NCBI GenBank assembly: GCA_035656635.1
Contig: DASRSD010000039.1
Location: 2,083 to 66,082, forward strand
Source of the DNA: Pirellulales bacterium
Lineage (GTDB): Bacteria; Planctomycetota; Planctomycetia; Pirellulales; JADZDJ01
Length of the DNA: 64,000 nucleotides
Direction of reading: 5' to 3'
Shown here: positions 1 through 64,000 of the stretch, one piece after another
How positions within the stretch are numbered: position 1 is the stretch's first letter
How the letters are laid out: each line of letters starts with the position of its first letter
Notes under the pieces: generated by a model
Databases searched by the model: none
What the model was told of the DNA's origin: nothing
What the model saw: only the letters and a program-made list of their open reading frames with translations
Position numbers and translations under genes: made by a program

Positions 1-485
1 CCGCCCAGTAAAATGCCACGCCCTTGCTGCGGTCGCTCTAAATACTTGGCCCCTTCCTGAACGCTCATGCGGCCTGCTACTTCGCTCATCGGTGTTAACA
101 ACGGCAGACGCCCCCGATCGTCACGCAATGTTTCGTAGGCGATGGCAGTTGCACCTGTCGCCAGGAACGATTCGGTCAGTTTTCTATCGGCTGCGAAATG
201 AAAATACGTGAACAGCGCCTGCCCTCGCCGCAACAAAGGTATTTCTTGCGGTTGAGGTTCTTTCACCTTCACAATCATTTCAGCTTCGGCAAATATCGCC
301 TCGGCCCGGTCGACCATTCGCGCGCCGGCTTGTTCGTACAACGAATCGGGCAGGCCGGAACCCACGCCCGCACCATGCTGCACCAACACCTTATGCCGGG
401 CCCGTATTAATTCCTCGACCCCTACCGGCAGCATTGCTACACGATACTCGTCGCGCTTGGTTTCTTTCGGAACGCCAACAATCAC
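1..485 (-). CDS. ald: alanine dehydrogenase, N-terminal portion (gene continues left of the window)
   Basis: Absent from the ORF track because it runs off the edge. Reverse translation from GTG (485..483) reads VIVGVPKETKRDEYRVAMLPVGVEELIRARHKVLVQHGAGVGSGLPDSLYEQAGARMV..MIVKVKEPQPQE..LFTYFHFAA..LLTPMSEVAGRMSVQEGAKYLE. This is the canonical Ald N-terminal domain. Confidence 0.85.
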   Translation of the reverse strand, partial: MIVGVPKETKRDEYRVAMLPVGVEELIRARHKVLVQHGAGVGSGLPDSLYEQAGARMVDRAEAIFAEAEMIVKVKEPQPQEIPLLRRGQALFTYFHFAADRKLTESFLATGATAIAYETLRDDRGRLPLLTPMSEVAGRMSVQEGAKYLERPQQGRGILLG

Positions 486-764
486 TGGGGGCACCTCAGT
501 TGTGGCCGGGCTTGTTAAAGCTTGATGAGAAAATGGGTTAACGGCATTTCAACAGACATTCCTGCTTGCGCCAAGGGTTTCGCGAAGCACCATCCTTTGC
601 CGAGGCTGAGTTGGCCACCTCCCTAGTGGACACCCGCCCAAAAGCGTGTCAGAATGTCGTTCTTTCCCGCTCCAATCGGTGGGTAGATTCCTCTTTCAAT
701 TGGTGGCACACTGCGGACCAGAACTTTTCGAGGGAACGGTGGGGATACCCAGATCATTCCCATC

Positions 765-1763
765 GTGATGAGACACCGACTTCCTGAACGCATGACGCGA
801 GTTTTTTCACTGCAACGCACACTAATGACACGGAAGAGCAAATGGATCGATGTCGAATCGGTCGATGAGCCGGCCGTGGCGGTCGCGCGCCGAGCCATTC
901 GAGCCCGGATGCGAACGGTATGGGAATGGGCGCCACTGGCTGCAGATCAGGCGACCGAAGATGTCGAATACATTCATCAACTACGCGTATCCACTCGCCG
1001 AGCCCGAGCGGCGTTGCAACTATTCGAAAACATGCTGCCCCGAAAACGGAGCCGCTGGTTTCGCAAGCAGTTGAAGCGGTTGCGCGAGGCGGCTGGCGAG
1101 GCCCGCGATTTGGATGTGCTGGCCCAGCATGTGGGAGCGGTTTGCGAAGCCGATCATTCACCGGGATGCGGATCCTTGCTGGAGCGCATTTCGGAAGCGC
1201 GGCGGGCGGCCCAGCCGGCGATCACCGAAATTTATCACAAACTCAAACAGCGCGCATTTCGACGCCGTGTGAAAAAGCTGGTAGGTAAAATCCGCTGGCG
1301 TTCGGATAACGGCGAGGCGCCTTCTTATTCGACGGCTGCCCAGATCGGTTTGCGGCCCTTGGCTACAGCATTTTTCCTGGCGGCGGAGGCTGACTTTGAA
1401 AGCATTCTCGCCGTACATGAATTTCGCATTGCTGGAAAACATTTGCGGTACGCCATGGAAGTGTTCGCCGCCGCGTTCAATCCAATCTTTCGCAAGGAGC
1501 TGTACCCAGTCGTCGAGGAACTACAGAACAAACTCGGCGCCGTGAACGATCGCTCGAATAACCGGGACCGTTGCCTGGCGTGGCTGGATGAAACCCGCGA
1601 TGAGTCGCAACGCTTGATCTTGAGCAAAATTATCTCGCTGGAAACCACCGCTTTTCAGGCTGCCATGCGCGAATTTCGCCAGTGGTGGACGCCCGAACGG
1701 ACCGCCGAATTAAAAGCCCGCTTTTGGCAAGAAATAGCCCCCAGCGAAGCCCGCTGTGCATAG
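765..1763 (+). CDS. CHAD domain-containing protein
   Basis: 332-aa ORF. EDVEYIHQLRVSTRRARAALQLF and the later HEFRIAGKHLRYAMEVF are the conserved-histidine helices typical of CHAD domains. The true start may be the internal Met at 825. Confidence 0.72.
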   Translation: MMRHRLPERMTRVFSLQRTLMTRKSKWIDVESVDEPAVAVARRAIRARMRTVWEWAPLAADQATEDVEYIHQLRVSTRRARAALQLFENMLPRKRSRWFRKQLKRLREAAGEARDLDVLAQHVGAVCEADHSPGCGSLLERISEARRAAQPAITEIYHKLKQRAFRRRVKKLVGKIRWRSDNGEAPSYSTAAQIGLRPLATAFFLAAEADFESILAVHEFRIAGKHLRYAMEVFAAAFNPIFRKELYPVVEELQNKLGAVNDRSNNRDRCLAWLDETRDESQRLILSKIISLETTAFQAAMREFRQWWTPERTAELKARFWQEIAPSEARCA

Positions 1764-1783
1764 CGGTTGTTTCAGGGAACCGC

Positions 1784-2290
1784 TTAAACGTGATCGCTGC
1801 CAAGCGGCGGTTCTTCAACCGGTTGCGGACCGTCAGGAACAATTGCCGGCACCGCTTTCAGGAACCGGCCTCCGCTTTCGTACCAGCCTTCCGCCTTAAA
1901 GCGACACCAGGGCAGGTCAATCAAAAATCCCACCCACCGGCTGTCCCCCGCATGAAAAGATGCCACCATGCGCCTCTGCGACAAGGGCTGCGGGTGATAA
2001 AACCCAAACCCCCCTTCAGAAAGAGATTTGCCCGCCACGACAATCGCCGGCCCGCACGGCATTTGGCCATCGAGGCCGATAGGCGTAAGCCGCACCAACT
2101 GCGGATACGGATATCGCCGATCACCACGGCGTTCTGGCTTGTAGCCGGGGCGGTGCATTAGCATCAACAGTTCGTGCACCCGGTCGCGAATGGCTTCGTC
2201 GATTGCGGGGCCGCCAAAAAATCGGTTGGTTGCGGGCTCCTCGAAAGCAGCACACATAGAATCACCCTCCAAAACATTGGTCGGCATCAT
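1784..2290 (-). CDS. PilZ domain protein (putative c-di-GMP binding)
   Basis: RRGDRRYPY (RxxxR) is followed about 35 aa later by GKSLSEGGFGF (D/N-x-S-x-x-G-like). Family-level call only. Convergent with the CHAD gene. Confidence 0.5.
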   Translation of the reverse strand: MMPTNVLEGDSMCAAFEEPATNRFFGGPAIDEAIRDRVHELLMLMHRPGYKPERRGDRRYPYPQLVRLTPIGLDGQMPCGPAIVVAGKSLSEGGFGFYHPQPLSQRRMVASFHAGDSRWVGFLIDLPWCRFKAEGWYESGGRFLKAVPAIVPDGPQPVEEPPLGSDHV

Positions 2291-2608
2291 AAAGGCTTCT
2301 CAAACCAAGATCACGGTTGCTCAATGCCGACGCGGATAACTCGCTTGCCCAAATGCCAGGTTGAAACACCAATTTGGATATAAACAGAAATTGCCACTTC
2401 AACCAAGGAAAAGAAATCGGCGATGGGCGAAGTTTGATTTGCGAGACGAAGCTCTGCAATGCGAGGAGGTCGCAATAAAAACCTAGTTCACGTTTGCTCG
2501 GCCGTCAAATCAATCTAAGCTGTGCGCTTTGGCAGATGATTGCGGCAGATTAAGTTCAGAAACCTACGGTGAGAATTGGCAACATGACACGCCATTCCGT
2601 GTCAAAAT

Positions 2609-2860
2609 TCAACCATGCAGCCAATTCAAAAATCCGAGCAGCGTTTCCGAAACATTGTCGTAGCCTGGGCAAGCCTTGCCGATCGCCAGCAGGACAATCA
2701 ACGCGAACAGCGCCAACGACGTATACCAGATGATTTTTTCAATCGCGTGGTAAGTTCGGCCGCGCCGGTCGGATCGACGCAGAAAATGATCCGTGGTCAC
2801 GCCGGCCAAGGCGCACAAAATGCAAACTAGGAGAAGTGGACTTACCATATTGTAATGCAC
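2609..2860 (-). CDS. small hypothetical membrane protein
   Basis: 83-aa ORF with two hydrophobic helices (SPLLLVCILCALAGV, WYTSLALFALIVLLAIG). No recognisable family. Confidence 0.35.
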   Translation of the reverse strand: MHYNMVSPLLLVCILCALAGVTTDHFLRRSDRRGRTYHAIEKIIWYTSLALFALIVLLAIGKACPGYDNVSETLLGFLNWLHG

Positions 2861-2977
2861 CCGGCCTCAGCGGATGGAAACCGACCAGGTTCCACAAGCA
2901 TACCTCAGAAATGCGGGCTCGGCGTGGCTTTAATCCGCTTATGCAAACCAGCGGTTTTTCGTCTGGCCGCTGGATCA

Positions 2978-3328
2978 CTATCCTAGCGAATTGACGTTAG
3001 TTGCAATCGCATATGTAATAAACAAGCACACGCCGGTCATCAACATCATTGCTGCCAGAAATAGCAGGTCGGCGAGCCGTTCGGTTTGCAACCGCCGGCG
3101 AATTTTTCGATTGCGCAAGGCCCAGTACGACAACAGACAGGAGGCCATAAAAATCAGCGCGTCAAACGCCAGCAAATCGTCGGCCAGCGTGTTGACCTTT
3201 TGCAAAGTAATCACGATCCGAATTAGCCCGATCACTGTCAGGCACACGCCGACCATGGCGGCAGAAACCGCAAAGGTGTGAACGCACAAATCGTCTTCCA
3301 GCGGCATCCTGTCTTTGATCTCGGCCAT
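2978..3328 (-). CDS. hypothetical integral membrane protein
   Basis: 116-aa ORF with 3-4 predicted TM helices (AVSAAMVGVCLTVIGLIRIVI, ALIFMASCLLSYWAL, LLFLAAMMLMTGVCLFITYAI). No recognisable family. Confidence 0.45.
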   Translation of the reverse strand: MAEIKDRMPLEDDLCVHTFAVSAAMVGVCLTVIGLIRIVITLQKVNTLADDLLAFDALIFMASCLLSYWALRNRKIRRRLQTERLADLLFLAAMMLMTGVCLFITYAIATNVNSLG

Positions 3329-3524
3329 GGTGAATTACGACATCCTTTCCGGGCTGCCCCGCAAAGCCGAATGCTTTGTGGTGTATTGATTTCCGGCACC
3401 TCGCATGCGGCACGCATTATGGCGAGAGAGATTTATCCACGCAACATCAGCTAGAGGGCCGCTAAAAGAAAGAAATGCGACGCCTGGAAATCATCAATCA
3501 ACAAAACAGTCACGATGTGCCGAG

Positions 3525-4898
3525 TCATATCACAGCGGAATTTCCACCGGCGGTTTCACCCTCGGTAGGCTTTTCGCGATCTTCGCGGCGACGGAGGTAA
3601 AGCTTGATCGGCACTTCTGCAAACGGCAACCGTTCGCGAAACACGCCCAACAAGTAACGGCGGTACGTTTGCGAAATGCCCGTCGGATTGGAACAAAACA
3701 ACACCATCGTGGGCGGTTCGATCCCCACTTGCGTGGCGAACAAGATTTTGGGTTGGCGATTTTGATAGATCGGCGGCGGGTTGGCGTCGATGGCCGCACG
3801 CAACAGCTTGTTCAGATCGGCAGTGGCGACTCGCTGCCGGGCCTGCTTGAACAACACTTGAGCATGGTTCAACAGCGCTTTCACGTTTTTGCCGCTTTGG
3901 CCCGTGACAAAGGCAATCGGAACATAGTGCACGGCACGAAAGGTATCGTAAATGTAATGCACCCACTTTTCCGTGGGCATGCTTTCATGGCGGAGATCCC
4001 ACTTGTTGACGACGAAGATGCACGGCTTATATTGCTGCGAAATGTAATCGCTCAGTTGCTTGTCGACTTTGCTGATGCGCTGCGTGGGATCGAAAAACAA
4101 TAGCACGACATCGGCCCGACGGATACTGCGCTGCGCCCGGTGCAGGCTGTAAAACTCCACGTCGCTGGCAATGCTGCGCTTCCGCTTGAGTCCCGGAGTG
4201 TCAATGGCCATGAAGGATTTGCCGTCGAGTTGGAAATGCACGTCCACACTGTCGCGGGTTGTGCCGGGCACTTCGCTGACGATCATCCGTTCGGCCTGGG
4301 CCAACGTATTCACGAACGTGCTTTTTCCCACGTTGCGGCGGCCGACAATGGCCACTTTCATTTCCGGCTCTTGCGGCGGAGCGACGTTTTCCTCCAACTG
4401 GGGCGGCAGTCGCTCGAGAATCAAATCGATGAGCTCTTCCCGGTGCCGGTTTTGCGTGGTGCTAATGCACAGCAACTTGCCGCGGCCCAGCTTGTAAAAT
4501 TCGTCGGTGTTGGGATCAATCGACAGGTCATCTGCTTTATTGGCCACGCAGATGGTTGGCGCTTGAACGTATCGCAAGCGCTTGGCGACTTCCTGATCCT
4601 GCGGCATCAGCCCTTCCCGGGCATCGACTACCAGCAAAATGACTGCCGCTTGCTCCAGGGCTGCGTTAATTTGCTCCTCGATTTGCGGCGTGAGGTTATC
4701 AGGATCTTGAAAACCCAGGCCGCCCGTATCGACCAGCTCGAAATACCGTCCTTTTTCACAAATCAAATACGTGAGCCGGTCGCGGGTGACGCCGGCCGAG
4801 GAATCGACAATGGCAAGTTTGCGGCGCGCAAGCCAGTTAAACAGGCTCGATTTGCCCACATTTGGCCGGCCGACGATTACAACTTGCGGAAGACCCAT
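3525..4898 (-). CDS. der: ribosome-biogenesis GTPase Der (EngA)
   Basis: Two tandem GTPase domains with P-loops: VVIVGRPNVGKSSLFN and KVAIVGRRNVGKSTFVN. DTGG/DTPG and NKAD/NKWD motifs and a KH-like C-terminus are present. Confidence 0.95.
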   Translation of the reverse strand: MGLPQVVIVGRPNVGKSSLFNWLARRKLAIVDSSAGVTRDRLTYLICEKGRYFELVDTGGLGFQDPDNLTPQIEEQINAALEQAAVILLVVDAREGLMPQDQEVAKRLRYVQAPTICVANKADDLSIDPNTDEFYKLGRGKLLCISTTQNRHREELIDLILERLPPQLEENVAPPQEPEMKVAIVGRRNVGKSTFVNTLAQAERMIVSEVPGTTRDSVDVHFQLDGKSFMAIDTPGLKRKRSIASDVEFYSLHRAQRSIRRADVVLLFFDPTQRISKVDKQLSDYISQQYKPCIFVVNKWDLRHESMPTEKWVHYIYDTFRAVHYVPIAFVTGQSGKNVKALLNHAQVLFKQARQRVATADLNKLLRAAIDANPPPIYQNRQPKILFATQVGIEPPTMVLFCSNPTGISQTYRRYLLGVFRERLPFAEVPIKLYLRRREDREKPTEGETAGGNSAVI

Positions 4899-5032
4899 AT
4901 TACTAGCGTAACATGACGTACCGAAACGATATAGGAGCCGCCTGTTTGCCCCACCATAAAAGCCGGGTAGGATGGATGTCCGCCCGACGGACCGGGAATT
5001 ATATCCAGGTGGTCAGGGGGAGTTTTGCTTCC

Positions 5033-5671
5033 ATGGCGATTGAAGAAACATCAGCAAACGACGACGCTTTGGTAAACCGGGTCCGCGCCGGCGACTGCTT
5101 AGCTCTGTCGGAATTTTTGGTTGGCCGGCAGCCGCAACTGATGGCTTTTATCGAGCGCCGCTTAGGACCTGGGTTGCGGCGGAAAATTGAGCCGGACGAT
5201 TTGTATCAGGAGGTGAGTGCCGAGGCAGTGCGGTCGCTGGGCGAAGTGAAATTGATGGAGCGCGATCCGTTCAATTGGCTGTGCCAAGTGGCGGAAAGGC
5301 GGATTATCGATGCCCACCGCAGATTCTTCGGCAGCCAGAAACGAAATGCGGGACGCGAAGTCTCGCTGGATGCTGGAGGCGGCAGCGCGAGCACGAGCCG
5401 GCCGGGACTAATCAATATGCTTGTGGCTAGCATGACATCGGCCAGCCAGGTGTTTTCGCGTGATCAAAAGCAAATCCGCATGTTGACAGCCCTGGAACAG
5501 CTGCCGGAAGAAAATCGCGAGGCTTTGCGACTGAGATACTTGGAAGGGATGCCGTCTAAACAAATTGCCGAAAAACTAGGAAAAACGGACGGCGCCATTC
5601 GGGTGATGCTTACTCGTTCGCTGGCCAAACTGCAACAGATTTTGGGTACGGATACCATGAGTAATGTGTGA
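5033..5671 (+). CDS. ECF-type RNA polymerase sigma-70 factor
   Basis: Region 2 (DDLYQEVSAEAV..FNWLCQVAERRIIDAHRR) and region 4 HTH (LPEENREALRLRYLEGMPSKQIAEKLGKTDGAIRVMLTRSLAKL). The start is set at ATG 5033, preceded by GGGGGAG. The longest ORF starts at 4913, only 15 nt from the divergent der start. Confidence 0.85.
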   Translation: MAIEETSANDDALVNRVRAGDCLALSEFLVGRQPQLMAFIERRLGPGLRRKIEPDDLYQEVSAEAVRSLGEVKLMERDPFNWLCQVAERRIIDAHRRFFGSQKRNAGREVSLDAGGGSASTSRPGLINMLVASMTSASQVFSRDQKQIRMLTALEQLPEENREALRLRYLEGMPSKQIAEKLGKTDGAIRVMLTRSLAKLQQILGTDTMSNV

Positions 5672-5759
5672 ACAGTATTTACAAGAGACCCTTGATTTTC
5701 TCGATCGCCGGAGGGACAGGCCTTCCGGAAAATCACGAATGACGCCAAGGAATTGAATT

Positions 5760-6944
5760 GTGGCACGTATTGTCATGGCCATGTCGGGCGGGGTGGATAG
5801 CAGCGTCGCGGCGGCGCTGTTGTGCCGCGCCGGCCACGAGGTGGTCGGCGTGTTTATGCGTCACGGGGAAGCGCCCGTAGCGGCAGAAACCACCGCTTGT
5901 GCCTCCGCGATTTCAGCCGAGGGTCAACTATTGCCAATGATTCAAGGCCGCCTCGACCATAAACAGGGCTGCTGCAGCGCTTCGGACGCCGAAGATGCTC
6001 GTCGTGTTGCTGAATGGCTGGGCATTCCGTTTTATGCTCTGAACTTGAGCGATGATTTTGCGCGGATCATTGACTATTTTGTCGCTGAATACTCTGCCGC
6101 ACGCACACCCAATCCGTGTGTGATGTGCAACAATTGGTTGAAGTTTGGGAAGTTGTTTGATTATGCAGACCAGGTGGGAGCCGAGTTTGTCGCTACCGGC
6201 CATTATGCACGGATTCGAATGTTGGAAGTCCCCGGTCAGACGCCAGGTAGCACTCAATTGTTCCGCGGGATGGACCCAACCAAAGATCAATCTTACGTGC
6301 TGTTTGGAGTTGATCGCAGTTGTCTGCCGCGCATGATGCTGCCGATTGGCGATTATCAGAAATCCGAAATCCGGCAATTGGCCCGCGAGCTTCGCTTACG
6401 AGTGGCTGACAAGCGCGATAGCCAGGAAATTTGCTTTGTTTCCAGCGGCGACCATGCCGAATTCGTGCGGCGAAACCGTTTTCGTCGAAGCGAATCCGAG
6501 AGCGATTCTGTCGGCATGCCGGACGAAACGGATACATCGGGAGAAATTGTGCTGGCGAATGGTTCCATTGTAGGCAAGCATGACGGCATTGAAGCGTTCA
6601 CCATCGGTCAACGCAAAGGGTTAGGCGTGGCGCTGGGCGAGCCATATTATGTCACGCATATTGAAGCCGCCAGCCACCGAGTAGTGATCGGACGGCGAGA
6701 AGAACTGGCTCGCTGCGAAGTAACTGCCGACCACGCAAATTGGCTGGACGAGGCGCCTCTGGCGCCATTCCGCGCGCAAGTGCAAATTCGCTACAACAGC
6801 GCTGCAGCACCGGCATTGGTGGAACCACTCGAAAATGACCGCTTCCGTGTCCAATTCGACGAGCCACGCTATGGCGTCGCTCCAGGACAAGCGGCGGTCT
6901 GTTATGATGGAGATCGCATACTTGGAGGTGGCTGGATTGAATGA
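5760..6944 (+). CDS. mnmA: tRNA 2-thiouridine(34) synthase MnmA
   Basis: PP-loop VMAMSGGVDSSVAAALL, then NPCVMCN, ATGHYAR and DQSYVL motifs. Carries a short acidic/Ser-rich insertion (RRSESESDSVGMPDETD). Confidence 0.93.
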   Translation: MARIVMAMSGGVDSSVAAALLCRAGHEVVGVFMRHGEAPVAAETTACASAISAEGQLLPMIQGRLDHKQGCCSASDAEDARRVAEWLGIPFYALNLSDDFARIIDYFVAEYSAARTPNPCVMCNNWLKFGKLFDYADQVGAEFVATGHYARIRMLEVPGQTPGSTQLFRGMDPTKDQSYVLFGVDRSCLPRMMLPIGDYQKSEIRQLARELRLRVADKRDSQEICFVSSGDHAEFVRRNRFRRSESESDSVGMPDETDTSGEIVLANGSIVGKHDGIEAFTIGQRKGLGVALGEPYYVTHIEAASHRVVIGRREELARCEVTADHANWLDEAPLAPFRAQVQIRYNSAAAPALVEPLENDRFRVQFDEPRYGVAPGQAAVCYDGDRILGGGWIE

Positions 6945-7040
6945 AGACCGGATTTACGTTCTTGCGGCCAGCCAGGCGAGTACTATAATCGCGGCAGAGC
7001 AATAGATTTGCCTTTCAGCGCCATAATAAAAAGATCACAC

Positions 7041-8048
7041 ATGCCGCAGCTTTCCTTTCTCTTCGCTCAATTTGATCATCTGCCCGACAACATCGGTCTG
7101 TATATTGCGGGCGGCGTATTTGCTTTTTTCTTTCTCGTTTTTCTCCTATTAGTGCTCACCTACGGTAAGCTATGGTTCCAAGCATACATGTCAAATGCTC
7201 GGGTCAGCTTACTGACTTTGGTGGGGATGAGTTTGCGCAAAGTTGACGCACGAGTGATCGTGCAAGCCAAAATTATGGCTTTACAAGCCGGCGTAGGAAC
7301 TGATCCACAAACCGGCATCACCACCCGCCGCCTGGAAGCACACTATTTGGCGGGCGGCGATGTGCCGCGCGTCATTCGGGCGATTATCGCCGCCCATCGA
7401 GCCGACATCGATTTGGACTTCGACCGCGCGGCCGCCATCGACTTGGCCGGTCGCGACGTGCTGGACGCGGTGCAAACTAGCGTCAATCCCAAGGTCATCG
7501 ATTGTCCGGATCCTAATACCAGCCGCAAAAGCACTCTTTCGGCCATTGCGAAAAATGGCGTGGAATTGAAAGTGAAAGCACGGGTCACGGTCCGCACCAA
7601 TTTGCAGCAACTCATTGGTGGTGCTACTGAAGAAACCATTATTGCCCGCGTGGGGGAAGGGATCATCACGGCAATCGGTTCATCCGAAAGCCACTTAAGT
7701 GTAATTGAGAATCCCGATCGCATCAGCAAAGCGGTACTCGAACGAGGCCTGGACGCCAATACAGCATTTCAAATTGTGTCAATTGATATTGCCGATTGTG
7801 ACCCTGGTGAAAACATTGGCGCCCGCCTGCAGGCAGACCAAGCCGAAGCCGATACGCGCGTGGCTCGCGCCAAGGCCGAAGAACGGCGAGCAATTGCGAT
7901 TGCCCGTGAACAGGAAATGAAAGCTGCGGTACAGGAGAATCGCGCCCTCGTCCTCCAAGCCGAAACACAAGTTCCGGTTGCCATGGCCCACGCGTTTCGC
8001 ACGGGTAATTTACATGGCAAAACGTCCGACAACGGCGCCGCATTATAA
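7041..8048 (+). CDS. floA: flotillin-like protein FloA (UPF0365/SPFH family)
   Basis: Collinear with the FloA/YqfA pattern: [118 protein letters not shown]. Confidence 0.88.
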
Positions 8049-8178
8049 TTTGTCAGCCTCATAGTTGTCCAGCAGCAATCATATCTGTTTCTGCAACACA
8101 CCAGCGGCGCGACAGTCCCAGTGCGATGCCAAAGATCAAATGCACACGCAGGTCAGTCTGCTGCTCGCACAAGGTTTA

Positions 8179-9264
8179 TCACAATGCCGTCACGGCACCA
8201 CGAGCGAACCTCCGTTGAACAAACAACATGATAAGCCCTATGCAGGCCAACGCCGCGCTACTCGGCTCCGGCACTGCAGCTGTGGATGCTGCCCCACCCT
8301 GTAACAGCAAATTCAGCAGGGCCTGCAGATCTGTGTTTGTGACTTTACCATTTTGATCGACATCAGCGATCGCCAGGAATTCCGAGTTCGACAAGCCATA
8401 TGCCGCTTGAAACGCGCTCGGATTCGTCAGCGCTTGCAACATCAGTGTGATATCCGCGCTTGATTTCTGACCGTCTCGATTAAAATCTCCACGCATGATA
8501 GCTCGGTAAATGGCGAATGTCGCCTGATCCTGTATTTTTGAATCGACCGTGCCATAAAAGTCGCCATAACTTGGATCGGACAATCCAAAAATGTCGACAA
8601 GCGGTTCCGTTGTGAGCGTGACACCATCTGAAAAATGAACGGTCACCGTGTACGCAAAACCATACGCGCCAAAGGTTGGGCCGGAGCCGATGTAAAGGTC
8701 TTTTTCCAACTCGTGTTGATCGATCAGCGAAACACCAAACGGCGCGGTATTTGATGGCACAGAGGACCAACCGCTTCCGGTTACGTATACATCGCCAGGC
8801 TGAGCGCCGGGATGTGGAAAAGGCGGATAACTGGGATCATCTCCATATATATCAAATATATCTAGCGTCGTACCCTGCGGCGCTGGGCTGGCCATCGCAC
8901 TTCCCAATCCGTTGCCGTTGATGCTTGTGCCGTTGGAAAAATACAGAGGACTCACGACGCTGTAAGTAGCAGTATAGGAGGGCCACCGGCCAGCCGTTGC
9001 CACGAATCCATGGATCGTTGGAAAGTAGAGGCCATTCATGTCAGAACCGACAACATCAAAGGAGGCGTAAAAAAAATCATTTGGAGCCGCCATTGCCTCT
9101 TGCTTGTCAAAATAATCGCCGTCGGACGAATCCGAGGCCGACAGCGATGCTGGCGTAATGTTGTCCGCAGCAAAATTGATCGCCAGATCAAATCCATGTC
9201 CCCATGACGTCGCCGTCGAAACATTGATTATGACGACTAATACAGCCGAAAATAGCCGTTTCAT
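8179..9264 (-). CDS. secreted protein of unknown family with HGF mature N-terminus, C-terminal dockerin-like pair and PEP-CTERM anchor
   Basis: Signal peptide MKRLFSAVLVVIINVSTATSWG followed by HGFDL. C-terminus is GDFNRDGQKSSADI..ADVDQNGKVTNTDLQALLNLLL, then VPEPSS + hydrophobic helix + RR. Paralogous to the next gene. The longest ORF extends to a TTG at 9285. Confidence 0.7.
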   Translation of the reverse strand: MKRLFSAVLVVIINVSTATSWGHGFDLAINFAADNITPASLSASDSSDGDYFDKQEAMAAPNDFFYASFDVVGSDMNGLYFPTIHGFVATAGRWPSYTATYSVVSPLYFSNGTSINGNGLGSAMASPAPQGTTLDIFDIYGDDPSYPPFPHPGAQPGDVYVTGSGWSSVPSNTAPFGVSLIDQHELEKDLYIGSGPTFGAYGFAYTVTVHFSDGVTLTTEPLVDIFGLSDPSYGDFYGTVDSKIQDQATFAIYRAIMRGDFNRDGQKSSADITLMLQALTNPSAFQAAYGLSNSEFLAIADVDQNGKVTNTDLQALLNLLLQGGAASTAAVPEPSSAALACIGLIMLFVQRRFARGAVTAL

Positions 9265-9355
9265 TGTATGCCTCTTAAAATCCAAAGTTTACCGTCAGTG
9301 AGCTGGAGCCCACCGACGGTTCGTTCTTCAATCAAAATTACCGACGTGTGAAAAT

Positions 9356-10336
9356 TCAACACGAAACCAACTCAACTTGCTTCCGACGGTCGGCTCGCAA
9401 CCGAAGTAAACCGATTCCTACGATCCCGAGAAGCGTCAGCATCAGGGCATCCGGCTCTGGTACCGCAGCGTTATAAATCGCCAGCGTTGCTGCATCTTGC
9501 ACCGAAACAGGAGCACTGGCTCCTGGTGGCGATGTTGTGCTCACAAAACTGCCGGAGGCCGACAGCGTCGAATCCGTCAGGGCAAACACGTCCACCATTG
9601 GCGCAGTCGTAAGAATGGGTCCCTGCGTCGTGATGTGATTCAAATCCGAACCGATGAAATAATCGACGGTTAGCGTATAGGCAAATCCATATTCACCATA
9701 GGTCTGCGTCGAACCACTCCCTAGCGTCAAGTCTTTCGCTAACTCGTGCGTATCTGCAAGCGAAATTTGAAAACCAGGCACGGTCCCTGTGCTGCCGCTA
9801 ATCGTAATAATGCCATCCGCGGTGCTAGCTGCTCCGGGATGATTCGTCGAGTTGCTCGCCCCGTTTGGCGCATTTCCCGGAAACCGTTCGATGATATCCA
9901 AATAGGTTCCCGCAGATGCCGAAACGGCCACGCTACCGTCGGAGTATAACAACGGACTGATTACCGTGAAGGTCGCACTAAAATTGAATTCGCCACCGTT
10001 GCCGGACGGACCAGACAATTGCGGTCCTCCGTCGTTCACTGGGTAATAAATGCCCGGCGACGATCGCGGCGCACTTACTAGTGTCCCTTCGGTAAACAAC
10101 GAATCCGGGCCCGTAGTAATCGGAAAGGTGCCGAAAAACACATTGCTGGGGCCGTTCGGCGTGGGTGGCGTTGTTTTCGACGCCGGATAATCCAAGCTCG
10201 GTTCTGCCGATCCAATCGTGAATCCGATTGGTACGCCGCCTGCATCGTTTTCAATCAGCATATACCCATGTGCCCACACTCGGTCGGCTGCCCACGCAAC
10301 CGATAAAGCCAAAACCACAAAAGTGGATAATCTCAT
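9356..10336 (-). CDS. secreted paralogue with HGY mature N-terminus and PEP-CTERM anchor
   Basis: Signal peptide MRLSTFVVLALSVAWAADRVWA followed by HGYML. Shares blocks with the 8179..9264 product: FSATFTVISPLLYSDGS, HPGA, SLADTHELAKDL, YGEYGFAYTLTV, PMVDVFALTD, QDAATLAIY. Ends VPEPDALMLTLLGIVGIGLLRLR. Confidence 0.7.
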   Translation of the reverse strand: MRLSTFVVLALSVAWAADRVWAHGYMLIENDAGGVPIGFTIGSAEPSLDYPASKTTPPTPNGPSNVFFGTFPITTGPDSLFTEGTLVSAPRSSPGIYYPVNDGGPQLSGPSGNGGEFNFSATFTVISPLLYSDGSVAVSASAGTYLDIIERFPGNAPNGASNSTNHPGAASTADGIITISGSTGTVPGFQISLADTHELAKDLTLGSGSTQTYGEYGFAYTLTVDYFIGSDLNHITTQGPILTTAPMVDVFALTDSTLSASGSFVSTTSPPGASAPVSVQDAATLAIYNAAVPEPDALMLTLLGIVGIGLLRLRADRRKQVELVSC

Positions 10337-10411
10337 ATTTTCAAAACTCCAAACTAAGTTTTTATACACCAAGCTTTGTCAAATGATCGCGAAAACTCCG
10401 CAGCGCCAAGC

Positions 10412-11146
10412 TCAGTTGCTCAAAGGCCGCGCAAAGTTTGTCGGATGCCCGTTCAAATAGTTCTGAATGTCTTGCTGGACCCAACTACTGAACATCGGCA
10501 GTGAAACCGTCTCCGCGTGTCCATCAGCGTACAAGTAATTGGCGCAGTCCGAATGCTGCGCGGGATTGACCTCTCCCGTTATCACATTCCAGACTCTGCC
10601 GCGAACAATATCACTTGGTGCGTACCAAGTGGACGTGTGAACATGGTCGTCCGTCGCCGCACGGCCGGTGTCCGCCCCTTCGAACAAAATTATCACCGAG
10701 TGCGAGCTCAGCATTTCATTGATATTGAGCACCGCGTGGCCGTCGGGCGTCGGATACGACACATACTCATTGATCACATAGCTTGTGCCTGGCGAACCGC
10801 TGGCATCGGCCTCCACGCGTTGTGTTCCCAGCGGATCTTCTGGGCAAAGCCGCATGTTATCCACGTTTTCCAAATAAGGCGCCAACGTAAGAATCCATGA
10901 CAGCGTATTGTCAGAGTGATAAGTGTTCGTGGGATCCCCGTGATATGTCCACGGAAAGTGCCCGCGATGAACTCCGACATACTGCATGAGACCAAGACCG
11001 ATTTGGTGCAGGTTGCTTAAACATTGCAGTCGCCTGGCCGCAGCCCGGGCGCGCTGCATCGCCGGCAGCAGCAGCGCAATCAGCAAGCCGACAATGGCTA
11101 TCACGACCAACAATTCGACTAATGTAAAACCATTCCGATAGCGCAT
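10412..11146 (-). CDS. DUF1559 protein with prepilin-type N-terminal methylation motif and H-X9-DG motif
   Basis: [29 protein letters not shown] (type IV pilin-like N-terminus), [16 protein letters not shown], and C-terminal [13 protein letters not shown] (H-X9-DG). This family is expanded in Planctomycetota. Confidence 0.88.
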
Positions 11147-11294
11147 GGCAAAGCCTCCCTTGGCGCAGACCACAAAATAAGTCGCCATAAATGAAAGCGA
11201 TACAAAAACGGTCCCTGAGAAGCGGATCGCGTGAGCTAGCGCAGCTTAACGATTAGCTCCAGCCATTTGGCCGAGCCGTGCGTAGCTACGCCGA

Positions 11295-11924
11295 TCAAAT
11301 TAGGCCGCTCAACGGAGAATGAAACGCCACAAACAATCGCGGCGGCGGGACATCGGGTGGGAAAGAAATCGACGAGACAGCCGCTGTTGGAAGAGCAACC
11401 CACTCAACAGCATCGTTGGAGAAGGGGAAAGTAAAAATCGGTGGCGGTGGATAGGAAGTGCTCAGACCCTGCCAGTTATCGCCAGCACCGTGACATTTGA
11501 GCGCTTCGATGAGCAGCACGCCTGGCACGCGATTTACTTCATAACATGCGGTACTCACCTTAGGTTGTTGCGGCCAATATGCGGCCCATTCAATGCCTTG
11601 AGCACGGGCAGCCGCCAACGCGTAATCGGGCGGAGTAACATGATTTTCTCGAGCCCATATCAACCGTTCTTCCAATGACTTACAGCAGCAACATCGCCAA
11701 CATTGCTCGGCAGACTGGCAGCCACAGTGATGATTCATGCAAGGAAAGGGTTCCCTGCGAGATTTGCTCGCCGGCGACGTTGGCAGTGGAATGCCTAACG
11801 ACAAAATCGAATAAGAAAGGATAATCGTCCACCGAGAAGCCGCTTGTATCCGGCTGGTTTGCGGACAAAACCAATCACGTTTTCGGAACCGAACCCAGAA
11901 AGTGTGGGCCGAAACGCGTGACAT
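11295..11924 (-). CDS. hypothetical membrane-anchored Cys-rich protein
   Basis: 209-aa ORF. One TM helix (WTIILSYSILSLGIPL) is followed by CMNHHCGCQSAEQCWRCCCC, which is 8 Cys and 2 His within 20 residues. No family recognised. Confidence 0.5.
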   Translation of the reverse strand: MSRVSAHTFWVRFRKRDWFCPQTSRIQAASRWTIILSYSILSLGIPLPTSPASKSRREPFPCMNHHCGCQSAEQCWRCCCCKSLEERLIWARENHVTPPDYALAAARAQGIEWAAYWPQQPKVSTACYEVNRVPGVLLIEALKCHGAGDNWQGLSTSYPPPPIFTFPFSNDAVEWVALPTAAVSSISFPPDVPPPRLFVAFHSPLSGLI

Positions 11925-12099
11925 GTCTAAAAAACCTCTCGTCGTGCAAAATACGACAATGCGTCATAAAATACAATCCCCGTGCTTCATCACCGAATTG
12001 GCTGGAACATGCGAACACTCGCCGTGGACGAATTGCGAGGTCTCAGCTAACCTAATGCATAATGGCATTATGCCCTGTAAAAATCTCAAAGGAGATTCA

Positions 12100-12519
12100 A
12101 TGCGTAGCGACCTTTCTCGCCGCGAGTTTAACAAATTGACTACCGCTGCACTGAGCGGCATGGCGGTTGGCACATGGGCAGGTTGTTCGTCAAATACTAG
12201 CACCGCAAAGGCCGCGGCCGACATCCATTCCTGCCGTGGCCTAAACGATTGCAAAGGCCAAGGGGCTGATGGAAAGAACACCTGTGCCGGAGAGGGTACT
12301 TGCTCCACCGCCAAAGCACACGATTGCGGCCATCAGAATGACTGCAAACACCAGGGTGGTTGTGGAGAGACGCCCGGCGAAAACGATTGTAAGCAAAAAG
12401 GAAATTGCTCCGTTCCCATGCAGGGTGATATGTGGCAAAAGGCCCGCACTCGATTTGAACAACGGATGAATCAACGAGGCAAAGTAATTGGCACCGCGCC
12501 GCCGACTAAAGAAGCCTGA
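12100..12519 (+). CDS. Tat-signal lipoprotein with Cys-repeat (bufferin/DUF2282-like) region
   Basis: ATG 12100 has AGGAG 5 nt upstream. Twin-arginine motif LSRREFNKL, lipobox-like WAGC, then HSCRGLNDCKGQGADGKNTCAGEGTC..HDCGHQNDCKHQGGCGE..ENDCKQKGNC. The longest ORF (11902) overlaps the divergent gene. Confidence 0.6.
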   Translation: MRSDLSRREFNKLTTAALSGMAVGTWAGCSSNTSTAKAAADIHSCRGLNDCKGQGADGKNTCAGEGTCSTAKAHDCGHQNDCKHQGGCGETPGENDCKQKGNCSVPMQGDMWQKARTRFEQRMNQRGKVIGTAPPTKEA

Positions 12520-12548
12520 ATTGCCTACGAACTACTGCGCTTTCCCTT

Positions 12549-12618
12549 GCAGCGTGCCACGTTGCCGGAATTTATGCTTAAGGATTCCGTCAATACAGCA
12601 TCAACGTGGCACGCTTGC
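12549..12618. terminator. long imperfect hairpin between convergent genes (terminator-like, no U-tract)
   Basis: GCAGCGTGCCACGTTG (12549-12564) pairs with CAACGTGGCACGCTTGC (12602-12618). An inner stem CGGAAT/ATTCCG is also present. Confidence 0.4.
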
Positions 12619-12675
12619 GGATAAACTGCCCCCTGAGAACACGGCCTGCGGGGTTGATCTCTTCTCGATCGTCCT

Positions 12676-12981
12676 TCAAAATCCAAAACGAATGCCGAAA
12701 TGCCGTCCGGTGAGTGAAACAAAACCCGTTGGCGGAGCAACTACAATAGGAGGTGCACTGACAACCGGCAGAGTAGCAATCACCGTGGGTGCAGCGACCA
12801 CCTGTGGGTAGTAAACAACTTCGGGTCGAACAACTCTCACAGGCGGATAGCAATGGTCGACCACCACATGATGGTGATGATCCCAACCGACAACTTGTAC
12901 AGGCGTTCCGGCTTGGGCTGCACTTCCTCCGGCAACTGTCAAGCTACCAACTGCGGCAGCGATCAATAGAAAGCGTCTCAT
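12676..12981 (-). CDS. small secreted His-rich, Val/Pro-rich protein
   Basis: Signal peptide MRRFLLIAAAVGSLTVAGGSAAQA, then GWDHHHHVVVDHCYPP and a Val/Pro-rich tail. No family recognised. Confidence 0.5.
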   Translation of the reverse strand: MRRFLLIAAAVGSLTVAGGSAAQAGTPVQVVGWDHHHHVVVDHCYPPVRVVRPEVVYYPQVVAAPTVIATLPVVSAPPIVVAPPTGFVSLTGRHFGIRFGF

Positions 12982-13243
12982 GGTTCGACTCCTCTTCTGG
13001 AATTATGAATGGTCAAAGGTGATACGGCCTTGTTTTGTTTTTCAAAAATCATTCGTAAAACCAATAGTGTGACATTGCACCAGGCATGCCAAAACATTGA
13101 AAATGCAGCAAACCCTTAGGAATACGAGAATGCGCGTCACAGTTTGAAAGATTTGCCGATAGCAGTTGAATTATCTGCCATCGGTATGACAACATTTCTG
13201 TTGCTTGCTTGACTACGCTGTTTCTGAGCCATTTACCATACAA

Positions 13244-13531
13244 ATGAAGTCTGTGAATAAACATCAAACAACACCGAATACCGATCCAGCCAAGACCCAA
13301 AAAACCGTGCTGGCGATACTGACTGTAGCGCTTTTGGGTTGGGGGATATACCATGCAGTCGGCGCTTACTTTGGTGGCTTTGGCGGTGAAAACCTACAAC
13401 ACGATTTTCGTCGGTCACTCGTGGTTTTAGCATGCATGGTCGTTTTTCTCAGTATCTGGTGGGCCTTATTACTCCTGCAGAAACCTCGTAACTCCCGAAC
13501 CGAACGCCCGCATTCGACGAAGAACTTGTAG
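13244..13531 (+). CDS. small hypothetical membrane protein
   Basis: Two TM helices ([39 protein letters not shown]). Lies 20 nt upstream of the decarboxylase gene on the same strand. Confidence 0.4.
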
Positions 13532-13550
13532 TCGCCGGAGCAAAAAGCTA

Positions 13551-15227
13551 ATGACCAAGGGAACTGAGGCCGCACCTGGTAGCCAGTCCATAACCGGTCT
13601 TTCGATCGGCGCATATATCATTCGCCGGCTGCAAGATTACGGTGTGCGGCACGTCTTCGGAATTCCCGGAGATTATGTGCTGGGTTTTTATAAAATGCTC
13701 AGCGAGAGTCCCATTCAAACACTTAATTGCACTCGCGAAGATTGTGCCGGCTTCGCTGCTGACGCCTATGCTCGGGTGAACGGCATGGGTGCGGTGTGCG
13801 TGACCTACTGCGTGGGTGGTTTGAGCCTGTGCAATTCCATCGCTGGCGCTTACGCTGAAAAATCGCCGGTGGTGGTAATTAGCGGAGCTCCAGGGTTGGG
13901 AGAGCGGATCAATAATCCGCTACTGCACCATAAAGTTCGTGATTTCCACACTCAATCCGAAGTCTTTGAAAAGTTGTGCATCGCCGGCGCGGAATTGGAC
14001 GACACAAACGAAGCATTTCGGGAAATTGATCGCGTACTCGATGCCGCCGCACGCCACAAGCGCCCCGTCTATTTGGAATTGCCGCGCGATATGGTCGGCG
14101 TAGTGCCGGAAAAGCCACATCAATTCCGCCAGGCCGAAGCGGTTAGCAATCAAGAAGCGTTGAACGAATCGGTCGAAGAGGCAGTAAGCTGGATTTCCAG
14201 TTGCCGCAAGGCAGTGATTATCGCTGGGGTAGAAATTCACCGCTTCGGGTTACAAGACGACGTTCTGGCACTGGCCGAAAAATCGAATATTGCTGTTGCG
14301 GCCACCATGTTGGGTAAAAGTGTCGTCAGCGAAGTTCATCCTCTGTATGTGGGCCTGTATGAAGGAGCGTTGGGTCGCGAAGAAGTCACTCGCTTCGTCG
14401 AAGAAAGTGATTGCGTAATCCTGCTGGGCACGTTCATGACCGACATCAATCTCGGTATTTACACGGCGAATTTGAATCCGGCGAAGTGCGTTTACGCCAC
14501 GAGCGAGCAGCTACGGATACGACATCATCATTTTCATGGCGTGCAGTTGGGCGATTTTATTCGTGCGCTGGCAGCCCGCCACCCCACTCCACCGCAACGC
14601 GTTCTGCCTCCAAATCCTAAATTAAATAGTGAACATTTCTCCGTTCGCGTCGATGCGCCGATAACCATTCGCCGCTTGACTGAGCGGTTGAACCAGATGC
14701 TCAACGACCAAACGGTCGTGATTGCCGATATCGGCGATTCGCTCTTCGCCGCTACGGAACTGATTGTGCGGGAACGAACCGAATTCATCTCGCCGGCTTA
14801 TTACACGTCGATGGGTTTTGCCGTGCCGGCGGCACTGGGCGTGCATGTGGCACGCGCTGATCGGCGTGCCGTCGTGATTGTAGGAGATGGTGCATTCCAG
14901 ATGACTGGCATGGAGCTTTCCACGTTGGTGCGATATCGTTTTCCGACGATCATTGTTTTGCTCGATAACGGCGGCTACGGCACGGAGCGGTTTCTGCATC
15001 CACAATGTAATTTCAATGACGTCCACCCCTGGCGCTACCATAAGTTGCCCGAAGCGCTGGGAGGAGGCACAGGTTACGAAGTCCGGACAGAAGGGGAATT
15101 GGACGAGGCATTGAAGCGCGCCTGGGCTGACACGAGCGGCCCTAGCTTGATTCAAGTTCACATCGATACCGGCGACATTAGCACGGCGCTGCGACGTCTT
15201 TCGGAACGGTTGAGTAAACGAGTATGA
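13551..15227 (+). CDS. thiamine-diphosphate-dependent alpha-keto-acid decarboxylase (indolepyruvate/phenylpyruvate decarboxylase-like)
   Basis: N-terminal PYR domain ([56 protein letters not shown]). C-terminal TPP motif [14 protein letters not shown]...[11 protein letters not shown]. Confidence 0.85.
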
Positions 15228-15287
15228 CCTTGAGCTAGGGTTCATGCTGGGTTCCATAATCTCTGTTAGCCAACTTTTCTGTGTCTC

Positions 15288-16781
15288 TCAAGTCTCCCGA
15301 AGCGCCAAAAACCGCTCGTACGCTTCTTTCCACGCGGCAGCATTTTGCAGTTGGTATTCTTCCACTTGAAAACTTCTGCGCACAATTTCCCGCGCTTGTG
15401 CAATCGAGCCAATTTCGCTAGCGGCAACCGCCTGCATTAGCGCGTTGCCAATGGCTGTTGCTTCTACTGGCCCTGCCACCACGCGGCGCTGACAAGCATC
15501 GGCTGTCATCTGGCAGAGCTGCCGGTTTTGAGTGCCGCCGCCAACAATGTGAATCGTTTCAATTCGCCCGCCAATCAATTGCTCCAACGATTCCAACGTG
15601 CCGCGATATAGCAAAGCCAGGCTTTCCAGCGCACAGCGAATAACGGCGCCCTCGTCCGCCGGCGCAGTTTGTCCGGTCCGTTGGCAAAAGGCACGAATCG
15701 CTTCCGGCATGTCCGGCGGCGCTAAGAACGTCGGATCGTTGGGACGAATAAATGCGGCCAGCGGCTTAGCACTTCCAGCCGCTTGGGTTAAGTGTTCCCA
15801 GGAATACGTCGTGCCCGCCAAACTCCAGACCCGTCGACATTCTTGCACCAGCCACAGGCCGACAATGTTTTTCAATAACCGCGTCGTCCCGCCCACGCCC
15901 CCTTCGTTGGTGAAATTGAGGGCTAAGCACTTTTCGTTAATTACCGGCCGGGGCATCTCCACGCCCATGATGCTCCACGTGCCGGAGCTAATGTAACACC
16001 AATCGGGCCGAGCCCCGGGTTGGCTGGCCGCCGGGACGGCCATTACAGCGCTGGCGGTGTCATGCGTTCCCGGCGCTACGACTTGCACTTTGGCCAACCC
16101 TGTCGCGGCGGCGACTTGCGGCAAAAGCGGTCCAAGTTTTGTGCCAGGTTGAATGATGTTGCCTAATATCCGCGTCGGCAAACTCAAACGCTCAAACAAT
16201 TCCGTTGCCCATCCACCTTGGACCGGATTAAAAAACTGCGTGGTGGTCGCATCGGTCATTTCGTTTCCCTTGACGCCCGTCAGTAGCCAATGAAACAGGT
16301 CGGGCATCATGAGCAGCGATTCGGCCATCTCCAGAATCGCCGAGTTCTGCAATTTCATCGCCAACAGTTGATACAGTGTGTTGATCTGCATGAACTGTAA
16401 GCCGGTTTGGGCGAAAATTTCTTCCCGCGGCACTCGTGAGAAAGCGCGCTCCAACATGCCATCGGTGCGCGAATCACGGTAGCAAATCGGATTGCCTAGC
16501 AACTCGTCGCCCTTCCCCAGTAACCCGAAGTCAACGCCCCACGTATCCACGGCAATGCTAGCGACACGTTCGCCGTGCTTGGCTTTGGTGGCGCGCAATC
16601 CCGTGAGAATGTGTTGCCATAATCCCAACAAGTTCCAGTACATCCGCCCGCCGGCCGTAGTCGGGCCATTTTCGAAGCGATAAATTTCTTCCAACGTCAG
16701 ACGCTTTCCGTCGAACATTGCCGCCAAATGGCGACCGCTGGAAGCGCCTAAATCGATGGGCACAAAACACGTCGAGGGCAT
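15288..16781 (-). CDS. rhaB: rhamnulokinase (FGGY carbohydrate kinase family)
   Basis: Collinear with RhaB: VPIDLGASSGRH, DTWGVDFGLL, YRDSRT, TGLQFMQINTLYQL, LMMPDLF, TDATTTQ, THDTASAV, SSGTWS.MG, NEGG, LKNI.GLWL, IHIVGGG.QN. The start is set at the Met before STCFVPIDLG. The longest ORF runs to 16835. Confidence 0.88.
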   Translation of the reverse strand: MPSTCFVPIDLGASSGRHLAAMFDGKRLTLEEIYRFENGPTTAGGRMYWNLLGLWQHILTGLRATKAKHGERVASIAVDTWGVDFGLLGKGDELLGNPICYRDSRTDGMLERAFSRVPREEIFAQTGLQFMQINTLYQLLAMKLQNSAILEMAESLLMMPDLFHWLLTGVKGNEMTDATTTQFFNPVQGGWATELFERLSLPTRILGNIIQPGTKLGPLLPQVAAATGLAKVQVVAPGTHDTASAVMAVPAASQPGARPDWCYISSGTWSIMGVEMPRPVINEKCLALNFTNEGGVGGTTRLLKNIVGLWLVQECRRVWSLAGTTYSWEHLTQAAGSAKPLAAFIRPNDPTFLAPPDMPEAIRAFCQRTGQTAPADEGAVIRCALESLALLYRGTLESLEQLIGGRIETIHIVGGGTQNRQLCQMTADACQRRVVAGPVEATAIGNALMQAVAASEIGSIAQAREIVRRSFQVEEYQLQNAAAWKEAYERFLALRET

Positions 16782-17014
16782 GGGCAATGGCTTTCTGATA
16801 CAAATCCTGGAATTCGGAATGGGTGGCAACGGCAAGCAACATCAAACCGTGCTCGCACCGAATGCGCATCGTGTAACACAAGTTACGGCTCGTCAAGCGA
16901 TCGAAACCAAGGATATTTAAGGCTTTAAGCCGCTTTCTCAGCTTGGCCGTATCGCCAGAAAAATCTGAATAATCGGGCAAAAAACTGCCGATATTTAGCG
17001 GAAGCGACAAATAG

Positions 17015-17043
17015 TTGACTTTGGTGAGCAACATTAGTATGAT
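17015..17043 (+). promoter_or_regulatory. sigma-70-like promoter candidate for cysH
   Basis: TTGACT (17015-17020), a 17-nt spacer, then TATGAT (17038-17043). Lies 58 nt upstream of the cysH ATG in an AT-richer gap. Confidence 0.4.
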
Positions 17044-17101
17044 TTGGCGGTTCGCGGGCGATCCGCAATCGCCGGGACCATCCTTAACCCGGTGATCTAC
17101 A

Positions 17102-17929
17102 ATGACTTCTGCAACTATTCCATTCATGTCTGAACCGAGCAGTCCTGTGCCAGTTACGGCTGGGGCGTCCACTCCGGGCCGGACGCCTGCTATACCAGCG
17201 GCCTCGCAGACCGATGCCCAGCCGCTGGTGGCCACGGATGAACTGCTCGCGTTTTTGGCCGCGGAAAGCCAGAAGCTCGAATCGGCCACGCCGCAGGAAA
17301 TTGTTCGCTGGGCGGTCGAGCACTATTTTCCCAAGCTGACCATGGCCACGGCCTTCGGTCCCGAAGGCTGCGCGATCATTCACATGATTGCTCAAGTCGA
17401 ACCGCGGGTGCATGTGTTCAATCTCGAAACCGGCTACCAATTCAAAGAAACGATGGAGCTGCGCGAAAAAATCGCTCAGCGTTACGGCATCGAAGTCGAG
17501 TTCAAACGGCCCGACACCACGGTCGAAGTGTACGAGGCGCTGCACGGCGGCCCGTTGTATAAAACCAACCCCGATCAATGCTGCGCCGACCGCAAAATCA
17601 AAGTGCTGAAGGAAGCCGCCAAAGGTTGGCACGCTTGGATGAGCGGCATCCGCCGCGATCAAAGCCCCGACCGCGCCAAAGCGCCCATCGTGGGCTGGGA
17701 TAAAAAATTCAACCTGGTGAAAATCAGCCCGCTGGCAAACTGGACCAAGAAGGATATTTGGAAACTGATTACCGACGAGAACATTCCGTACAACCCATTG
17801 CATGATCAGGGCTATCCCAGCATCGGCTGCTGGCCTTGCACACGGGCTGTCATGTTCGGCGAAGACGAACGCTCCGGCCGTTGGAGCGGCTTCCAAAAAA
17901 CCGAGTGCGGGTTGCATACGAGTGAGTAA
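17102..17929 (+). CDS. cysH: adenylyl-/phosphoadenylyl-sulfate reductase, Fe-S type (assimilatory)
   Basis: PAPS_reduct core (ATAFGPEGCAIIH, NLETGYQFKET, DQCC..RKI.VL, SGIRRDQS..R). Cys-Cys plus SIGCWPCT cluster ligands, and ECGLH at the C-terminus. A roughly 60-aa Pro/Ala/Ser-rich N-terminal extension is present. Confidence 0.9.
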   Translation: MTSATIPFMSEPSSPVPVTAGASTPGRTPAIPAASQTDAQPLVATDELLAFLAAESQKLESATPQEIVRWAVEHYFPKLTMATAFGPEGCAIIHMIAQVEPRVHVFNLETGYQFKETMELREKIAQRYGIEVEFKRPDTTVEVYEALHGGPLYKTNPDQCCADRKIKVLKEAAKGWHAWMSGIRRDQSPDRAKAPIVGWDKKFNLVKISPLANWTKKDIWKLITDENIPYNPLHDQGYPSIGCWPCTRAVMFGEDERSGRWSGFQKTECGLHTSE

Positions 17930-17940
17930 GCCTGCAGCAC

Positions 17941-18000
17941 GCGGCTGGCAGCAGGCAGATTTCTGCATGCCTAGCCGCCTGCTGCCGACTGCCAGCCGCC
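17941..18000. repeat. GC-rich imperfect inverted repeat in the cysH-rrf2 gap
   Basis: GCGGCTGGCAG (17941-17951) pairs with CTGCCAGCCGC (17989-17999). Inner CAGCAGGC/GCCTGCTG pairing is also possible. Ends 10 nt before the rrf2 ATG. Confidence 0.45.
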
Positions 18001-18010
18001 TTCCAATCAA

Positions 18011-18436
18011 ATGAAATTCTCCGCCAAAACTGAATACGCTTGTCTGGCCGTGCTGGAGTTGGCCCGGGCTTACGAACAAGGCGAGCCGGTGCGCATTCGC
18101 ACCATTGCCGAGGAGCACGGCATCCCCGCGCGGTTTTTGGTGCAAATTCTGTTGCAGCTCAAAGGGGCTGGGCTGGTCAACAGCACGCGGGGAGCGGCGG
18201 GAGGCTATCAACTGATGCGGTCGCCGGAGGAAATCACTTTGGAAGAAGTGATGTCTGTGGCCGATGGCAAGGAAAGGCTGCCTAATCCGGCCGGCGCAAA
18301 ATCGCCGACCCGCCGAGCCCTGTTGAAAGCCTGGCGCGACGTGGCTCTGGCCCGGCAGGAAATGCTGCGCGACATCACCTTCGCCGACTTGGTCCAGCGT
18401 GCCGGCGGCGAAGTCGAGCAGATGTACCATATCTGA
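18011..18436 (+). CDS. Rrf2 family transcriptional regulator
   Basis: MKFSAKTEYACLAVLELA...IAEEHGIPARFLVQILLQLKGAGLVNSTRGAAGGYQL is the Rrf2 wHTH signature. No C-terminal three-Cys cluster, so it is of the CymR-like apo type. Confidence 0.9.
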   Translation: MKFSAKTEYACLAVLELARAYEQGEPVRIRTIAEEHGIPARFLVQILLQLKGAGLVNSTRGAAGGYQLMRSPEEITLEEVMSVADGKERLPNPAGAKSPTRRALLKAWRDVALARQEMLRDITFADLVQRAGGEVEQMYHI

Positions 18437-18459
18437 ATGAGCAGGTGAGCGGGTGAAGA

Positions 18460-18512
18460 GGTGATGAGGGTGTGCATCGGGCATTTTATCACCTTTGCCC
18501 GGGATTTTTTTT
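18460..18512 (+). terminator. candidate intrinsic terminator after rrf2
   Basis: Short stems (GGTGAT/ATCACC and GGGCA/TGCCC) followed by a run of eight T (18505-18512). The stems are weak. Confidence 0.35.
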
Positions 18513-18999
18513 CGCCTGACAGAATTGGATGGTTCTGTCCACGATGGGCCTGCGGCAACACGGCCGTATCGGCGGCGCGGGGAGAACGGCCGGTGACAAT
18601 CATCAGCGAATTGTGGTTCCGGAATTGGCATTTTTCGTGAGTTGTTTGTGGTTCGATCGGTCTGCGGCAGGCAGCAGGCGGCAGACGGCTGGCAGTTGGC
18701 GGTTGGCGGTTGGCTGCGACCGACAATTGGCGATCCAGTCGAGCGGTTACGGCTCTAGTCCGCTGCACGCAAAGGTGGCAACATGCGGCCGCTTATTTAA
18801 ATGCGGTGCCGCGTGGAAGTCGCCTTGATAGCGCACATGCGTACACTATAGGCGGTATCCCTGGCGATTCAAGAGCTTTTTTGGGCCACGTGCGGCCACC
18901 ATGTGCGATGAAACGATAAGCCCGCTGCAGATGCAAAAGATTCTCTGGCCAAGGGTAAAGTGCGCGCCAGAACCGTCGTAAGCGGGATGGCGCTTCCAC

Positions 19000-19079
19000 C
19001 CCCGGGCGGAGCCCGGGGCTAACGGGTCGATTGAAATTGCAAACGGAGTGTCGGTTCACTCCCGGGCGGAGTCCGGGGG
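19000..19079. repeat. two GC-rich tri-loop hairpins (CCCCGGGC-GGA-GCCCGGGG type)
   Basis: 19000-19018 ccccgggcggagcccgggg and 19061-19079 cccgggcggagtccggggg. The 14-mer GAGCCCGGGGCTAA recurs at 22462-22475. Confidence 0.6.
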
Positions 19080-19094
19080 TAAAGCCTTGCGTGC

Positions 19095-20360
19095 TCACTT
19101 GCCGGCTTGTTTACGGGCAGTCAGTTTGTGGGAAATTTGATCCAGCAGCATGGCCACCTGCTCGTGAAGTTCCGAGGTTTGGTTGACTACGAGCAAGCCC
19201 TTGTAATAAGCAATGCTGCCCGGGCCACCCTGCTCGCTCCAACTTGGGGGCGCTGTCGACGAGGTAATAATGTCGATGAGCTCGTCGGCTGGGCTATCCA
19301 AATGTGCGGGGTTGGAAGTTCCTCCACCGATGCCTTTGCCCACTTCCCCGGCTGGTCCGCCAAGTCCCCCGCCGCCACCGGTACCAGCTGCTTTAGTGTC
19401 GGCTGCACTTGCTTTGGCGTCGGGCTTGGCAGTGCCTGAAGCTCCACCCATGCCACCGCCAATGCCTCCACCTTCGCCAACGTCGAATGCTCCGCTGCCG
19501 CGAACTTCAGCGCGCGGAACAGAAACTCTAGGAAGCGGGTCGGACGCAGATAAAATGTCTTGGCAATCGTACACACGGGTTGTCAGTGTGGTGTCGGCTT
19601 TTTCCCGCGTGGTGATGCTAATGATGCCATCGCTGATCGTATAGCTCAAATTCTTCTCTCGCAGGATCAGATCGAGAAATGTCTTCAGTCGAACATGGTG
19701 CAAACTCATGGTTACCTGGATCGTGGTTGGATCGAGTCCCGCATCTTTCAAGGCAACCGAATCAAAAACAATTTGCAATTTGGCGAAGTCTGCCAGGTAA
19801 TCGGCCACGTCCGTTAAGGGTATACCGTCAAATTCAAAGTGACCGAATTGGCTGAGCACGTCTTCGGTTTGGGCATTCAACCGATCCGGCGATTCTCCCG
19901 GCACCGGGCCGCTTGGCGTGAAGTTTTTGTGTACTGCGTCCGCCGCTGGCGAATCGGCGGCCACGGTTTTTACAGGATCCACGGCGAATGGATCGGGATT
20001 CGGATCGGCCACCGCCCTGGGCATGAGCTTGCCGGCATGATTGTCCGGCCAAACGGCCAAGGCGATGATGAGTGCGGCGGCTAAACCGACGATGGAGGCG
20101 AGTGTGCAGCGCATGAGAATTCTCCTGTTCCGGGTTTGGGTGATCTTACTGAACTGGGTCGCCAGGCCGGCGGCGTCGCCAAATTCTTCCAGGGCCATTT
20201 GCACGGCCTGGGCCTGTGAAAATCCGCCGCCCATCAGTTCCGCCAAGCGCGATTCGAAATGATCGCGCAATTCTTCGCCGATGGCTTCTCGCTGCTTGGA
20301 ATTGAGCCGTAGCAAGCGGCCGATCAGCGTCAGGTAGTTTTCAAATTCACGATCGGACAT
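19095..20360 (-). CDS. membrane protein: DUF1700/HAAS-like cytoplasmic head, one TM helix, periplasmic secretin-N/STN-like domain and Gly-rich region
   Basis: The N-terminal ~110 aa are nearly identical to the upstream paralogue. TM helix LASIVGLAAALIIALAV. Periplasmic FDGIPLTDVADYL..VTMSLHHVRLKTFLDLILREKNLSYTISDGIISITT, then a GGGIGGGMGG stretch and PPSWSEQGGPGSIAYYKGLLVVNQT. Confidence 0.7.
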   Translation of the reverse strand: MSDREFENYLTLIGRLLRLNSKQREAIGEELRDHFESRLAELMGGGFSQAQAVQMALEEFGDAAGLATQFSKITQTRNRRILMRCTLASIVGLAAALIIALAVWPDNHAGKLMPRAVADPNPDPFAVDPVKTVAADSPAADAVHKNFTPSGPVPGESPDRLNAQTEDVLSQFGHFEFDGIPLTDVADYLADFAKLQIVFDSVALKDAGLDPTTIQVTMSLHHVRLKTFLDLILREKNLSYTISDGIISITTREKADTTLTTRVYDCQDILSASDPLPRVSVPRAEVRGSGAFDVGEGGGIGGGMGGASGTAKPDAKASAADTKAAGTGGGGGLGGPAGEVGKGIGGGTSNPAHLDSPADELIDIITSSTAPPSWSEQGGPGSIAYYKGLLVVNQTSELHEQVAMLLDQISHKLTARKQAGK

Positions 20361-20420
20361 GGGACGGTAAATGACGAATGACGAATAATTGATGAGCGAT
20401 AAAACGTTTAGCCGCGACCC
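20010..20420 (-). repeat. copy B of a ~0.4-kb direct duplication (leader plus first ~115 codons); boundaries approximate
   Basis: Aligns with 21320..21745. The first 44 codons give identical protein, and the shared leader is ...GCGGCTAAACGTTTTATC.C.CATCAATTATTCG.... Confidence 0.7.
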
Positions 20421-20499
20421 GATAGGAGCGAGTGATCATGGGGAATGGGGATCGAGGATTGATTGAGTGATGAACGTCGACGGCGAGTGAATGCAGCCC

Positions 20500-21669
20500 T
20501 TATTTTGCAGTCTCACCTTGGGGAAGCACGTCGGCGGAAATCAGGATTTGATAAGAGCCCGCGCTCTCGTCGGGCATACTTTCCACTCCGGTCAGGTTCA
20601 CGATATCTCCGCGTGCGATACGGATTGTCGACTGTCCGAGGATCGCGATATTGGTTGGCGCCGGCAGTTCCGACCGTTCAGCCGCCTTCAATCCAGGTCC
20701 GACCGCGCCATCTTTTACTTGCGCAACTGCTGTCGATTTTTCCGCATCTAAACTCATAATGATGACGTTGCCGGAACTGACACGTGCCTGCACTTGAATG
20801 GTCGTGCCAATACTCTCATGGGTGGTGGTCGATGTTCGGTTCGAATTTACGGTGGTTGGGTTGGCAATGCCAGGCCTGCGTTCTCCTTGTTCTGCAAACG
20901 CAGGCTGATTGTCCGAGCACGTCAATTGGAAGTGATTTGTAACGGCCGCTTTTCCTTCTCTCTCCAACTGAAGTAATTGGTTAAGGACTGCGGTGCGCCG
21001 ACCTGCTTGTAAAAACTCCGTTTCCGGCTGCAATTTGACGAACCAGACATCGACGGCAATTGAAGGGTAAGGGCTATCTATTTCCGCGATCAGGTTCGAA
21101 ATTTCTTTGAGCGTCTCCGGCGGCGCAGAAACGAGCAAGCTGTTGGAAGTAGGTTCAGCAACCACCAAAGCTCCCGTGCCATCGCCGGGGGGATACGCTT
21201 TCGTGAGCGTGCCGGCGATATTGGAGCAGAACACGTTTTGAAGCCGAAAGAGATGTCTTTGCTGTTGGTTCTCGCTCCGTTGAGCAGCCGACGTTTGCGG
21301 CTTCTCGAGCGATTGGGCCTCTGCTCGGTCGATCATTTTGGGAGCATGATTATCGGGCCACACTGCCAACGCCAAAAATACCGCCGCCGCTAAGCCGAGG
21401 ACTGATGCAATTGTGCAGCGCATGAGAATTCTCCTTTTCCGGGTTTGGGAAATTTTGCTGAACTGCGTCGCCAGGCCGGCGGCATCGCCGAATTCTTCCA
21501 AGGCAATTTGCACAGCCCGCTCGTGCGTAAAACCGCTACCCATCAGTTCCGCCAGGCGCGATTCGAAATGATCGCGCAATTCCTCGCCAATGGCTTCCCG
21601 CTGCTTGGAATTGAGCCGCAGCAAACGGCCGATCAGCGTCAAGTAATTTTCAAATTCGCGGTCGGACAT
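20500..21669 (-). CDS. membrane protein: DUF1700/HAAS-like head, one TM helix, periplasmic secretin-N-like domain
   Basis: MSDREFENYLTLIGRLLRLNSKQREAIGEELRDHFESRLAELM..EEFGDAAGLATQF. TM helix IASVLGLAAAVFLALAV. Periplasmic LFRLQNVFCSNIAGTLTKAY..ALVVAEPTSNSLLVSAPPETLKEISNLIAEID resembles GspD-type secretin N domains. Confidence 0.7.
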   Translation of the reverse strand: MSDREFENYLTLIGRLLRLNSKQREAIGEELRDHFESRLAELMGSGFTHERAVQIALEEFGDAAGLATQFSKISQTRKRRILMRCTIASVLGLAAAVFLALAVWPDNHAPKMIDRAEAQSLEKPQTSAAQRSENQQQRHLFRLQNVFCSNIAGTLTKAYPPGDGTGALVVAEPTSNSLLVSAPPETLKEISNLIAEIDSPYPSIAVDVWFVKLQPETEFLQAGRRTAVLNQLLQLEREGKAAVTNHFQLTCSDNQPAFAEQGERRPGIANPTTVNSNRTSTTTHESIGTTIQVQARVSSGNVIIMSLDAEKSTAVAQVKDGAVGPGLKAAERSELPAPTNIAILGQSTIRIARGDIVNLTGVESMPDESAGSYQILISADVLPQGETAK

Positions 21670-21745
21670 GGGGGAACATTAAATGACGAATGACGAATGT
21701 CGAATGTCGAATAATTGATGCGTGATAAAACGTTTAGCCGCGAGG
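21320..21745 (-). repeat. copy A of the ~0.4-kb direct duplication; boundaries approximate
   Basis: See 20010..20420. This copy carries four heptads (ATGACGA x2, ATGTCGA x2 on the + strand, 21683-21710) against two in copy B (20371-20384). Confidence 0.7.
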
Positions 21746-21783
21746 CGCAGTCCGCGGAGCGGAGCGCTTTGTCAGTTGAACGG

Positions 21784-22155
21784 TTATGTTGATTCCGTCG
21801 CCATGCCCGAGCGGGCAATGACCGACATCGAAGGAAGTAATTGTTTCAAGCACGCCACGTAACTGTGCCACTCGCTGGCTTGCTGATGCATCCGGCGGTG
21901 ACCGGCGGCGGTTAGCTCGTACCATTTGCGGCCACGGCCGGTGGACCGTTCCCACCGGCTGCGGATCAGCTTGTCCGATTCCAAGCGGTGCAACAGCGGA
22001 TACAGCGTGCCGGCCTGCAATTGGACCGCCTGATTGCTGGCATCGGCCAATCGTTTTTGAATCGAGTAACCGTACATCGCCTCGTCGGCGAGGACCGACA
22101 GAATCATCAAATCCAAACTTCCGCGTAACAATTCGCTGCTGAGTTTACCGGCCAT
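21784..22155 (-). CDS. PadR family transcriptional regulator
   Basis: LRGSLDLMILSVLADEAMYGYSIQKRL......LQAGTLYPLLHRLESDKLIRSRWE....GRGRKWYELTAAG is the PadR wHTH signature. The start is set at ATG 22155, with GGAG 9 nt upstream. The longest ORF (22230) would translate the hairpin array. Confidence 0.88.
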   Translation of the reverse strand: MAGKLSSELLRGSLDLMILSVLADEAMYGYSIQKRLADASNQAVQLQAGTLYPLLHRLESDKLIRSRWERSTGRGRKWYELTAAGHRRMHQQASEWHSYVACLKQLLPSMSVIARSGMATEST

Positions 22156-22176
22156 GGTGAGGGGCTCCGTGTATGG

Positions 22177-22338
22177 CTGTCTCTGGCGAGACAGGTGCGA
22201 GTCTCGGAGAGACTTTACGTGGCGCTTCACGTAGCCGCGTTTCTCCGAAACGCGACCGCGAGTCTCGGAGAGACTCGCCTACGTGAATAGCCTACGTGAA
22301 TAGGTTGTAACCCGATATATAGCGAATCTATATATCGG
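22177..22338. promoter_or_regulatory. array of five short hairpins, TACGTG boxes and an 11-bp-arm palindrome upstream of padR
   Basis: Hairpins: 22177-22194 CTGTCTC-TGGC-GAGACAG; 22199-22214 GAGTCTC-GGA-GAGACT; 22216-22233 TACGTG-N6-CACGTA; 22237-22253 GCGTTTC-TCC-GAAACGC; 22258-22278 GCGAGTCTC-GGA-GAGACTCGC. Direct repeat CTACGTGAATAG x2 at 22279-22303. Palindrome CCGATATATAG-N5-CTATATATCGG at 22312-22338. Confidence 0.4.
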
Positions 22339-22544
22339 TGTCAAGCGTTGGGCGCGGATTTTTTTGGGGGAGTGAAAAACGCATGGGAGCGCAATCCTCC
22401 GGTAGAACCGGGGGGCTATTGGGGCGTAACGAATCGCCTGCGCTAACGCAATTCGCGGGGAGAGCCCGGGGCTAATGAGCCGGCGATTCGGGGCGTTGAC
22501 GGCGGTGATGCGTTGCCGGAAAATCGTGGTTCGCGGCTGGCATA

Positions 22545-22570
22545 ACCCGACGCACAGAATCGCGCTACAT
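22545..22570. repeat. decayed REP copy
   Basis: acccgacGcacagaAtcgCgctaCat compared with the canonical acccgactcacagagtcgggctatgt, with about 4 mismatches that break the stem. Confidence 0.4.
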
Positions 22571-22610
22571 AAGAAAATGGTCGTCAAACATCCACAAACG
22601 AGGTGCTGAT

Positions 22611-22979
22611 ATGTCGCAAAACACGATCTGCTGGACCGATATTCCGGTGACGAATTTGGACCGGGCCATCAAGTTTTATTCCGCCGTGCTGAAAGGGGAA
22701 GTTAAAAAAGAATCGTTTGGTGAGATGAGTTTTGCTTTGTTGCCGCATTACGAAAGCAATGTTTCCGGCTGTCTCGTGGTGATGAACGACACCCAGCCTT
22801 CGCAGAGTGGCCCGCTGGTGTATTTCAGTGTCGAAGGGCGATTGGATGATGCCATCGTGCAAGTGCGCGAACATGGCGGAAAGATATTGCAAGAGAAACA
22901 TCAGATTGGCCCACATGGATTTCGGGCAATCATTGTCGATTGCGAAGGCAACCGCATCGCGCTGCATTCGCAGAAGTGA
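22611..22979 (+). CDS. VOC (glyoxalase/bleomycin-resistance/dioxygenase) family protein
   Basis: 122 aa. ICWTDIPVTNLDRAIKFYSAVLKGEV...GPLVYFSV..LDDAIVQVREHGGKILQEK..IGPHGFRAIIVDCEGNRIALHS is a typical single-module VOC fold pattern. Confidence 0.82.
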   Translation: MSQNTICWTDIPVTNLDRAIKFYSAVLKGEVKKESFGEMSFALLPHYESNVSGCLVVMNDTQPSQSGPLVYFSVEGRLDDAIVQVREHGGKILQEKHQIGPHGFRAIIVDCEGNRIALHSQK

Positions 22980-23005
22980 TGGATGGCGCTCGGCAACGTA
23001 TCGCT

Positions 23006-23082
23006 TATATAGTCCGACTCTGTGAGTCGGGTCGTTTGAAATGGAATCGTAAAATATCCGACTCACAGAGTCGGGCTATATA
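23006..23082. repeat. REPIN (inverted REP doublet) 5' of the RAYT gene
   Basis: tatatagtCCGACTCtgtGAGTCGGgt - 23-nt spacer - atCCGACTCacaGAGTCGGgctatata. Each arm is an 8-bp-stem, 3-nt-loop hairpin, and the two arms are inverted copies. Confidence 0.8.
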
Positions 23083-23106
23083 AAAGTTGGAATATAAAGG
23101 GAGCGA

Positions 23107-23634
23107 ATGGGCAGCACATTGGCGATCCATTGGACGGTGACCACACATGGAACGTGGTTGCATGGCGATCCAAAAGGATCTTGGAAGAATGGCACATTAA
23201 TGGGCCCAGATCCTTTATTGCGGCAAGCCGCCTCCGAAAACATGACGAATGAGGCGGAAACATTGTCCCAGCCAGAAATCGAGTTAGCCGCCGAAGCGTT
23301 CGGACGAGTTTGCCAAAAGGGAGGGCATCAGGTGTTGGCAGCGACCATTCGACCCATTCATGCACATTTAGTGTTAGGTCGCATTGCAAGCCCGGCGGAA
23401 AAAGTAATTTGGTGGCTCAAAAGGCAGAGTGCCGCAGCAGTGTTTGACTCACGCCGCAGTCAGGGACGCCCTACTCCGCGGCATTTGTGGACCAATCGCC
23501 GATTCGTGGTGTTTATTTATGACGAGCGGCACTTGGCCAATACAATTAAGTACGTTCAGCGCCACAATATTGAAGCAGGATTGTCGGCAAATCCGTATTC
23601 GTGGATTGACCCGCTTAATCGCAATGATACATAG
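23107..23634 (+). CDS. REP-associated tyrosine transposase (RAYT; IS200-like Y1 HUH family)
   Basis: 175 aa. N-terminal IHWTVTTHGTWLHGDPKGSW, HUH motif in IRPIHAHLVLG, and a catalytic-Tyr region NTIKYVQRHNIEAGL. Flanked on both sides by REPINs, and the stop codon TAG (23632-23634) lies inside a REP sequence. Confidence 0.75.
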   Translation: MGSTLAIHWTVTTHGTWLHGDPKGSWKNGTLMGPDPLLRQAASENMTNEAETLSQPEIELAAEAFGRVCQKGGHQVLAATIRPIHAHLVLGRIASPAEKVIWWLKRQSAAAVFDSRRSQGRPTPRHLWTNRRFVVFIYDERHLANTIKYVQRHNIEAGLSANPYSWIDPLNRNDT

Positions 23635-23753
23635 CCCGACTGTATATAGCCCGACTCTGTGAGTCGGGTCGTTTGAAATGGAATCGCAGAATACCCGACT
23701 CACAGAGTCGGGCTATGTACCAGGGCACCCAACTCACAGAGTCGGGCTATGTA
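23631..23753. repeat. REP cluster 3' of the RAYT gene (partial REP + REPIN + extra half-site)
   Basis: atagcccgactg (partial) at 23631-23642. REPIN at 23643-23719, with the same spacer family gtcgtttgaaatggaatcg as the left REPIN. An extra arm cccaactcacagagtcgggctatgta at 23728-23753. Confidence 0.8.
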
Positions 23754-23768
23754 TGGCGGGGCGAATGA

Positions 23769-25031
23769 TTACGCTTGGCCGGCCATGGCTTCGGCGAGGA
23801 TTTTGGACGTGCTGGGGCGCATGATGCGCGGATCGACCTGTTCGCCCTTGAGCAGCATGTTGCGCACGTCTTTGCCGGAGATGAACACCGGCTTTTCTTC
23901 CTTGTGGCTGTCCATCAGGTCGACGCGGCCGACCGAATCGTAATAGGCGGCGAAGCCCACTTTCACCGGCTTGATTTTCAGGTCGCCTTTCAGCTTGCCG
24001 AACATTTCCTGGGCGTCGAAATCTCCCCAGATGGGCTTGCCATCGTGATAGGGCGCATCGGCGTGCTTGCGGCCAATGACGATATCGGTGAATCCCAAGT
24101 TCTGGCGGTAAATGGCGTGCATGATGGCTTCTTTCGGGCCGCCGTAAAACATTTTGATGTCCATGCCCAGCAGCAGGACGCGGTCGGGAACGCTTTCGTT
24201 GCGCGGTCCCCACAGGGATTGGTCGCTATCGCCCTCGCCCAGGCCGCGCTTGTCGATCAGCGCTTCGTACGTTTTCATGCGGACATCGGCTTTGACATCG
24301 TCCCCCTTGGTTTCGCCAACGAGCGGATTGAGCACCGCGCCGGCGTTATGGCCATCGCGCAGCAATTTCTCCAGGCCGTACACCAGAGCGTATTCGTGGG
24401 CCCGATGCAGCGGATTGCGGGTTTGAAACGCCACTACGCGGTTCCATCCCTTGGTGGCCAGCAGCTTGCGGACTTCCTTCGGAGACAACACGTACTTGCC
24501 AAACGCCGGATTTTTGGGTTGTGGCAACACGCGGAGTTTGCCGCCCAGCAAATGCGTTTTGTCGGCATCGCCCTTCAGTACCATGTCGGCGCCGGGATGA
24601 TCGGTGCGATCGGTGAGATAAACCGATTTGATGTACCGCGGCTTGTCCCACTCGAAGATGTCGGTAATATCGAGCGTGGCCACCGTGTCGCCGGTCGAAT
24701 TGGTGAGCGCGACCTTTTGCCCTTTTTTCAGTGTGGCCGCCAACTCCTTGGTGACCGGCAGCGAAAGCGGAATGGTCCAGGCATACAGCTTGCCATTGTG
24801 CTCGATCACGGATTCGTCCAGCACACGGTAGAACGTGGCGGAATCCATGGGGCCGGTGGTCGGGCTGAGCGTGCCATCTCCCCAGCGGTAAATGGTGGAC
24901 AAATCGGCATCGGAAACCGGCACTTTGGGCAGCTTCGCGGCATCGGCCTTGAACGAGGCAACCTCGTCGGCAGCAACGGTGAGATTTACAGGTTCGGTCA
25001 ATCCGCCATGGGGAGGAATTAATTCGGGCAT
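23769..25031 (-). CDS. sat: sulfate adenylyltransferase (ATP sulfurylase)
   Basis: [33 protein letters not shown], and the [21 protein letters not shown] motifs of homo-oligomeric Sat. Confidence 0.93.
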
Positions 25032-25150
25032 GGTTGGTTGTTCCTTCGAGTGTGGGACTGGTGGGTTTTCTTAGGTGTGAAGCCCATCAGTATAGAAATG
25101 TTGGCCGAACGCGCAAAGACGTGCTCGCGACGGTTGTCCGACGATTACAC

Positions 25151-25223
25151 ATAGCCCGACTGTGTCAGTCGGGCTTGGGCACATATTGATCGAGGGAATA
25201 CCCGACTCACAGAGTCGGGCTAT
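25151..25223. repeat. REPIN variant between sat and the DUF11 gene
   Basis: Arm 1 atagCCCGACTGtgtCAGTCGGGct (25151-25175). Arm 2 aataCCCGACTCacaGAGTCGGGctat (25197-25223). The spacer differs from the RAYT-flanking REPINs. Confidence 0.72.
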
Positions 25224-25399
25224 TTGCAAATGGCTCGCGGCAAAACACCGCAATTTGCCTCAATTTCCACATCAAATTGACCTGTGTTAAACGCGGCGTT
25301 TCTGGTACTTACCGGCTGGCAAAATTGCCATTTTTCAGGGGTTCCCGCGCGCCGGGAACTCCCTTGGTTATTGCTTGTTCCCCAGCAAGGAAGCTGATT

Positions 25400-27895
25400 A
25401 TGAAAAGCTGGATGTTGCGATTAGCGGGCGTGGTGCTGGTGGGTGGAATTGGTACGGCCAGTGTGATCGTGGCTCAACGTCGTTCGGCCACGCAAGATCC
25501 GCCACTGCCCGATTTGTCGCAGGCTCCGGTCAATGCCGACACGGTTGCGGCGATGAGCGGCAATCGCTCCAGCAACGATCGATATCCGCAGCCGGTGGAA
25601 GGCGGCGTCGACGAAGCAGCACCGCGGGCAACGGAACCGAAAGCCAGCGGAAGCCATTCGCCGGTCGATCCGTTTCAAGGTCTTTCGACCAGCGCCGGCG
25701 ACTATCGCTCTCGCGGGAATGACCGCCGGATCGAGAGCGGACATAACAACGAAACTGCTGCGAATGACGCCGTCAGCGATCAAAACGTTGTGCCTGCCGG
25801 CAATGATGAGACGCCAGGCAAACGCACGGCGGGTGCGGAGCCGCATCGGTTGACCGTGGACCCTGGCGCTGCGCCCATCGTGCCGCAATCATCGGCCGGT
25901 CGCGGAACGCTGGAGAATATTCCCGCCGCGAACGAAGTGGGCCCTACCGATCGGCGCGACGCAACTTCTGCCGCCATGGAAAACGGCAATCTGCATTCCA
26001 CCATTCCGCCTGCCCAAAACGGATTGCGCTATGTCGATAGCGGCATGCGCAAGGCCAGCGGAATTGCCACCCCGACAGGAACATTGGAAAACGTGAGCAA
26101 CGATCGCTTCAACGCCGCGTCTGCCACGCCGCCGGTGGTGGGAAATGGATATAACGAACTGCCGCCCAATGCCGGAGATTATCGTCGTCAGCCGGCGACA
26201 AACGATGTGAAAACCATTGATCCAACCACCATCGACAGCTCCGAAGCCGCTTTGGCGCGCGGCATTCCGGCCGGACCGGCTACCGAAAATGGAATGCCCA
26301 CGGGCGGAATGATGGATCGCGGCCTGCCGCCTGCCGGTATTTCTGGCCCGGGTGCAACACGCCAAGGCAACAGCGCGTTTGGCAACGGAATGCCGCCGGT
26401 CGGCGCGGCTGGGCTGGGAAATTCGCAATTCGGCAATGGTTTGCCTCCCGGCGCCAGTGGTGTCGTCGTGGCATCCAACAACGCGGTGAACATCGAAGGC
26501 TTCGGCAAGCCGGGAGATAAAAAACTTGAAGGCGCTCAAACGCCCAGCGTGACAATCCAAAAGACCGCGCCCACGGAAATTCAGGTCGGCAAAGAGGCAA
26601 CGTTTGAAATCGTGGTGCGAAACACCGGGCCGGTGCAGGCCAACGACGTGCAGGTAACCGACGTGGTTCCCCAAGGCACCCGCCTACTGAACACCACTCC
26701 GCGCACCAATATTGGCCCGCGCGGCGAAATTGTGTGGCCAGCCGGCGATTTGAAGCCGGGCGAAGAAGCAAAGCTCCAAGTACAAGTGATGCCGCTGCAA
26801 GAAGGGGAAATTGGCAGCACGGCCGTTGTGCAGTTCCGCTCGGCGGCTTCGATGCGCACCGTCGCCACCAAGCCCGATTTGGTTTTGGAACTGGGCGCTC
26901 CGCAGCAAGTCATGATTGGCGCCGATGCCAAGCTGCAAATCAAAATCAGCAATCCGGGCACGGGGGCGGCAAACAAAGTGATGATTTCGGCACGCATTCC
27001 GCCGAATTTCCAGCACCCTGCCGGAAACGATTTGGAATTTGAAATCGGTCAATTTCGTCCCGGCGAAAGTCGCGATTTAGATCTCGTGCTCCATGCCGTG
27101 CAAGCGGGGCCGGCGATGATCGCGCTGGTGGCGCAGGGCGACGCGAACTTACATGTCGAAAAAACCACCAACCTGGAAGTCGTTGCGCCCCGGCTGGAAG
27201 TGAAGCTGGCCGGACCCGGCATGCGGTATTTAGATCGCCAGGCAAAATACACGGTAACCGTGGGCAACCCTGGCACGGCCCCGGCCCGCGATATTACGCT
27301 CGTCACCCATTTGCCCAAGGGTTTGCAATTCGTCGAAGCGTCTGACTCCGGCCAGTATGACACTAGCAGCAACAGCATCAGTTGGGCACTAGATGAATTG
27401 CCTCCCGGCCAGTCGGGCAACGTGACCGTAACCGCTGTGGCTAAGGAGCCCGGCGATCAAAAACTCCGCAGCGAGGTGAAGGCCACCGGTGGGTTGACCG
27501 ACGCCAGCGAGCAGGTGACAGTCGTCGAAGGCGTGGCGGCCGTGAATTTTACCGTGGCCCATTTGGAAGACCCGGTGGAAGTTGGCGGGCAAGCAACCTA
27601 CGAAATTCACATCGTCAATCAGGGTTCCAAAGCCGCCAATCGCTTGCAGGTAATGGCCGTGCTGCCGCCGGAAATCAAACCCGTTAGCGGTGAGGGCCCC
27701 TCGCGGCAGGCAATCGAAGGACAACGCATCGCCTTCGAGCCGCTCGCCCGGTTGGCTCCCAAAGCCGACGTAACTTACCGCGTGGTCGGGCAGTGCTTGG
27801 CGCCCGGCGATTTGCGCGTCCAGGTGCTGCTGCAAACCGACGACATGGCCAAACCCGTCGTCAAGGAAGAAGGAACGCGGGTTTATAAGGACTGA
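25400..27895 (+). CDS. large secreted/anchored protein with DUF11 (conserved repeat) domains
   Basis: The start is set at ATG 25400 (AAGGAAG upstream) with signal anchor MKSWMLRLAGVVLVGGIGTASVIV. A ~400-aa low-complexity N-terminal half is followed by repeated units such as KTAPTEIQVGKEATFEIVVRNTGPVQANDVQVTDVVPQG and YTVTVGNPGTAPARDITLVTHLPKGL. Confidence 0.65.
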   Translation: MKSWMLRLAGVVLVGGIGTASVIVAQRRSATQDPPLPDLSQAPVNADTVAAMSGNRSSNDRYPQPVEGGVDEAAPRATEPKASGSHSPVDPFQGLSTSAGDYRSRGNDRRIESGHNNETAANDAVSDQNVVPAGNDETPGKRTAGAEPHRLTVDPGAAPIVPQSSAGRGTLENIPAANEVGPTDRRDATSAAMENGNLHSTIPPAQNGLRYVDSGMRKASGIATPTGTLENVSNDRFNAASATPPVVGNGYNELPPNAGDYRRQPATNDVKTIDPTTIDSSEAALARGIPAGPATENGMPTGGMMDRGLPPAGISGPGATRQGNSAFGNGMPPVGAAGLGNSQFGNGLPPGASGVVVASNNAVNIEGFGKPGDKKLEGAQTPSVTIQKTAPTEIQVGKEATFEIVVRNTGPVQANDVQVTDVVPQGTRLLNTTPRTNIGPRGEIVWPAGDLKPGEEAKLQVQVMPLQEGEIGSTAVVQFRSAASMRTVATKPDLVLELGAPQQVMIGADAKLQIKISNPGTGAANKVMISARIPPNFQHPAGNDLEFEIGQFRPGESRDLDLVLHAVQAGPAMIALVAQGDANLHVEKTTNLEVVAPRLEVKLAGPGMRYLDRQAKYTVTVGNPGTAPARDITLVTHLPKGLQFVEASDSGQYDTSSNSISWALDELPPGQSGNVTVTAVAKEPGDQKLRSEVKATGGLTDASEQVTVVEGVAAVNFTVAHLEDPVEVGGQATYEIHIVNQGSKAANRLQVMAVLPPEIKPVSGEGPSRQAIEGQRIAFEPLARLAPKADVTYRVVGQCLAPGDLRVQVLLQTDDMAKPVVKEEGTRVYKD

Positions 27896-27916
27896 GCTGC
27901 CGCCCGCTGCCAGCAG

Positions 27917-29329
27917 CTACTGCACCACTGCATTGCCGCGGCTGAAATCGAAGAAGGTGCTAAACGGCAGCACGGAATACAGGCCACGGGTGAAGTATAA
28001 ATTCACCAAATCGTCGACGATTAAAATCGGCGATTTCGGCACCATGACAATGTCGCTGTCGTCGAGCCAAATTTCTCCGCACGGGCAAGGTTGACGATTG
28101 CATAACATGGTGCTTTGCATGTGAACCACCGTGGCCATCAGCCGCCAATCGTCGCCGCGGCGAAAAATGGCAATCTCGCGCAAATTCGCGCCGATTTTCC
28201 AACTGCCCGCCATGCTTATGGCCTGCATTAACGTGGTGGGGCCTTCCATGCTGTAACGGCCGGGCGTGTTCACTTCGCCAAACACGAATACATAACGCGG
28301 CGCCCGTTGCGTGAGAATGGGCGTAACTTCCATTCCTTGAATGCCCAATTGTTCTTTGTAGCGCAAATCGATTTCCAACTTCAGTTCGTCCAGCGTTAAC
28401 CCTTGCGCCGGAATGTTGTTCAAGCCGGGCAGGTCAATCGTGCCTTGTGGCGTAACCTTGGCGGACCGTTCTTGGCCCCCCTGCCCTGCCCGAGCGTCAA
28501 CCGTGGCCCGCAAATCGTCTAACTTGGTGTTCACCTTGATCGGCGTAACGGTAATCGCGGGCTGCTTGTAATACTTTGAATACAAGTCGTCGAGCTTGGT
28601 ACGCAGCTCTTGCACAGTCATGGTGGCGGCTCGCACTTCTCCCAGCAAACGGAGCGTGACGGTGCCATCGGGCTGAATGACCAGCTCGCGATTCAAGTTG
28701 GAATCGGTGAACGATTCGACCTGAACCACATCGCCCACGTTTAACCGGTACGGATCGGTTTCTACGTCACGGGTAATGCGATAAACGCACTCCAACACGT
28801 CGTCCACACGGAGGCGGTACACCGGCACGTGCGGCTCACGCCAGTGGCCGACATATTCTCCTTGGGCATAGGCTTGCCAATCGATGGGCCCCATCGCCTT
28901 CCAGCCCTTTGTCTTGCAGCAGCAACCGCACGGCCCGCACAAAGCGCAATCGACACCCATAATCGGGCACGGCGCCGCCGGACCCAGCGCTTGGCAAAGC
29001 TGAATGGCGGTCGCGGTGTGAGGCGTTTGGGGCTGGCGTAAATCGATCGTGTACTGCTCGGTCCACGTTGAAGGATCGATCTTTAGCGGCTGCTCAGACT
29101 CCTGCCTGCTCAGCACTGGCAAATTGGATACCGCCGCATTCGATACCGCCAAGTTCCCTGTTGACGAGCATGATGCAGAATGAATTGGGCGACGATCCGC
29201 GCCATCGCCAATGGGGCGCAGCAACCAGGCGCATGCGCACAGCAAGGCGGCTCCGGCCACGAAGCGCCGCCGCTGGATTGCAGTTTGTGATCTGTTTTCG
29301 ATCGTCGTTGTCATCAATTTCATAGACAT
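27917..29329 (-). CDS. polysaccharide export protein (Wza-like: Poly_export + SLBB domains) with N-terminal Cys cluster
   Basis: YRLNVGDVVQVESFTDSNLNRELVIQPDGTVTLRLLGEVRAATMTVQELRTKL..YKQPAITVTP (Poly_export). VFVFGEVNTPGRYSMEGPTTLMQAISMAGS (SLBB). Preceded by CPIMGVDCALCGPCGCCCK. Confidence 0.8.
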   Translation of the reverse strand: MSMKLMTTTIENRSQTAIQRRRFVAGAALLCACAWLLRPIGDGADRRPIHSASCSSTGNLAVSNAAVSNLPVLSRQESEQPLKIDPSTWTEQYTIDLRQPQTPHTATAIQLCQALGPAAPCPIMGVDCALCGPCGCCCKTKGWKAMGPIDWQAYAQGEYVGHWREPHVPVYRLRVDDVLECVYRITRDVETDPYRLNVGDVVQVESFTDSNLNRELVIQPDGTVTLRLLGEVRAATMTVQELRTKLDDLYSKYYKQPAITVTPIKVNTKLDDLRATVDARAGQGGQERSAKVTPQGTIDLPGLNNIPAQGLTLDELKLEIDLRYKEQLGIQGMEVTPILTQRAPRYVFVFGEVNTPGRYSMEGPTTLMQAISMAGSWKIGANLREIAIFRRGDDWRLMATVVHMQSTMLCNRQPCPCGEIWLDDSDIVMVPKSPILIVDDLVNLYFTRGLYSVLPFSTFFDFSRGNAVVQ

Positions 29330-29396
29330 AATCTTTCGCTATGTCCGGCGCCGGCTGGCCGCGTGAAATATGTTTTGTCGCTGCGGATGGCAACGC

Positions 29397-31004
29397 CTAT
29401 CGCAACCATGGCCAAATGCCGCCTTTGGCTTGTGGCTTGGCGGCTGTCGCCGTCGGCGGTGTTGAATTGGTGGCCGCGTTGGGCGCCGTGGCGCTGGTGG
29501 GGGCGGCAGTGGCGGTGCTGGTCGAACCGGCATCGGCCACCAGCGAGCTGGTGCCGGCAAACGCGGTTGGATCCAGCCATTCAATGGGGTATTTCGTGCC
29601 GGCGCTGGCATAGCCGTCTTTTTGCAATCGCGCTACCGCAATTTCCGCCTGCCGGCGGGCCTCGGTGGCGTGGGCGGCATCGCTCATTTCGTCGCAAACC
29701 GCCGCCAGGTTGCGCCATTCGGTCGGGCCGGCCGACATCGCCACGGCCTGCTCCAGCGTGGCGCGGGCTTCCGGCAGCTTGCCAAAGTGCGCCAGCAATA
29801 CGCCCAGCTCGTTGGCAGCCAGAAAGTTTTTGGGCTCAACCATGACGGCGGCCTGATGATAGACCACGGCCTTCGCTTCGGCGATTTGCTCCCGCGGGCC
29901 GTGCATTTCGGCCGGCACGGTGCAAATTTTACCTAGCCCCAATAGCGCCAAGGATGCCACCGGCTGATCGCCCCCGGCTGCGGCCAGTTGCTCCTGGGCA
30001 TAGGCTAAATACATCCGCTGCGCGTCGAGGACCGCCATGTTTTCTAGGATCTGATTTTTCAACACCGGCGTGCGGTGGGAATCAACGTACAGTTGCAGGT
30101 TCAAATTCGGTTCCAGTTGCGCGCTGTGTGGCACAAAATCGTCGACTTCCTCCAGCGCTCGCAATCCGGCGCTGAGGGCACGCAGATGGGCATTGGTGTT
30201 GCGCTGCGTATCTTGCGCGGCGGCTAAAATGCGCAGCGATTCGATAAATTGCGCTCGGGCGGAATACAGCGCTCCGCGCTCGGCCAGGTTGAATCCGCGG
30301 CGGGCTGCTTCCTCGGCCCGCCCGCAAATCGCCGCCATTTCCGGCGATGCTGCGCTGGGCCCCCAAGGCAAAGAGACACTTGTTGCGGCCAGCTCGACCA
30401 GCGGCGCCGGCTCCGGTTGCTCGTTGGTTTTCGCAACCGCGGCAGTTATCGTCGGGCTGGCCGAAGGCGCGGCGGGAACAAGCTGCTTTACAGGCAGCGC
30501 GGCATAGGTCTCGCTGGCGGGCGAAGCTGCTTCCCGCGCCACTTCGGTTCTGCGCTGGGCGGTGACTCCAAATTGCCCCACGTCGGAAGAGCTGCGCTCC
30601 TCGGATTTGTGGATCACCTTGCTGGCAACGGGAGCTTCCGAGGAGGCCAGAGTGCCGGGATTCGTTGGTGCAGCAGCGGGCGACGCGCCAGAGCCGGCTT
30701 CCACCGCCGCTTCCGAATCCGCTCCGTCTGAATCCGCCGCGTCGTCCGAGTCGCCTTCCGCAGCGGCAGCCGTATCTTTTGTCGAACCTGTGTCGGCAAA
30801 TATGGCCGGCTGGTTCGCGCATTCCAGCCGCGGGGGCTGTGTTAGCTGGCCAACTCCAATGCACTCCCCCGACAACGGCGTCGGCAGGCGTGCTTCCGGT
30901 GAAGGCGCAGACGAGCGCTGCTCACAGCCGCACGATACGGCCAGCATCAGGCAGGCACAACAAAACAGAGTGCGCAAATCAACTGCGCGACGTGTGCGAT
31001 CCAT
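29397..31004 (-). CDS. lipoprotein with Ala/Ser/Pro-rich linker and C-terminal TPR-like helical repeats
   Basis: Lipobox LAVSCG. Long low-complexity region. Helical repeats include AYAQEQLAAAG, EAKAVVYHQAAVMVEPKNFLAANELGVLLAHFGKLPEARATLEQAV. Confidence 0.55.
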   Translation of the reverse strand: MDRTRRAVDLRTLFCCACLMLAVSCGCEQRSSAPSPEARLPTPLSGECIGVGQLTQPPRLECANQPAIFADTGSTKDTAAAAEGDSDDAADSDGADSEAAVEAGSGASPAAAPTNPGTLASSEAPVASKVIHKSEERSSSDVGQFGVTAQRRTEVAREAASPASETYAALPVKQLVPAAPSASPTITAAVAKTNEQPEPAPLVELAATSVSLPWGPSAASPEMAAICGRAEEAARRGFNLAERGALYSARAQFIESLRILAAAQDTQRNTNAHLRALSAGLRALEEVDDFVPHSAQLEPNLNLQLYVDSHRTPVLKNQILENMAVLDAQRMYLAYAQEQLAAAGGDQPVASLALLGLGKICTVPAEMHGPREQIAEAKAVVYHQAAVMVEPKNFLAANELGVLLAHFGKLPEARATLEQAVAMSAGPTEWRNLAAVCDEMSDAAHATEARRQAEIAVARLQKDGYASAGTKYPIEWLDPTAFAGTSSLVADAGSTSTATAAPTSATAPNAATNSTPPTATAAKPQAKGGIWPWLR

Positions 31005-31265
31005 CGTTCATCCGTGAAGTAACTACCGTGATGCATCCATACGGCCTGTAGCGGGCCGGCTCAACGGTGTTAATAGCTCGAATCGACCGACCGGAGCGGT
31101 TAGATTCAACAATCCGGCCGTATCGACCAGCGCTGGGCGCACAGGCTCCCGGACAGCCGACACAGGCCGTTTTGCTTACGAACTTGGGGCAGCAGAAGGG
31201 TCACGCACGGAGTGCCTTGCCCAGCGGGCACTAAACGCATAACCGGTAGGCTTTGCCAAGGGAGA

Positions 31266-32153
31266 TTACTGTTTCACAGGGGAAAGCTTTCCGGCGGCAT
31301 TTAAACCCGCCGCTGTCCACGCTTGGGCTAAACGCTCGCCGGCCGTGCGGACAATTTGCTCGCGCTTCATCCCCTTTATGCCAGGCTGGCCGACCGCCGG
31401 GGTGATGGGGCCATCGTAGCCCAACTCGGCCAACGACACTAATACCGCCGGAAAATCGATCGTCCCGGTTTCGCCCACCAGCAGCCGATCGCTTTGCTCG
31501 CAATCGGCGGCGGGTTTGTCGGCCGGCGCATCCGAAACGATGACCGATATAATTTTTTCCGCGCCCAGCTTGCTCACCTCTGAAAAATTGCTGCCCACAA
31601 CATGCAGCTCAAACAAATCGGCGACCACGCCCACATTGGTGGCGCGAATCATCCCCACCAACGTGGCCAGTGCGTCAAACGTGTGGATAAATTGAAAGGC
31701 ACGATCTTTCCGCAGCTCCGGCGCAGAGCGAAACTCCATCCCCAACTTCATCCGCCGGGCCCCCAATAGCTCGCCCACTTCGGCCAAGCGGCGGCGATGA
31801 AATTCAAAGTTCTCGTGATAAGGACGCAAGTCGTTGGCGGGGGCAATTGCCGTGACCGCCCGCGTTAATCCCAAATCGGCGGCCAGCGTCAGCAACTCGT
31901 CGGCGGCGGCCAGGCTCGATTTATAAACGTCGTCATCTTCGTCCCAAACCACCGGCAAACGGAAGGCGCCCAGCTTCAACCGGGCGCTATCGATTAGCCG
32001 GCGGGCATGCGGCAGTCCGTACGAGTTGACCGTTTGCAGAAACTCCACCAGATCGAGATCGATGCCTTTAAAGCCATACGACAGCGATAGTTCGATGATC
32101 TCACTTTGCCGGCCAGTAATGCATAATGCGGCCGGACTCAAATTTCGGAACAT
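31266..32153 (-). CDS. sugar phosphate isomerase/epimerase (xylose-isomerase-like TIM barrel)
   Basis: The start is set at MFRNLSP. Pattern GFKGIDLDL.., RLPVVWD, TAIAP.., MKLGMEF, HVVGSN, GPITPAV is consistent with the AP_endonuc_2/TIM-barrel family. Substrate unknown. Confidence 0.65.
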   Translation of the reverse strand: MFRNLSPAALCITGRQSEIIELSLSYGFKGIDLDLVEFLQTVNSYGLPHARRLIDSARLKLGAFRLPVVWDEDDDVYKSSLAAADELLTLAADLGLTRAVTAIAPANDLRPYHENFEFHRRRLAEVGELLGARRMKLGMEFRSAPELRKDRAFQFIHTFDALATLVGMIRATNVGVVADLFELHVVGSNFSEVSKLGAEKIISVIVSDAPADKPAADCEQSDRLLVGETGTIDFPAVLVSLAELGYDGPITPAVGQPGIKGMKREQIVRTAGERLAQAWTAAGLNAAGKLSPVKQ

Positions 32154-32518
32154 GCGGCAAGCCTCGAAGAAAATTCCTAACGCCCCCGGGAGAAGCATGG
32201 GCTATGGACGCGTTGGCCATCCGCAGCTGGTGCTTGAAGCGGTTGATTATGGCAAATCGACAGAGAATTTTGAAGGGCCGCACACAGCCGGGTAGTGATG
32301 CATTTTGAAGTGAACTGCATTGGGTGGCCTGGGTCGAGTGCCTCCGAGCCCTCGGAATGCTGCCCGCTGGGGGCTCCCTTCGGTCGACCCCAGCCACCCA
32401 GCGGAAGCAAAGTGCATCACCACCCACAGCCGCCGCAGCAGTTCCCGGGAAACTGCTATCAGTTTTAGAGAGAATTTTGCGCAGCGCGACTCAAAACTGT
32501 GGTAGCGGGGCGATAAGT

Positions 32519-34129
32519 TCAAGCTTCGAGCAGGATCAAAGCAGCGCTGGCATGGGGCAGGTTGAGCGATAAGCCCTCGGCCGCAGCCGACGACAAGTTT
32601 TCTGGAGCCGAAGGCGTCCAACCCGCTGCAGACATTCCCGAGCCGCACAAGGTTACGTCCGACGTAGAATCGAGCGCCGGGGCAACCAGCCGCCACACCG
32701 TGGCCTGCTGGGAAGGGATGCCACGCAAGGCGAGCTGTACATTGCGCGTTTCGTCTTTGTTGAATACGGCGATCCGTAGCTTGCCATCTTTTTCCACCGC
32801 ATACGCCGTGACATTGGCGCCATCCAGACCGTTCAGCGTGACAGCGTGCGTGTTGCCGCCGGCCAGTTGGTTGGCTAGAAACATGCCGTAGAAGATGGGA
32901 CGCGCGGAGAAGCCGGATGCCACTTCGCCATCGATCGGCGTGTAATAGCCCCCCTTCGCCGCGCTGCCGGCCTTGGAAACCAGTTCGCCCGGCATGTGAT
33001 CGCCCAGCGAAGCCCGTAAAAATTCTCGGCTGCCGCCGTGCAAGTTCACCCCCGCGCAACCTGCGGTGGCCAGGGCCAACATGTAATCGCCGGCCCACAG
33101 CGCCGAGGCAAAGGCATCGCTCATGCCGGGCTTGCCGCCGCGATAGCAGGAGTTGCCTTCGGTCATGCGATAGACCACATGATCTTTGGCTGCGGCCTCG
33201 GCGATCAACTGGGTGCGCTTGGCAATGTTGGAATCGGTATGCAGCAGCCGCTTGGTGGTGACTTTGGGATCATCCGGCGGCCCTTCGGCGTAATAGTGCC
33301 CGGTAACGGCCATTAAACGCGAACCAAGATTTTTCGCCGCGCCGGCGAGGAACTGGTTGATCCAGTTGGAGCTGGAGCCGACATCGGGCCCGCCGAAGCG
33401 GGCGTCGGGAACACGCGCGGTGACGGCATCGGCAAAGGCGGTCCACTCGGTCAAATAATCGGCGAAGCTCCAATTCGGCGGCCGCGTTTTGTTGTTGGCG
33501 TTGTGATAGAAATCGGGCTCGTTGCCAATTTGAAAATAGAGCAGCTTGTCCCCCACGGCGTGCGCGACATACTCGGCTTCCTTTACGGCGCGCTCCGGCG
33601 AGCTGTGCCCCAAGTTCAGCCCGTAAATGACTTGCCAACCGGAGGCATGCAGGAACCCTGCCAGTCGATCGACGGCCTCGGGATTGATTTGAAACAGCTT
33701 ATTCGGCATCCAGTTTTCCGCCACCGGTCCGCCGGCGGGAACGATTCCCGGGGCGAGGGTAGAAGCATCGGCCTTGAACCAGCAGAACTCGCTGCTATTG
33801 CCCCCCAGGCGCAAAATGCCCTGTGGGCTTAACAACCGAAATAGCGCGATTAGTTCCTTGTTGGCGCCGGAGAAAAAGTTGGGATTGCTAAGCTGCGCCA
33901 GCTCGTAACTGAGCCCGTTGTAGGTGAGCGGAATTAAATGCGACGGCGACTGCAAATCGACAACCAGCTCCGCGGCAACGGGTGCATTTGCTTCGGACTG
34001 GCTTGCTCCGCTGCCCTCCGGCAGGGGTTGCTTGGCCGAGGAATCGGCCGATTGGGCAAAGCAACTGCGGAAACCGGCGGCGCCAATTGCCGCCGACGTG
34101 GAATGAATGAGAAACCGCCGACGATCCAT
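32519..34129 (-). CDS. glycoside hydrolase, GH79-like (beta-glucuronidase/heparanase-type clan A)
   Basis: Tat signal MDRRRFLIHSTSAAIGAAG. LRLGGNSSEF. Acid/base motif YFQIGNEPDFY. Nucleophile-type motif VYRMTEGNSCY about 115 aa later. C-terminal beta-sandwich-like tail. Confidence 0.62.
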   Translation of the reverse strand: MDRRRFLIHSTSAAIGAAGFRSCFAQSADSSAKQPLPEGSGASQSEANAPVAAELVVDLQSPSHLIPLTYNGLSYELAQLSNPNFFSGANKELIALFRLLSPQGILRLGGNSSEFCWFKADASTLAPGIVPAGGPVAENWMPNKLFQINPEAVDRLAGFLHASGWQVIYGLNLGHSSPERAVKEAEYVAHAVGDKLLYFQIGNEPDFYHNANNKTRPPNWSFADYLTEWTAFADAVTARVPDARFGGPDVGSSSNWINQFLAGAAKNLGSRLMAVTGHYYAEGPPDDPKVTTKRLLHTDSNIAKRTQLIAEAAAKDHVVYRMTEGNSCYRGGKPGMSDAFASALWAGDYMLALATAGCAGVNLHGGSREFLRASLGDHMPGELVSKAGSAAKGGYYTPIDGEVASGFSARPIFYGMFLANQLAGGNTHAVTLNGLDGANVTAYAVEKDGKLRIAVFNKDETRNVQLALRGIPSQQATVWRLVAPALDSTSDVTLCGSGMSAAGWTPSAPENLSSAAAEGLSLNLPHASAALILLEA

Positions 34130-34227
34130 GGATTTGCCCGATCGGAAAAAGAAACTCGCTGGAAAATCAATACGCCAGACTGCTTCACAACACTTCACGC
34201 AGCCGCCCGGACGCCCTGTGCCAATTC

Positions 34228-36072
34228 CTACTTCCTCCGGATTTGTACCACGAGGAGCACTGCACCGGCCAGCCCCAAAAGCAGCCCAGCGGCGGGTTCG
34301 GGAACCGCCGCAGCAGTGCTGCCTTGGCCATTGAGCAAATTGTTGATTAGGGCTTGGACATCGGCGTTGGTATCTTTGCCGTCGCCATTGACATCCAGGA
34401 TGGTGTGAATGTCGCTGGCCGATAGCGAAGAATGCAACGCAGTATAGGCGCTGGGACTAGTCAAAGCTTGCTCCAAAGCCACGATATCTGCTGAATCGAC
34501 ATGGCCATCTCGGTTGATGTCACCGGGGAGCGGATTGACATCAATCAGCCCGACGACGCTGGTGTTGAAGGTTGTATAGGCGGCATACGTGCCTTGCATC
34601 CAGATCAGCGCTTCCTGGTCGTTGCCCGTGATCAACTGGGGACGGATGTTGTCGGACGAAGTGTTTGTTAATTGGCTGAAGCTCCAGGTGCTGCCGTTAT
34701 CGGAGGACGTGCCCTGGAAAATTTGCCAGTGCTGGTGGCCATCGGGGCCCAGCAGCGCGGCATTCGTGGTGGGATTTACATCGGCGGAAAAATAAATTTT
34801 GTTCGGATTCAGCGGATCGACCGCCAGCAGGCCTGCGTATTGATTTTGACTATTGTACAGCGGCAAGCCGGCGTAACCGACGCGCGAAACTTGCCACGCG
34901 CCGCCAACCAGATGGGCGAAATCGTATTCCAAATCGTTGCCGTATGCTCCGTTAAGATTGCGAACGACCACAAAGCCGAGGTACGGGTTGCCGCTGGAAT
35001 CTAACTGCATGGAGCTGGCCCAACCTACATAGCCAGCGCCGAAAGAACTGGTGCCGCTTAAGTTGAAGCCGTCTGCGGCCACGCCATTCGCCTTGGCAAT
35101 TTGTGTGAAATCGGTCGGCAGATAGCTTTTGCCGGTGCCGCTGGCAAGATCGCCGGCGTTGCCGGTACTGGGCGGATTCGCCCCGCCTGTGGTTGGCGCC
35201 GTGCCGGTGCTTAAGCCGCCCAACATGGCGCCGGTGGAAGTAAATATGTTCGCCGAGCCATTAGCGGCAAATTGCATGTAGCCCACGTACAGGCTGTTGA
35301 GATAGTTCTGGGGGCTATCTTCGGTCGTGGCAAACCAGACAGTGTTCGATCCGTTGGAGGCGTATTTGACGTACGGCCTGCCATTGCCACCGGTCAGCGC
35401 TTCGTTGTTGGGATTCCGCCAGTACATCCAATGCCCGCCGTATGTGAACGTAGGCGTAGCATTGCCCAGGCTTGTATACGTGGAATAGTTTGGGTCATAC
35501 CCAATGGCGCGAGAGAAGCTAACCACCTCGTTGGGCACGCTTAAGTAGAACGGGTTGCCGTAGGTGTTTCCGTTGCCGTCATTCGTGGTGTTGACCGTGG
35601 AGGTTTGCTCGGACCCCCACATGGTGCCTTCGCCGGCCGTAGTGCTGACGCGCCACTGGACGAGGTTGTTGGCTCCATGCGTTTGATATTCGACCAGAAT
35701 TCGCCCATCGGGCAGAACGGCAAAGGCCGGATCCGCATGATCGTCCTGATTGAACGCGGCGTGCAGCAATGTTTCGGTGTTGGCGTGGGTGCTGAGATTG
35801 TAATCGGTAACATCGACATCTCCCGCCGCAGAGGTGCCACCATTCCCATTATTGATCGTGCCATTGGCGCCGGCGATGGAGCCGATGATTAATTGATTGT
35901 TCGTAATAATGGCGCGCGGATCGGAAAACCAAGACCAGCCCCCATCAGCGTTGAAAGTGACCGGCGTGCCGCTAAAGGCGGCAAAGCATGCGGCGCGGGG
36001 AAGAATTATCGCGAAAACGAATGCGACGGACAAATTTTTGAACAGCTTGCTGCGGACCGCGGAAGCTTTCAT
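34228..36072 (-). CDS. secreted BNR/sialidase-like beta-propeller protein with dockerin-like pair and PEP-CTERM anchor
   Basis: Signal peptide. GGWSWFSDPRAI start typical of BNR-4-type propellers. Asp-box SSDNGSTWS. C-terminus GDINRDGHVDSADI..LDVNGDGKDTNADVQALINNLL + VPEPAAGLLLGLAGAVLLVVQIRRK. Confidence 0.65.
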   Translation of the reverse strand: MKASAVRSKLFKNLSVAFVFAIILPRAACFAAFSGTPVTFNADGGWSWFSDPRAIITNNQLIIGSIAGANGTINNGNGGTSAAGDVDVTDYNLSTHANTETLLHAAFNQDDHADPAFAVLPDGRILVEYQTHGANNLVQWRVSTTAGEGTMWGSEQTSTVNTTNDGNGNTYGNPFYLSVPNEVVSFSRAIGYDPNYSTYTSLGNATPTFTYGGHWMYWRNPNNEALTGGNGRPYVKYASNGSNTVWFATTEDSPQNYLNSLYVGYMQFAANGSANIFTSTGAMLGGLSTGTAPTTGGANPPSTGNAGDLASGTGKSYLPTDFTQIAKANGVAADGFNLSGTSSFGAGYVGWASSMQLDSSGNPYLGFVVVRNLNGAYGNDLEYDFAHLVGGAWQVSRVGYAGLPLYNSQNQYAGLLAVDPLNPNKIYFSADVNPTTNAALLGPDGHQHWQIFQGTSSDNGSTWSFSQLTNTSSDNIRPQLITGNDQEALIWMQGTYAAYTTFNTSVVGLIDVNPLPGDINRDGHVDSADIVALEQALTSPSAYTALHSSLSASDIHTILDVNGDGKDTNADVQALINNLLNGQGSTAAAVPEPAAGLLLGLAGAVLLVVQIRRK

Positions 36073-36111
36073 TACGTCATCCTGCTGCAGATCGACGCCA
36101 ATGAGCTTTGC

Positions 36112-39100
36112 TCAATCGTTTTTTCCAAGTTCAACTACTGCACGGCGCTTGCGACGGTAAAACCGCCCGCCCACTGCCAAACCGCCCAGGGCCAAAAGCA
36201 GGAAGCTGGCCGGCTCGGGCACCGGTGCATTGCTGCCATGGCCGGCAAGCAAATAATTGATGAGCGCCTGCTCGTCAATATTATTAACTTTGCCGTCATG
36301 GTTGACATCGGCAATGGCCAGTAACTCGGCGTTGGTTAACGCCGGATGCGCCGCGAGGTAACCTGCGGTGTTGATAAGTTCACTCATCAGAGCGATTAGG
36401 TCCCGGCTGTCGACATGGGAATCCAAATTGACGTCGCCGAGCAGCGTCGCAAAGCCAAGGGGCTGGACTTCGCCGTCACCTAGAATTTGAGCGCCCGGAG
36501 CGAATCCGGTGAAATCGATTTGGCTGAGCTGCGTGGAGTTCAACCCGACGGAACTCTTACTGACGTACAAGGCATCGTTTCCGAAGGTCCAGTTGGCAAT
36601 TGCCAAGGAGCTGCCGCTCCAGGAAACGGCGCTGCTGTCGTCGAATGTCAAAATGCTGCTGCCATTGCTCAAGTCGATGGTCGGCGTGCCGCTGGCCAGG
36701 TTCAACGTTCCCGTAGTGCCTGTGCCTGGGGTTGCGGTGTTGCCGCTGAACGTGAGGTTATGGCCGCCGGTGGAGAGCGTGCCGGTGTCGTTTAACGTTA
36801 ATCCGCCGCGAACACTGCTGGCCGTACCGATGGTCCAGGTGCCGCTGCCGCTTTTGACCAAGTTCATCATGCCCGCTCCGGCCGCGGAATCTGCAATTCC
36901 ACCGGCCAAAGTTCCGTTGCCTGCACCCGATAGTTTTACGTTGCGGAGCGTCGTGAGAGCGCTAGGAATGGCAATTTGGCTTTGAATGGTTAGCGAGCCG
37001 GCATCGGAATCGAGATTATAGTCGCTGCCTCCGGAAAGTAGTGTAATGGCGCCAGACAAAATGTTGTTACCTGCCACATTTTGAATGTGGAACACATTGA
37101 TTCCATTTCCTTGTCGTGCACCAAGCGACATCGGCTTAGTTACGGTAATTCCGGCCGACGTTGGATTTAGCAACAAAGTACCTACCAAATTCGTATTATT
37201 CGTGCTGCCGCCAATCGTGAAAGTGCCCGTCGTGGGCGAACCCAACGCACCGCCCGTGGTAATTTCTAAATTACCAGAGCCATTGCCAATGGTCATGTTG
37301 CCAGTATAGGAAGGGCTGTCGACATTCAAAACGGTAGTGCCCAGCGAACCTTGCGCGTTGCCCGTGCCCGCGGTGGTGATGGTAAGTGGCCCCGCGCCAG
37401 TCAATGGGCTGTTCACGTTAATAGTCGTGCCGGCATTGGGGGCGAATTGGATGTTGCTGCCGGCTACCGTCACGATGCCGCCCGTCGCGCCCAAATTCAC
37501 GTCGCCGCTAATCGAGAGCGTGCCGCCGCCGGTGACCGACAGCGTGGTATTGGTTCCGGAAAGTGCGGTGCTGTTGGTTAAGGCCAAAGTTGCTCCGCCG
37601 TCCAAGCCCACGAGTGCGTTGGAGCCCACGGTGACCGTGCCGCTGACAGTGGTGGTCGTGGCCGCTCCCACGCGAATGGCGCCATCGTTATTTGCGCCAC
37701 TGGCGCCGGTGCCCGTGCCGTTGATGGTAATCGGCTGGCTGGGAGCGTGGTTACTGCCGGTGTCGAAGTACAATTCGCCGCCATTTTGAACGATGTTGTT
37801 GCTGCCGCTCAGCGGATTATTCGTATTGGCCGGACGCACAATGCCCGATTGTACGGTCAAGGTGCCGCCGAATCCGCCTAAATCTGCATTCTGAGCCGTT
37901 ACGTTATTCGTTCCAGCAAATATTAAATTACCGTTGCCACTCACCGAAGTCGGCGCGAAGGTTGTCGAATCGCTTCGGCTGTAAATCAAATTGCCAGGGC
38001 TGTTGATTTGCAGGGACCCTGTGCCCAGCGATCCGGACGCCGTTCCGCCGCCAATATTCAGCGTGCCGGAATTGACAGTGGTGGTGCCGGAGTAATCGTT
38101 GTTGGTTTCCAGTATGAGCGTTCCGGTACTTGTGCCAGTACCTACGCTCAGCGTGGCAGCGCCGCTGATTTTTCCAATTCCCGAAATGGTGTAATTATTG
38201 GTCGAAGCGTTATAAGTTACCGAACCGGGGGTTACGGTTGTGTTCAAAGCAATTGCCGTTTGCAATTGTCCACCCGGCACAGGATGCGTGTTGTTATCGA
38301 CGAAGTGGACATTGTCTCCTTGGAAATAAGTCTGGTTGTTTAGGGAGCTTGTCGTATCGAACCAATTGGCATGGGTCGTGTCCCAATTCGAATCCGAAGT
38401 TGAATTCCAATCCAAATCGTGGCCTGAGCCAAACGTCACCGTGGTAACCAGCTCTCTGCCGGTTGGACCGCCAGCGATGAGGCTGATCGGGCTAAAACCT
38501 GTTCGCCCGCCATTGCTGGAGGTGATTTGCAAGTTGGCAAGATTTGCAATCGAGGTTTCCGTGCTGGGCAGGGTGAATAGAGTATATTGGAAGGTAGCCG
38601 GAGAAGTGGAGTTCGGATTTTGCAGCTCCATGTCAAGCGGCGTGATGCTTGCGCCAATGGTTAAGCCGGCGCCGGCGACGTTGATTAAATCTTGTGTCGA
38701 CGAGTTGCTTTGATCGACATAATAACGCACGGTGCCGCCGTTGAGCGTTAAACCATTGTCGAAAGTTAAAGTTCCACCATTGCCGGAAACCACGTTTCCA
38801 ACTAGCACGTGGGTGCCGCCACTAATAATTGCTCCCGCGACATTATGATTGAGCACGCCATTGATGCTGCCCGTGCCATTCAGCACGGCGCTGGACGCCA
38901 CGCTAATGTTTCCCGTTGAACCGGCGGCTCCTAGAGTTCCGTTTACCTGCAGCATGCCTCCGCCGATGGTCGTATTGCCGTGATACCCCATGGTGCCATT
39001 GACGATAATGGCGCCCGGATTATTCGGCTTGGAAAAACTGGCGTGATTGGAGCTCTCCGTTCCGCTGACCGTGGCGTTGCCGTTCAGCGTGAGACTGGCG

Positions 39101-42100
39101 CCGGCAGTGACGACATCAATGGTCGCTGTTTTACCATCGTTCATGGTGAAATTGCGGTCTGTGTTGCGGGAGGTGGCGCCCGTGAGTTGCAGTGTGCCGC
39201 CATTGAAAACTAAATTGGTGGCGGTGCTGTCCGAGGCGCCGATGCTGCTGGAAGAGCCGCCGTTTTCAATATCGTCGACAACGAGGGTGCCGCTGGTGAG
39301 CGTGGTGCTTCCGTGGTAGGTAAACCCGCCGCCCGTGCCAACCAGAAATTGCTGAATGCCTGCCGGATCGCCGTTCAACACAACGCTTAGTGGGTGGGTC
39401 GAGTCACTATCGGTAATCGACGCTGTGCCCACCGTGGCGGTATTGGTGGCGAAGGAGGCATTCGTGGTAGCCGTGGGCGCCAAGGTTAGTATTGAGGCAC
39501 TCGTTGTCGAGGAGTTGGTGATTGTTGAAGTATTTGCAGTACTATTGGATTGGCTGGTAACAATGCTCGCTAAGGTCTGGTTAAAGCCGTTCAAATCCAG
39601 CGTCGTCAGTGTGCCATTGCCGCTTACACCCAGGGCGGCAACCGCATTGGGGGCAATACCGTTATTTGCACCAATACTGGTGACACCGGTGACTCCTAGC
39701 GTCGTGTCATTCCCGGTAATACTGATTTGCGGATAACTTCCGCCACCGGAAAGTTGCACATTCCCGCCACGAACCACGAGTGCGGCAACTCCGGAGCCGG
39801 TGGTAATTGGCCCGGTAAAACTCAACAACCCTGCGCCCGGTCCGACAATGTCACCGCCATTGCCCGTGGCGGCGTTAATCGTAATCGAGCCAGAAAATGT
39901 AGCAGTGCCCGATAACGAGATAGCATCGGTCGTCAAGGCGCCTAAGCCGGTGCCGGGCGAAACCGTGTTGATGACAATGTTGGGTGTCAGCGTGACGCCG
40001 TCGTGCAATTGCAACCTGGCAACCGGCGAACCGGTGTTGGGGCCATTCACGGTAATTGGCCCGGTGCCCAATCCGCTGTTGTTGAGCACGTTGATGACGC
40101 CGGAATTTACCGTGGTTCCACCGCCGTAAGTATTCACACTCGTGGTATCGAAGGTTACGGTATTGCCCCCCGCGGCAATGGTGAGCGCAATATCACGGTT
40201 TGTGCCCTTGGTGATTTGGCCCAAAATATCGGTGGCAGCACTCATTGCGACCGACAAGGAGGTTACGCCTGGAGTCGCTGAATTATCGGTAACCACAGCG
40301 CCCGCGATGGGCAAACTAAAGTTGGTGACGGAAGCGTTATTGCCGTTCAAGTTCAACGTGGCGTTCAAATTCGCGTTGGTGTTGCCGACGGTTAAAGCCG
40401 CGCCGCTGGGTAGGGCGCTGGCGTTATTGAGATTCACGGTACCGCTATTCACCGCGAGGCTGGCATAGGAGTTGGCTCCCGACAGTGTAATGGCGCCGGA
40501 GCCGTTCATGAGCACATTGCCGCTGCTGAGAATGTTACTGGCGACGTTTAAAGCGCTATCGCTGCGATTAAATATCAAATTCGCGCCGGCACCCAGCGTG
40601 ACATTGCCGGTACCTAACGTGCCGCTCGTCCCGCCAGCGCCAATGGTGACGGCGTCGCCGCCAATCGCGAGTGTGGCGCCCGCGCCAACGGTGGTGGTGG
40701 TGTAACTATTGTTGCCGGTCAAAATGACCACGCCGGTGCCAGAAACGCTCACCCCTTGACCCGTGCTGGTGCTGATGGCTCCGCTGATGGTCAAACTGGT
40801 GTTCGTGGCAGTGGAAATCTGCGCACTGGAGTTAAGCGCCATCGGCACTTCAATGGTGTGCGTGCCATTGAGAACGTTGATCGAAGCGCCCGCCGAAGCA
40901 TTGTCAACGGTCAGAGTTGAGCCGGTGTGATTGGCGGTGGTGCCAATCAAATCGAACGGTACGCCGTTGTTAAATACCAAACCGCCGACCGTCTTTCCGC
41001 CATTGAGCTGCACCACTCCGTCGCCGCCGATCAAATCGGTGCTGAAGTTGGCGGTGGCGCCTTGGGAATTGGGAATGCTGCTGCTTACCCAGTTGGCGGA
41101 ATTCGTCCACAGCTCATTGCCCGATCCGTTGGTCCAGGAGCCGCTGGTGCTGGTGCCGATGGTCAATTGGATTTCATGCAGCGAGGTATTGTTGACAAAG
41201 TTGTACGACTTCCCGGACTGGGCGTTCGCAATGGACAGATTGCTCAGCAGGCCGGTAAAGCCGGTCGTGTAATTAAACAAATCGTAGGTGCCGTTGGTGG
41301 CAAACGGAGTGGGCGTGGCAGTGCCCGCGGTGCCGGCCAGAATCAAACTGAGCGCCCCGCCGTTGATCGCCAAACCATTCGCGTTGGAAACGGTAACAAT
41401 ATCGTGCCCGGTCGAAAGCGCGGAACCGGTGTTAAAATCGAAACTGATTAACGAGCCATTCGCAAACGTCAGCGAAGTCGGCGCGAATGTAGTGCTAACG
41501 CCATTACTCACTAGAGGGTCGCCCGGCGATAAAGTACCACCGGAGTTAATGGTTAGCGCCCCAACGCTGCCCGTGCCGCCAATCGTACCACTGACGCTGA
41601 CGGCCGAGCTGGCCGATAAGCTGCCATTTACCAGCAGGGTGCCGGCACTAACCGTGGTTGCGCCGGTATAGGTGTGCGTACCGGTGAAAACCAAGGTGCC
41701 GAGACCAACCTTCGTGAGGCTGGCATTATTCGCCGCGGCTTCTGTGCCCGACATGGTCAAGCGCGTTGCAGCGGTGCTGACGCCGAAAATTGCCGTCAGA
41801 GGAGTGCCGATCGTGGAGTTGATCGTGAAATTTCTGTTGGTGCTGGTTGTGGCGCCGGTGTAGTTGAGTTCGGTATTGTTGCCGTTAAACACCAAATTAC
41901 TGGCCGCATTGGTGGAAGCGCCGATGCTGCTGGGATTTCCGCCGTCGGCGAGAAAACTGACGGTCAACGTGCCACTGTTGATGGTAGTCGGAACAGTGTA
42001 GGTACTTGCTGCACTGGTAAGCACGACGCTGCCGGTCGTGGTGCCGTTGCCAATCGCCAAATTGCCGCTGCTGGATTGGCTGGTGATGGCGCCGGCCAGC

Positions 42101-44868
42101 GTGAAGCTGTTAGTGCTGCTTCCGGTAAGTGGGATCAAATTCGCGGTGACTCCGCTGTCGATCAACGTCGTGCGGTTGACATTCAAAGAAAGTGCCGTAG
42201 CGTTCGATTGCAGCGTGCTGGACCCGCTAAAGATGATATTGATATCGGGAACACCCGGGCCACTGGCAGCGCCTTGAAGGGTAGCGCCCAGATTGCCATC
42301 GCTGCTGATTATCAATGTGCCGGCATTGATGAAGGTGCCGCCGGCGTAGGAATTCGTCCCGGTCAGGGTAAGCGTGCCCGTGTTCAGCTTGGTAATGGCC
42401 GCTGGCGAATTGCCCGTGTTTCCATTCACACCCGTTGCAGTAGCCACCAAATTGCTGGCCACCGTCAAATTGTTGCTGCCGGTGACGTCGAAAATAGCGC
42501 CGGCACTATTAATGGTCATCGCATGCCCGGCGTTTAAGGAGAAGCTGCCTGTCGCCTGCAGGATTCCGCCATTGAAGGTAACGGGCGAGGTGGTAGCGCC
42601 TAAATTGTCCGCCGCCATGGAAATAGTGCCGCCATTGATAAATGTCCGGCCCGTATAGGTATTGGTCGTTCCCAGAATTAAAGTTCCCGAGCCCGATTTA
42701 GTCAGGGTGGAGGCTCCCGTTCCGTTGGCGATTACCGCGCTAATGGTGAGTTTGCCGGCTCCCCATTGATTGATAATCAGATCGGAATTCGTTGCCGTGC
42801 CGCTTTTCACGATGCCGTCGGTAATGTTGAAGTCATTTGCGCCTGTAAAGAGCAAACCGCCGGTGGTTACGGTCATCACGTTGGCCGGCGCCCCAAGGTC
42901 CAAGCTGCCGGCGCCGCCACTGGTGTCGATGGCTAGCGAGTTGGCAGCAAATGTGCCCGCCATTATCAGGGCGCCTGAAGTGCTGAAATTGGTTGTGGCC
43001 GAATTACCGGCACTGGTGAGTGGAGTTGCGCCGGTATAGCGTGCCACGGCGCCGCTGTTGATGGTGGCGAATCCAATACCGGCGCCATCGTTGACCGTGG
43101 CAAAGCCGAAAATGCCATTGGTCATCGTCGTGGGATTCGACGACACGGAGGCCGGACTGCTGAGGGTTCCCTGCGACAGATCGAAGTGAACCGTTCCTCC
43201 TGCGTTACGGGTCCAAGTGTTGGGCAAAGTCAAGGTCGTGCCGCCGCCGCCATTAGGATTAATGGCAATGGTGCCGCCGCCGCCGAGGTTGCCGTTAGCG
43301 CTACCGCCAATGATAAATGAGCCGACAAATGTTTGGGCCGTAGCGCCCGACGAATTGCCTTTCATCGTGAAATTGCCGCCATCCATCGTTAAGCTGGTGG
43401 TGGCGGGAAGCAAACCGCCGGCATTGTAATCGATGATCGAAGTGCCGCCGTTCGCCCAAAACGTCGAGGTTCCGGAGGCAAACGTATTTGCAGCGGTGAA
43501 AGTCCAGGTGGTGTTGTAATTGGCGCTTACAATGACATTGTTCAAGCCAAATGTTCCGTTTTGAATCACGCCGGAAATAATTCCGTTGCCGTTGCCGGAA
43601 AACATCAGGGAGCGGGCAGCGATACCAGTTGCTCCGCTGGGGCCGGGGCCGGTAGTAATGGGACCCGACATGGTGAACGTGCCGTTGGGATCGGCCGATT
43701 CGACGGTTCCTAAACCGCCGGAACTGCTCAGGTCGAAGGTGCCGGCGTACGTATTGTTTCCCGAAATGTTTCGGAACATGGGATTGCCGGAATTCTTCGT
43801 GCGGCTGAAATACGTCACGTTGCTGCCGATGGTGATGCCGCCACTAAACTCCACGACTGAATCGACGGTGTTGCCGTTATTGCCGGAATCGTTGTCGAGG
43901 GTGAAAGCGTTCGAGCCCAGAGCATTGCTGCTGGTCAAACGCAAAATGCCGTCATCGATGGTGGTGCCGGCGGTGGTATTCGCGAATTGAAATGAACTGC
44001 CAGCGACGAAACTGTTGTTACCCCCGAGGACAATCATGCCGGTGCTGCTCGTCAACTTTGTCAAGGTGACCGGTCCTGAGGCAGCTGTAATGTTGCTATT
44101 GATGACCAGCGTGTTTGCGCCTGTGTCAAAAGCCACGGCAGTAACGCCGCTGCTAATCGAGATGCTTCGGCTGGCTCCGAGAGTCACTAGCCCTGCGCCC
44201 GCACGCAGCGTGCTGTTATTTGTGGCAAAAGTTAAAGCGCCCGACGTAGCCCCTAATGCGGCATCGCTATTGATGCTGAGAATTCCGCCCGATACGGATG
44301 TTCCACCCGTGTAGGTGTTGGTACCGGTAAGAAATAAAACGCTGAAGGCGGTAGTGCTTCCGCCGACAAAGTTCAAACCGAACGTGCCGCTGCCACTGCT
44401 GATGTTGCCTCCGAGCACAAGCGTTGATGCTGTAGTGCCTGTGCCAACCGAGATGGTGTCGGTGGCCTGTAAGTCGATGGCCTGATTGTCGGTTTCGGTG
44501 CCAACAAAGGTATCGGTAATGCCGCCGTTGAGTCCAATTGCATTGCCGTTGATTATGAACGCGCTGCCACCGGCATTGAAAGTGATGCCGGTGATTTGGA
44601 ACGCGCTGCTTGTTAAATCGTCGGTCAGCGTCGTGCCATTGGAACCTGCGCCTCCAAACACTAGCGAGTCGCCGCTCAGGGGAGGACTGTTCCCCCCGGT
44701 CCAGTTCGCGCCGTCGCTCCAGATGGCCGTCGGATCATTGCCCAGCCAGGTGTCGACCGCAGCCTTAGCGCTTCTGGAAATTGCCCCAGTCATCATTGCC
44801 AGACAGATCGCCACAATCAAAAAATAGCCACGGCTTGCACCGCAAGATTGTTTCAGAATCATTCTCAT
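36112..44868 (-). CDS. giant surface protein with dozens of autotransporter-associated beta-strand (PATR-like) repeats, dockerin-like pair and PEP-CTERM anchor
   Basis: Single ORF of 2936 codons; the longest form starts at 44922. A Met at 44868 gives signal peptide MRMILKQSCGASRGYFLIVAICLAMMTGAISRSAKA. Reiterated units such as GTLTLTGTNSYAGGTFINAGTLIIS and GTLILGTTNTYTGRTFINGGTISM. C-terminus GDVNLDSHVDSRDL..ADVNHDGKVNNIDEQALINYLL + VPEPASFLLLALGGLAVGGRFYRRKRR. Confidence 0.88.
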   Translation of the reverse strand: MRMILKQSCGASRGYFLIVAICLAMMTGAISRSAKAAVDTWLGNDPTAIWSDGANWTGGNSPPLSGDSLVFGGAGSNGTTLTDDLTSSAFQITGITFNAGGSAFIINGNAIGLNGGITDTFVGTETDNQAIDLQATDTISVGTGTTASTLVLGGNISSGSGTFGLNFVGGSTTAFSVLFLTGTNTYTGGTSVSGGILSINSDAALGATSGALTFATNNSTLRAGAGLVTLGASRSISISSGVTAVAFDTGANTLVINSNITAASGPVTLTKLTSSTGMIVLGGNNSFVAGSSFQFANTTAGTTIDDGILRLTSSNALGSNAFTLDNDSGNNGNTVDSVVEFSGGITIGSNVTYFSRTKNSGNPMFRNISGNNTYAGTFDLSSSGGLGTVESADPNGTFTMSGPITTGPGPSGATGIAARSLMFSGNGNGIISGVIQNGTFGLNNVIVSANYNTTWTFTAANTFASGTSTFWANGGTSIIDYNAGGLLPATTSLTMDGGNFTMKGNSSGATAQTFVGSFIIGGSANGNLGGGGTIAINPNGGGGTTLTLPNTWTRNAGGTVHFDLSQGTLSSPASVSSNPTTMTNGIFGFATVNDGAGIGFATINSGAVARYTGATPLTSAGNSATTNFSTSGALIMAGTFAANSLAIDTSGGAGSLDLGAPANVMTVTTGGLLFTGANDFNITDGIVKSGTATNSDLIINQWGAGKLTISAVIANGTGASTLTKSGSGTLILGTTNTYTGRTFINGGTISMAADNLGATTSPVTFNGGILQATGSFSLNAGHAMTINSAGAIFDVTGSNNLTVASNLVATATGVNGNTGNSPAAITKLNTGTLTLTGTNSYAGGTFINAGTLIISSDGNLGATLQGAASGPGVPDINIIFSGSSTLQSNATALSLNVNRTTLIDSGVTANLIPLTGSSTNSFTLAGAITSQSSSGNLAIGNGTTTGSVVLTSAASTYTVPTTINSGTLTVSFLADGGNPSSIGASTNAASNLVFNGNNTELNYTGATTSTNRNFTINSTIGTPLTAIFGVSTAATRLTMSGTEAAANNASLTKVGLGTLVFTGTHTYTGATTVSAGTLLVNGSLSASSAVSVSGTIGGTGSVGALTINSGGTLSPGDPLVSNGVSTTFAPTSLTFANGSLISFDFNTGSALSTGHDIVTVSNANGLAINGGALSLILAGTAGTATPTPFATNGTYDLFNYTTGFTGLLSNLSIANAQSGKSYNFVNNTSLHEIQLTIGTSTSGSWTNGSGNELWTNSANWVSSSIPNSQGATANFSTDLIGGDGVVQLNGGKTVGGLVFNNGVPFDLIGTTANHTGSTLTVDNASAGASINVLNGTHTIEVPMALNSSAQISTATNTSLTISGAISTSTGQGVSVSGTGVVILTGNNSYTTTTVGAGATLAIGGDAVTIGAGGTSGTLGTGNVTLGAGANLIFNRSDSALNVASNILSSGNVLMNGSGAITLSGANSYASLAVNSGTVNLNNASALPSGAALTVGNTNANLNATLNLNGNNASVTNFSLPIAGAVVTDNSATPGVTSLSVAMSAATDILGQITKGTNRDIALTIAAGGNTVTFDTTSVNTYGGGTTVNSGVINVLNNSGLGTGPITVNGPNTGSPVARLQLHDGVTLTPNIVINTVSPGTGLGALTTDAISLSGTATFSGSITINAATGNGGDIVGPGAGLLSFTGPITTGSGVAALVVRGGNVQLSGGGSYPQISITGNDTTLGVTGVTSIGANNGIAPNAVAALGVSGNGTLTTLDLNGFNQTLASIVTSQSNSTANTSTITNSSTTSASILTLAPTATTNASFATNTATVGTASITDSDSTHPLSVVLNGDPAGIQQFLVGTGGGFTYHGSTTLTSGTLVVDDIENGGSSSSIGASDSTATNLVFNGGTLQLTGATSRNTDRNFTMNDGKTATIDVVTAGASLTLNGNATVSGTESSNHASFSKPNNPGAIIVNGTMGYHGNTTIGGGMLQVNGTLGAAGSTGNISVASSAVLNGTGSINGVLNHNVAGAIISGGTHVLVGNVVSGNGGTLTFDNGLTLNGGTVRYYVDQSNSSTQDLINVAGAGLTIGASITPLDMELQNPNSTSPATFQYTLFTLPSTETSIANLANLQITSSNGGRTGFSPISLIAGGPTGRELVTTVTFGSGHDLDWNSTSDSNWDTTHANWFDTTSSLNNQTYFQGDNVHFVDNNTHPVPGGQLQTAIALNTTVTPGSVTYNASTNNYTISGIGKISGAATLSVGTGTSTGTLILETNNDYSGTTTVNSGTLNIGGGTASGSLGTGSLQINSPGNLIYSRSDSTTFAPTSVSGNGNLIFAGTNNVTAQNADLGGFGGTLTVQSGIVRPANTNNPLSGSNNIVQNGGELYFDTGSNHAPSQPITINGTGTGASGANNDGAIRVGAATTTTVSGTVTVGSNALVGLDGGATLALTNSTALSGTNTTLSVTGGGTLSISGDVNLGATGGIVTVAGSNIQFAPNAGTTINVNSPLTGAGPLTITTAGTGNAQGSLGTTVLNVDSPSYTGNMTIGNGSGNLEITTGGALGSPTTGTFTIGGSTNNTNLVGTLLLNPTSAGITVTKPMSLGARQGNGINVFHIQNVAGNNILSGAITLLSGGSDYNLDSDAGSLTIQSQIAIPSALTTLRNVKLSGAGNGTLAGGIADSAAGAGMMNLVKSGSGTWTIGTASSVRGGLTLNDTGTLSTGGHNLTFSGNTATPGTGTTGTLNLASGTPTIDLSNGSSILTFDDSSAVSWSGSSLAIANWTFGNDALYVSKSSVGLNSTQLSQIDFTGFAPGAQILGDGEVQPLGFATLLGDVNLDSHVDSRDLIALMSELINTAGYLAAHPALTNAELLAIADVNHDGKVNNIDEQALINYLLAGHGSNAPVPEPASFLLLALGGLAVGGRFYRRKRRAVVELGKND

Positions 44869-44901
44869 ATTGCACCGTATGGAAATAGAGTGTGCCGATG
44901 G

Positions 44902-44929
44902 CATACGCTGGCTGGCAAACATAGGTTCC
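44902..44929 (-). promoter_or_regulatory. ECF-type promoter candidate upstream of the giant gene
   Basis: The minus strand reads GGAACC (44929-44924), a 16-nt spacer, then CGTATG (44907-44902). This fits the general ECF pattern (-35 GGAAC, -10 CGT). It lies 34 nt upstream of ATG 44868 and inside the longest-ORF extension. Confidence 0.3.
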
Positions 44930-45326
44930 CCCTAAGACTTGAATCCCCCGATTCGATCTGAATCTGAGCTGTATCTCTTCGAAATCGTACGAACTTTTAC
45001 ATGGAGAGCGTCGAAGTGCACTCACCACAGGGTCGCTGCAACTTCGATACACTTCCCCGTCACCAATTACCTACCGAAAATTTTTCCGGAATAGCCCCCG
45101 AGTCCGGAACATTGAGATGCAATTTTGCAAACGTTGTTGATGCCCACAACGTCGAATGCAAGATCCTCGTAATTCTCTATATTTAAACCCAAACTCGTTA
45201 CAAAGCAAGCATTTACACATATTCTTTTCACACCCAAACGGCTAGTTTAGGGGTGATTGGTTTCGCATTGATTTGTTTTCCACTGCTGCTCGTGGGATTC
45301 GCCTGACATTGGCAAAAAAAGTCTTC

Positions 45327-45370
45327 GGCCAAGGGGGCATCGGGGGGGGATTAAGAGTGCCCCCTTGGCC
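45327..45370 (-). terminator. strong intrinsic terminator after the anti-sigma gene
   Basis: 13-bp perfect stem GGCCAAGGGGGCA / TGCCCCCTTGGCC with an 18-nt loop. On the minus strand it is followed by a T-run (plus-strand AAAAAAA 45314-45320). A weaker T-run follows on the plus strand. Confidence 0.65.
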
Positions 45371-45507
45371 TCCAACTCTTTTTGCTACAAATAACCGAGC
45401 GTTAGCTTTTGGACTTTCATCATGTCTCTTTGCTAAACAATGAATATGCTGGCCATTGGCGTCATGTTTCAATTTGCTTCCGACACAATTCCAATTTGCC
45501 TAACCGG

Positions 45508-47247
45508 CTACCATGTGTTGCCATCGGCCGCGGCCGTGCGCACCAATCGAATGTGCTTGTTAATTTCCGCTTCGGTCAACGGCCGATCGTACAAGGCAAC
45601 TTCGTCCAATTCGCCCACAAAAGGCCGCGTGGCCGCATTCGGTCCGGAGGTAAACGTAAATAACTGGCCCATTAAAATGCGTAATCCGGCGGGGGTGTCG
45701 GTGGTATCCGTCGCTTCCGCCGCCACTTTTCCATCTAAAAATAATTTCATTTGCACGCCGTCCTTGACCGCTGCCACATGCTGCCAAATACGGGGCGTAT
45801 ACGTCACGTTGGAATAGCACGATGTTCCCGTTTTGGGCGACATGCCCGGTGGATTGCGGTGCAAAAAGCGAATCCGATCGATTTGCGACGCGCTGGAACT
45901 CGGATCCGATGCCGGCCCAATCAGCTCGACCATGGCCCCGTGCAGCGGGAGCTTGGAGCTATCGGCGTTGCACTTCACCAGCAAAAAGATCGAACCAAAC
46001 TGGCAATAGCCGGGCTTCATCCAGAATTCGATGGAATAGGCATCCTTCAAAGCGTCCGCCAAATCGTCGTTCGACAATAATAAACCCGATTGCGACGACA
46101 TGCCGAATTCGGCCGTTTGATTTCCATTGGGATAGGTGCGCCAGTCGACGTGCCCTTCAATGCGGCAAGCAAAGCGATCGCCCATTTCGTTGGGAACTAA
46201 ATTTTCTTGCACGTTATCAAACCGCCAGTAGGCCACCGGCTTAGCCTGTTTGATCGCCGTCACATAATTTTTGGGAATGTTCAAATGGCTGGCATTCATG
46301 GAGGCCTGCGTAATAAACGCCCCCTCCTCAGCCATTCCTTTTTGCACGGCGATCGATCGCTCGGCATCCACCGAAACTCGTAGCGAGCTGCCCGCAGCCA
46401 CGGGAAGCGGGCCGGCCAAATTGCCGGCAGAAAATAATTGCGACGGATCAAAAATTACGCCGCCGGAAAACACATGCAGTTCCACCTTATTGGCATAAGA
46501 AATAATGCCAAATGAGGCATCGTTCGAGGCAATCACGCTGCCCAAGCCGGTCTCCAGAGCGTAGAAGTCGCTCTCCCCGCTAATCGCCACCGAGACTTTT
46601 CCGTACTGCAAACTAGGCACGCCTTGGCTGGTCATCATCAAACTGACGGGCCCTTCGAGAATAAACTGCCCGACTTTCCCATCGGACAAGACCGAATTGA
46701 TTTCGGCCACACCCTCCAGCAAACAGAGCGATTGACCAGGGCTGAGCTCACTATCGCGTTTCAAAGCCGCGGTACTATGCGTGGAATCCCACAGGCAATT
46801 GGTGACTTTGACCAGTTTTGCCACATAAGGAACCGCATCCCCTTTATCGCCCGCCACTCGCTGCGTCGCTCTGGGATCCGCGAAATTGCCCATCGCCCCT
46901 ATGCGAAACGCGGCATAGCAGCATGCGGCAATCGCGACAACGAAAAGCAGCAACATCCCCAGCGGCGAACGTGGCCAAGTGAAGAAGCTGCCGCCTAATC
47001 CCTGAGGGAAACGAGCCGGCTTGCTTTGCTCCTCCGCAATGCCTTCGGCCGCGGCGGGGTTCGACGATTCTTTGAGGAAGCGCGCTGAATTCTCGGCCAA
47101 CAACGATTCGCGCAACTGTTGGTGAAAAAACACCTCGCGCGCAAAAATTTCCACGTTTTCCCCATCGGCTTCCAACCAGGCCTTGAGCTGCGCGATCGCC
47201 GCGTTATCGGCCGTGCCATCCAGATAATCGTCGATTAGCTGCAACAT
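45508..47247 (-). CDS. anti-sigma factor (FecR-like) with C-terminal LamG/concanavalin-like domain
   Basis: N-terminal anti-sigma helix region (LIDDYLDGTADNAAIAQLKAWLEAD), a TM helix (LLLFVVAIAACCYAAF), a FecR-like beta region, and a C-terminal LamG pattern ending GELDEVALYDRPLTEAEI. Starts 28 nt after the sigma gene stop. Confidence 0.7.
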   Translation of the reverse strand: MLQLIDDYLDGTADNAAIAQLKAWLEADGENVEIFAREVFFHQQLRESLLAENSARFLKESSNPAAAEGIAEEQSKPARFPQGLGGSFFTWPRSPLGMLLLFVVAIAACCYAAFRIGAMGNFADPRATQRVAGDKGDAVPYVAKLVKVTNCLWDSTHSTAALKRDSELSPGQSLCLLEGVAEINSVLSDGKVGQFILEGPVSLMMTSQGVPSLQYGKVSVAISGESDFYALETGLGSVIASNDASFGIISYANKVELHVFSGGVIFDPSQLFSAGNLAGPLPVAAGSSLRVSVDAERSIAVQKGMAEEGAFITQASMNASHLNIPKNYVTAIKQAKPVAYWRFDNVQENLVPNEMGDRFACRIEGHVDWRTYPNGNQTAEFGMSSQSGLLLSNDDLADALKDAYSIEFWMKPGYCQFGSIFLLVKCNADSSKLPLHGAMVELIGPASDPSSSASQIDRIRFLHRNPPGMSPKTGTSCYSNVTYTPRIWQHVAAVKDGVQMKLFLDGKVAAEATDTTDTPAGLRILMGQLFTFTSGPNAATRPFVGELDEVALYDRPLTEAEINKHIRLVRTAAADGNTW

Positions 47248-47275
47248 TCCGCGGGGATCCTATGAGGACGTTTTC

Positions 47276-47797
47276 TTAGGCGCTGGCATTCAATTTGCGC
47301 TGAATACAATCTCGCAAGCCGCTTCGAGCACGGTGCAACATGACGCGCACCGCCCCGGAAGTAATGCCCATTCGTTGAGCAATTTCCTGCGGCTTCAAAT
47401 CGAACGCGTATCTCCAACGCAAAACTTCCAACAGTCGCTGTCTTTGCTTTTCCAAGCACAATCGCAAGGCCCGGCGCGTGGCCGTCCATTCATCCGACTT
47501 CCCTTCAAATGCCATCTGCAATTGATCGATTAAGCCCATCTCTAATAGCCGGTTGGCATCCTTCAACATTTCGCGACGCTCCTTCAAAGCCACGTTCTTT
47601 GCAATTCCCATGGCCCAGGGGAGAAAAGGCCGAGCCGGATCATATTTTTCAAATTCCCGGACCAGCACTACAGCCACCTGCTGAACGATGTCCTCCGTAG
47701 CATGAAAATCTCGAACAAAAGAAAATACGAAAGCCGCCACCACGGACTGCGACTCCGTCCACAGGCGAGCCAGTTTTTCGGTATTTTCTTGCTCCAC
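47276..47797 (-). CDS. ECF-type RNA polymerase sigma-70 factor
   Basis: Region 2 (EDIVQQVAVVLVREFEKYDPARPFLPWAMGIAKN) and region 4 (RQRLLEVLRWRYAFDLKPQEIAQRMGITSGAVRVMLHRARSGL). The start is set at GTG 47797, preceded by GGTGGGGGGA. The longest ORF uses TTG 47872. Confidence 0.85.
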   Translation of the reverse strand: MEQENTEKLARLWTESQSVVAAFVFSFVRDFHATEDIVQQVAVVLVREFEKYDPARPFLPWAMGIAKNVALKERREMLKDANRLLEMGLIDQLQMAFEGKSDEWTATRRALRLCLEKQRQRLLEVLRWRYAFDLKPQEIAQRMGITSGAVRVMLHRARSGLRDCIQRKLNASA

Positions 47798-48110
47798 GCG
47801 TCCCCCCACCTTCCAGCCGAGCAAAAATCGAAGTTTACGGCCCGCGCAAACACCGACACTAGTTATTTCCAAAAGCCGGTTAATCGTTACAACAGTTGCT
47901 CAAATTTCTTTCCGCATTTTATTGGTTTTTGCATTCCTCAAGAAGCGGAATGGATGTAACCTACGTTAGAATAAATACTTGCAGCATTAGTTGCCACAGT
48001 TCGATCGGAATCCGGGCACGAAAAGCGTGGGTTTTGCAAAGCCGTCCATGCCCACATTGCCTGACCTACGAATCCGCAATTCAAACTTGAGCGAGGCGCC
48101 CCGTTAGGCC

Positions 48111-49211
48111 ATGCGATTTTGGATCACGCTGATCGTTTGCTCGCTGTTAAGCTGGCTTGGCGTCTTCGGAACTGCCATGGGCGTGGCCCAATCTATTTCG
48201 CTGACCGATGTGCAACGGAAACGATTAGCGGAAATCGTGCACGGCGATAAGGATGCCGGGGCGATGTTTGCCGCGTTCAAGCGTCAGGCAGACCAGGCAT
48301 TGAACGACCAGCCTAAGCCCATCGACAAAATTCAGACAGAAGGAAAATTGCCCAAGGATCCCGTGAAATTGAAAACCGAGGAAAGCCTGGCCGACATGGG
48401 GAAGCTGGAGGCACTCGCCTTCGCCTACGCCGTAACCGCCGAGCCAAAATATGCGGACAAATCGCGCGAGTTCCTTCTAGTGTGGGCGGGAACCAACCAC
48501 TCCAAAGGGGACCCGATTGACGACACGAACTTGGAACCGTTGCTGTTCAATTACGATTTAACTCGCAGCACGTTTTCCGCCGACGAGCGCCAAGCCGTGG
48601 ATGCGTATTTGCGAGGCGTCGCCGCTGTGGAACTGGCCACGGCGAAAAGCAAGGACAATAATCATTTCAACAATTGGCATAGCCACCGCTTAAAAATTGT
48701 GGGCCTGATCGCCTTTTTGTTGCCCGACCAGGCGCTGATCGACACGACGGTAAGAATGTACAAAGAGCAAATCGAACACAACATTGAACCGGACGGCAGC
48801 ACGTATGATTTTCACGAGCGCGACGCCCTGCATTATCATCTTTATGATCTGGCTCCCTTGCTGACGTTGGCCATCGCAGCCAAAGCCAACGGCGTCGATT
48901 TGTATTCCTATCAATCGCCTAAGGGAGGCAGCCTTGGCAAAACAATCGAGTTTCTTCTGCCTTATGCGCAAGGCACGAAAACGCACGCCGAATTTGTAAA
49001 CTCAAAAGTCAGTTTCGATCGCAAACGAGCGGAAGCCGGCGCAAAAGAATACCAGTCGGGATCTGCCTTTCAGCCGCATTCCGCACTGACGGTGCTGGGA
49101 TTAGCCGAGTTTTTTGACCCCAGCTTGCTGGATTTGGTGCACACGCTATCGCACGGCAATTCGCCAAAATATCCAACTTGGCAAATCGTTTTAAACGAAG
49201 TCCGGAAATAG
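48111..49211 (+). CDS. alginate-lyase-family (PL5/heparinase-N-like alpha/alpha toroid) protein, secreted
   Basis: Signal peptide. ALAFAYAVT..KYADK, NNHFNNWHSHRL and DGSTYDFHERDALHYHLY fit the Alginate_lyase family pattern. Substrate unknown. Confidence 0.55.
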   Translation: MRFWITLIVCSLLSWLGVFGTAMGVAQSISLTDVQRKRLAEIVHGDKDAGAMFAAFKRQADQALNDQPKPIDKIQTEGKLPKDPVKLKTEESLADMGKLEALAFAYAVTAEPKYADKSREFLLVWAGTNHSKGDPIDDTNLEPLLFNYDLTRSTFSADERQAVDAYLRGVAAVELATAKSKDNNHFNNWHSHRLKIVGLIAFLLPDQALIDTTVRMYKEQIEHNIEPDGSTYDFHERDALHYHLYDLAPLLTLAIAAKANGVDLYSYQSPKGGSLGKTIEFLLPYAQGTKTHAEFVNSKVSFDRKRAEAGAKEYQSGSAFQPHSALTVLGLAEFFDPSLLDLVHTLSHGNSPKYPTWQIVLNEVRK

Positions 49212-49261
49212 CGGCCGATCAATAGTTACGAAGATTGCCGCCAAATAAGCTTGAATCCATC

Positions 49262-50299
49262 TCACACATTTTTTGACTGATAGTATTCGGTGCGTGCCAA
49301 GCCGGCGGCGCCGAGATAACCGGCGTCCGATTCTAACCGGGCAAACTCAATTTTCGTTCGATCGGCCAGCATCGCAAAGGTTCGGCGACGCACTTCTTGG
49401 CGAATTTGCTCTAAAAACCGCCTGCCCAGCTGCGACTGGATTCCGCCAAAATTCATCGCGCCCCCGAGGATGATGATTTCAGGATCGATGGTGTGCATGA
49501 TATTGACGATGCCCACCGCCATGTACCGGGCCGTATCCATCACAATTTCCAGCGCCAATGCGTCGCCGTTTTCGGCTTCTTCGGCCAGCAACAGCGTCGT
49601 CAGTGGTGCGCCTTGTTCCATTCGATAAGTGAGCGACGATTTTCTGCCCGATTGCAATTCTTCATTCGTGCACTTCACCACCGAGGTGGCACTGGCGTAT
49701 GCTTCTAAGTGACCACGCTGACCACAACCACATAGCCGGGCCGTTTCACTGCAATCGATAATGGCGTGACCGTATTCGCCGCCGAGGCTGTGTTGCCCGT
49801 CGATCGGCTTACCATCGACAATGATGCCACCCCCGATGCCAGTGCCCAGGGTAAACATGGCCAGGCTTTGCACGCTCCCCCAGCCCAACCAATATTCGGC
49901 GAAGGCAGCGGCACTGGCGTCGTTGCCGTAGGTTACTGGCAGGTTGCACGCCTGAGCGAGCCGATCGCGGATGGGAAAGTTATGCCAGTGCGGCATGTTC
50001 ACCGGAGCCACGAGTGTCCCCGTTGCCAAATCGAGCGGACCCGGCGTGCCCAGCCCCACACGTGCCACACTTCCCGGCGGTAAGCCCGCCACCATGATCA
50101 TTTGCCTCACGGCATTTCCGATGCGGCGGATGCCGGCCTCGGGTCCAGCAGGCTCCTCGGTGGCAATGGAGAGAAACGAGAGTGTGCGGCCTAAATCGTC
50201 CACCAATCCAATTTTAGTGTTCGTACCCCCAACATCGACGCCCACAAATAATGGCGTTTTTGCGTCGAGAAATGAAATGGTGGTACGTGAAGCGGGCAT
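49262..50299 (-). CDS. ROK family sugar kinase (glucokinase-like)
   Basis: FVGVDVGGTNTKIGLV, GLGTPGPLD, NDASAAAFAEYW, and the ROK Zn motif GHAIIDCSETARLCGCGQRGHLEAY. The start is set at Met 50299. The longest ORF (50410) would translate a REP element. Confidence 0.87.
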   Translation of the reverse strand: MPASRTTISFLDAKTPLFVGVDVGGTNTKIGLVDDLGRTLSFLSIATEEPAGPEAGIRRIGNAVRQMIMVAGLPPGSVARVGLGTPGPLDLATGTLVAPVNMPHWHNFPIRDRLAQACNLPVTYGNDASAAAFAEYWLGWGSVQSLAMFTLGTGIGGGIIVDGKPIDGQHSLGGEYGHAIIDCSETARLCGCGQRGHLEAYASATSVVKCTNEELQSGRKSSLTYRMEQGAPLTTLLLAEEAENGDALALEIVMDTARYMAVGIVNIMHTIDPEIIILGGAMNFGGIQSQLGRRFLEQIRQEVRRRTFAMLADRTKIEFARLESDAGYLGAAGLARTEYYQSKNV

Positions 50300-50383
50300 A
50301 AAACGCGAGGTTTTCTGGTTCCGTCCATCATACTTACTGTCGCAATTTGGTGCATTGGGTGACAGCAGGCTAAGGCCGAATTG

Positions 50384-50404
50384 CCCGACTGACAGTCGGG
50401 CTAT
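50384..50404. repeat. isolated short REP variant
   Basis: CCCGACT-GAC-AGTCGGGCTAT has the same core and CTAT tail as the RAYT-associated REPs, with a 7-bp stem. Confidence 0.55.
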
Positions 50405-50548
50405 GTGCAAACATGCTGGCTAACTTGCCCATCGGCTAGAGCATCGACTACAACTAATCGGAGCAGCGCTGCTCCCTTCCACCGAAGCATCTGCGAACGC
50501 TTCGGTCGTAACTTCGCGCGAGTAGTGCAGCCCGGAGTTGGTTCCGTC

Positions 50549-51187
50549 ATGGGCGAAATCACCACCGACGATTTGCAACAGTGCTTAGATCGCCTGCGTC
50601 AAGGCGATGCAGCCGCGCGAAACCAACTCCTCGAGTTTGCCAGCGAGCGATTCAATATGTTGGCGCGCCGCATGCTGAATCAGTTCAATCGCCTGCGAAC
50701 GTTCGAACAGACGGGCGACGTAATGCAAAGCGCCATGCTGCGGTTGTGGCTGGCGCTGAAAGACGTGCACCCAACCACCGTGCGCGAGTTCCACGGACTG
50801 GCCGCCACGGAAATTCGCCGTGTATTGCTCGATTTGTCGCGGAAGTATTTCGGCCGGGCCAAATTCATGACCTCGCGCGGCGAGCGCATCACCAAGTTGC
50901 CGGAAAATTCCCCAGCCCATGTGAAAGCGCCCATCGACGAAATTGCGCAGTCGGTTCCTCATGGAGGTGTCGACGGCCCGGAACGATTGGCAGACTGGCT
51001 CGAGCTCCACCAATTCGTGGAATCGCTCCCCGACGATGAACGAGAACTTGTAAACCTGCTGTTCTTTTTGGAGCTGTCGCAACAGGAAGTGGCCCGGCTA
51101 TTATCCGTTGACGAAAGCACCGTCAAGCGGCGGTGGCGTCGGCTGCGAGAAGAACTTGCCAAGCAAACGAAGGATTGGTTGCCGTAA
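50549..51187 (+). CDS. ECF-type sigma-70 factor (kinase-associated ECF-like subgroup)
   Basis: MGEITTDDLQQCLDRLRQGDAAARNQLLEF..MLARRML, and region 4 LPDDERELVNLLFFLELSQQEVARLLSVDESTVKRRWRRLR. The start is set at ATG 50549, with GGAG 11 nt upstream. Confidence 0.82.
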   Translation: MGEITTDDLQQCLDRLRQGDAAARNQLLEFASERFNMLARRMLNQFNRLRTFEQTGDVMQSAMLRLWLALKDVHPTTVREFHGLAATEIRRVLLDLSRKYFGRAKFMTSRGERITKLPENSPAHVKAPIDEIAQSVPHGGVDGPERLADWLELHQFVESLPDDERELVNLLFFLELSQQEVARLLSVDESTVKRRWRRLREELAKQTKDWLP

Positions 51188-51205
51188 AGATGCCCGTTGC
51201 GCAAG

Positions 51206-51236
51206 AAAAACGGCCTCACTGCGAAGGCCGTTTTGC
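51206..51236. terminator. bidirectional intrinsic terminator between convergent genes
   Basis: AAAACGGCCT (51207-51216), an 8-nt loop, then AGGCCGTTTT (51225-51234). An A-run lies before and a T-run after, so it can serve both strands. Confidence 0.6.
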
Positions 51237-51262
51237 TTCGTTTGCAGCAGTATGTGGTTGAC

Positions 51263-51691
51263 TTAGGCCCACATGTGCCGCTGTTGCACTGGGTAATCCC
51301 AGTCCACGATTTTTTCTACGCCGTGCCGGATTTCGCCATCGCCACGGTAGTTGGACCGCTCGGAACCATCATACGAAGTCTGCCAGTTTTCCAGCGTTAC
51401 CTGCGGATGGTACTGCAACATCGGCGGGCGAGTTTCGGCACAGCAAACTTGGACGTATTTGGCGTCACGTCCCCCTTCCGGCGTGAGATTGGATTTTACA
51501 TCATCGTAATTGACGCCATCGCGCAGGTTCTTGGTTTTTTCAGCCTGCGGATTTTTCGTGTGCAGCATCGCACGGCCTGCCAGGAATGCCGAACGACTTT
51601 CGGCGGCGGACACAGTTTGCATTTTTGCAAGTGTCAACCAGCCCGTCACACAAATCACAATTCCAAGCGAGGTGATGAATGAGCGGTTCAT
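51263..51691 (-). CDS. hypothetical secreted protein
   Basis: 142-aa ORF with signal peptide MNRSFITSLGIVICVTGWLTLAKMQTVSAAE. No family recognised. Confidence 0.45.
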   Translation of the reverse strand: MNRSFITSLGIVICVTGWLTLAKMQTVSAAESRSAFLAGRAMLHTKNPQAEKTKNLRDGVNYDDVKSNLTPEGGRDAKYVQVCCAETRPPMLQYHPQVTLENWQTSYDGSERSNYRGDGEIRHGVEKIVDWDYPVQQRHMWA

Positions 51692-51949
51692 GGTCGTTCT
51701 CCCTAATTGAAAAGAGCGGTTTTCAAAATCTGCGTGGTTTGGTCGGTTTTCGTCGCAGGTCGTCGACCAGGCTTAATGCCTCTACCTAATAAAGCGGCAC
51801 GCTGCCCCGGAGGGGGGCACGCAATAAGAAAAATTATTTCTTGCCGGAAACCACGGGGAAACCAACGATTCATCCGCCCAGGGAACTTGGCTGGGCTGGT
51901 ATGATGAAACATCAGCCTGTCGCATAATCCCTCACTTTCGATTTCCACC

Positions 51950-52273
51950 ATGAGTTCACAAGAGGCCATCTATAAATCTGGGCTTTCACGCAGCGATGTC
52001 GACGCGTTGGAGGGACCCCTTGTTTTGAATTTCGGAACAAACTGGTGTGGTTACTGCAGCGCAGCGTGGCCAATAATTGCAGAGGCGCTACAAACATTCC
52101 CTACAGTGAAACATTTGGGCGTCGAAGATGGCCCTGGCCGCGCATTGGGCCGATCGTTTCATGTGAAGTTATGGCCCACTTTGATTTTCCTGAAAAACGG
52201 CACGGAGGTCGCCCGGCTGGTTCGTCCATCTACCGCTGATGAGTTGCGTTCCGCGCTGCAACTAATTGCCTGA
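51950..52273 (+). CDS. thioredoxin-fold protein
   Basis: 107 aa. LVLNFGTNWCGYCSAAWP has a WCxxC active site. WPTLIFLKNG is the cis-Pro region. Confidence 0.78.
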   Translation: MSSQEAIYKSGLSRSDVDALEGPLVLNFGTNWCGYCSAAWPIIAEALQTFPTVKHLGVEDGPGRALGRSFHVKLWPTLIFLKNGTEVARLVRPSTADELRSALQLIA

Positions 52274-52341
52274 ACATCCGGCGTAGCGATTGGTTAAAAT
52301 TGAAGTGCCGCCAGAGTTCAAGTGCGCACCGGAGGAAAACA

Positions 52342-53175
52342 ATGTCAGCCGTCTGGGGACACCGCGGATGTCGCGGCCTGCAAAATCCGCCGGAAAACTC
52401 TCTGGCAGCATTTGAAGCTGCCATCGTGCAGGAAGCCGACGGCATCGAACTGGATGTCTTTCTCACGACCGATCGAGTCTTGGTCGTATTCCATGCCGAC
52501 AAGTTGGATCGTTTAACCAACGGCAGCGGAAAAATTGTGACAAAATCGTTTGCCGATTTGCAGGTTTTAAAACTAAAAGAAAATTGCAGTCCGAACCTGA
52601 GCGACCAGCGGATTCCCACGCTCGATCAGGTGCTGGACCTCGTCGATCAGTCGCGCCAACGGTACCGAAACAGTCATTCCGAGGAAGAATTTGTCGTCAA
52701 CATCGAAATGAAAGCTGGCGACCTCGCCGAGCCTTTAGGCGCGGCACTCCGCCAGCGTTTGCAGCAAGGATGGAAGGCAAAGAATTTTTTGGTCAGCTCG
52801 TTCGAAGTTTCTAACCTAGTGAAAATGCAATCTCCATCTTTAGAAGTGCCGCTCGGCGTGCTATTGAGCAGCAACGAAGCGCCGTGGGATCTGACCTTGG
52901 CGGAGATCGACAAGCGGCTTGCTTCTCTGCCCATTCAACCACAGACCGTCAATCTAACGCTCCCGTCTCTTACCGGCGAAGCCATTTCGCGAATCGTTGC
53001 GATTGGCGCCCGGCCTGTAGCCTGGACCTATAACGAAATCAATCCGGAGCTTTTACCAACGCAAAAACAACAAGCAATGGCAGAGCTATTGCTGCAAAAT
53101 AACATTCCTCTGATTACCGACTACCCACGGCAGATGCGTCAGCTGCTCGAAAACTATTCCACGCATGAGCACTAG
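52342..53175 (+). CDS. glycerophosphodiester phosphodiesterase family protein
   Basis: VWGHRGCRG..PENSLAAFEAAIVQEADGIELDVFLTTDRVLVVFHAD is the GDPD catalytic His/Glu/Asp pattern. The start is at ATG 52342, with GGAGGAAAA upstream. Confidence 0.85.
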   Translation: MSAVWGHRGCRGLQNPPENSLAAFEAAIVQEADGIELDVFLTTDRVLVVFHADKLDRLTNGSGKIVTKSFADLQVLKLKENCSPNLSDQRIPTLDQVLDLVDQSRQRYRNSHSEEEFVVNIEMKAGDLAEPLGAALRQRLQQGWKAKNFLVSSFEVSNLVKMQSPSLEVPLGVLLSSNEAPWDLTLAEIDKRLASLPIQPQTVNLTLPSLTGEAISRIVAIGARPVAWTYNEINPELLPTQKQQAMAELLLQNNIPLITDYPRQMRQLLENYSTHEH

Positions 53176-53371
53176 GGGCGGAGAGCAAATATCCCCGACA
53201 GGATTTGAATGCACAACCGAGCACGGTGGCCGCGGCGAGCGAACGCAGGGCGTTAGGCAGGCAAAAACGCAACAACGCTGAAATATATAATGGCGACATG
53301 AGCGATATTACAGAAATCCAAGCTTTCTAAATCAGCCGCCGGCCGCCGATGGTGAAGTTGATCTCACTTCT

Positions 53372-53800
53372 ATGCACACTTCGGAAGGCCCGGGCGTTGT
53401 TATCGGCCCCTACAAGTTGCTACAGCAAATCGGCGAAGGGGGCATGGGCGTGGTCTATATGGCCGAGCAGCAGAAGCCTGTCCGCCGCCGTGTTGCGCTC
53501 AAGATTATCAAGCCAGGCATGGACAGCCGGCTGGTAATCGCCCGCTTCGAGGCCGAGCGACAGGCACTGGCGATGATGGACCACCCCAACATTGCCCGGG
53601 TGCTGGATGCCGGTTGCACCGAGAGCGGTCTGCCCTACTTTGCCATGGAATTAGTACAGGGCATTCCCATCACGCAATACTGCGACGACAAGCAGCTCAA
53701 CACTGTCGAGCGGCTGGAGCTGTGCCGCCGAAATTCCGATCGACCTGAAGCTGCAGAACCTCCCTTCCAAGGACGATTTCTGGAAGAACTGGGAACGTGA
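53372..53800 (+). pseudogene. Ser/Thr protein kinase, truncated after the N-lobe
   Basis: [23 protein letters not shown] (Gly-rich loop), VALKIIKPG (VAIK Lys), [21 protein letters not shown], and [16 protein letters not shown]. Homology stops at ..ERLEL (53722). The HRDLKP catalytic loop, DFG and APE are absent, and the frame then reads 25 unrelated codons to a stop. Confidence 0.78.
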
Positions 53801-55538
53801 CCACGCCTGGGCGCTGCGACTCCGCAAGGCGGGATTCACCTTTGAACGGAACCAGCTCGAAGACAGGACCTGGCGGCTCGTCCTCCGCAATCAGCCCTAC
53901 TCTGATCTCTCCCTGCTCGCCGGCGCTGCGATCACCCAGCTAGACGTGGGATATACCAAAGTATCCGACCTGTCTCCGCTCAAATCGATGTCCCTGACAC
54001 ACCTCGACGTCAGCGGCACCCCGGTCGAAGACATCGCCGCGCTCCGGGGAATGAAGTTGGAATGGATCTCGCTCTTCCGCACTCGGGTGCGCGATCTGTC
54101 GCCGCTGTCGGGGATGCCGATCAAGTACATGGAACTGCGCGCCTGCGATCAGCTCACCGACGTCATGCCGCTGGGCCAAATCCCCAGCCTTGAGTCAATA
54201 CATCTGCCTGCCCACGCCGCTGACCTCGAGCCGTTGCGTAAGCTGCCGAACCTTAAAAACATTTTGTTCGGCAGCGTCGAATGCACGGCCAAGGACTTCT
54301 GGAAGACCTGGGACGGCCTGCCCTGGGCGCGGAAGCTAGAAGCAGCGGGCATCACCTTCGACATCGAGCAACTGTCGGACGGGTACTACGACGTGAGGGT
54401 GCACGATCCGAAATTCACCGATTGCTCCATCTTTACAGGGTCGAATGTTCGCTCTGTTGATCTGGACAGCAGCGGTGTGACCGACCTGAGCCCGCTGGCC
54501 GACTTGCCGCTCAAGATCCTGAACCTGCGGGATACCAAGGTGACCGATCTATCGCCGCTCCGCTCGCCGGTGCTGCGCGATGCGCTCCGCGAAATCCGTC
54601 TGTGGAAGACCAAGATCGCCGATTTTTCTCCTATTGCGGAGTGTAAGAACCTGGAGGTGTTCGACGCGTCGGACACTCTGCTGCCCGATCTCTCGGTCGT
54701 CAAGGGAATGAAGCTGCGGACCCTTAACGTCGAGCGAACCAGCGTGACGGATATCGCTCCGCTGACGGGCATGCCGCTGGAGGATGTCTACCTCCGCGGC
54801 ACCAAGGTCACCGACATCTTGCCGCTGCTAAAGTGCCCGACGCTCAAGTCGCTGATGCTGCCTGAGGATGCGCGGGATTTCGAATCACTCCACGCACTGC
54901 CGAACCTGACGCGCATCTCCTACACCTCCGCCCGGAACGATGGCCCAGACATGACCGCCGACCAGTTCTGGACCGCCAACAAAGATGAACCGTGGCTTGC
55001 GGCGCTCCGCAAAACCAACCTCACCTACAAAACCCGCCTCCTCAAGGACGGCTCTTGGGAGCTGATCCTCGATCATCAGCCCATCTCTGACCTTTCGATG
55101 CTTAAGGGCGCGTCGATCACGCGGCTCTCGATTGCGTCCACCCCTGTGGCGGATCTGTCGCCACTGCGCGGTATGAAGCTGACGTTCCTGAGAATCTCGG
55201 GAACGAAGGTGTCCGACTTGAGCCCCATTCGTGGGATGCCCATTACTAACGTGACCATGACTGAAACCAACGTGCGTGATCTGACGCCGCTGGTCGGCAT
55301 GCCGCTTCGCTCCCTGAACATGCCCGACTGCAAGCAGATTGCGGACCTGTCGCCGTTGGCGGAGATCAAGACACTGGAAAGTGTGATCCTTCCGCCCGAC
55401 ACGAAGAACATTGAGGGCCTTCGCAAGCTCCCTAATCTCAAGCGGCTTGGATACAAATTTAGCGGCAGTAGCGCCGACCAGACCGTCCAGGAATTCTGGG
55501 CCGCGTACGACCGCACCAAAAGCGCTAGTGCGCCCTAG
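53730..55538 (+). pseudogene. leucine-rich-repeat domain remnant lacking its own 5' end (the ORF track starts it at GTG 53946)
   Basis: The reading frame is open from 53655 and coherent from [21 protein letters not shown] (53730), with no ATG. It has about 20 LRR units (L..L.L..T.V.DLSPL.GM.L) arranged in three super-modules. It is in a different frame from the kinase fragment. Confidence 0.55.
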
Positions 55539-55661
55539 CTAAGTTGGATCGCCCCACAGCTCCATCAAGTCGTTGGCGTTGGACAGACACCTGGCAAGCA
55601 ACATCTGCCAAAGCCTGATCCCGCTGCAATGCAATACCCAATACGTGGTGTCCCGCTATAA

Positions 55662-56414
55662 GCGATCGCGTTCATAGCCCCGTATCGCGTCCATCGCATC
55701 GTTACGACGTGGGACGCGGCCGGCTGGCGACCCAGCCAAGGCGACCTGGATCGCTACGGGCGCCAGATTCCCGATGAGGAATACCATACCAACGAGTTCG
55801 AAAGAATCGTTTCGTTGAAGGCACGAACCGAAGCAGTCTCGCGCCATTTGACCGATTATTTGAAGCGTACCGACCGATTTGCCAAAACCATCGTATTCTG
55901 TGTCGATCAGGAACATGCCGACGAAATGCGACGGGCACTCAATAATCTCAATGCCGATCTCGTTCGCGACAATCCCGATTACGTGTGCCGCGTCACCTCC
56001 GATGAAGGTGACATTGGCCGCGGCCATCTCAGCAATTTCCAGGACCTTGAGCGGCGCACTCCTGTCATTCTGACTACATCGCAGTTGCTTACGACTGGTG
56101 TTGACGCCCCCACAGTGCAAAATATCGTGCTAGTTCGGATCATCAACTCGATGACCGAATTCAAGCAGATCATCGGCCGTGGTACTCGCGTCCGTGACGA
56201 CTACGGCAAACTGTTTTTCAGCATTTTGGATTACACGGGTTCCGCCACTCGATTGTTCGCGGACCCAGATTTTGACGGCGACCCGTCCATCGAGACCGAA
56301 GTAACTATCGATGAGGAAGGGGAACCGGTGAGCGAGGAAACGATCGTTACCAGCGCACCTACTTGGAAGGTTTGCGCAAGCACTTCGGAGAGGGAACATT
56401 TGACACAGTCCTGA
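55662..56414 (+). pseudogene. hsdR: type I restriction enzyme R subunit (HsdR), internal/C-terminal fragment
   Basis: FIAPYRVHRIVTTWDAAGWRPSQGDLDRYGRQIPDEEYHTNEFERIV, AKTIVFCVDQEHADEMRRAL, VCRVTSDEGDIG, ILTTSQLLTTGVDAPTVQNIVLVRIINSMTEFKQIIGRGTR, LFFSILDYTGSATRLFADPDFDG correspond to helicase lobe 2 of HsdR. The nuclease and DEAD-box lobe 1 are missing. Faint traces in other frames run upstream to about 55560, and the 3' end is frameshifted. Confidence 0.8.
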
Positions 56415-57449
56415 ATGACTTGGCACAGTTTGAGCAAAGTGCCACCGACCGAATCCCCATCACACTCCGCGCCCCGAAAAGCCAAGCAGCCAGCATTGCC
56501 CGCAAATTCGTCGATGAAGTCTGCCGACGCATCGCGGACAAATCCCAAGGCAGCCAGCGCCTTGGAGCGCACCCTGAACCTGCCACCGCAACTGCCGCTG
56601 GCAACTGAGACCCCCGCGACCCCAGGGGAACAGCGCGGGCGCCGGCAATTGAAAGGGGCCTTTTTAATTGAGATTGCACGTCTCCGTCCCGATCCATCCC
56701 AACCGCGCCGGCGCGTTGATGATGAATCGATTGCTGAATTAGCAGCTTCCATCCGCCGGCACGGCGTTATTCAAGCGATAAGTGTCCGTTACCTTCCTGA
56801 CCAAGACATCTACCAGATCATCAGCGGTGAACGCCGCTATCAGGCGGCCAAACTCGCGGGGCTTTCGGCAATCCCCTGTTTGATTCACGATCCCAAACAA
56901 CGAGACTTACTTCTTAGGCAGGTGGTCGAGAATTGGCAACGCCGAGAACTGCATCCCTTCGATCTGGCAGACGCTCTCGCACAACTCCGTGACGACAATA
57001 AATTCACGCAGAAGCAACTCGCCCAGGAGACCGGCAAACCGGAAGCGGAAATCTCCAAGTTCCTAAAACTTTTGGAACTAGCGCCGGCGGTCCAGAAGGA
57101 ATCTCGCGCCGACACCACCGGTGTATTATCTTTTAGACACCTATACAACATTGCCCGCTTAGAGCCCGCGGAGCAGGAAGCGATGGCCAGCGCAGTGCGG
57201 GAGCAGCGGCTTTCCGCCGTCGAAACGGAGCAATTGGTTCGCAAGACCATCGAGCGCCGCACGGCTCCTCCGAAGCGAGGCACGCCGGTCACCAAAGTAG
57301 AACTGCTAACCAGCAAAGCGAAAGTGACGCTGTTGTTTCGAAAGCAGGCACCGAATCGCAATGACATTCTCACGGCGTTGGAGGAGGCGCGGACCAAAGC
57401 CAAGGACATCGGCAAAAAAACGACGCTTAAAATCCACCGACCGAAATAG
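56415..57449 (+). CDS. ParB/Spo0J-like partition or nuclease-domain protein
   Basis: IEIARLRPDPSQPRRRVDDESIAELAASIRRHGVIQAISVR....YQIISGERRYQAAKLAGLSAIPCLI (ParB N-domain GERR box), followed by an HTH (FTQKQLAQETGKPEAEISKFLKLLEL). The start is uncertain; an internal Met lies at 56514. Confidence 0.8.
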   Translation: MTWHSLSKVPPTESPSHSAPRKAKQPALPANSSMKSADASRTNPKAASALERTLNLPPQLPLATETPATPGEQRGRRQLKGAFLIEIARLRPDPSQPRRRVDDESIAELAASIRRHGVIQAISVRYLPDQDIYQIISGERRYQAAKLAGLSAIPCLIHDPKQRDLLLRQVVENWQRRELHPFDLADALAQLRDDNKFTQKQLAQETGKPEAEISKFLKLLELAPAVQKESRADTTGVLSFRHLYNIARLEPAEQEAMASAVREQRLSAVETEQLVRKTIERRTAPPKRGTPVTKVELLTSKAKVTLLFRKQAPNRNDILTALEEARTKAKDIGKKTTLKIHRPK

Positions 57450-57725
57450 GACCAGTATTTGGCTTATGCAAGCCAATCTGTGCAAAAGTTTCTCCGAGAA
57501 ACTCCACGCTTGCGCAAAGAGAAAGATCATTGCACCGTATTGGACCGAACATGACGATGAAAATCTAATTTTCCGAATGGATTCTCAAGACACATCGCGC
57601 GAGCACATCTTTATGCCGTACCAATGTACCCTTGGGGTTGCATTGTCTATTGACCATGATCTATCACAACAGTGCGTGAATTTTGCGATTGTTGAGCGCA
57701 GGCGTACGAACACGGAGCAAAAATT

Positions 57726-58463
57726 ATGCAGTCCGAATCGGACATCCCGCAACTTCGCGTACAACGAGAACTCGATAGCTCGTCGGGTTCAGTTCAATTG
57801 AGATACTTCTGGGACAACCGCGAGATCCAAAAGGTTGCCATTTCCGGAGTCGTCGCCGAGCGGCTTGCTGGCCTCACGCTGATCCAAAAGGATCTCGTCA
57901 ATGCGCTTGGGTGGATCAAAAAGGCATCCGCACTCATTGATACCATCGCGGTAGCTGGAGACGGTACCTACCATCAGGTGGCAGACCGGGAGATCGGAAA
58001 CCAAGTAAAGGCGTTTTTTGTGGCAGCCCTCACGTTTTACGGAAAAGCGTTCACAGAAGCATCGGGCCGACGGGCGCAACTATCGAAAGATACGCTAGAT
58101 TCCGAGTTTCGCGCTACACACGACGACTACATTTCCTATCGTCACAATATGGCGGCACATAGTGGATCAGCCAAGATTGAATCCGCGAAATCCTTCATGC
58201 TCCTCATCCCAGTCGGTAAAAATAAGTTCGGCTTTCGCATACACACCAATCGCCTGCAACCAGATTTCGCATGGTCAGACGATATCCGCGATCAATTTAC
58301 GTCACTCATTGAGCATGCAATTGCAAAGGTCTCTGAGCAGCACGAAAACTTATCGGTACGCATTATCGATGCGGCAGCGGCGAAGGGTCTCGAATTTTGG
58401 ATGCGAGCGTCTGTGAAGTCGGAAGCGTTTGACGTAGATGCTCTCGTAAAGCCAAAGCGCTGA
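57726..58463 (+). CDS. hypothetical protein with Rx5H (HEPN-like) motif
   Basis: 245-aa ORF in a lower-GC patch, with GGAG 8 nt upstream of the ATG. Predicted to be mostly helical. YISYRHNMAAHSG (R at 58140, H at 58158) resembles the R-x4-6-H motif of HEPN/Abi-type RNases. No family assigned. Confidence 0.55.
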   Translation: MQSESDIPQLRVQRELDSSSGSVQLRYFWDNREIQKVAISGVVAERLAGLTLIQKDLVNALGWIKKASALIDTIAVAGDGTYHQVADREIGNQVKAFFVAALTFYGKAFTEASGRRAQLSKDTLDSEFRATHDDYISYRHNMAAHSGSAKIESAKSFMLLIPVGKNKFGFRIHTNRLQPDFAWSDDIRDQFTSLIEHAIAKVSEQHENLSVRIIDAAAAKGLEFWMRASVKSEAFDVDALVKPKR

Positions 58464-58762
58464 CACTGCAAATAGTACGGCGCTTCGCCTACTGGGATGC
58501 CGACCGCGACGGCTGCTTTTGCCTCGCATCCTTTCGGGCGTACTGGCATCACCTTTTGCGCCAGACATTTATTATTAGCCCAATAACCCCGGCCAAAGCC
58601 GTGGATTCTTTCAAATGCCGCGGCGCTGTTCTCGGCCCAGATCGTCAACCGATTCTGCCCGCGTTATGGCGCCCGGCAATGGTAAGGTTCTGCGCTATAG
58701 AACGCTCAATCCCCTACCGCGGCCTGCCGCAAAAAGATCGCCCCCGAACCTTGGGCCGGGGC

Positions 58763-60124
58763 ATGACGCAGTTGTCATTGGTCGAGCATTCCCTCTGCCC
58801 CCTCGATACCGAAGCGTCGCTCCGTCCGGGTTTGATCCACGAGGCAGGTTATTTCTTCACCGACAAGGATGGCACCCGCCGCAAGGCGACCGCCCGCGTG
58901 ATTTCTCCGGAAGGACTCTCGGCCTACGATGAATTGTATTTATGGGGATTGCTAGCACTCACGTTCTCACAAGCGGAACCAGGCGTCGAGTTCACTGCTA
59001 CGCCGCATTATTGTCTACGCCAGTTGGGATTGATTGAAGACAAGCACCACCGCGGCGGCGAGACCTACCGGTTGTTCCGCGACGCGATCGAGCGGCTGTC
59101 CGCCGTCACCTATCAAAATGACAACTTCTACGACCCCATTCGTGGTGAACACTGCCGCGTCGGATTTGGATTCTTGAGCTACCGGCTGCCGCTGAATTCC
59201 GATTCCTCACGAGCTTGGCGGTTTTACTGGGACCCACTGTTGTTTGAAATCTGTCAGGCAACCGGCAGTGCCTTGGCGTTCGACTTGGAAACCTACCGTC
59301 AATTGGATACCGCTACTCGGCGACTCTACTTGCTGCTGAAAAAAATGTTTTGGAAGAAAACATCCTCCCTGCATTTCGACGTGCGGCACCTGGGAGTGAA
59401 CGTGCTGGGATATTCCCCCACCCTCAAACCCTGGCGCTTGAAGGAAAAGCTGATCGGTTCCGTGCGGAAGCTTGTCGATCAAGGCATTCTTGCTCCGCCG
59501 CCGGAAGGATCGATGAAGAATCTGTTCCGCAAGCAGCACAAGGGGCAGTACAGTATCCTGTTCCAGCGGGGACCGAATTTCGATCGAACTACAACCACCA
59601 AAGTCAACGTCGATTCCCCGCACTACGAACTGCTGCAAGCGATCGGCTTCGAGCAGCCGGCCATCGCCCGACTGTTGCGCACCTACCCGCCCAGGCTTAT
59701 CGGCGAGTGGGCGGACATTACCCTAGCCGCCCGCGAACGCAACGGCGAGAAGTTTTTCACCACGAGTGCCCAGGCGTTCTTCGTAGATAACATCAAACAT
59801 GCCGCCGCCGGAACCCGGACGCCGCCCGACTGGTGGCGGGAACTCCGCAAGCTGGAAGAGCAGCAACGCCGCCGCCATGCCGCGGATAATTCTGATCTGA
59901 CCTTGGACCAGTATTTGAAAACCGAGGCCCGTGAGGCTTTCGCCCGCGTGACCGATCGCATCTTCGGCGATCTGATTGCCGGTGGCAAAACGGAGGCCGA
60001 GGCTCGTGAGCAGGCCGACCGAATCGCCCGCAATAATTTGAAAGTGCAGTTCTACCGGGAACACCCGGAATGCCGACCAACCGATCCGCCCACCAATCCC
60101 ATCGTGGATCATTCGGATGAGTGA
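58763..60124 (+). CDS. replication initiator protein A (RepA/RPA-family-like)
   Basis: MTQLSLVEHSLCPLD..., SPEGLSAYDELYLWGLLAL, YCLRQLGL...GGETYRLFRDAIERLSAVTYQN, TRRLYLLLKKMFW follow the layout of plasmid RPA-type initiators. The longest ORF starts at 58556. Confidence 0.65.
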   Translation: MTQLSLVEHSLCPLDTEASLRPGLIHEAGYFFTDKDGTRRKATARVISPEGLSAYDELYLWGLLALTFSQAEPGVEFTATPHYCLRQLGLIEDKHHRGGETYRLFRDAIERLSAVTYQNDNFYDPIRGEHCRVGFGFLSYRLPLNSDSSRAWRFYWDPLLFEICQATGSALAFDLETYRQLDTATRRLYLLLKKMFWKKTSSLHFDVRHLGVNVLGYSPTLKPWRLKEKLIGSVRKLVDQGILAPPPEGSMKNLFRKQHKGQYSILFQRGPNFDRTTTTKVNVDSPHYELLQAIGFEQPAIARLLRTYPPRLIGEWADITLAARERNGEKFFTTSAQAFFVDNIKHAAAGTRTPPDWWRELRKLEEQQRRRHAADNSDLTLDQYLKTEAREAFARVTDRIFGDLIAGGKTEAEAREQADRIARNNLKVQFYREHPECRPTDPPTNPIVDHSDE

Positions 60125-60155
60125 CAGACCTCTTTCTTGAGGCGATTCCGTTCGT

Positions 60156-60178
60156 CACCTGCCGCGGTAGCGGCAGTG
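60156..60178 (+). terminator. hairpin after repA (no clear U-tract)
   Basis: CACCTGCCGC-GGTA-GCGGCAGTG, 32 nt after the repA stop. Confidence 0.3.
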
Positions 60179-60334
60179 TTCAGTAAATAGACTTTCTGAT
60201 AAGCAATCCCCTATTTGTTTCCATTATTATTTGTAGACATCTATTTGGGTCTGCACGACCACCAGTGAGAAGAATCGGCCTATGGGGCAAGAATTGTTCT
60301 CCTGATCGCCAAATTACATCCGGCAAAGCTGCCA

Positions 60335-60388
60335 AAAACCACACGCCAACTCCACCACCATTCACTCAAAACCACACGCCAACTCCAC
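60335..60388. repeat. two perfect 21-bp direct repeats (iteron candidates)
   Basis: AAAACCACACGCCAACTCCAC at 60335-60355 and 60368-60388, a 33-bp period. They lie 210 nt downstream of repA and next to an AT-rich stretch (60181-60260). Confidence 0.5.
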
Positions 60389-61063
60389 TACTTGCTAGAA
60401 ATCATTACTGTTTTGCAATGGACAATCAGTACATTCCAAAAAAAACAGTCCCTTGATATTCACCACACTGACAGACCCCGCTGCGAGTGCGCAACCACTT
60501 GCGTCCACCCGCTGGTCCATCAGTAGAGCCGTCGGCGGCCAAGGCCGACTGACGGACGGCTCACTGATGCGGCACTCACGCCTCTATGAGGATGCACCGC
60601 TCGGACGGCTATCGCCGCCGAGGCCACCCCCTCCGACACGCCGGCCGCGCTCTCGCGCAGACCTTTGGCGGCTGCGGTGGTGGCCTCGGCTGCTCGGCTC
60701 AGGGCAGCCAAGCCGCCTCGCGGGCATCGCACACCACCGCTGTTGGCGGAGTGGCGCGGCAGCGCGTTGTCTTCACCGGCCTATGCGGCCGGCGTGACGC
60801 CGCGGCGGAGGCCGCGGAGCCGGAAGCGCCGTCGGTTCTGTTACACGATCCATAGGCACTACCAATGTTTTGATATTGCAAGATCGTCGTGCGCTGACGG
60901 CTCGGGGCGGATTGCTATTCCGATCACACTTCTTGGATGCAATCTGGTGCGTTGTGTCGGGTGTGATTTACCACGACAGGCATTCACACAAAAACTCATG
61001 AGGACCAAAGTCGGCGGTCTTTTAGCGTGCGTTAAGAAACGCTCGAATTTGGCCGCATTCTCG

Positions 61064-61921
61064 TCACCCGTCTACCTGTTCCAATGACTGCGGACGCCGT
61101 GGCCGATGTGGAACAAGCGTCGACAAGTGACCGTTGCACTGAATATAGTTTGAGCCAGCTTCTAGACAATGCTCGCAGGATGCGCAATCGTCGTTAACGT
61201 TTGCATATGGCTTACCCCGCCAGACGCGCACTGCAATCGGGCACCAGTCGACATGAACGGCGAGACCCCGTCGAATCGTTGGCTTGCGAAGTGTTTGAGA
61301 CATAAGCCGCTTGTACTCGGCTTGTTCGCGAGCATTGAAAATCCAGCGTTTGTTATCGATACCATTAACGACAAGCTCTGCAATGGCGTCCATTGGCATG
61401 TCCCGTGGTGCGTCGCTCAGGTCAATCTCCACCGCAGAGACCCGCAGATCGCGAATTCGTTGCAGTTTATTGCTGTCGACTGGATGAGTGACGTAAACTT
61501 CGATGAAAAGATCACGGTTGCCAATGCGAGCAATCAAATCGGGAACCAGACCATCGACGCGCTGCTCGATCCGGACAGAATCGATTTCGTACATCTGCGC
61601 CGGGGCAATTTCATGCGCCGAGCGATTCGACTTAAATTCAATGCGTACAGCCGGAAGCCGGATTACACGTAGCCGATCAAGGATGTCCTTCGCAGCCAAA
61701 TGTAGCGCGGTTTCGGTAGCATATCTGCAGGAATCCGATGCATGGTGTGCAAAATGATGTTCACGCCGCGTCGCTTTACGAGCGACGAGTGGGGATGAAC
61801 ATCTCGGGCAAACGCACCCACAGGCGAGGCCGGAATCGACCTGTGATATGTGCAGCAATGCGTTTTCACGGAGTCCGTAGGGCAGACGGATCTTTGTCAT
61901 AATGTCGCCCCTGCGCATCAC
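61064..61921 (-). CDS. CoiA-like nuclease family protein with extra C-terminal Cys-rich region
   Basis: GLACGCVCPRCSSPLVARKATRREHHFAHH..DSCRYATETALHLAAKDIL (CoiA N-terminal Zn finger and HFAH motif). VPDLIARIGNRDLFIEVYVTH is PD-(D/E)xK-like. C-terminal WCP...DDCASCEHC..QCNGH. Confidence 0.62.
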   Translation of the reverse strand: MMRRGDIMTKIRLPYGLRENALLHISQVDSGLACGCVCPRCSSPLVARKATRREHHFAHHASDSCRYATETALHLAAKDILDRLRVIRLPAVRIEFKSNRSAHEIAPAQMYEIDSVRIEQRVDGLVPDLIARIGNRDLFIEVYVTHPVDSNKLQRIRDLRVSAVEIDLSDAPRDMPMDAIAELVVNGIDNKRWIFNAREQAEYKRLMSQTLRKPTIRRGLAVHVDWCPIAVRVWRGKPYANVNDDCASCEHCLEAGSNYIQCNGHLSTLVPHRPRRPQSLEQVDG

Positions 61922-62028
61922 AGGTATTCAACCGCCGAAGTGCGATTAAGCATTGCGGCATTTTGGCGGCCGAATGTGCAACAGTCAATCTTGGTATATT
62001 ATTCTTCGATATAAATGGCGACGACTCG

Positions 62029-63285
62029 CTACTTGGCCGTCGAGGGCCTTGATTCTTGTGCCTGACGCCCAGAGGCGTCGCGTAGGAATTGCCACTCCTC
62101 GAAAGAAAGGGTTTCGGGCTGGCGGTCGCGAAAGCGGCCGGAGAAACCCGAGCGCGTCCAGCCCACTTGCACGGGGCAGCGCTGCGACAGTTCCCACAGA
62201 GCCTGCTGCATTCCGCTTTCGCCCTCGGAATCGAGATCAAACAGTAGCGTCAGCGGGACATTGCCTAGTTCGGTAGCCCAACCGGCCAACTTGTCGGCTT
62301 GCTCCTCGGTGATCCGGTTGCTGCAGATCGCCACGGCGGGAACGCCCAAGAGGCTGAGTCGGATCGCATCGTTAGGACCCTCGACAACCACGACTGTTCC
62401 CAGCGTTTTGATTTGCTCAAGCACTGCGGGATCGCGTAGCCGATGTTCTCCGTAGAGCAGTAACCCGCGATGCAGTCCTTTCGGAAACGCCACCTTGGTC
62501 GGCTCTTCGCCTTGGCGCCCGCCGCTCACCCAATCCACGTGCTTTCGTTCAAAGTCCGGATCGCGGCCGCAGTAGCCAACAGCTTGTCCCTGATCGTTCT
62601 GCAGTTGATACACGATCCTGCCACGCATCGTGCCACCGCTGGTATTTCCATTAGTGTCTCGCGGCAGATACCCCATCCGCCACTGCGTGGCGACTTCGCT
62701 GGTCAGGTATGGCCGCCGACGAAAATACCCCGCCGCACTGGGATTCATCGCCGCCGGATCGGTGATGAATTTTTCATGCAGATTTACTAAGCCCCGCGCC
62801 CGTTCGTTCGGACTTTCGGCGAGCGGTACGTTGATCTTAGGCGGTTCCGGCGCCGTTTCTTCTTTCGGCCTGGAAGCAGATGCAGACAACGGCGTCCCGG
62901 TGTCGCCCGCGATTTGTTGCAGGGTGGCCAAGACCTCTTTGAAGCGCTCGCCGCGTGGCCGGCCTCCGCCGTGCTGGCCGGGTAACAAGAGGTCGATCAT
63001 GCCCACGAGGTTGCCACCGGCTTTATGCGGACAAGAGTATTGATGGCAGCACCAGCGCTTCACATCTTCGTCTTTGATCGCCAACGCCCGATCGCCCGTC
63101 GGTTCTGATTTTCCGCAATTGAGGAAACACCGAGTGCGGATTTCATTGCCTGTGCGGTGGGCGAGTTCATGCACCAGACCGAAGTGCGTCAGCACTTGCT
63201 CGACGCTGACGCGCCGGCTGAGATCATCCACGTTGACAAAGTCACGTCTTGGACGGTTCATGGAATGACAGAAGAGGGGAGCCAT
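62029..63285 (-). CDS. DNA primase-like protein (CHC2-type zinc finger + Toprim domain)
   Basis: N-terminal TRCFLNCGKS....WCCHQYSCPHKAGGNLVGMI. Toprim VVVVEGPNDAIRLSLLGVPAVAI...LTLLFDLDSEGESG. Confidence 0.72.
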   Translation of the reverse strand: MAPLFCHSMNRPRRDFVNVDDLSRRVSVEQVLTHFGLVHELAHRTGNEIRTRCFLNCGKSEPTGDRALAIKDEDVKRWCCHQYSCPHKAGGNLVGMIDLLLPGQHGGGRPRGERFKEVLATLQQIAGDTGTPLSASASRPKEETAPEPPKINVPLAESPNERARGLVNLHEKFITDPAAMNPSAAGYFRRRPYLTSEVATQWRMGYLPRDTNGNTSGGTMRGRIVYQLQNDQGQAVGYCGRDPDFERKHVDWVSGGRQGEEPTKVAFPKGLHRGLLLYGEHRLRDPAVLEQIKTLGTVVVVEGPNDAIRLSLLGVPAVAICSNRITEEQADKLAGWATELGNVPLTLLFDLDSEGESGMQQALWELSQRCPVQVGWTRSGFSGRFRDRQPETLSFEEWQFLRDASGRQAQESRPSTAK

Positions 63286-63371
63286 AGTAGGCTTGCTTCC
63301 GACCTATGGCAAGCGCCGCTCCCTTACGACTGACCACATCACGAGACTTCGACTTGCTGACGGCCTTAGTG

Positions 63372-64000
63372 ATGAGTCCGCTGACCCTCGGGCAGCTCTT
63401 GAAACTCAGCCAAACCTTTGCCGCCGGCCCGTTCCGGTCACAGCGGTCGTTGCTCGATCGCTTGCAGCGATTGCGACTCGGCGGTTGGGTGCGTCGCTGG
63501 CCGCTCGCCTTGGCGAGACGCGGAGGCGGAGCGCCGGATTACTACAAAATCTCCCCACAAGGATTGCGGCTTCTCTATGGCGAAGAAGCACGGCCGCCAA
63601 CCAAACAGTTCTTCGCCGAAGTGGCCGTCGCCCGACACCATCACATGTACAGCTTGGCGGAATTCCTGGTACATACAGCCGTCGCCGCCCACATCCGCGG
63701 GTTTCGGATTGTGGACGTGCATCCGGAGAACACCTTTGTTGCCAATGTGAACGGCGAGACGATGGTACCCGACCATCGCTTCGATCTAATGAATGGAGAA
63801 GGGGAGCGGTATCGATACCTAGTAGAGCTCGATAACTCGACCGAGACGATTTACTCCCCTCGACATGAAAAGGAGACGTGGCACCGGAAGATTCGCTTGC
63901 ACGATGCATACCAGGATCAATGCACTCAGCGCCATCGCGTAGTGGTGGTCACCACTCGCAGTCGGGCGCGATTGAACAATATTATGGACGCCGCGGCGCG
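63372..64000 (+). CDS. replication-relaxation family protein (partial; runs off the right edge)
   Basis: Absent from the ORF track because no stop falls in the window. From ATG 63372: MSPLTLGQLLKLSQTFAAGPFRSQRSLLDRLQRLRLGGWVRRWP...YYKISPQGLRLLYG...HHHMYSLAEFLVHTAVAA...MVPDHRFDL....RYRYLVELDNSTE matches the Replic_Relax layout (wHTH, H..h...f, PD..f.l, lE.D..TE). Confidence 0.72.
   Translation, partial: MSPLTLGQLLKLSQTFAAGPFRSQRSLLDRLQRLRLGGWVRRWPLALARRGGGAPDYYKISPQGLRLLYGEEARPPTKQFFAEVAVARHHHMYSLAEFLVHTAVAAHIRGFRIVDVHPENTFVANVNGETMVPDHRFDLMNGEGERYRYLVELDNSTETIYSPRHEKETWHRKIRLHDAYQDQCTQRHRVVVVTTRSRARLNNIMDAAA

Follow-up and report, generated by a model that had tools for sequence, protein, structure and literature searches.

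Tandem PEP-CTERM-anchored paralogues with a predicted N-terminal histidine: candidate metal-binding surface proteins in planctomycetes

The window analysed in this work, i.e., the whole stretch of 64,000 nucleotides from a Pirellulales bacterium, harbors two adjacent genes (hereafter A and B) whose products, once secreted, are predicted to expose a histidine as their first residue. The question raised by this locus is what such proteins might do at the cell surface. Time and again, the discovery of a histidine-brace family has led to new enzymology (from AA9 to AA17) or new copper-trafficking biology (CopC, YcnI, and Bim1), and the initial annotation had placed the two proteins among the candidate histidine-brace copper proteins resembling lytic polysaccharide monooxygenases (LPMOs). 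The analyses reported here uphold the part of that reading concerning a surface family with a predicted N-terminal His, a second His in the HEL block, the anchors, and the operon, whereas the kinship with LPMOs and the role assigned to the His of the HPGA block were not supported. A and B are thus good, though unproven, candidates for surface proteins of a new kind, binding copper or another metal.

The two open reading frames lie in tandem on the minus strand (Table 1), as previously described, and their products share 31% identity over 306 columns (BLASTP, E 2e-22); judging from their sequences, they are paralogues, A representing a "long" and B a "short" type. All the blocks reported as common to the two proteins, that is, [FY][ST]AT[FY].V.SPL..S.G, HPGA, SL.D.HEL.KDL, [FY]G.YGFAYT.TV, P.VD.F.L.D, and QD.AT.AIY, were found, and they recur in the family alignments. 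The true start of A is the ATG at 9264, preceded by AAGAGG 6 nt upstream, and that of B is the ATG at 10336. The product of A is identical to P0094, from a Pirellulales MAG, which bears in NCBI only the name "dockerin type I domain-containing protein"; the JGI gene call for B (P0001, 301 aa) begins at Met38, so that both the signal peptide and His1 are missed.

Table 1. Features of genes A and B and of the two genes preceding them in the cassette. Positions are those of the window; a slash marks a predicted cleavage site.
Feature	Position	Strand	Details
Gene A	8179..9264	minus	361 aa precursor; signal peptide, N-terminal-His domain, dockerin, PEP-CTERM anchor
Signal peptide of A	9199..9264	minus	MKRLFSAVLVVIINVSTATSWG, 22 aa; -3/-1 residues S and G
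His1 codon, mature A (HGFDL...)	9196..9198	minus	predicted
Core domain of A	8494..9198	minus	235 aa; AlphaFold2 model
HPGA block of A	8803..8814	minus	family alignment
Second invariant His of A	8713..8715	minus	His162 of the mature protein, HELEKD block
Dockerin type I domain of A	8302..8490	minus	two EF-hand-like Ca loops
PEP-CTERM-type anchor of A	8209..8277	minus	AVPEPSSAALACIGLIMLFVQRR
Gene B	9356..10336	minus	326 aa precursor; signal peptide, N-terminal-His domain, PEP-CTERM anchor
Signal peptide of B	10271..10336	minus	MRLSTFVVLALSVAWAADRVWA, 22 aa
His1 codon, mature B (HGYML...)	10268..10270	minus	predicted
Second invariant His of B	9746..9748	minus	His209 of the listed ORF, HELAKD block
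PEP-CTERM-type anchor of B	9395..9466	minus	AVPEPDALMLTLLGIVGIGLLRLR
DUF1559 pseudopilin	10412..11146	minus	prepilin leader MRYRNG/FTLVELL, C-terminal H-X9-DG
cysTM, Cys/His-rich single-pass membrane protein	11295..11924	minus	first cassette gene; TM helix, then Cys cluster
cysTM Cys-cluster domain	11601..11750	minus	PFPCMNHHCGCQSAEQCWRCCCCKSLEERLIWARENHVTPP...; small helical domain, pLDDT ~90 (AlphaFold)

The signal peptides had been proposed to end in ...TSWG/HGFDL and ...RVWA/HGYML, and leaders of the corresponding length were found in both precursors. The predicted N-terminal residue is invariant family-wide: His1 and Gly2 are each present in 61/61 members covering the N-terminus, the third position being occupied by Phe, Tyr, or Ile. 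In 49 of the 59 database members, His1 falls at residues 22–28 (usually at residue 23), behind a hydrophobic leader; the others are gene calls that are truncated or whose start lies farther upstream. Conservation extends to the c-region of the leader, with a Trp at position -2 in 20/35 sequences. A cut before His agrees with the -3/-1 rule in 59/59 sequences, and a cut after His-Gly agrees with it equally (59/59); the latter would take the His away and counts against a metal-binding role. From the sequences, we infer that the signal peptide is cut directly before His-Gly-Phe/Tyr and that the mature proteins start with a free His.

Two further His residues had been described as conserved between the paralogues, and the family alignments separated them. 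The His of the HEL block occurs in 75 of 76 sequences, the lone exception being a 190-aa fragment, and beside it A carries Glu163 (74/76) and Lys166 (66/76). The HPGA block retains its Pro in 67/74, Gly in 61/74, and Ala in 55/74 members; its His is found in just 45/73, the remaining 28/73 having Tyr, Phe, Glu, Leu, Asn, or other residues. Because of this poor conservation, the HPGA His is probably not essential as a ligand, and it was rejected as a third one; Glu163 and Asp202 are candidates for closing the coordination sphere of the putative site of A. Both His1 and the HEL His are kept in a protein (L008:9650-10414) that is 17% identical (hhalign probability 99%, E 4.7e-18), whose tandem partner likewise begins ...VHA/HGL.

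Moreover, the head domain lies at the extreme N-terminus in all members, including the multidomain ones of 480–825 aa that add PATR, dockerin, and PEP-CTERM regions; this strictly N-terminal position fits a domain that needs its own alpha-amino group. A 589-aa "tandem fusion" (P0009/L002) was considered as a true internal copy and discarded, since a signal peptide still precedes its second copy and, in that bin, the gene for the pseudopilin is split between frames; an error of assembly or gene calling is the probable source.

Billions of proteins were covered by two sequence searches, which retrieved 38 and 51 matches, respectively, and a profile search of a 5.8-billion-protein set, restricted by a candidate pre-filter, retrieved 23, all of the same family. 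Every organism-labelled record comes from a planctomycete genome bin. The family is rare, previously undescribed, and apparently restricted to planctomycetes; it is also unnamed, in accordance with the initial annotation. The Pfam and NCBIfam scans gave no match to the head domain. In the Pfam scan (hmmscan, E<=1), A matched only Dockerin_1, PEP-CTERM, and, weakly, EF-hand, and B only PEP-CTERM; in NCBIfam, the matches were limited to anchor-proximal PEP-CTERM families and to the dockerin/EF-hand region.

The core domain of A was modelled by AlphaFold2 with high confidence (pLDDT 92.2, pTM 0.90; mean pLDDT 96 over residues 1–10) as an all-beta sandwich of 16 strands with one C-terminal helix, in which His1 and the HEL His each sit two residues ahead of a beta-strand. 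A Foldseek search against the PDB (350,542 chains) gave nothing at E<=1e-3, with a best TM of 0.27, and neither LPMOs nor CopC, YcnI, or PCuAC were present among the 50 listed of 1341 matches. BFVD, the set of predicted viral-protein structures, yielded no structural relative of the domain either. According to the model, we are confident that the head domain represents a new predicted fold, with no relative in the PDB or BFVD.

What Foldseek did list, always weakly (probability up to 0.89 and TM up to 0.27 among the matches listed), were pilins, PapD-like proteins, and Ig-like domains of adhesins (CsuA/B, CooA, FimH, MSCRAMM). These matches speak against a metal-binding module and in favor of an Ig-like adhesin or structural subunit of the surface that binds no metal; the pseudopilin operon might serve for its export or organisation, and its His-Gly would be kept for folding or processing, or removed with the signal peptide. 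The presence of a pilin-like gene in the operon, the dockerin, PATR, and PEP-CTERM regions typical of adhesin-like surface proteins, and the formally allowed cut after His-Gly would all be in agreement with such a subunit. However, it would leave unexplained why His-Gly is invariant and persists at 17% identity along with the second His; to our knowledge, the c-regions of signal peptides are not normally invariant. Furthermore, the domain is never internal, and its obligate partner, cysTM, resembles a metal-binding protein. We consider a metal-free adhesin unlikely.

The display of the two heads on the cell envelope had been attributed to PEP-CTERM anchors, and both proteins do carry VPEP, a hydrophobic stretch, and a basic tail, the VPEP being kept in at least 90% of the family. 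The Pfam PEP-CTERM model (PF07589/TIGR02595) scored A and B at 17.1 and 18.3 bits, just below the cut-off of 20.7, and their homologues above it (23.4, 24.7, 26.1, and 26.2 bits). No exosortase was found among the ~30 ORFs of the window that were scanned. The dockerin of A (residues 266–328 of the listed ORF; PF00404, 36.4 bits vs. a cut-off of 22.9, E 5.9e-9) had been overlooked previously; B has none in the Pfam scan at E<=1. The same display module (dockerin, VPEP, TM, basic tail), shared with the PEP-CTERM/exosortase surface proteins of planctomycetes and verrucomicrobia, is present in two other proteins of the window, encoded at 34228-36072 (with a BNR_4 head) and at 36112-44922 (2936 aa, with PATR). 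The head domain of A and B differs from those of such proteins in being a separate, unnamed family, and none of the motif-named PEP-CTERM families of NCBI matches it, their matches being limited to the anchor-proximal C-terminal part.

As for the organization of the locus, the two genes follow those for cysTM and for the pseudopilin, and the same gene order (cysTM, DUF1559 pseudopilin, short paralogue, long paralogue) is seen again in those planctomycete loci, from genomes and metagenomes, that cover it. The four genes share a single orientation, with gaps of ~91, 75, and 148 nt and no convincing terminator between them. The operon previously judged plausible was confirmed. The identity assigned to the two upstream neighbors, i.e., a DUF1559/N_methyl pseudopilin and a Cys-rich membrane protein, was confirmed in both cases. 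Among the 14 loci extending far enough upstream, cysTM is present in all and the pseudopilin in 12.

On sequence grounds, the pseudopilin is a bona fide DUF1559/H-X9-DG protein (PF07596, 59.6 bits; N_methyl PF07963, 33.4 bits); the TIGR04294 match is weak, yet the H-X9-DG motif is readable in the sequence. It is 49–67% identical between loci, a conservation above that of A or B. Planctomycetes have a great many DUF1559 pseudopilins, which counts against a dedicated metal module; in contrast to the others, the one encoded here is a specific orthologue travelling with cysTM and the His1 proteins. No DUF1559 protein with an established function was found in the literature.

The cysTM protein has, after its TM helix, the invariant motif PC-x4-CGC-x5-CW-x2-CCC...WA, followed in most homologues by a stretch rich in His/Asp/Glu and CC (HEDHDH, HEHDDHDH, CC), and its C-terminus is PPPR. 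With 29 matches, its family is comparable in its small size to the His1 family, and two of the longer cysTM contigs, which agree in length with contigs of His1-family members, are probably identical to them. Some features of this protein argue against a metal module: it is single-pass and not a transporter, and AlphaFold gave a model of low overall confidence (pLDDT 67.8), for which Foldseek returned no structural match. Moreover, the Cys residues of the periplasmic cluster may just be paired in disulfides.

The cysTM–pseudopilin pair was also found elsewhere, ahead of PepSY_TM and DUF4198, which we take to be metal-uptake-associated families (iron-reductase and Ni/Co-uptake contexts). DUF4198 is an N-terminal-His family behind the same pair, and a kinship of A and B with it was rejected (hhalign probability 0.2%). 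Adjoining the cassette, both here and in locus L022, a Tat lipoprotein rich in Cys is encoded in the divergent direction; it weakly matches bufferin, a Cu metallophore. CopA/B/D, CusF, Sco, PCuAC, and multicopper oxidases are not conserved nearby, nor was any copper gene found among the ~30 window ORFs scanned, and this again weighs against a metal module. An RND pump near the cysTM locus L012 was not retained as evidence for metal handling, being of the generic multidrug type and not specifically CusA/CzcA.

It can be asked whether A and B are true LPMO-type oxidative enzymes of a new family and fold, whose surface copper histidine-brace heads would attack a polysaccharide, such as an algal or bacterial glycan or chitin. 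The likeness to AA10 LPMOs (LPMO_10; CBP21, fusolin) is evident in the Sec signal peptide running straight into His-Gly-aromatic, the predicted mature start being that of AA10, in the all-beta sandwich head at the N-terminus of modular proteins, and in the second invariant His further along. The conserved Glu163, the aromatics of the GEYGFAF block, and the head-first layout with stalk and anchor, as in modular LPMOs, point in the same direction, and the window also encodes an alginate lyase and polysaccharide-active surface proteins on a dockerin/PEP-CTERM scaffold. However, LPMO_10 (PF03067) and GH61/AA9 (PF03443), as well as CopC (PF04234), YcnI (DUF1775), and PCuAC, gave no match in Pfam or NCBIfam at E<=1, and a profile of 77 family sequences retrieved none of the PDB sequences at E<=10. 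Since there is neither a profile match nor a fold relative, A and B are not members of a known LPMO family, and the kinship with AA10/fusolin or any other LPMO that had been suggested is not supported; membership in the CopC or YcnI families was rejected on the same scans and on Foldseek. A further difference from AA10 is that the second His is followed by the next conserved aromatic block after only 17 residues. Carbohydrate-binding modules are absent from all family members, and in the loci compared the surroundings of the cassette have no conserved CAZyme, be it a glycoside hydrolase, a CBM, or another; the conserved partner is a Cys/His-rich membrane protein. Bacterial histidine-brace derivatives (CopC, PmoF1, YcnI), in turn, are mostly copper-transport proteins, with genes beside other copper-transport genes (PMC10952591). 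Taken together, an LPMO-type enzyme appears quite unlikely.

The neighborhood, with a Cys/His-rich membrane protein and without CAZymes, argues for metal handling over polysaccharide oxidation. The reading we tentatively prefer is that A and B are surface metal-binding proteins, probably for copper, within an envelope metal-handling module. The Sec signal peptide would be cut just ahead of the invariant His-Gly-Phe/Tyr, leaving a beta-sandwich head with a free N-terminal His, and the C-terminus would be tied to the cell envelope by the PEP-CTERM (exosortase-type) anchor, with a dockerin or a PATR beta-helix as a stalk between head and anchor in the long paralogue type. His1, through its amino group and imidazole, and the HEL His would form a histidine-brace-type site, most likely for copper; such a brace is plausible. 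A and B might then act as metal-capturing or metal-presenting surface components (here the binding itself, which metal is bound, and which way it is passed on are our inferences), their partners being the always co-encoded cysTM and, usually, the dedicated pseudopilin. Their function would resemble that of CopC/CopD, YcnI/YcnJ, or the GPI-anchored Bim1/Ctr1.

With CopC/PcoC (with CopD), YcnI (with YcnJ), and PmoF1/PCuAC, the two proteins would share a small exported beta-sandwich, a mature N-terminal His (proposed as a Cu ligand there), and genes adjoining a membrane partner. YcnI is likewise membrane-tethered via its C-terminus. Unlike this group, to which they have no sequence or fold match, A and B possess a PEP-CTERM anchor, occur as two tandem paralogues, and are accompanied by a single-pass Cys-cluster protein and a pseudopilin rather than by a CopD-type permease. 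The fungal X325/Bim1 proteins are similar in being C-terminally anchored surface heads, by GPI instead of PEP-CTERM, and different in being eukaryotic and of the LPMO-type fold; the histidine brace of A and B is putative. Bim1 is kept on the cell surface by its GPI anchor, and X325/Bim1 proteins are implicated in copper acquisition, not in catalysis (PMC10952591).

The same architecture and site could, in principle, serve a metal other than copper (Ni, Co, Zn, or Fe), the cassette being then an uptake or sensing module. Chelation by an N-terminal amine and His is known for Ni(II), too, the contexts of PepSY_TM and DUF4198 behind the cysTM–pseudopilin pair would be consistent with such metals, and the His/Asp/Glu-rich stretches of the cysTM homologues resemble Zn/Ni-binding loops. 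We nevertheless regard another metal as very unlikely: the Cys-rich partner suits Cu(I), the adjoining lipoprotein has its weak match to bufferin, and, in known proteins, an N-terminal His with one distal His is overwhelmingly a Cu site (PMC10952591).

In the literature, no paper was found joining "histidine brace" and PEP-CTERM, and the sole paper naming both "histidine brace" and planctomycetes concerns copper import in Bacillus subtilis. We know of no histidine-brace protein described in the planctomycete phylum. It is conceivable, though in our judgement doubtful, that A and B represent a structurally new histidine-brace copper family, so far found only in planctomycetes, whose two obligate PEP-CTERM-anchored paralogues make up, with cysTM and the pseudopilin, a hitherto unknown trans-envelope system for copper acquisition (or copper-dependent oxidation). 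If so, this would be the first functional handle on the huge expansion of DUF1559 pseudopilins in planctomycetes, and a copper site made up of the N-terminal His and the HEL His would mean that the histidine brace had been invented independently on a new fold. Should the idea of the brace fail, the family would still offer a new fold, predicted with confidence, and an operon whose conservation is clear. The cassette brings together a family of PEP-CTERM proteins, a membrane protein with a Cys cluster, and one particular DUF1559 pseudopilin, and it represents a small, testable way into the envelope biology of planctomycetes.

The two minus-strand open reading frames recognized in the initial annotation, encoding A (the long paralogue type) and B (the short one), are real, and they are paralogous (31% identity, E = 2e-22), all the shared sequence blocks that had been listed being found in both. 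From the likely starts, the precursors consist of 361 (A) and 326 (B) residues, each with a 22-residue signal peptide, MKRLFSAVLVVIINVSTATSWG followed by HGFDL and MRLSTFVVLALSVAWAADRVWA followed by HGYML, respectively. At both C-termini, VPEP precedes a hydrophobic helix and a basic tail; these ends score 17–18 bits with the Pfam PEP-CTERM model, slightly below its cut-off (homologues reach 23–26 bits). A previously missed dockerin of type I (36.4 bits) is also present in A. The core domains of A and B did not retrieve any Pfam or NCBIfam match at E ≤ 1. The public JGI call for B (P0001, 301 aa) begins at Met38, inside the mature protein; hence, that entry lacks both the signal peptide and the His-Gly-Tyr start, and the family alignment shows the longer form to be the correct one. 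The same display module as that of A is carried by two other surface proteins of the window (see the table), and the order dockerin, then PEP-CTERM, seems to serve this organism as a general-purpose anchoring cassette.

The search of 5.8 billion clustered proteins retrieved 38 relatives of B, none of them named, and an exhaustive phmmer search of 1.84 billion representatives gave 51 matches to the A core; a profile search gained only further members of the same family, here called the His1 family from His1, its predicted first mature residue. Among 185,579 species genomes scanned, seven loci were detected, all in planctomycete genome bins (Pirellulales, Planctomycetaceae, or Planctomycetia). 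One protein from a Pirellulales bin is identical to A and is named at NCBI merely "dockerin type I domain-containing protein"; no paper describing the family was found in the literature searched.

According to a 77-sequence alignment, His1 and Gly2 are invariant (61/61 each), and the third residue is Phe in 56 sequences, Ile in 3, and Tyr in 2. Of the 59 database members with an N-terminus, 49 have this His at residue 22–28, mostly 23, the other calls beginning further upstream or being truncated. As for the two additional conserved His residues initially proposed, that of the HEL block (His162 in mature A numbering) is present in 75/76 sequences, the sole exception being a 190-aa fragment, and that of HPGA is kept in just 45/73, with Tyr (11), Phe (4), and others as replacements; the family thus has two conserved His residues, not three. 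Glu163 (74/76) and Lys166 (66/76) are also conserved, and hardly any variation is seen in the GEYGF block. In the longer members (480–825 aa), extended by PATR beta-helix repeats and a PEP-CTERM anchor and, in some cases, by a dockerin, the His1 domain is always at the extreme N-terminus. A distant relative (L008:9650-10414; 17% identity, hhalign probability 99%, E = 4.7e-18) begins ...AFG/HGF (the slash marking the putative cut) and retains the aligned second His, and its tandem partner begins ...VHA/HGL. A single ORF of locus L002 (P0009, 589 aa) spans two family copies, the second of which, beyond the PEP-CTERM tail of the first, still has a signal peptide of its own, and the adjoining pseudopilin of the same bin is split over two frames; an assembly or frame error is a more probable origin than a true fusion.

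In 59/59 sequences, the -3/-1 rule allows cleavage ahead of His (Gly, Ala, or Ser at -1, and mostly Ala at -3), and it likewise allows cleavage after His-Gly in 59/59, so that it fits both registers. The same formal ambiguity holds for AA10 LPMOs, which are cleaved before His. The invariance of His-Gly, kept at 17% identity and at odds with the variability usual in leader c-regions, argues that these residues belong to the mature protein, and the N-terminal His would represent a robust hallmark of the family. The leader c-region of the family is itself unusually conserved, with Ala-Trp-Gly/Ala ahead of His and Trp at -2 in 20/35 sequences of the family alignment A2, which may reflect selection for the exact cleavage position.

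The AlphaFold2 model, obtained from the mature A core and the 77-sequence alignment (pLDDT 92.2, pTM 0.90; mean pLDDT of 96 over residues 1–10), consists of sixteen short strands and one C-terminal helix. Probing PDB and BFVD with Foldseek gave nothing significant (best E 2e-3, best TM 0.27); the listed matches, which include no LPMO, CopC, or YcnI, are generic Ig-like pilins, adhesins, and PapD-like domains. The predicted fold is a beta-sandwich without a recognizable solved relative, and the family, new, rare, and confidently folded in the model, is a solid result. A metal-free adhesin or structural role ranks second among the readings of A and B and appears rather unlikely. Membership of the LPMO family is rejected on both sequence and fold, since neither a Pfam/NCBIfam match at E ≤ 1 nor a significant Foldseek match in PDB or BFVD was found. 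In the model, both conserved His residues stand two positions ahead of a strand (His1 before 3–9, His162 before 164–169), which would be compatible with a common end of the sandwich.

The genomic context was surveyed by tblastn and ORF clustering across the loci, by further look-ups, and in ten metagenome contigs. A conserved four-gene cassette with a single orientation emerged, a solid result: it embeds cysTM (a Cys/His-rich membrane protein), a DUF1559 pseudopilin, the short paralogue, and the long paralogue, the last carrying a dockerin or PATR. The cysTM gene is present in 14/14 loci reaching far enough upstream and the pseudopilin in 12/14 (missing from L001 and L011), and most loci harbor the tandem pair of His1 genes. 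No other conserved gene surrounds the cassette in the compared loci; in the window, it is flanked by housekeeping genes (an ECF sigma factor, MnmA, FloA, and a TPP enzyme). The little literature mentioning DUF1559 apparently assigns it no function. In L008, and also in L009, a very divergent tandem PEP-CTERM pair (254 and 258 aa) follows cysTM and the pseudopilin. Its first member is the distant relative of 17% identity described above, and the pair points to a superfamily wider than sequence searches reveal.

With 29 matches, the cysTM family is comparable to the His1 family in its small size, and two of its longer contigs, equal in length to contigs of His1-family members, are probably identical to them. 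Basic residues precede the TM helix, which, from the positive-inside rule, suggests a periplasmic location of the Cys domain. The invariant motif PC-x4-CGC-x5-CW-x2-CCC...WA lies in a region modelled as a small helical domain (pLDDT about 90), and in most homologues it is followed by a His/Asp/Glu- and CC-rich stretch (e.g., HEDHDH...HHHSD...CC or HEHDDHDH); by its appearance, cysTM looks like a metal-binding protein, although no structural match to it was found. A paralogous cysTM–pseudopilin pair also precedes PepSY_TM and DUF4198, families from metal-uptake contexts, in L010 and L014. The DUF4198 protein has an apparent His start after its leader (...PRA/HDTWV) and a C-terminal CPCCE; as a relative of the His1 family it was discarded (hhalign probability 0.2%). 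A HEAT-repeat protein follows the pair in L012, and other PEP-CTERM proteins directly follow cysTM in L013.

Divergently from the cassette, with a likely start near MRSDLSRREF, the window encodes a Tat-signal lipoprotein (SRREF...WAG/C) whose nine Cys fall in repeated C-x-G-x-NDCK-x-x-G-like units. It weakly matches the BufA2 family of bufferin copper metallophores (E 0.019; 15 bits, cut-off 60); no MNIO/DUF692 partner was seen among the window ORFs scanned. The gene holds the same position in the closer relative L022 (66% identity) and is not conserved in L001–L007. A small secreted protein with the motif WDHHHHVVVDHC and a Pro/Val-rich tail weakly matches the NCBIfam "HHHH-motif protein" (E 0.0086); its L022 counterpart, at 74% identity, adjoins the same cassette. 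A secretin-domain protein and a Wza-like polysaccharide export protein are encoded 10–20 kb from the cassette.

Features of the window and of homologous loci (L numbers) in other genomes or metagenome contigs
Feature	Position	Strand	Remark
A	8179-9264	-	long paralogue
Start of A	ATG 9264	-	AAGAGG 6 nt upstream; read from DNA
B	9356-10336	-	short paralogue
Start of B	ATG 10336	-	read from DNA
Start region of B	10223-10336	-	P0001 begins inside the mature protein
Conserved leader c-region	A 9199-9207; B 10271-10279	-	alignment A2
DUF1559 pseudopilin	10412-11146	-	cassette gene 2; conserved across loci
cysTM	11295-11924	-	cassette gene 1; Cys-rich, single-pass; conserved across loci
Tat-signal lipoprotein	11902-12519	+	
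Small secreted protein	12676-12981	-	
Secretin-domain protein	20500-21669	-	
Wza-like polysaccharide export protein	27917-29329	-	
BNR_4 head, dockerin, VPEP anchor	34228-36072	-	
2936-aa PATR protein, dockerin, VPEP anchor	36112-44922	-	
Alginate lyase gene	48111-49211	+	near these surface-protein genes
ORF spanning two copies (P0009)	L002:9917-11752		
Divergent PEP-CTERM pair	L008:9650-11311		also L009
cysTM and DUF1559, then PepSY_TM and DUF4198	L010:8001-12511; L014:368-4820		in place of His1 proteins

In a histidine brace, three atoms hold the copper: the amino nitrogen and the pi-N of one and the same N-terminal His, and the tau-N of a further His (PMC10952591). An N-terminal His, a second invariant His, and a strictly N-terminal domain make a candidate site of this type the most economical hypothesis for the His1 family. 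The bacterial derivatives CopC, PmoF1, and YcnI are mostly involved in copper transport and cluster with other copper-transport genes, and a GPI anchor holds Bim1 on the fungal surface (PMC10952591). The context of the cassette is closer to that of such copper-trafficking proteins than to that of LPMOs: the obligatory Cys/His-rich membrane partner and the lack of CBMs and of conserved CAZymes make the trafficking analogy fit better, and the same observations speak against an LPMO-type oxidase, which ranks third and is improbable. Accordingly, our first, still tentative, choice is that A and B would act in surface metal capture or hand-over, probably of copper; that the same candidate site might bind a metal other than copper comes fourth, as a doubtful alternative. 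No paper linking the histidine brace to PEP-CTERM proteins or to planctomycetes was found in the literature searched; if confirmed, the brace would place a familiar type of site on a new fold, in a new system.

What the first reader, a model, noticed from the sequence alone, without database searches (positions are those of the whole stretch)
55545..64000. Plasmid-like element integrated (or co-assembled) at the right end of the window
From just after the LRR stop, the gene content switches to maintenance and replication functions typical of plasmids or ICEs. The set comprises a ParB-like protein, an RPA/RepA-type initiator followed by iteron-like repeats and an AT-rich patch, a CHC2-Toprim primase, and a replication-relaxation family protein. 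These are mixed with a degraded hsdR, a CoiA-like nuclease and an orphan lower-GC gene. No integrase, tRNA or direct-repeat boundary is visible within the window. The left boundary coincides with two pseudogenes (the kinase/LRR remnant and hsdR), consistent with a recombination scar. Extrachromosomal replicons and their integrated forms are sparsely described in this lineage.
Basis: partly seen in the sequence, partly recalled or inferred. Interest (0 to 1): 0.65.

Follow-up and report, generated by a model that had tools for sequence, protein, structure and literature searches.

The report
Plasmid-like island integrated at tRNA-Arg
The right end of the window is the left part of a roughly 26-kb mobile island inserted next to a tRNA-Arg gene in a Pirellulales (planctomycete) chromosome; its core is a partly decayed copy of a widespread plasmid-like element that I found no description of, and whose replication origin could be useful for building genetic tools for this phylum.

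Summary
The window is part of a 100-kb metagenome contig, which I extended 16 kb to the right.

**Boundaries.** The plasmid-like genes lie in a composite island of about 26.2 kb.
- The right end, outside the window, has an excisionase-like gene, a tyrosine integrase and tRNA-Arg(CCG).
- A 20-nt copy of the tRNA 3' end (18/20 identical, same orientation) lies in the window at 53190-53209. This is 2.3 kb left of the proposed boundary, so the kinase/LRR and hsdR remnants lie inside the island.

**Plasmid-like backbone.** It starts at a 5'-truncated parA (56348) fused to the hsdR fragment. It continues with parB, a divergent RPA-superfamily initiator, an origin, a DnaG-like primase, a MOB_C relaxase, a coupling protein and vapBC.

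**Relatives.** The same backbone occurs in many Planctomycetota genomes, often inside megabase contigs. It carries a conserved origin of three iterons spaced 33-34 bp apart. This copy has two intact iterons and no complete parA.

**Second module.** A different, lower-GC relaxase and coupling-protein module sits beside the integrase.

**Verdict.** Integration is supported. This is a new variant of a known kind, of moderate interest.

The parts
53190..53209 (+). Candidate attL: a 20-nt copy (TATCCCCGACAGGATTTGAA) of the 3' end of tRNA-Arg(CCG). The tRNA lies 26.2 kb to the right, outside the window.
   Evidence: 18/20 identical and in the same orientation. It is the only match in the window, against 0.01 expected from shuffles. 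The tRNA copy is at L027 20721-20740. The site lies 15 bp after the GDPD stop codon. No third copy was found.
53372..53800 (+). Ser/Thr kinase remnant (N-lobe only), inside the island.
   Evidence: Pkinase model positions 1-92 of 263. PknB-like positions 7-104.
53655..55538 (+). Leucine-rich-repeat protein (ORF from 53946). It is in a different frame from the kinase remnant.
   Evidence: LRR_4 7.7e-28. Frame analysis; internalin-like LRR hits.
55662..56411 (+). Type I restriction hsdR fragment, truncated at both ends (homology about 55671-56339).
   Evidence: NCBIfam EcoAI-R 2.5e-96, model positions 342-560 of 768. PADLOC REase_I 1.5e-59.
56348..56560 (+). 3' remnant of parA (last ~63 codons). 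This is the truncated left end of the plasmid-like backbone, fused to the hsdR fragment.
   Evidence: tblastn with the ParA of relative L110: residues 201-263 of 264, 55% identity, E 5e-17. Complete parA genes sit next to rep in relatives.
56496..57449 (+). parB (partition, centromere-binding protein).
   Evidence: ParB_N 2.3e-24 and HTH_ParB 6e-15. 77.6% identical over 317 aa to the ParB of L110.
57726..58463 (+). 245-aa protein of unknown function with lower GC; variable cargo.
   Evidence: phrog_8440 3.7e-39. No Pfam or NCBIfam hit. GC 0.48-0.53.
58763..60124 (+). rep: a divergent RPA-superfamily, iteron-type replication initiator.
   Evidence: AF2 pLDDT 84.8. Foldseek match to RctB domains 2-3 (5tbf), E 6e-9. 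hhalign to plasmid RPA proteins, probability 99.3%. 756+ homologues.
60201..60251 (.). Conserved origin block with three (T)ATTTG boxes, in the AT-rich patch.
   Evidence: Alignment A2 with five relatives shows invariant ATTTG columns. GC 0.46.
60335..60424 (.). Iteron array. Two intact 24-nt iterons (60335-60358 and 60368-60391, 33 bp apart), plus a decayed third position (~60401-60424).
   Evidence: Thirteen of 14 relatives have 3 (one has 4) iterons at 32-36 bp spacing in the same position. The iteron core is shared with the closest relatives.
60500..60800 (.). Non-coding stretch of 71-75% GC with nested inverted repeats; function unknown (parS or oriT candidate).
   Evidence: No gene was called here.
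61064..61921 (-). Protein with a weak CoiA_N-like zinc-finger region; function uncertain.
   Evidence: CoiA_N E 1.1e-5, 25.2 bits against a cut-off of 26.3. The single-sequence AF2 model was unusable.
62029..63285 (-). DnaG-like Toprim primase; a backbone gene.
   Evidence: Toprim_4 5.5e-5. TIGR01391 dnaG 1.3e-9. phrog_47/6444 DNA primase. It occupies the same position in relatives.
63306..64000 (+). MOB_C-type relaxase (Replic_Relax, 292 aa). It continues to window-equivalent 64184.
   Evidence: PF13814 3.8e-8. 81% identical to the L111 orthologue. Invariant PD...ExD...K residues. PF13814 corresponds to the MobC relaxase superfamily (PMC5357655).

Best explanation
**What it is**

The finding is the left 10.8 kb of a composite genomic island of about 26.2 kb. 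The island is integrated at the 3' end of a tRNA-Arg(CCG) gene in a Pirellulales chromosome. It spans window 53190 to window-equivalent 79375.

**Plasmid-like element**

Its larger part is a plasmid-like integrative mobilizable element. The backbone runs parA-parB, rep, oriV, primase, MOB_C relaxase, coupling protein, vapBC.

**Inferred mechanism**

1. A tyrosine integrase and an excisionase recombine attL and attR to release a circle.
2. The RPA-type initiator binds the phased iterons next to the ATTTG-box/AT-rich region and starts theta replication. The element's own primase assists.
3. ParAB segregates the circle.
4. The PD-(D/E)XK-type MOB_C relaxase nicks an origin of transfer. The element's own coupling protein then hands the DNA to a mating channel supplied by a helper, as in CloDF13.
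5. VapBC stabilises the element.

**Second module and state of decay**

A second, unrelated and lower-GC module lies between the first module and the tRNA. It holds a coupling protein, a MOB_C relaxase, a methyltransferase, the excisionase and the integrase, so it owns the only recombinase.

This copy is partly decayed:
- parA is cut to its last 63 codons and fused to an hsdR fragment.
- The third iteron is degenerate.
- attL has two mismatches.
- Pseudogenes fill the left 3 kb.

**Shown versus inferred**

Shown: the gene content, the homologies, the conserved origin architecture, the tRNA/integrase/repeat boundaries, and the wide chromosomal distribution. Inferred: excision, replication, transfer, and the order of events.
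For: **Contig and extension**
- The window is part of the 100,021-bp contig Ga0376680_0000036, which I extended with L002 and L027.

**Right end of the island**
- HTH_17 excisionase-like gene, Phage_integrase 5e-22, and tRNA-Arg(CCG) (ARAGORN, and Rfam 68 bits), followed by EamA and thiolase genes.

**Direct repeat**
- A 20-nt copy of the tRNA 3' end occurs once in the window, at 53190. It matches 18/20, against 0.01 expected.

**Flanks and assembly**
- The flanks are chromosomal in character.
- The hsdR'/parB junction is reproduced in a second assembly.

**Initiator (Rep)**
- Fold match to RctB domains 2-3, E 6e-9.
- hhalign 99.3% to plasmid RPA proteins that themselves pass the Pfam RPA cut-off.

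**Origin**
- Three iterons at 33-34 bp spacing in 13 of 14 relatives, plus the conserved ATTTG block.

**Backbone in relatives**
- The same gene order appears in L003, L004, L110 and L111/L112. The relaxase is 81% identical to the L111 orthologue.
- A genome scan gave 193 loci. Of the 80 listed, 21 lie on contigs over 100 kb, the largest 4.8 Mb.

**parA remnant**
-.

**Two modules**
- The two relaxases show no BLAST similarity, the two coupling proteins are 26% identical, and GC is 46-50% against 55-63%.

**No T4SS**
- No mating-channel genes appear among the island's Pfam-annotated genes.
Against: - No empty site could be examined. The nearest GDPD homologue is only 50% identical and is not syntenic. 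The left boundary therefore rests on one imperfect 20-nt repeat.
- No att-like sequence marks the junction between the two modules. How they became joined is unknown.
- The only integrase belongs, by position, to the second module.
- No read-level evidence for excision or copy number was available.
- No helper T4SS is known for this genome.
- None of 17 small rep-bearing contigs showed terminal overlaps indicating a circular form.
- Replication, nicking and transfer activities are all inferred from homology.
Confidence: 0.75

Rival explanations
1. The 20-nt repeat at 53190 is a coincidence, or the relic of an older event. Under this reading, the present element's left end was simply lost by the deletion that fused the truncated parA to the hsdR fragment (~56345). 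The kinase/LRR and hsdR remnants would then be chromosomal or older debris rather than part of the island.
For: - In relative L110, parA directly follows chromosomal-looking glycosyltransferase genes, so parA is normally the leftmost backbone gene.
- The repeat has two mismatches.
- No empty site was available.
- GC does not discriminate here.
Against: - The match is the only one in 64 kb, against 0.01 expected.
- It is in the correct orientation, lies in an intergenic gap, and covers exactly the T-loop-to-discriminator segment used by tRNA-targeting integrases.
- The stretch between it and parA consists only of gene fragments.
Confidence: 0.15
2. The plasmid-like segment is a free plasmid that was wrongly joined to chromosomal sequence during metagenome assembly (a co-assembly chimera).
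For: - Many relatives sit on short contigs of 2-12 kb.
- Logan contigs break at 53551, 56530/56553 and 65308.
Against: - The segment is flanked on both sides by more sequence of the same 100-kb contig.
- It is bracketed by the tRNA/integrase and a tRNA-derived repeat.
- parA is truncated and fused to an hsdR fragment, which is not expected in a working plasmid.
- The Logan contigs overlap consistently across the junction.
- Relatives lie inside contigs of 1.2-4.8 Mb.
Confidence: 0.04
3. The whole 100-kb contig is itself a large plasmid or chromid, so the island sits in an extrachromosomal replicon.
For: - Planctomycete plasmids share many chromosome-like genes with their hosts (preprint 10.1101/2024.01.22.576637).
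- Only about 80 kb of the contig was examined.
Against: - The flanks encode MnmA, a TPP enzyme, an FGGY kinase, polysaccharide export, a tRNA and a thiolase. No other replication, partition or transfer genes were found.
Confidence: 0.04
4. The island is a single element that naturally carries two mobilisation modules, rather than two elements joined together.
For: - There is only one att pair and one integrase.
- Integrative mobilizable elements with two relaxases are known in streptococci (PMC5357655).
Against: - The annotated relatives have a single relaxase and coupling-protein set.
- The two sets are unrelated or only 26% identical, and they differ by about 10 points of GC.
Confidence: 0.12

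Closest known systems
RPA-family (PF10134) iteron plasmids of Planctomycetota, for example pSINAC01 of Singulisphaera acidiphila, pK2D_1 and pEP7_04 (Quinonero-Coronel et al., bioRxiv 10.1101/2024.01.22.576637)
   Same: - The initiator is homologous (hhalign 99.3%; tblastn 2e-7).
- rep lies next to parA/parB.
- Tandem repeats and a GC dip occur near rep.
- Chromosomal RPA homologues have already been interpreted as integrated plasmids.
   Different: - Only about 25% identical, and below Pfam RPA detection.
- No member of this clade is on any finished plasmid in PLSDB.
- Here the replicon is linked to a primase, a MOB_C relaxase, a coupling protein and vapBC, and it sits in chromosomes.
- The origin has a fixed array of three iterons phased at 33-34 bp downstream of rep.
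Integrative mobilizable elements (IMEs) inserted in tRNA genes
   Same: - Tyrosine integrase plus excisionase next to a tRNA.
- A direct repeat of the tRNA 3' end at the far side.
- A relaxase but no mating-channel genes.
- Restriction, toxin-antitoxin and defence-type cargo.
   Different: - It carries a full theta-plasmid maintenance set (Rep, iterons, ParAB, primase), which IMEs usually lack.
- The island holds two different mobilisation modules but one integrase.
CloDF13-type mobilisation (MOB_C relaxase MobC plus own coupling protein MobB); recalled from my own knowledge of the literature
   Same: - A MOB_C-family relaxase is paired with an element-encoded coupling protein and no mating channel. 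Only the channel needs to be borrowed.
   Different: - A very distant host and very distant sequences.
- The element is integrated.
- oriT and the helper are unknown, and no complete T4SS has been reported in planctomycete chromosomes (preprint above).
Actinomycete integrative and conjugative elements (AICEs such as pSAM2 and SLP1); from my own knowledge
   Same: - Plasmid-like elements that integrate into the 3' end of tRNA genes using Int/Xis.
- They keep their own replication initiator.
   Different: - AICEs use rolling-circle Rep proteins and an FtsK-like TraB for double-stranded transfer.
- This element has an iteron-type initiator, ParAB, a primase, a MOB_C relaxase and a VirD4/TrwB-like ATPase.
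RctB, the initiator of Vibrio cholerae chromosome 2 (PDB 5tbf)
   Same: - It is the best structural match to the Rep model (E 6e-9, TM 0.56 on the target).
- RctB domains 2-3 are the plasmid-initiator-like core.
   Different: - 15-16% identity.
- No evidence for RctB-specific features such as methylation-dependent 11/12-mers, 39-mers or crtS control.

Membership tests
tRNA-integrated genomic island / integrative mobilizable element | Site-specific recombinase at one end, adjacent to the target tRNA gene | tested here: met
   A 320-aa Phage_integrase (5e-22) lies about 200 bp from tRNA-Arg(CCG). An HTH_17 excisionase-like gene lies beside it. Both are outside the window, at L027 19336-20794.
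tRNA-integrated genomic island / integrative mobilizable element | Direct repeat of the tRNA 3' end at the distal boundary (attL/attR) | tested here: met
   An 18/20 match at window 53190-53209 in the same orientation, against 0.01 expected by shuffling. It is imperfect and not confirmed by an empty site.
tRNA-integrated genomic island / integrative mobilizable element | Presence/absence polymorphism (an empty site in relatives) | tested here: inconclusive
   The closest homologue of the flanking GDPD gene is 50% identical and its neighbourhood is not syntenic.
tRNA-integrated genomic island / integrative mobilizable element | Relaxase and/or oriT, without its own mating-pair-formation system | tested here: met
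   Two PF13814 relaxases and two TrwB/TraG-type coupling proteins are present. No VirB4 or other T4SS families appear among the island's genes. oriT was not identified.
Integrative and conjugative element (ICE) | Complete type IV secretion (mating-pair-formation) gene set | tested here: not met
   No T4SS component other than coupling proteins is seen in the 26-kb island.
RPA replication initiators (Pfam PF10134) | Significant match to the Pfam RPA model | tested here: not met
   The window protein has no hit. Three of 36 family members hit at E of 0.12 or worse.
RPA replication initiators (Pfam PF10134) | Homology to bona fide RPA proteins by profile comparison | tested here: met
   hhalign probability 99.3%, E 9.7e-21 over 336 columns, against three planctomycete plasmid RPA proteins. 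Each of those passes the Pfam cut-off.
Iteron-type theta replicon | Initiator with the plasmid-Rep fold (RepE/pi/RctB-core type) | tested here: met
   AF2 pLDDT 84.8. Foldseek match to RctB domains 2-3 with probability 1.0, E 6e-9.
Iteron-type theta replicon | Array of phased direct repeats next to rep, plus an AT-rich region | tested here: met
   Two intact iterons and one decayed one at 33-bp phasing, with a 46% GC patch. Three iterons occur in 13 of 14 relatives.
Iteron-type theta replicon | Rep binds the iterons and supports autonomous replication | not testable with these tools
   This needs binding assays and a replication test in a planctomycete host.
MOB_C relaxases (PF13814, PD-(D/E)XK fold) | Match to PF13814 above the curated cut-off | tested here: met
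   34.1 and 58.8 bits against a cut-off of 25.3. PF13814 is equated with MobC in PMC5357655, and the fold assignment is in PMC3424549.
MOB_C relaxases (PF13814, PD-(D/E)XK fold) | Conserved nuclease-type acidic/lysine residues | tested here: met
   P155-D156, E174, D176 and K195 are invariant across four divergent sequences. Their catalytic role is not shown.
Type I ParABS partition system | Intact Walker-type ParA together with ParB | tested here: not met
   ParB is intact. Only residues 201-263 of ParA remain. Relatives have both genes. parS was not identified.
Free circular plasmid | Circular contig or junction reads; depth differing from the chromosome | not testable with these tools
   No reads were available. 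Seventeen small rep-bearing contigs show no terminal overlap.

The most novel reading that the evidence does not exclude
The rep-oriV-primase-MOB_C-coupling-protein backbone may define a phylum-wide family of integrative plasmids of Planctomycetota that I found no description of.
- The family comprises 830 clusters at 50% identity and 193 loci in species-representative genomes.
- Intact members would excise, replicate from a rigid three-iteron origin, and move between cells without any known planctomycete mating channel. That would imply either an unrecognised helper system or a non-canonical transfer route.
- The rep-oriV cassette would then be a ready-made replicon for a phylum that lacks replicative vectors.
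Probability: 0.4. Interest if true: 0.65.

Novelty: new variant of a known kind. Interest (0 to 1): 0.5.

Why it matters
- **Little is known about mobile DNA in this phylum.** Planctomycetota have few described mobile elements. Only 21 plasmids were analysed in the one available survey, and foreign replicons do not replicate in them (preprint 10.1101/2024.01.22.576637).
- **The family is common.** Plasmid-like replicons of one family lie integrated in many planctomycete chromosomes.
- **The origin is testable.** The conserved layout (ATTTG boxes plus three phased iterons) can be tested directly and used to build shuttle vectors.
- **Transfer is unexplained.** The pairing of a MOB_C relaxase with the element's own coupling protein, with no mating channel in sight, sharpens the open question of how DNA moves between planctomycete cells.
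- **This copy itself is ordinary.** It is a decaying mosaic island.

Tried and rejected
1. **Empty-site test.**
   - A genome scan with the flanking GDPD protein found nothing.
   - Its best homologues are at most 50% identical.
   - Two long contigs carrying them are not syntenic.
2. **Metagenome scan.** The ThiF query did not return the source contig. I extended the contig through a protein search plus an exact look-up instead.
3. **Direct Pfam, NCBIfam, PHROG and PDB-sequence searches with Rep.** Nothing useful came back. Homology was established by structure and profile comparison instead.
4. **Internal att site between the two modules.** None was found with up to 3-6 mismatches.
5. **Circular-plasmid signature.** Seventeen small rep-bearing contigs showed none.
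6. **Boundaries of relatives near tRNAs (L073, L105).** These were ambiguous. L073 has an IS91-type transposase with its recombinase next to tRNA-Leu.
7. **Integrase comparison.** The integrase of this island is not closely related to that of relative L004, so integrases are not part of the conserved backbone.
8. **Single-sequence AF2 of the CoiA-like protein.** The model was unusable, with pLDDT 33.
10. **Rfam.** It found only the tRNA.

Full report
**Source and extension**

An exact-protein look-up shows that the window comes from a JGI metagenome contig, 3300036855 Ga0376680_0000036, of 100,021 bp. Window position equals contig position minus 4246. One of the contig's proteins is also deposited at NCBI under a Pirellulales MAG. 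Two look-ups gave the contig up to window-equivalent 80303: L002 (window = L002 + 48762) and L027 (window = L027 + 58635). An independent Logan assembly of SRR11835640 yields two contigs. L001 is 100% identical to window 56530-64000 and continues to 65308. L113 equals window 53551-56553. The two overlap by 24 nt.

**Checking the observation**

- **ParB:** 56496/56514-57449. ParB_N 2.3e-24 and HTH_ParB 6e-15.
- **245-aa lower-GC protein:** 57726-58463, phrog_8440 at 3.7e-39.
- **Rep candidate:** 58763-60124.
- **Non-coding stretch (940 bp):** a 46% GC patch and two 24-nt repeats 33 bp apart, at 60335 and 60368.
- **CoiA_N-like protein:** 61064-61921 on the minus strand. The hit is weak, E 1e-5 and under Pfam's cut-off.
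- **Toprim/DnaG-core primase:** 62029-63285 on the minus strand. No profile detected a CHC2 finger.
- **Replic_Relax protein:** starts at 63306 and runs off the window.
- **hsdR fragment:** a stop-free frame at 55662-56411, matching EcoAI-R model positions 342-560 of 768.
- **Kinase remnant:** only the kinase N-lobe remains. The LRR part is open from 53655 in another frame.
- **tRNAs:** none in the window.

**Is the initiator an RPA/RepA-type protein?**

Direct family searches fail. Pfam, NCBIfam and PHROGs give nothing. PF10134 appears at E of 0.12 or worse in only 3 of 36 family members. A PDB sequence search also finds nothing.

Three other lines establish the relationship.
- An AlphaFold model built from a 36-sequence alignment (pLDDT 84.8, pTM 0.75) matches domains 2-3 of RctB. 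These domains are the plasmid-initiator-like core. The match has E 6e-9 and probability 1.0.
- tblastn against 72,556 plasmids finds only four hits. All are the annotated 'replication initiator protein A' of planctomycete plasmids, at about 25% identity and E from 2e-7 to 2e-4.
- A profile-profile comparison with three of those proteins gives 99.3% probability and E 9.7e-21 over 336 columns. Each of the three passes the Pfam RPA cut-off.

The protein is therefore a divergent branch of the RPA superfamily. That superfamily is already known to replicate planctomycete plasmids (preprint 10.1101/2024.01.22.576637). No close relative sits on any finished plasmid.

**The origin**

I examined the DNA downstream of rep in 14 relatives. 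Thirteen have three direct repeats of 21-31 nt (one of these has four). The spacing is 32-36 bp, mostly 33/34 bp, and the array starts 150-350 bp after the rep stop codon.

An alignment of the window with five relatives shows a conserved block. Its consensus is AAGCAATCCCCTATTTGTTTACA..TATTTGTAAACATCTATTTGGGTC, corresponding to window 60201-60251. The iterons follow about 85 bp later. Their core (CGCCAA[C/G]TCCACCA) is shared among the closest relatives and changes with Rep divergence in more distant ones.

In the window, the first two iterons are intact. The third position (~60401-60424) is only about half conserved, and two of the ATTTG boxes carry substitutions. This conserved, phased architecture is the strongest evidence that the module is a real replicon. 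It also suggests that this copy's origin is eroding.

**Backbone and distribution**

Annotated neighbourhoods of relatives show the same gene order: (parA-parB)-rep-origin-variable genes-primase (minus strand)-Replic_Relax-coupling protein-antitoxin+PIN.
- The relatives are L003 (73% Rep identity), L110 (69%), L111/L112 (65%) and L004/L092 (53%).
- The relaxase is 81% identical between the window and L111.
- A ParA Walker-A motif lies next to rep in at least 29 of the fetched loci.

The family is large.
- More than 756 proteins match in the 90%-identity collection.
- 830 representatives match at 50% identity.
- 193 loci occur in species-representative genomes. Nearly all are Planctomycetota (Pirellulales, Planctomycetaceae, Gemmataceae, Isosphaeraceae). 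Of the 80 listed, 21 are on contigs over 100 kb, the largest 4.8 Mb.

Flanking genes differ between loci, so this is a mobile module rather than conserved chromosomal synteny. None of 17 small rep-bearing contigs has terminal overlaps suggesting a circle.

PF13814 is the MOB_C relaxase superfamily (PMC5357655) and has a PD-(D/E)XK nuclease fold (PMC3424549). Four divergent sequences share invariant P-D, E-x-D and K residues.

**Boundaries**

To the right of the window, the contig continues with these genes:
- a 697-aa TrwB/TraG-type coupling protein;
- an antitoxin plus a PIN toxin;
- small ORFs;
- a ThiF/E1-like protein (BilD-like);
- two unknown proteins;
- a second coupling protein (602 aa);
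- a second Replic_Relax protein (284 aa);
- a DNA methyltransferase;
- an HTH_17 excisionase-like gene;
- a tyrosine integrase (320 aa, minus strand);
- tRNA-Arg(CCG), on the minus strand at L027 20719-20794;
- an EamA-type transporter and a thiolase.

The last 20 nt of the tRNA, from the T-loop to the discriminator, occur once more in the whole window. The copy is at 53190-53209, in the same orientation, and matches 18/20. Shuffles predict 0.01 matches. It lies 15 bp after the stop codon of a GDPD gene and just before the kinase remnant. This is the expected position for the displaced tRNA end (attL) of an element integrated into the tRNA 3' end.

The island therefore spans about 26.2 kb, from 53190 to window-equivalent 79375. 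The kinase/LRR and hsdR remnants lie inside it. The left 50 kb of the window encodes chromosomal functions: MnmA, a TPP enzyme, an FGGY kinase, polysaccharide export and CHAD.

I could not confirm the boundary with an empty site, because this lineage has no close relatives in the databases.

**The scar**

The ParA of relative L110 aligns to window 56348-56560. Only its residues 201-263 of 264 are represented, at 55% identity and E 5e-17. The hsdR homology ends at about 56339.

The plasmid-like backbone is therefore cut inside parA and joined to an hsdR fragment that is itself truncated at both ends. ParB is intact, at 77.6% identity to L110.

**Composite nature**

The two relaxases show no significant BLAST similarity. 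The two coupling proteins are 26% identical. The right-hand module has 46-50% GC against 55-63% for the left. Annotated relatives carry one set only.

No att-like sequence lies between the modules. The integrase is not closely related to that of relative L004. The simplest reading is that two different mobilizable elements became joined at one tRNA site. The integrase belongs to the tRNA-proximal module, and the plasmid-like element has lost its left end. The order of events is not resolved.

**Mechanism (inferred)**

Intact members would work as follows.
1. They excise by Int/Xis.
2. They replicate as circles from the iteron origin, using their own initiator and primase.
3. ParAB partitions the circle.
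4. VapBC stabilises it.
5. The MOB_C relaxase and the element's own coupling protein mobilise the DNA through a mating channel borrowed from a helper. This is the CloDF13 arrangement, as I recall it from the literature.

The planctomycete plasmidome preprint reports relaxases with coupling proteins but no complete mating system in planctomycete chromosomes. It lists only MOB_F and MOB_P types, so MOB_C elements were not noted there. I found no paper describing this family.

**Verdict**

- Integration is supported, with the boundary revised.
- This element is a decaying member of what seems to be an undescribed but widespread family of plasmid-like integrative mobilizable elements.
- It is a new variant of known kinds (RPA replicons, tRNA-integrated mobilizable islands) rather than something categorically new.

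Noticed in passing
L027 10001-11668 (window-equivalent 68636-70303, outside the window): A 555-aa ThiF/E1-like protein lies between the two mobilisation modules. It matches PADLOC BilD at 8.8e-18. Its homologues are scattered across Binatia, Actinomycetes and Capsulimonas. It is probably horizontally moving cargo for defence or ubiquitin-like conjugation.
   Followed up: partly
window 60500-60800: A non-coding stretch of 71-75% GC with nested inverted repeats lies downstream of the iterons. A GGACGGCTC motif recurs here and in relative L003. It could be a parS or oriT site.
   Followed up: no
L106 1-98, 1079-1176, 9620-9717; L108 11568-11643, 12271-12346: Direct repeats of about 100 nt bracket the rep gene in a 10-kb Planctomycetaceae contig. 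A related repeat occurs twice in another contig. They may be element ends or a miniature repeat element.
   Followed up: no
L066, L067, L076, L087, L088: Small rep-bearing contigs are binned into MAGs labelled Fimbriimonadales, Chthoniobacterales, Enterobacteriaceae and Hyphomicrobiaceae. This reflects either binning errors or a host range beyond Planctomycetota.
   Followed up: no
window 53551, 56530-56553; window-equivalent 65308: Logan contigs of SRR11835640 end at these points: inside the kinase remnant, at the parA remnant/parB start, and inside the coupling-protein gene. The cause is unknown. It could be repeats or population variants.
   Followed up: partly
L032 11850-11877 and 11910-11937: Two perfect 28-nt direct repeats, 60 bp apart, lie just beyond the three iterons of a relative. 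This may be a second class of binding site in the origin region.
   Followed up: no
window 36112-44922 (minus strand): A single ORF of 2936 aa lies in the chromosomal part of the window. I did not examine it.
   Followed up: no
L111/L112 554-6292; L004 15249-15914 and 20870-21428: Relatives of the element carry restriction-modification genes beside the backbone: an N6_N4 methylase with ResIII, a Dam-like methylase, and HsdM. The hsdR fragment in the window may be the remains of similar cargo.
   Followed up: partly
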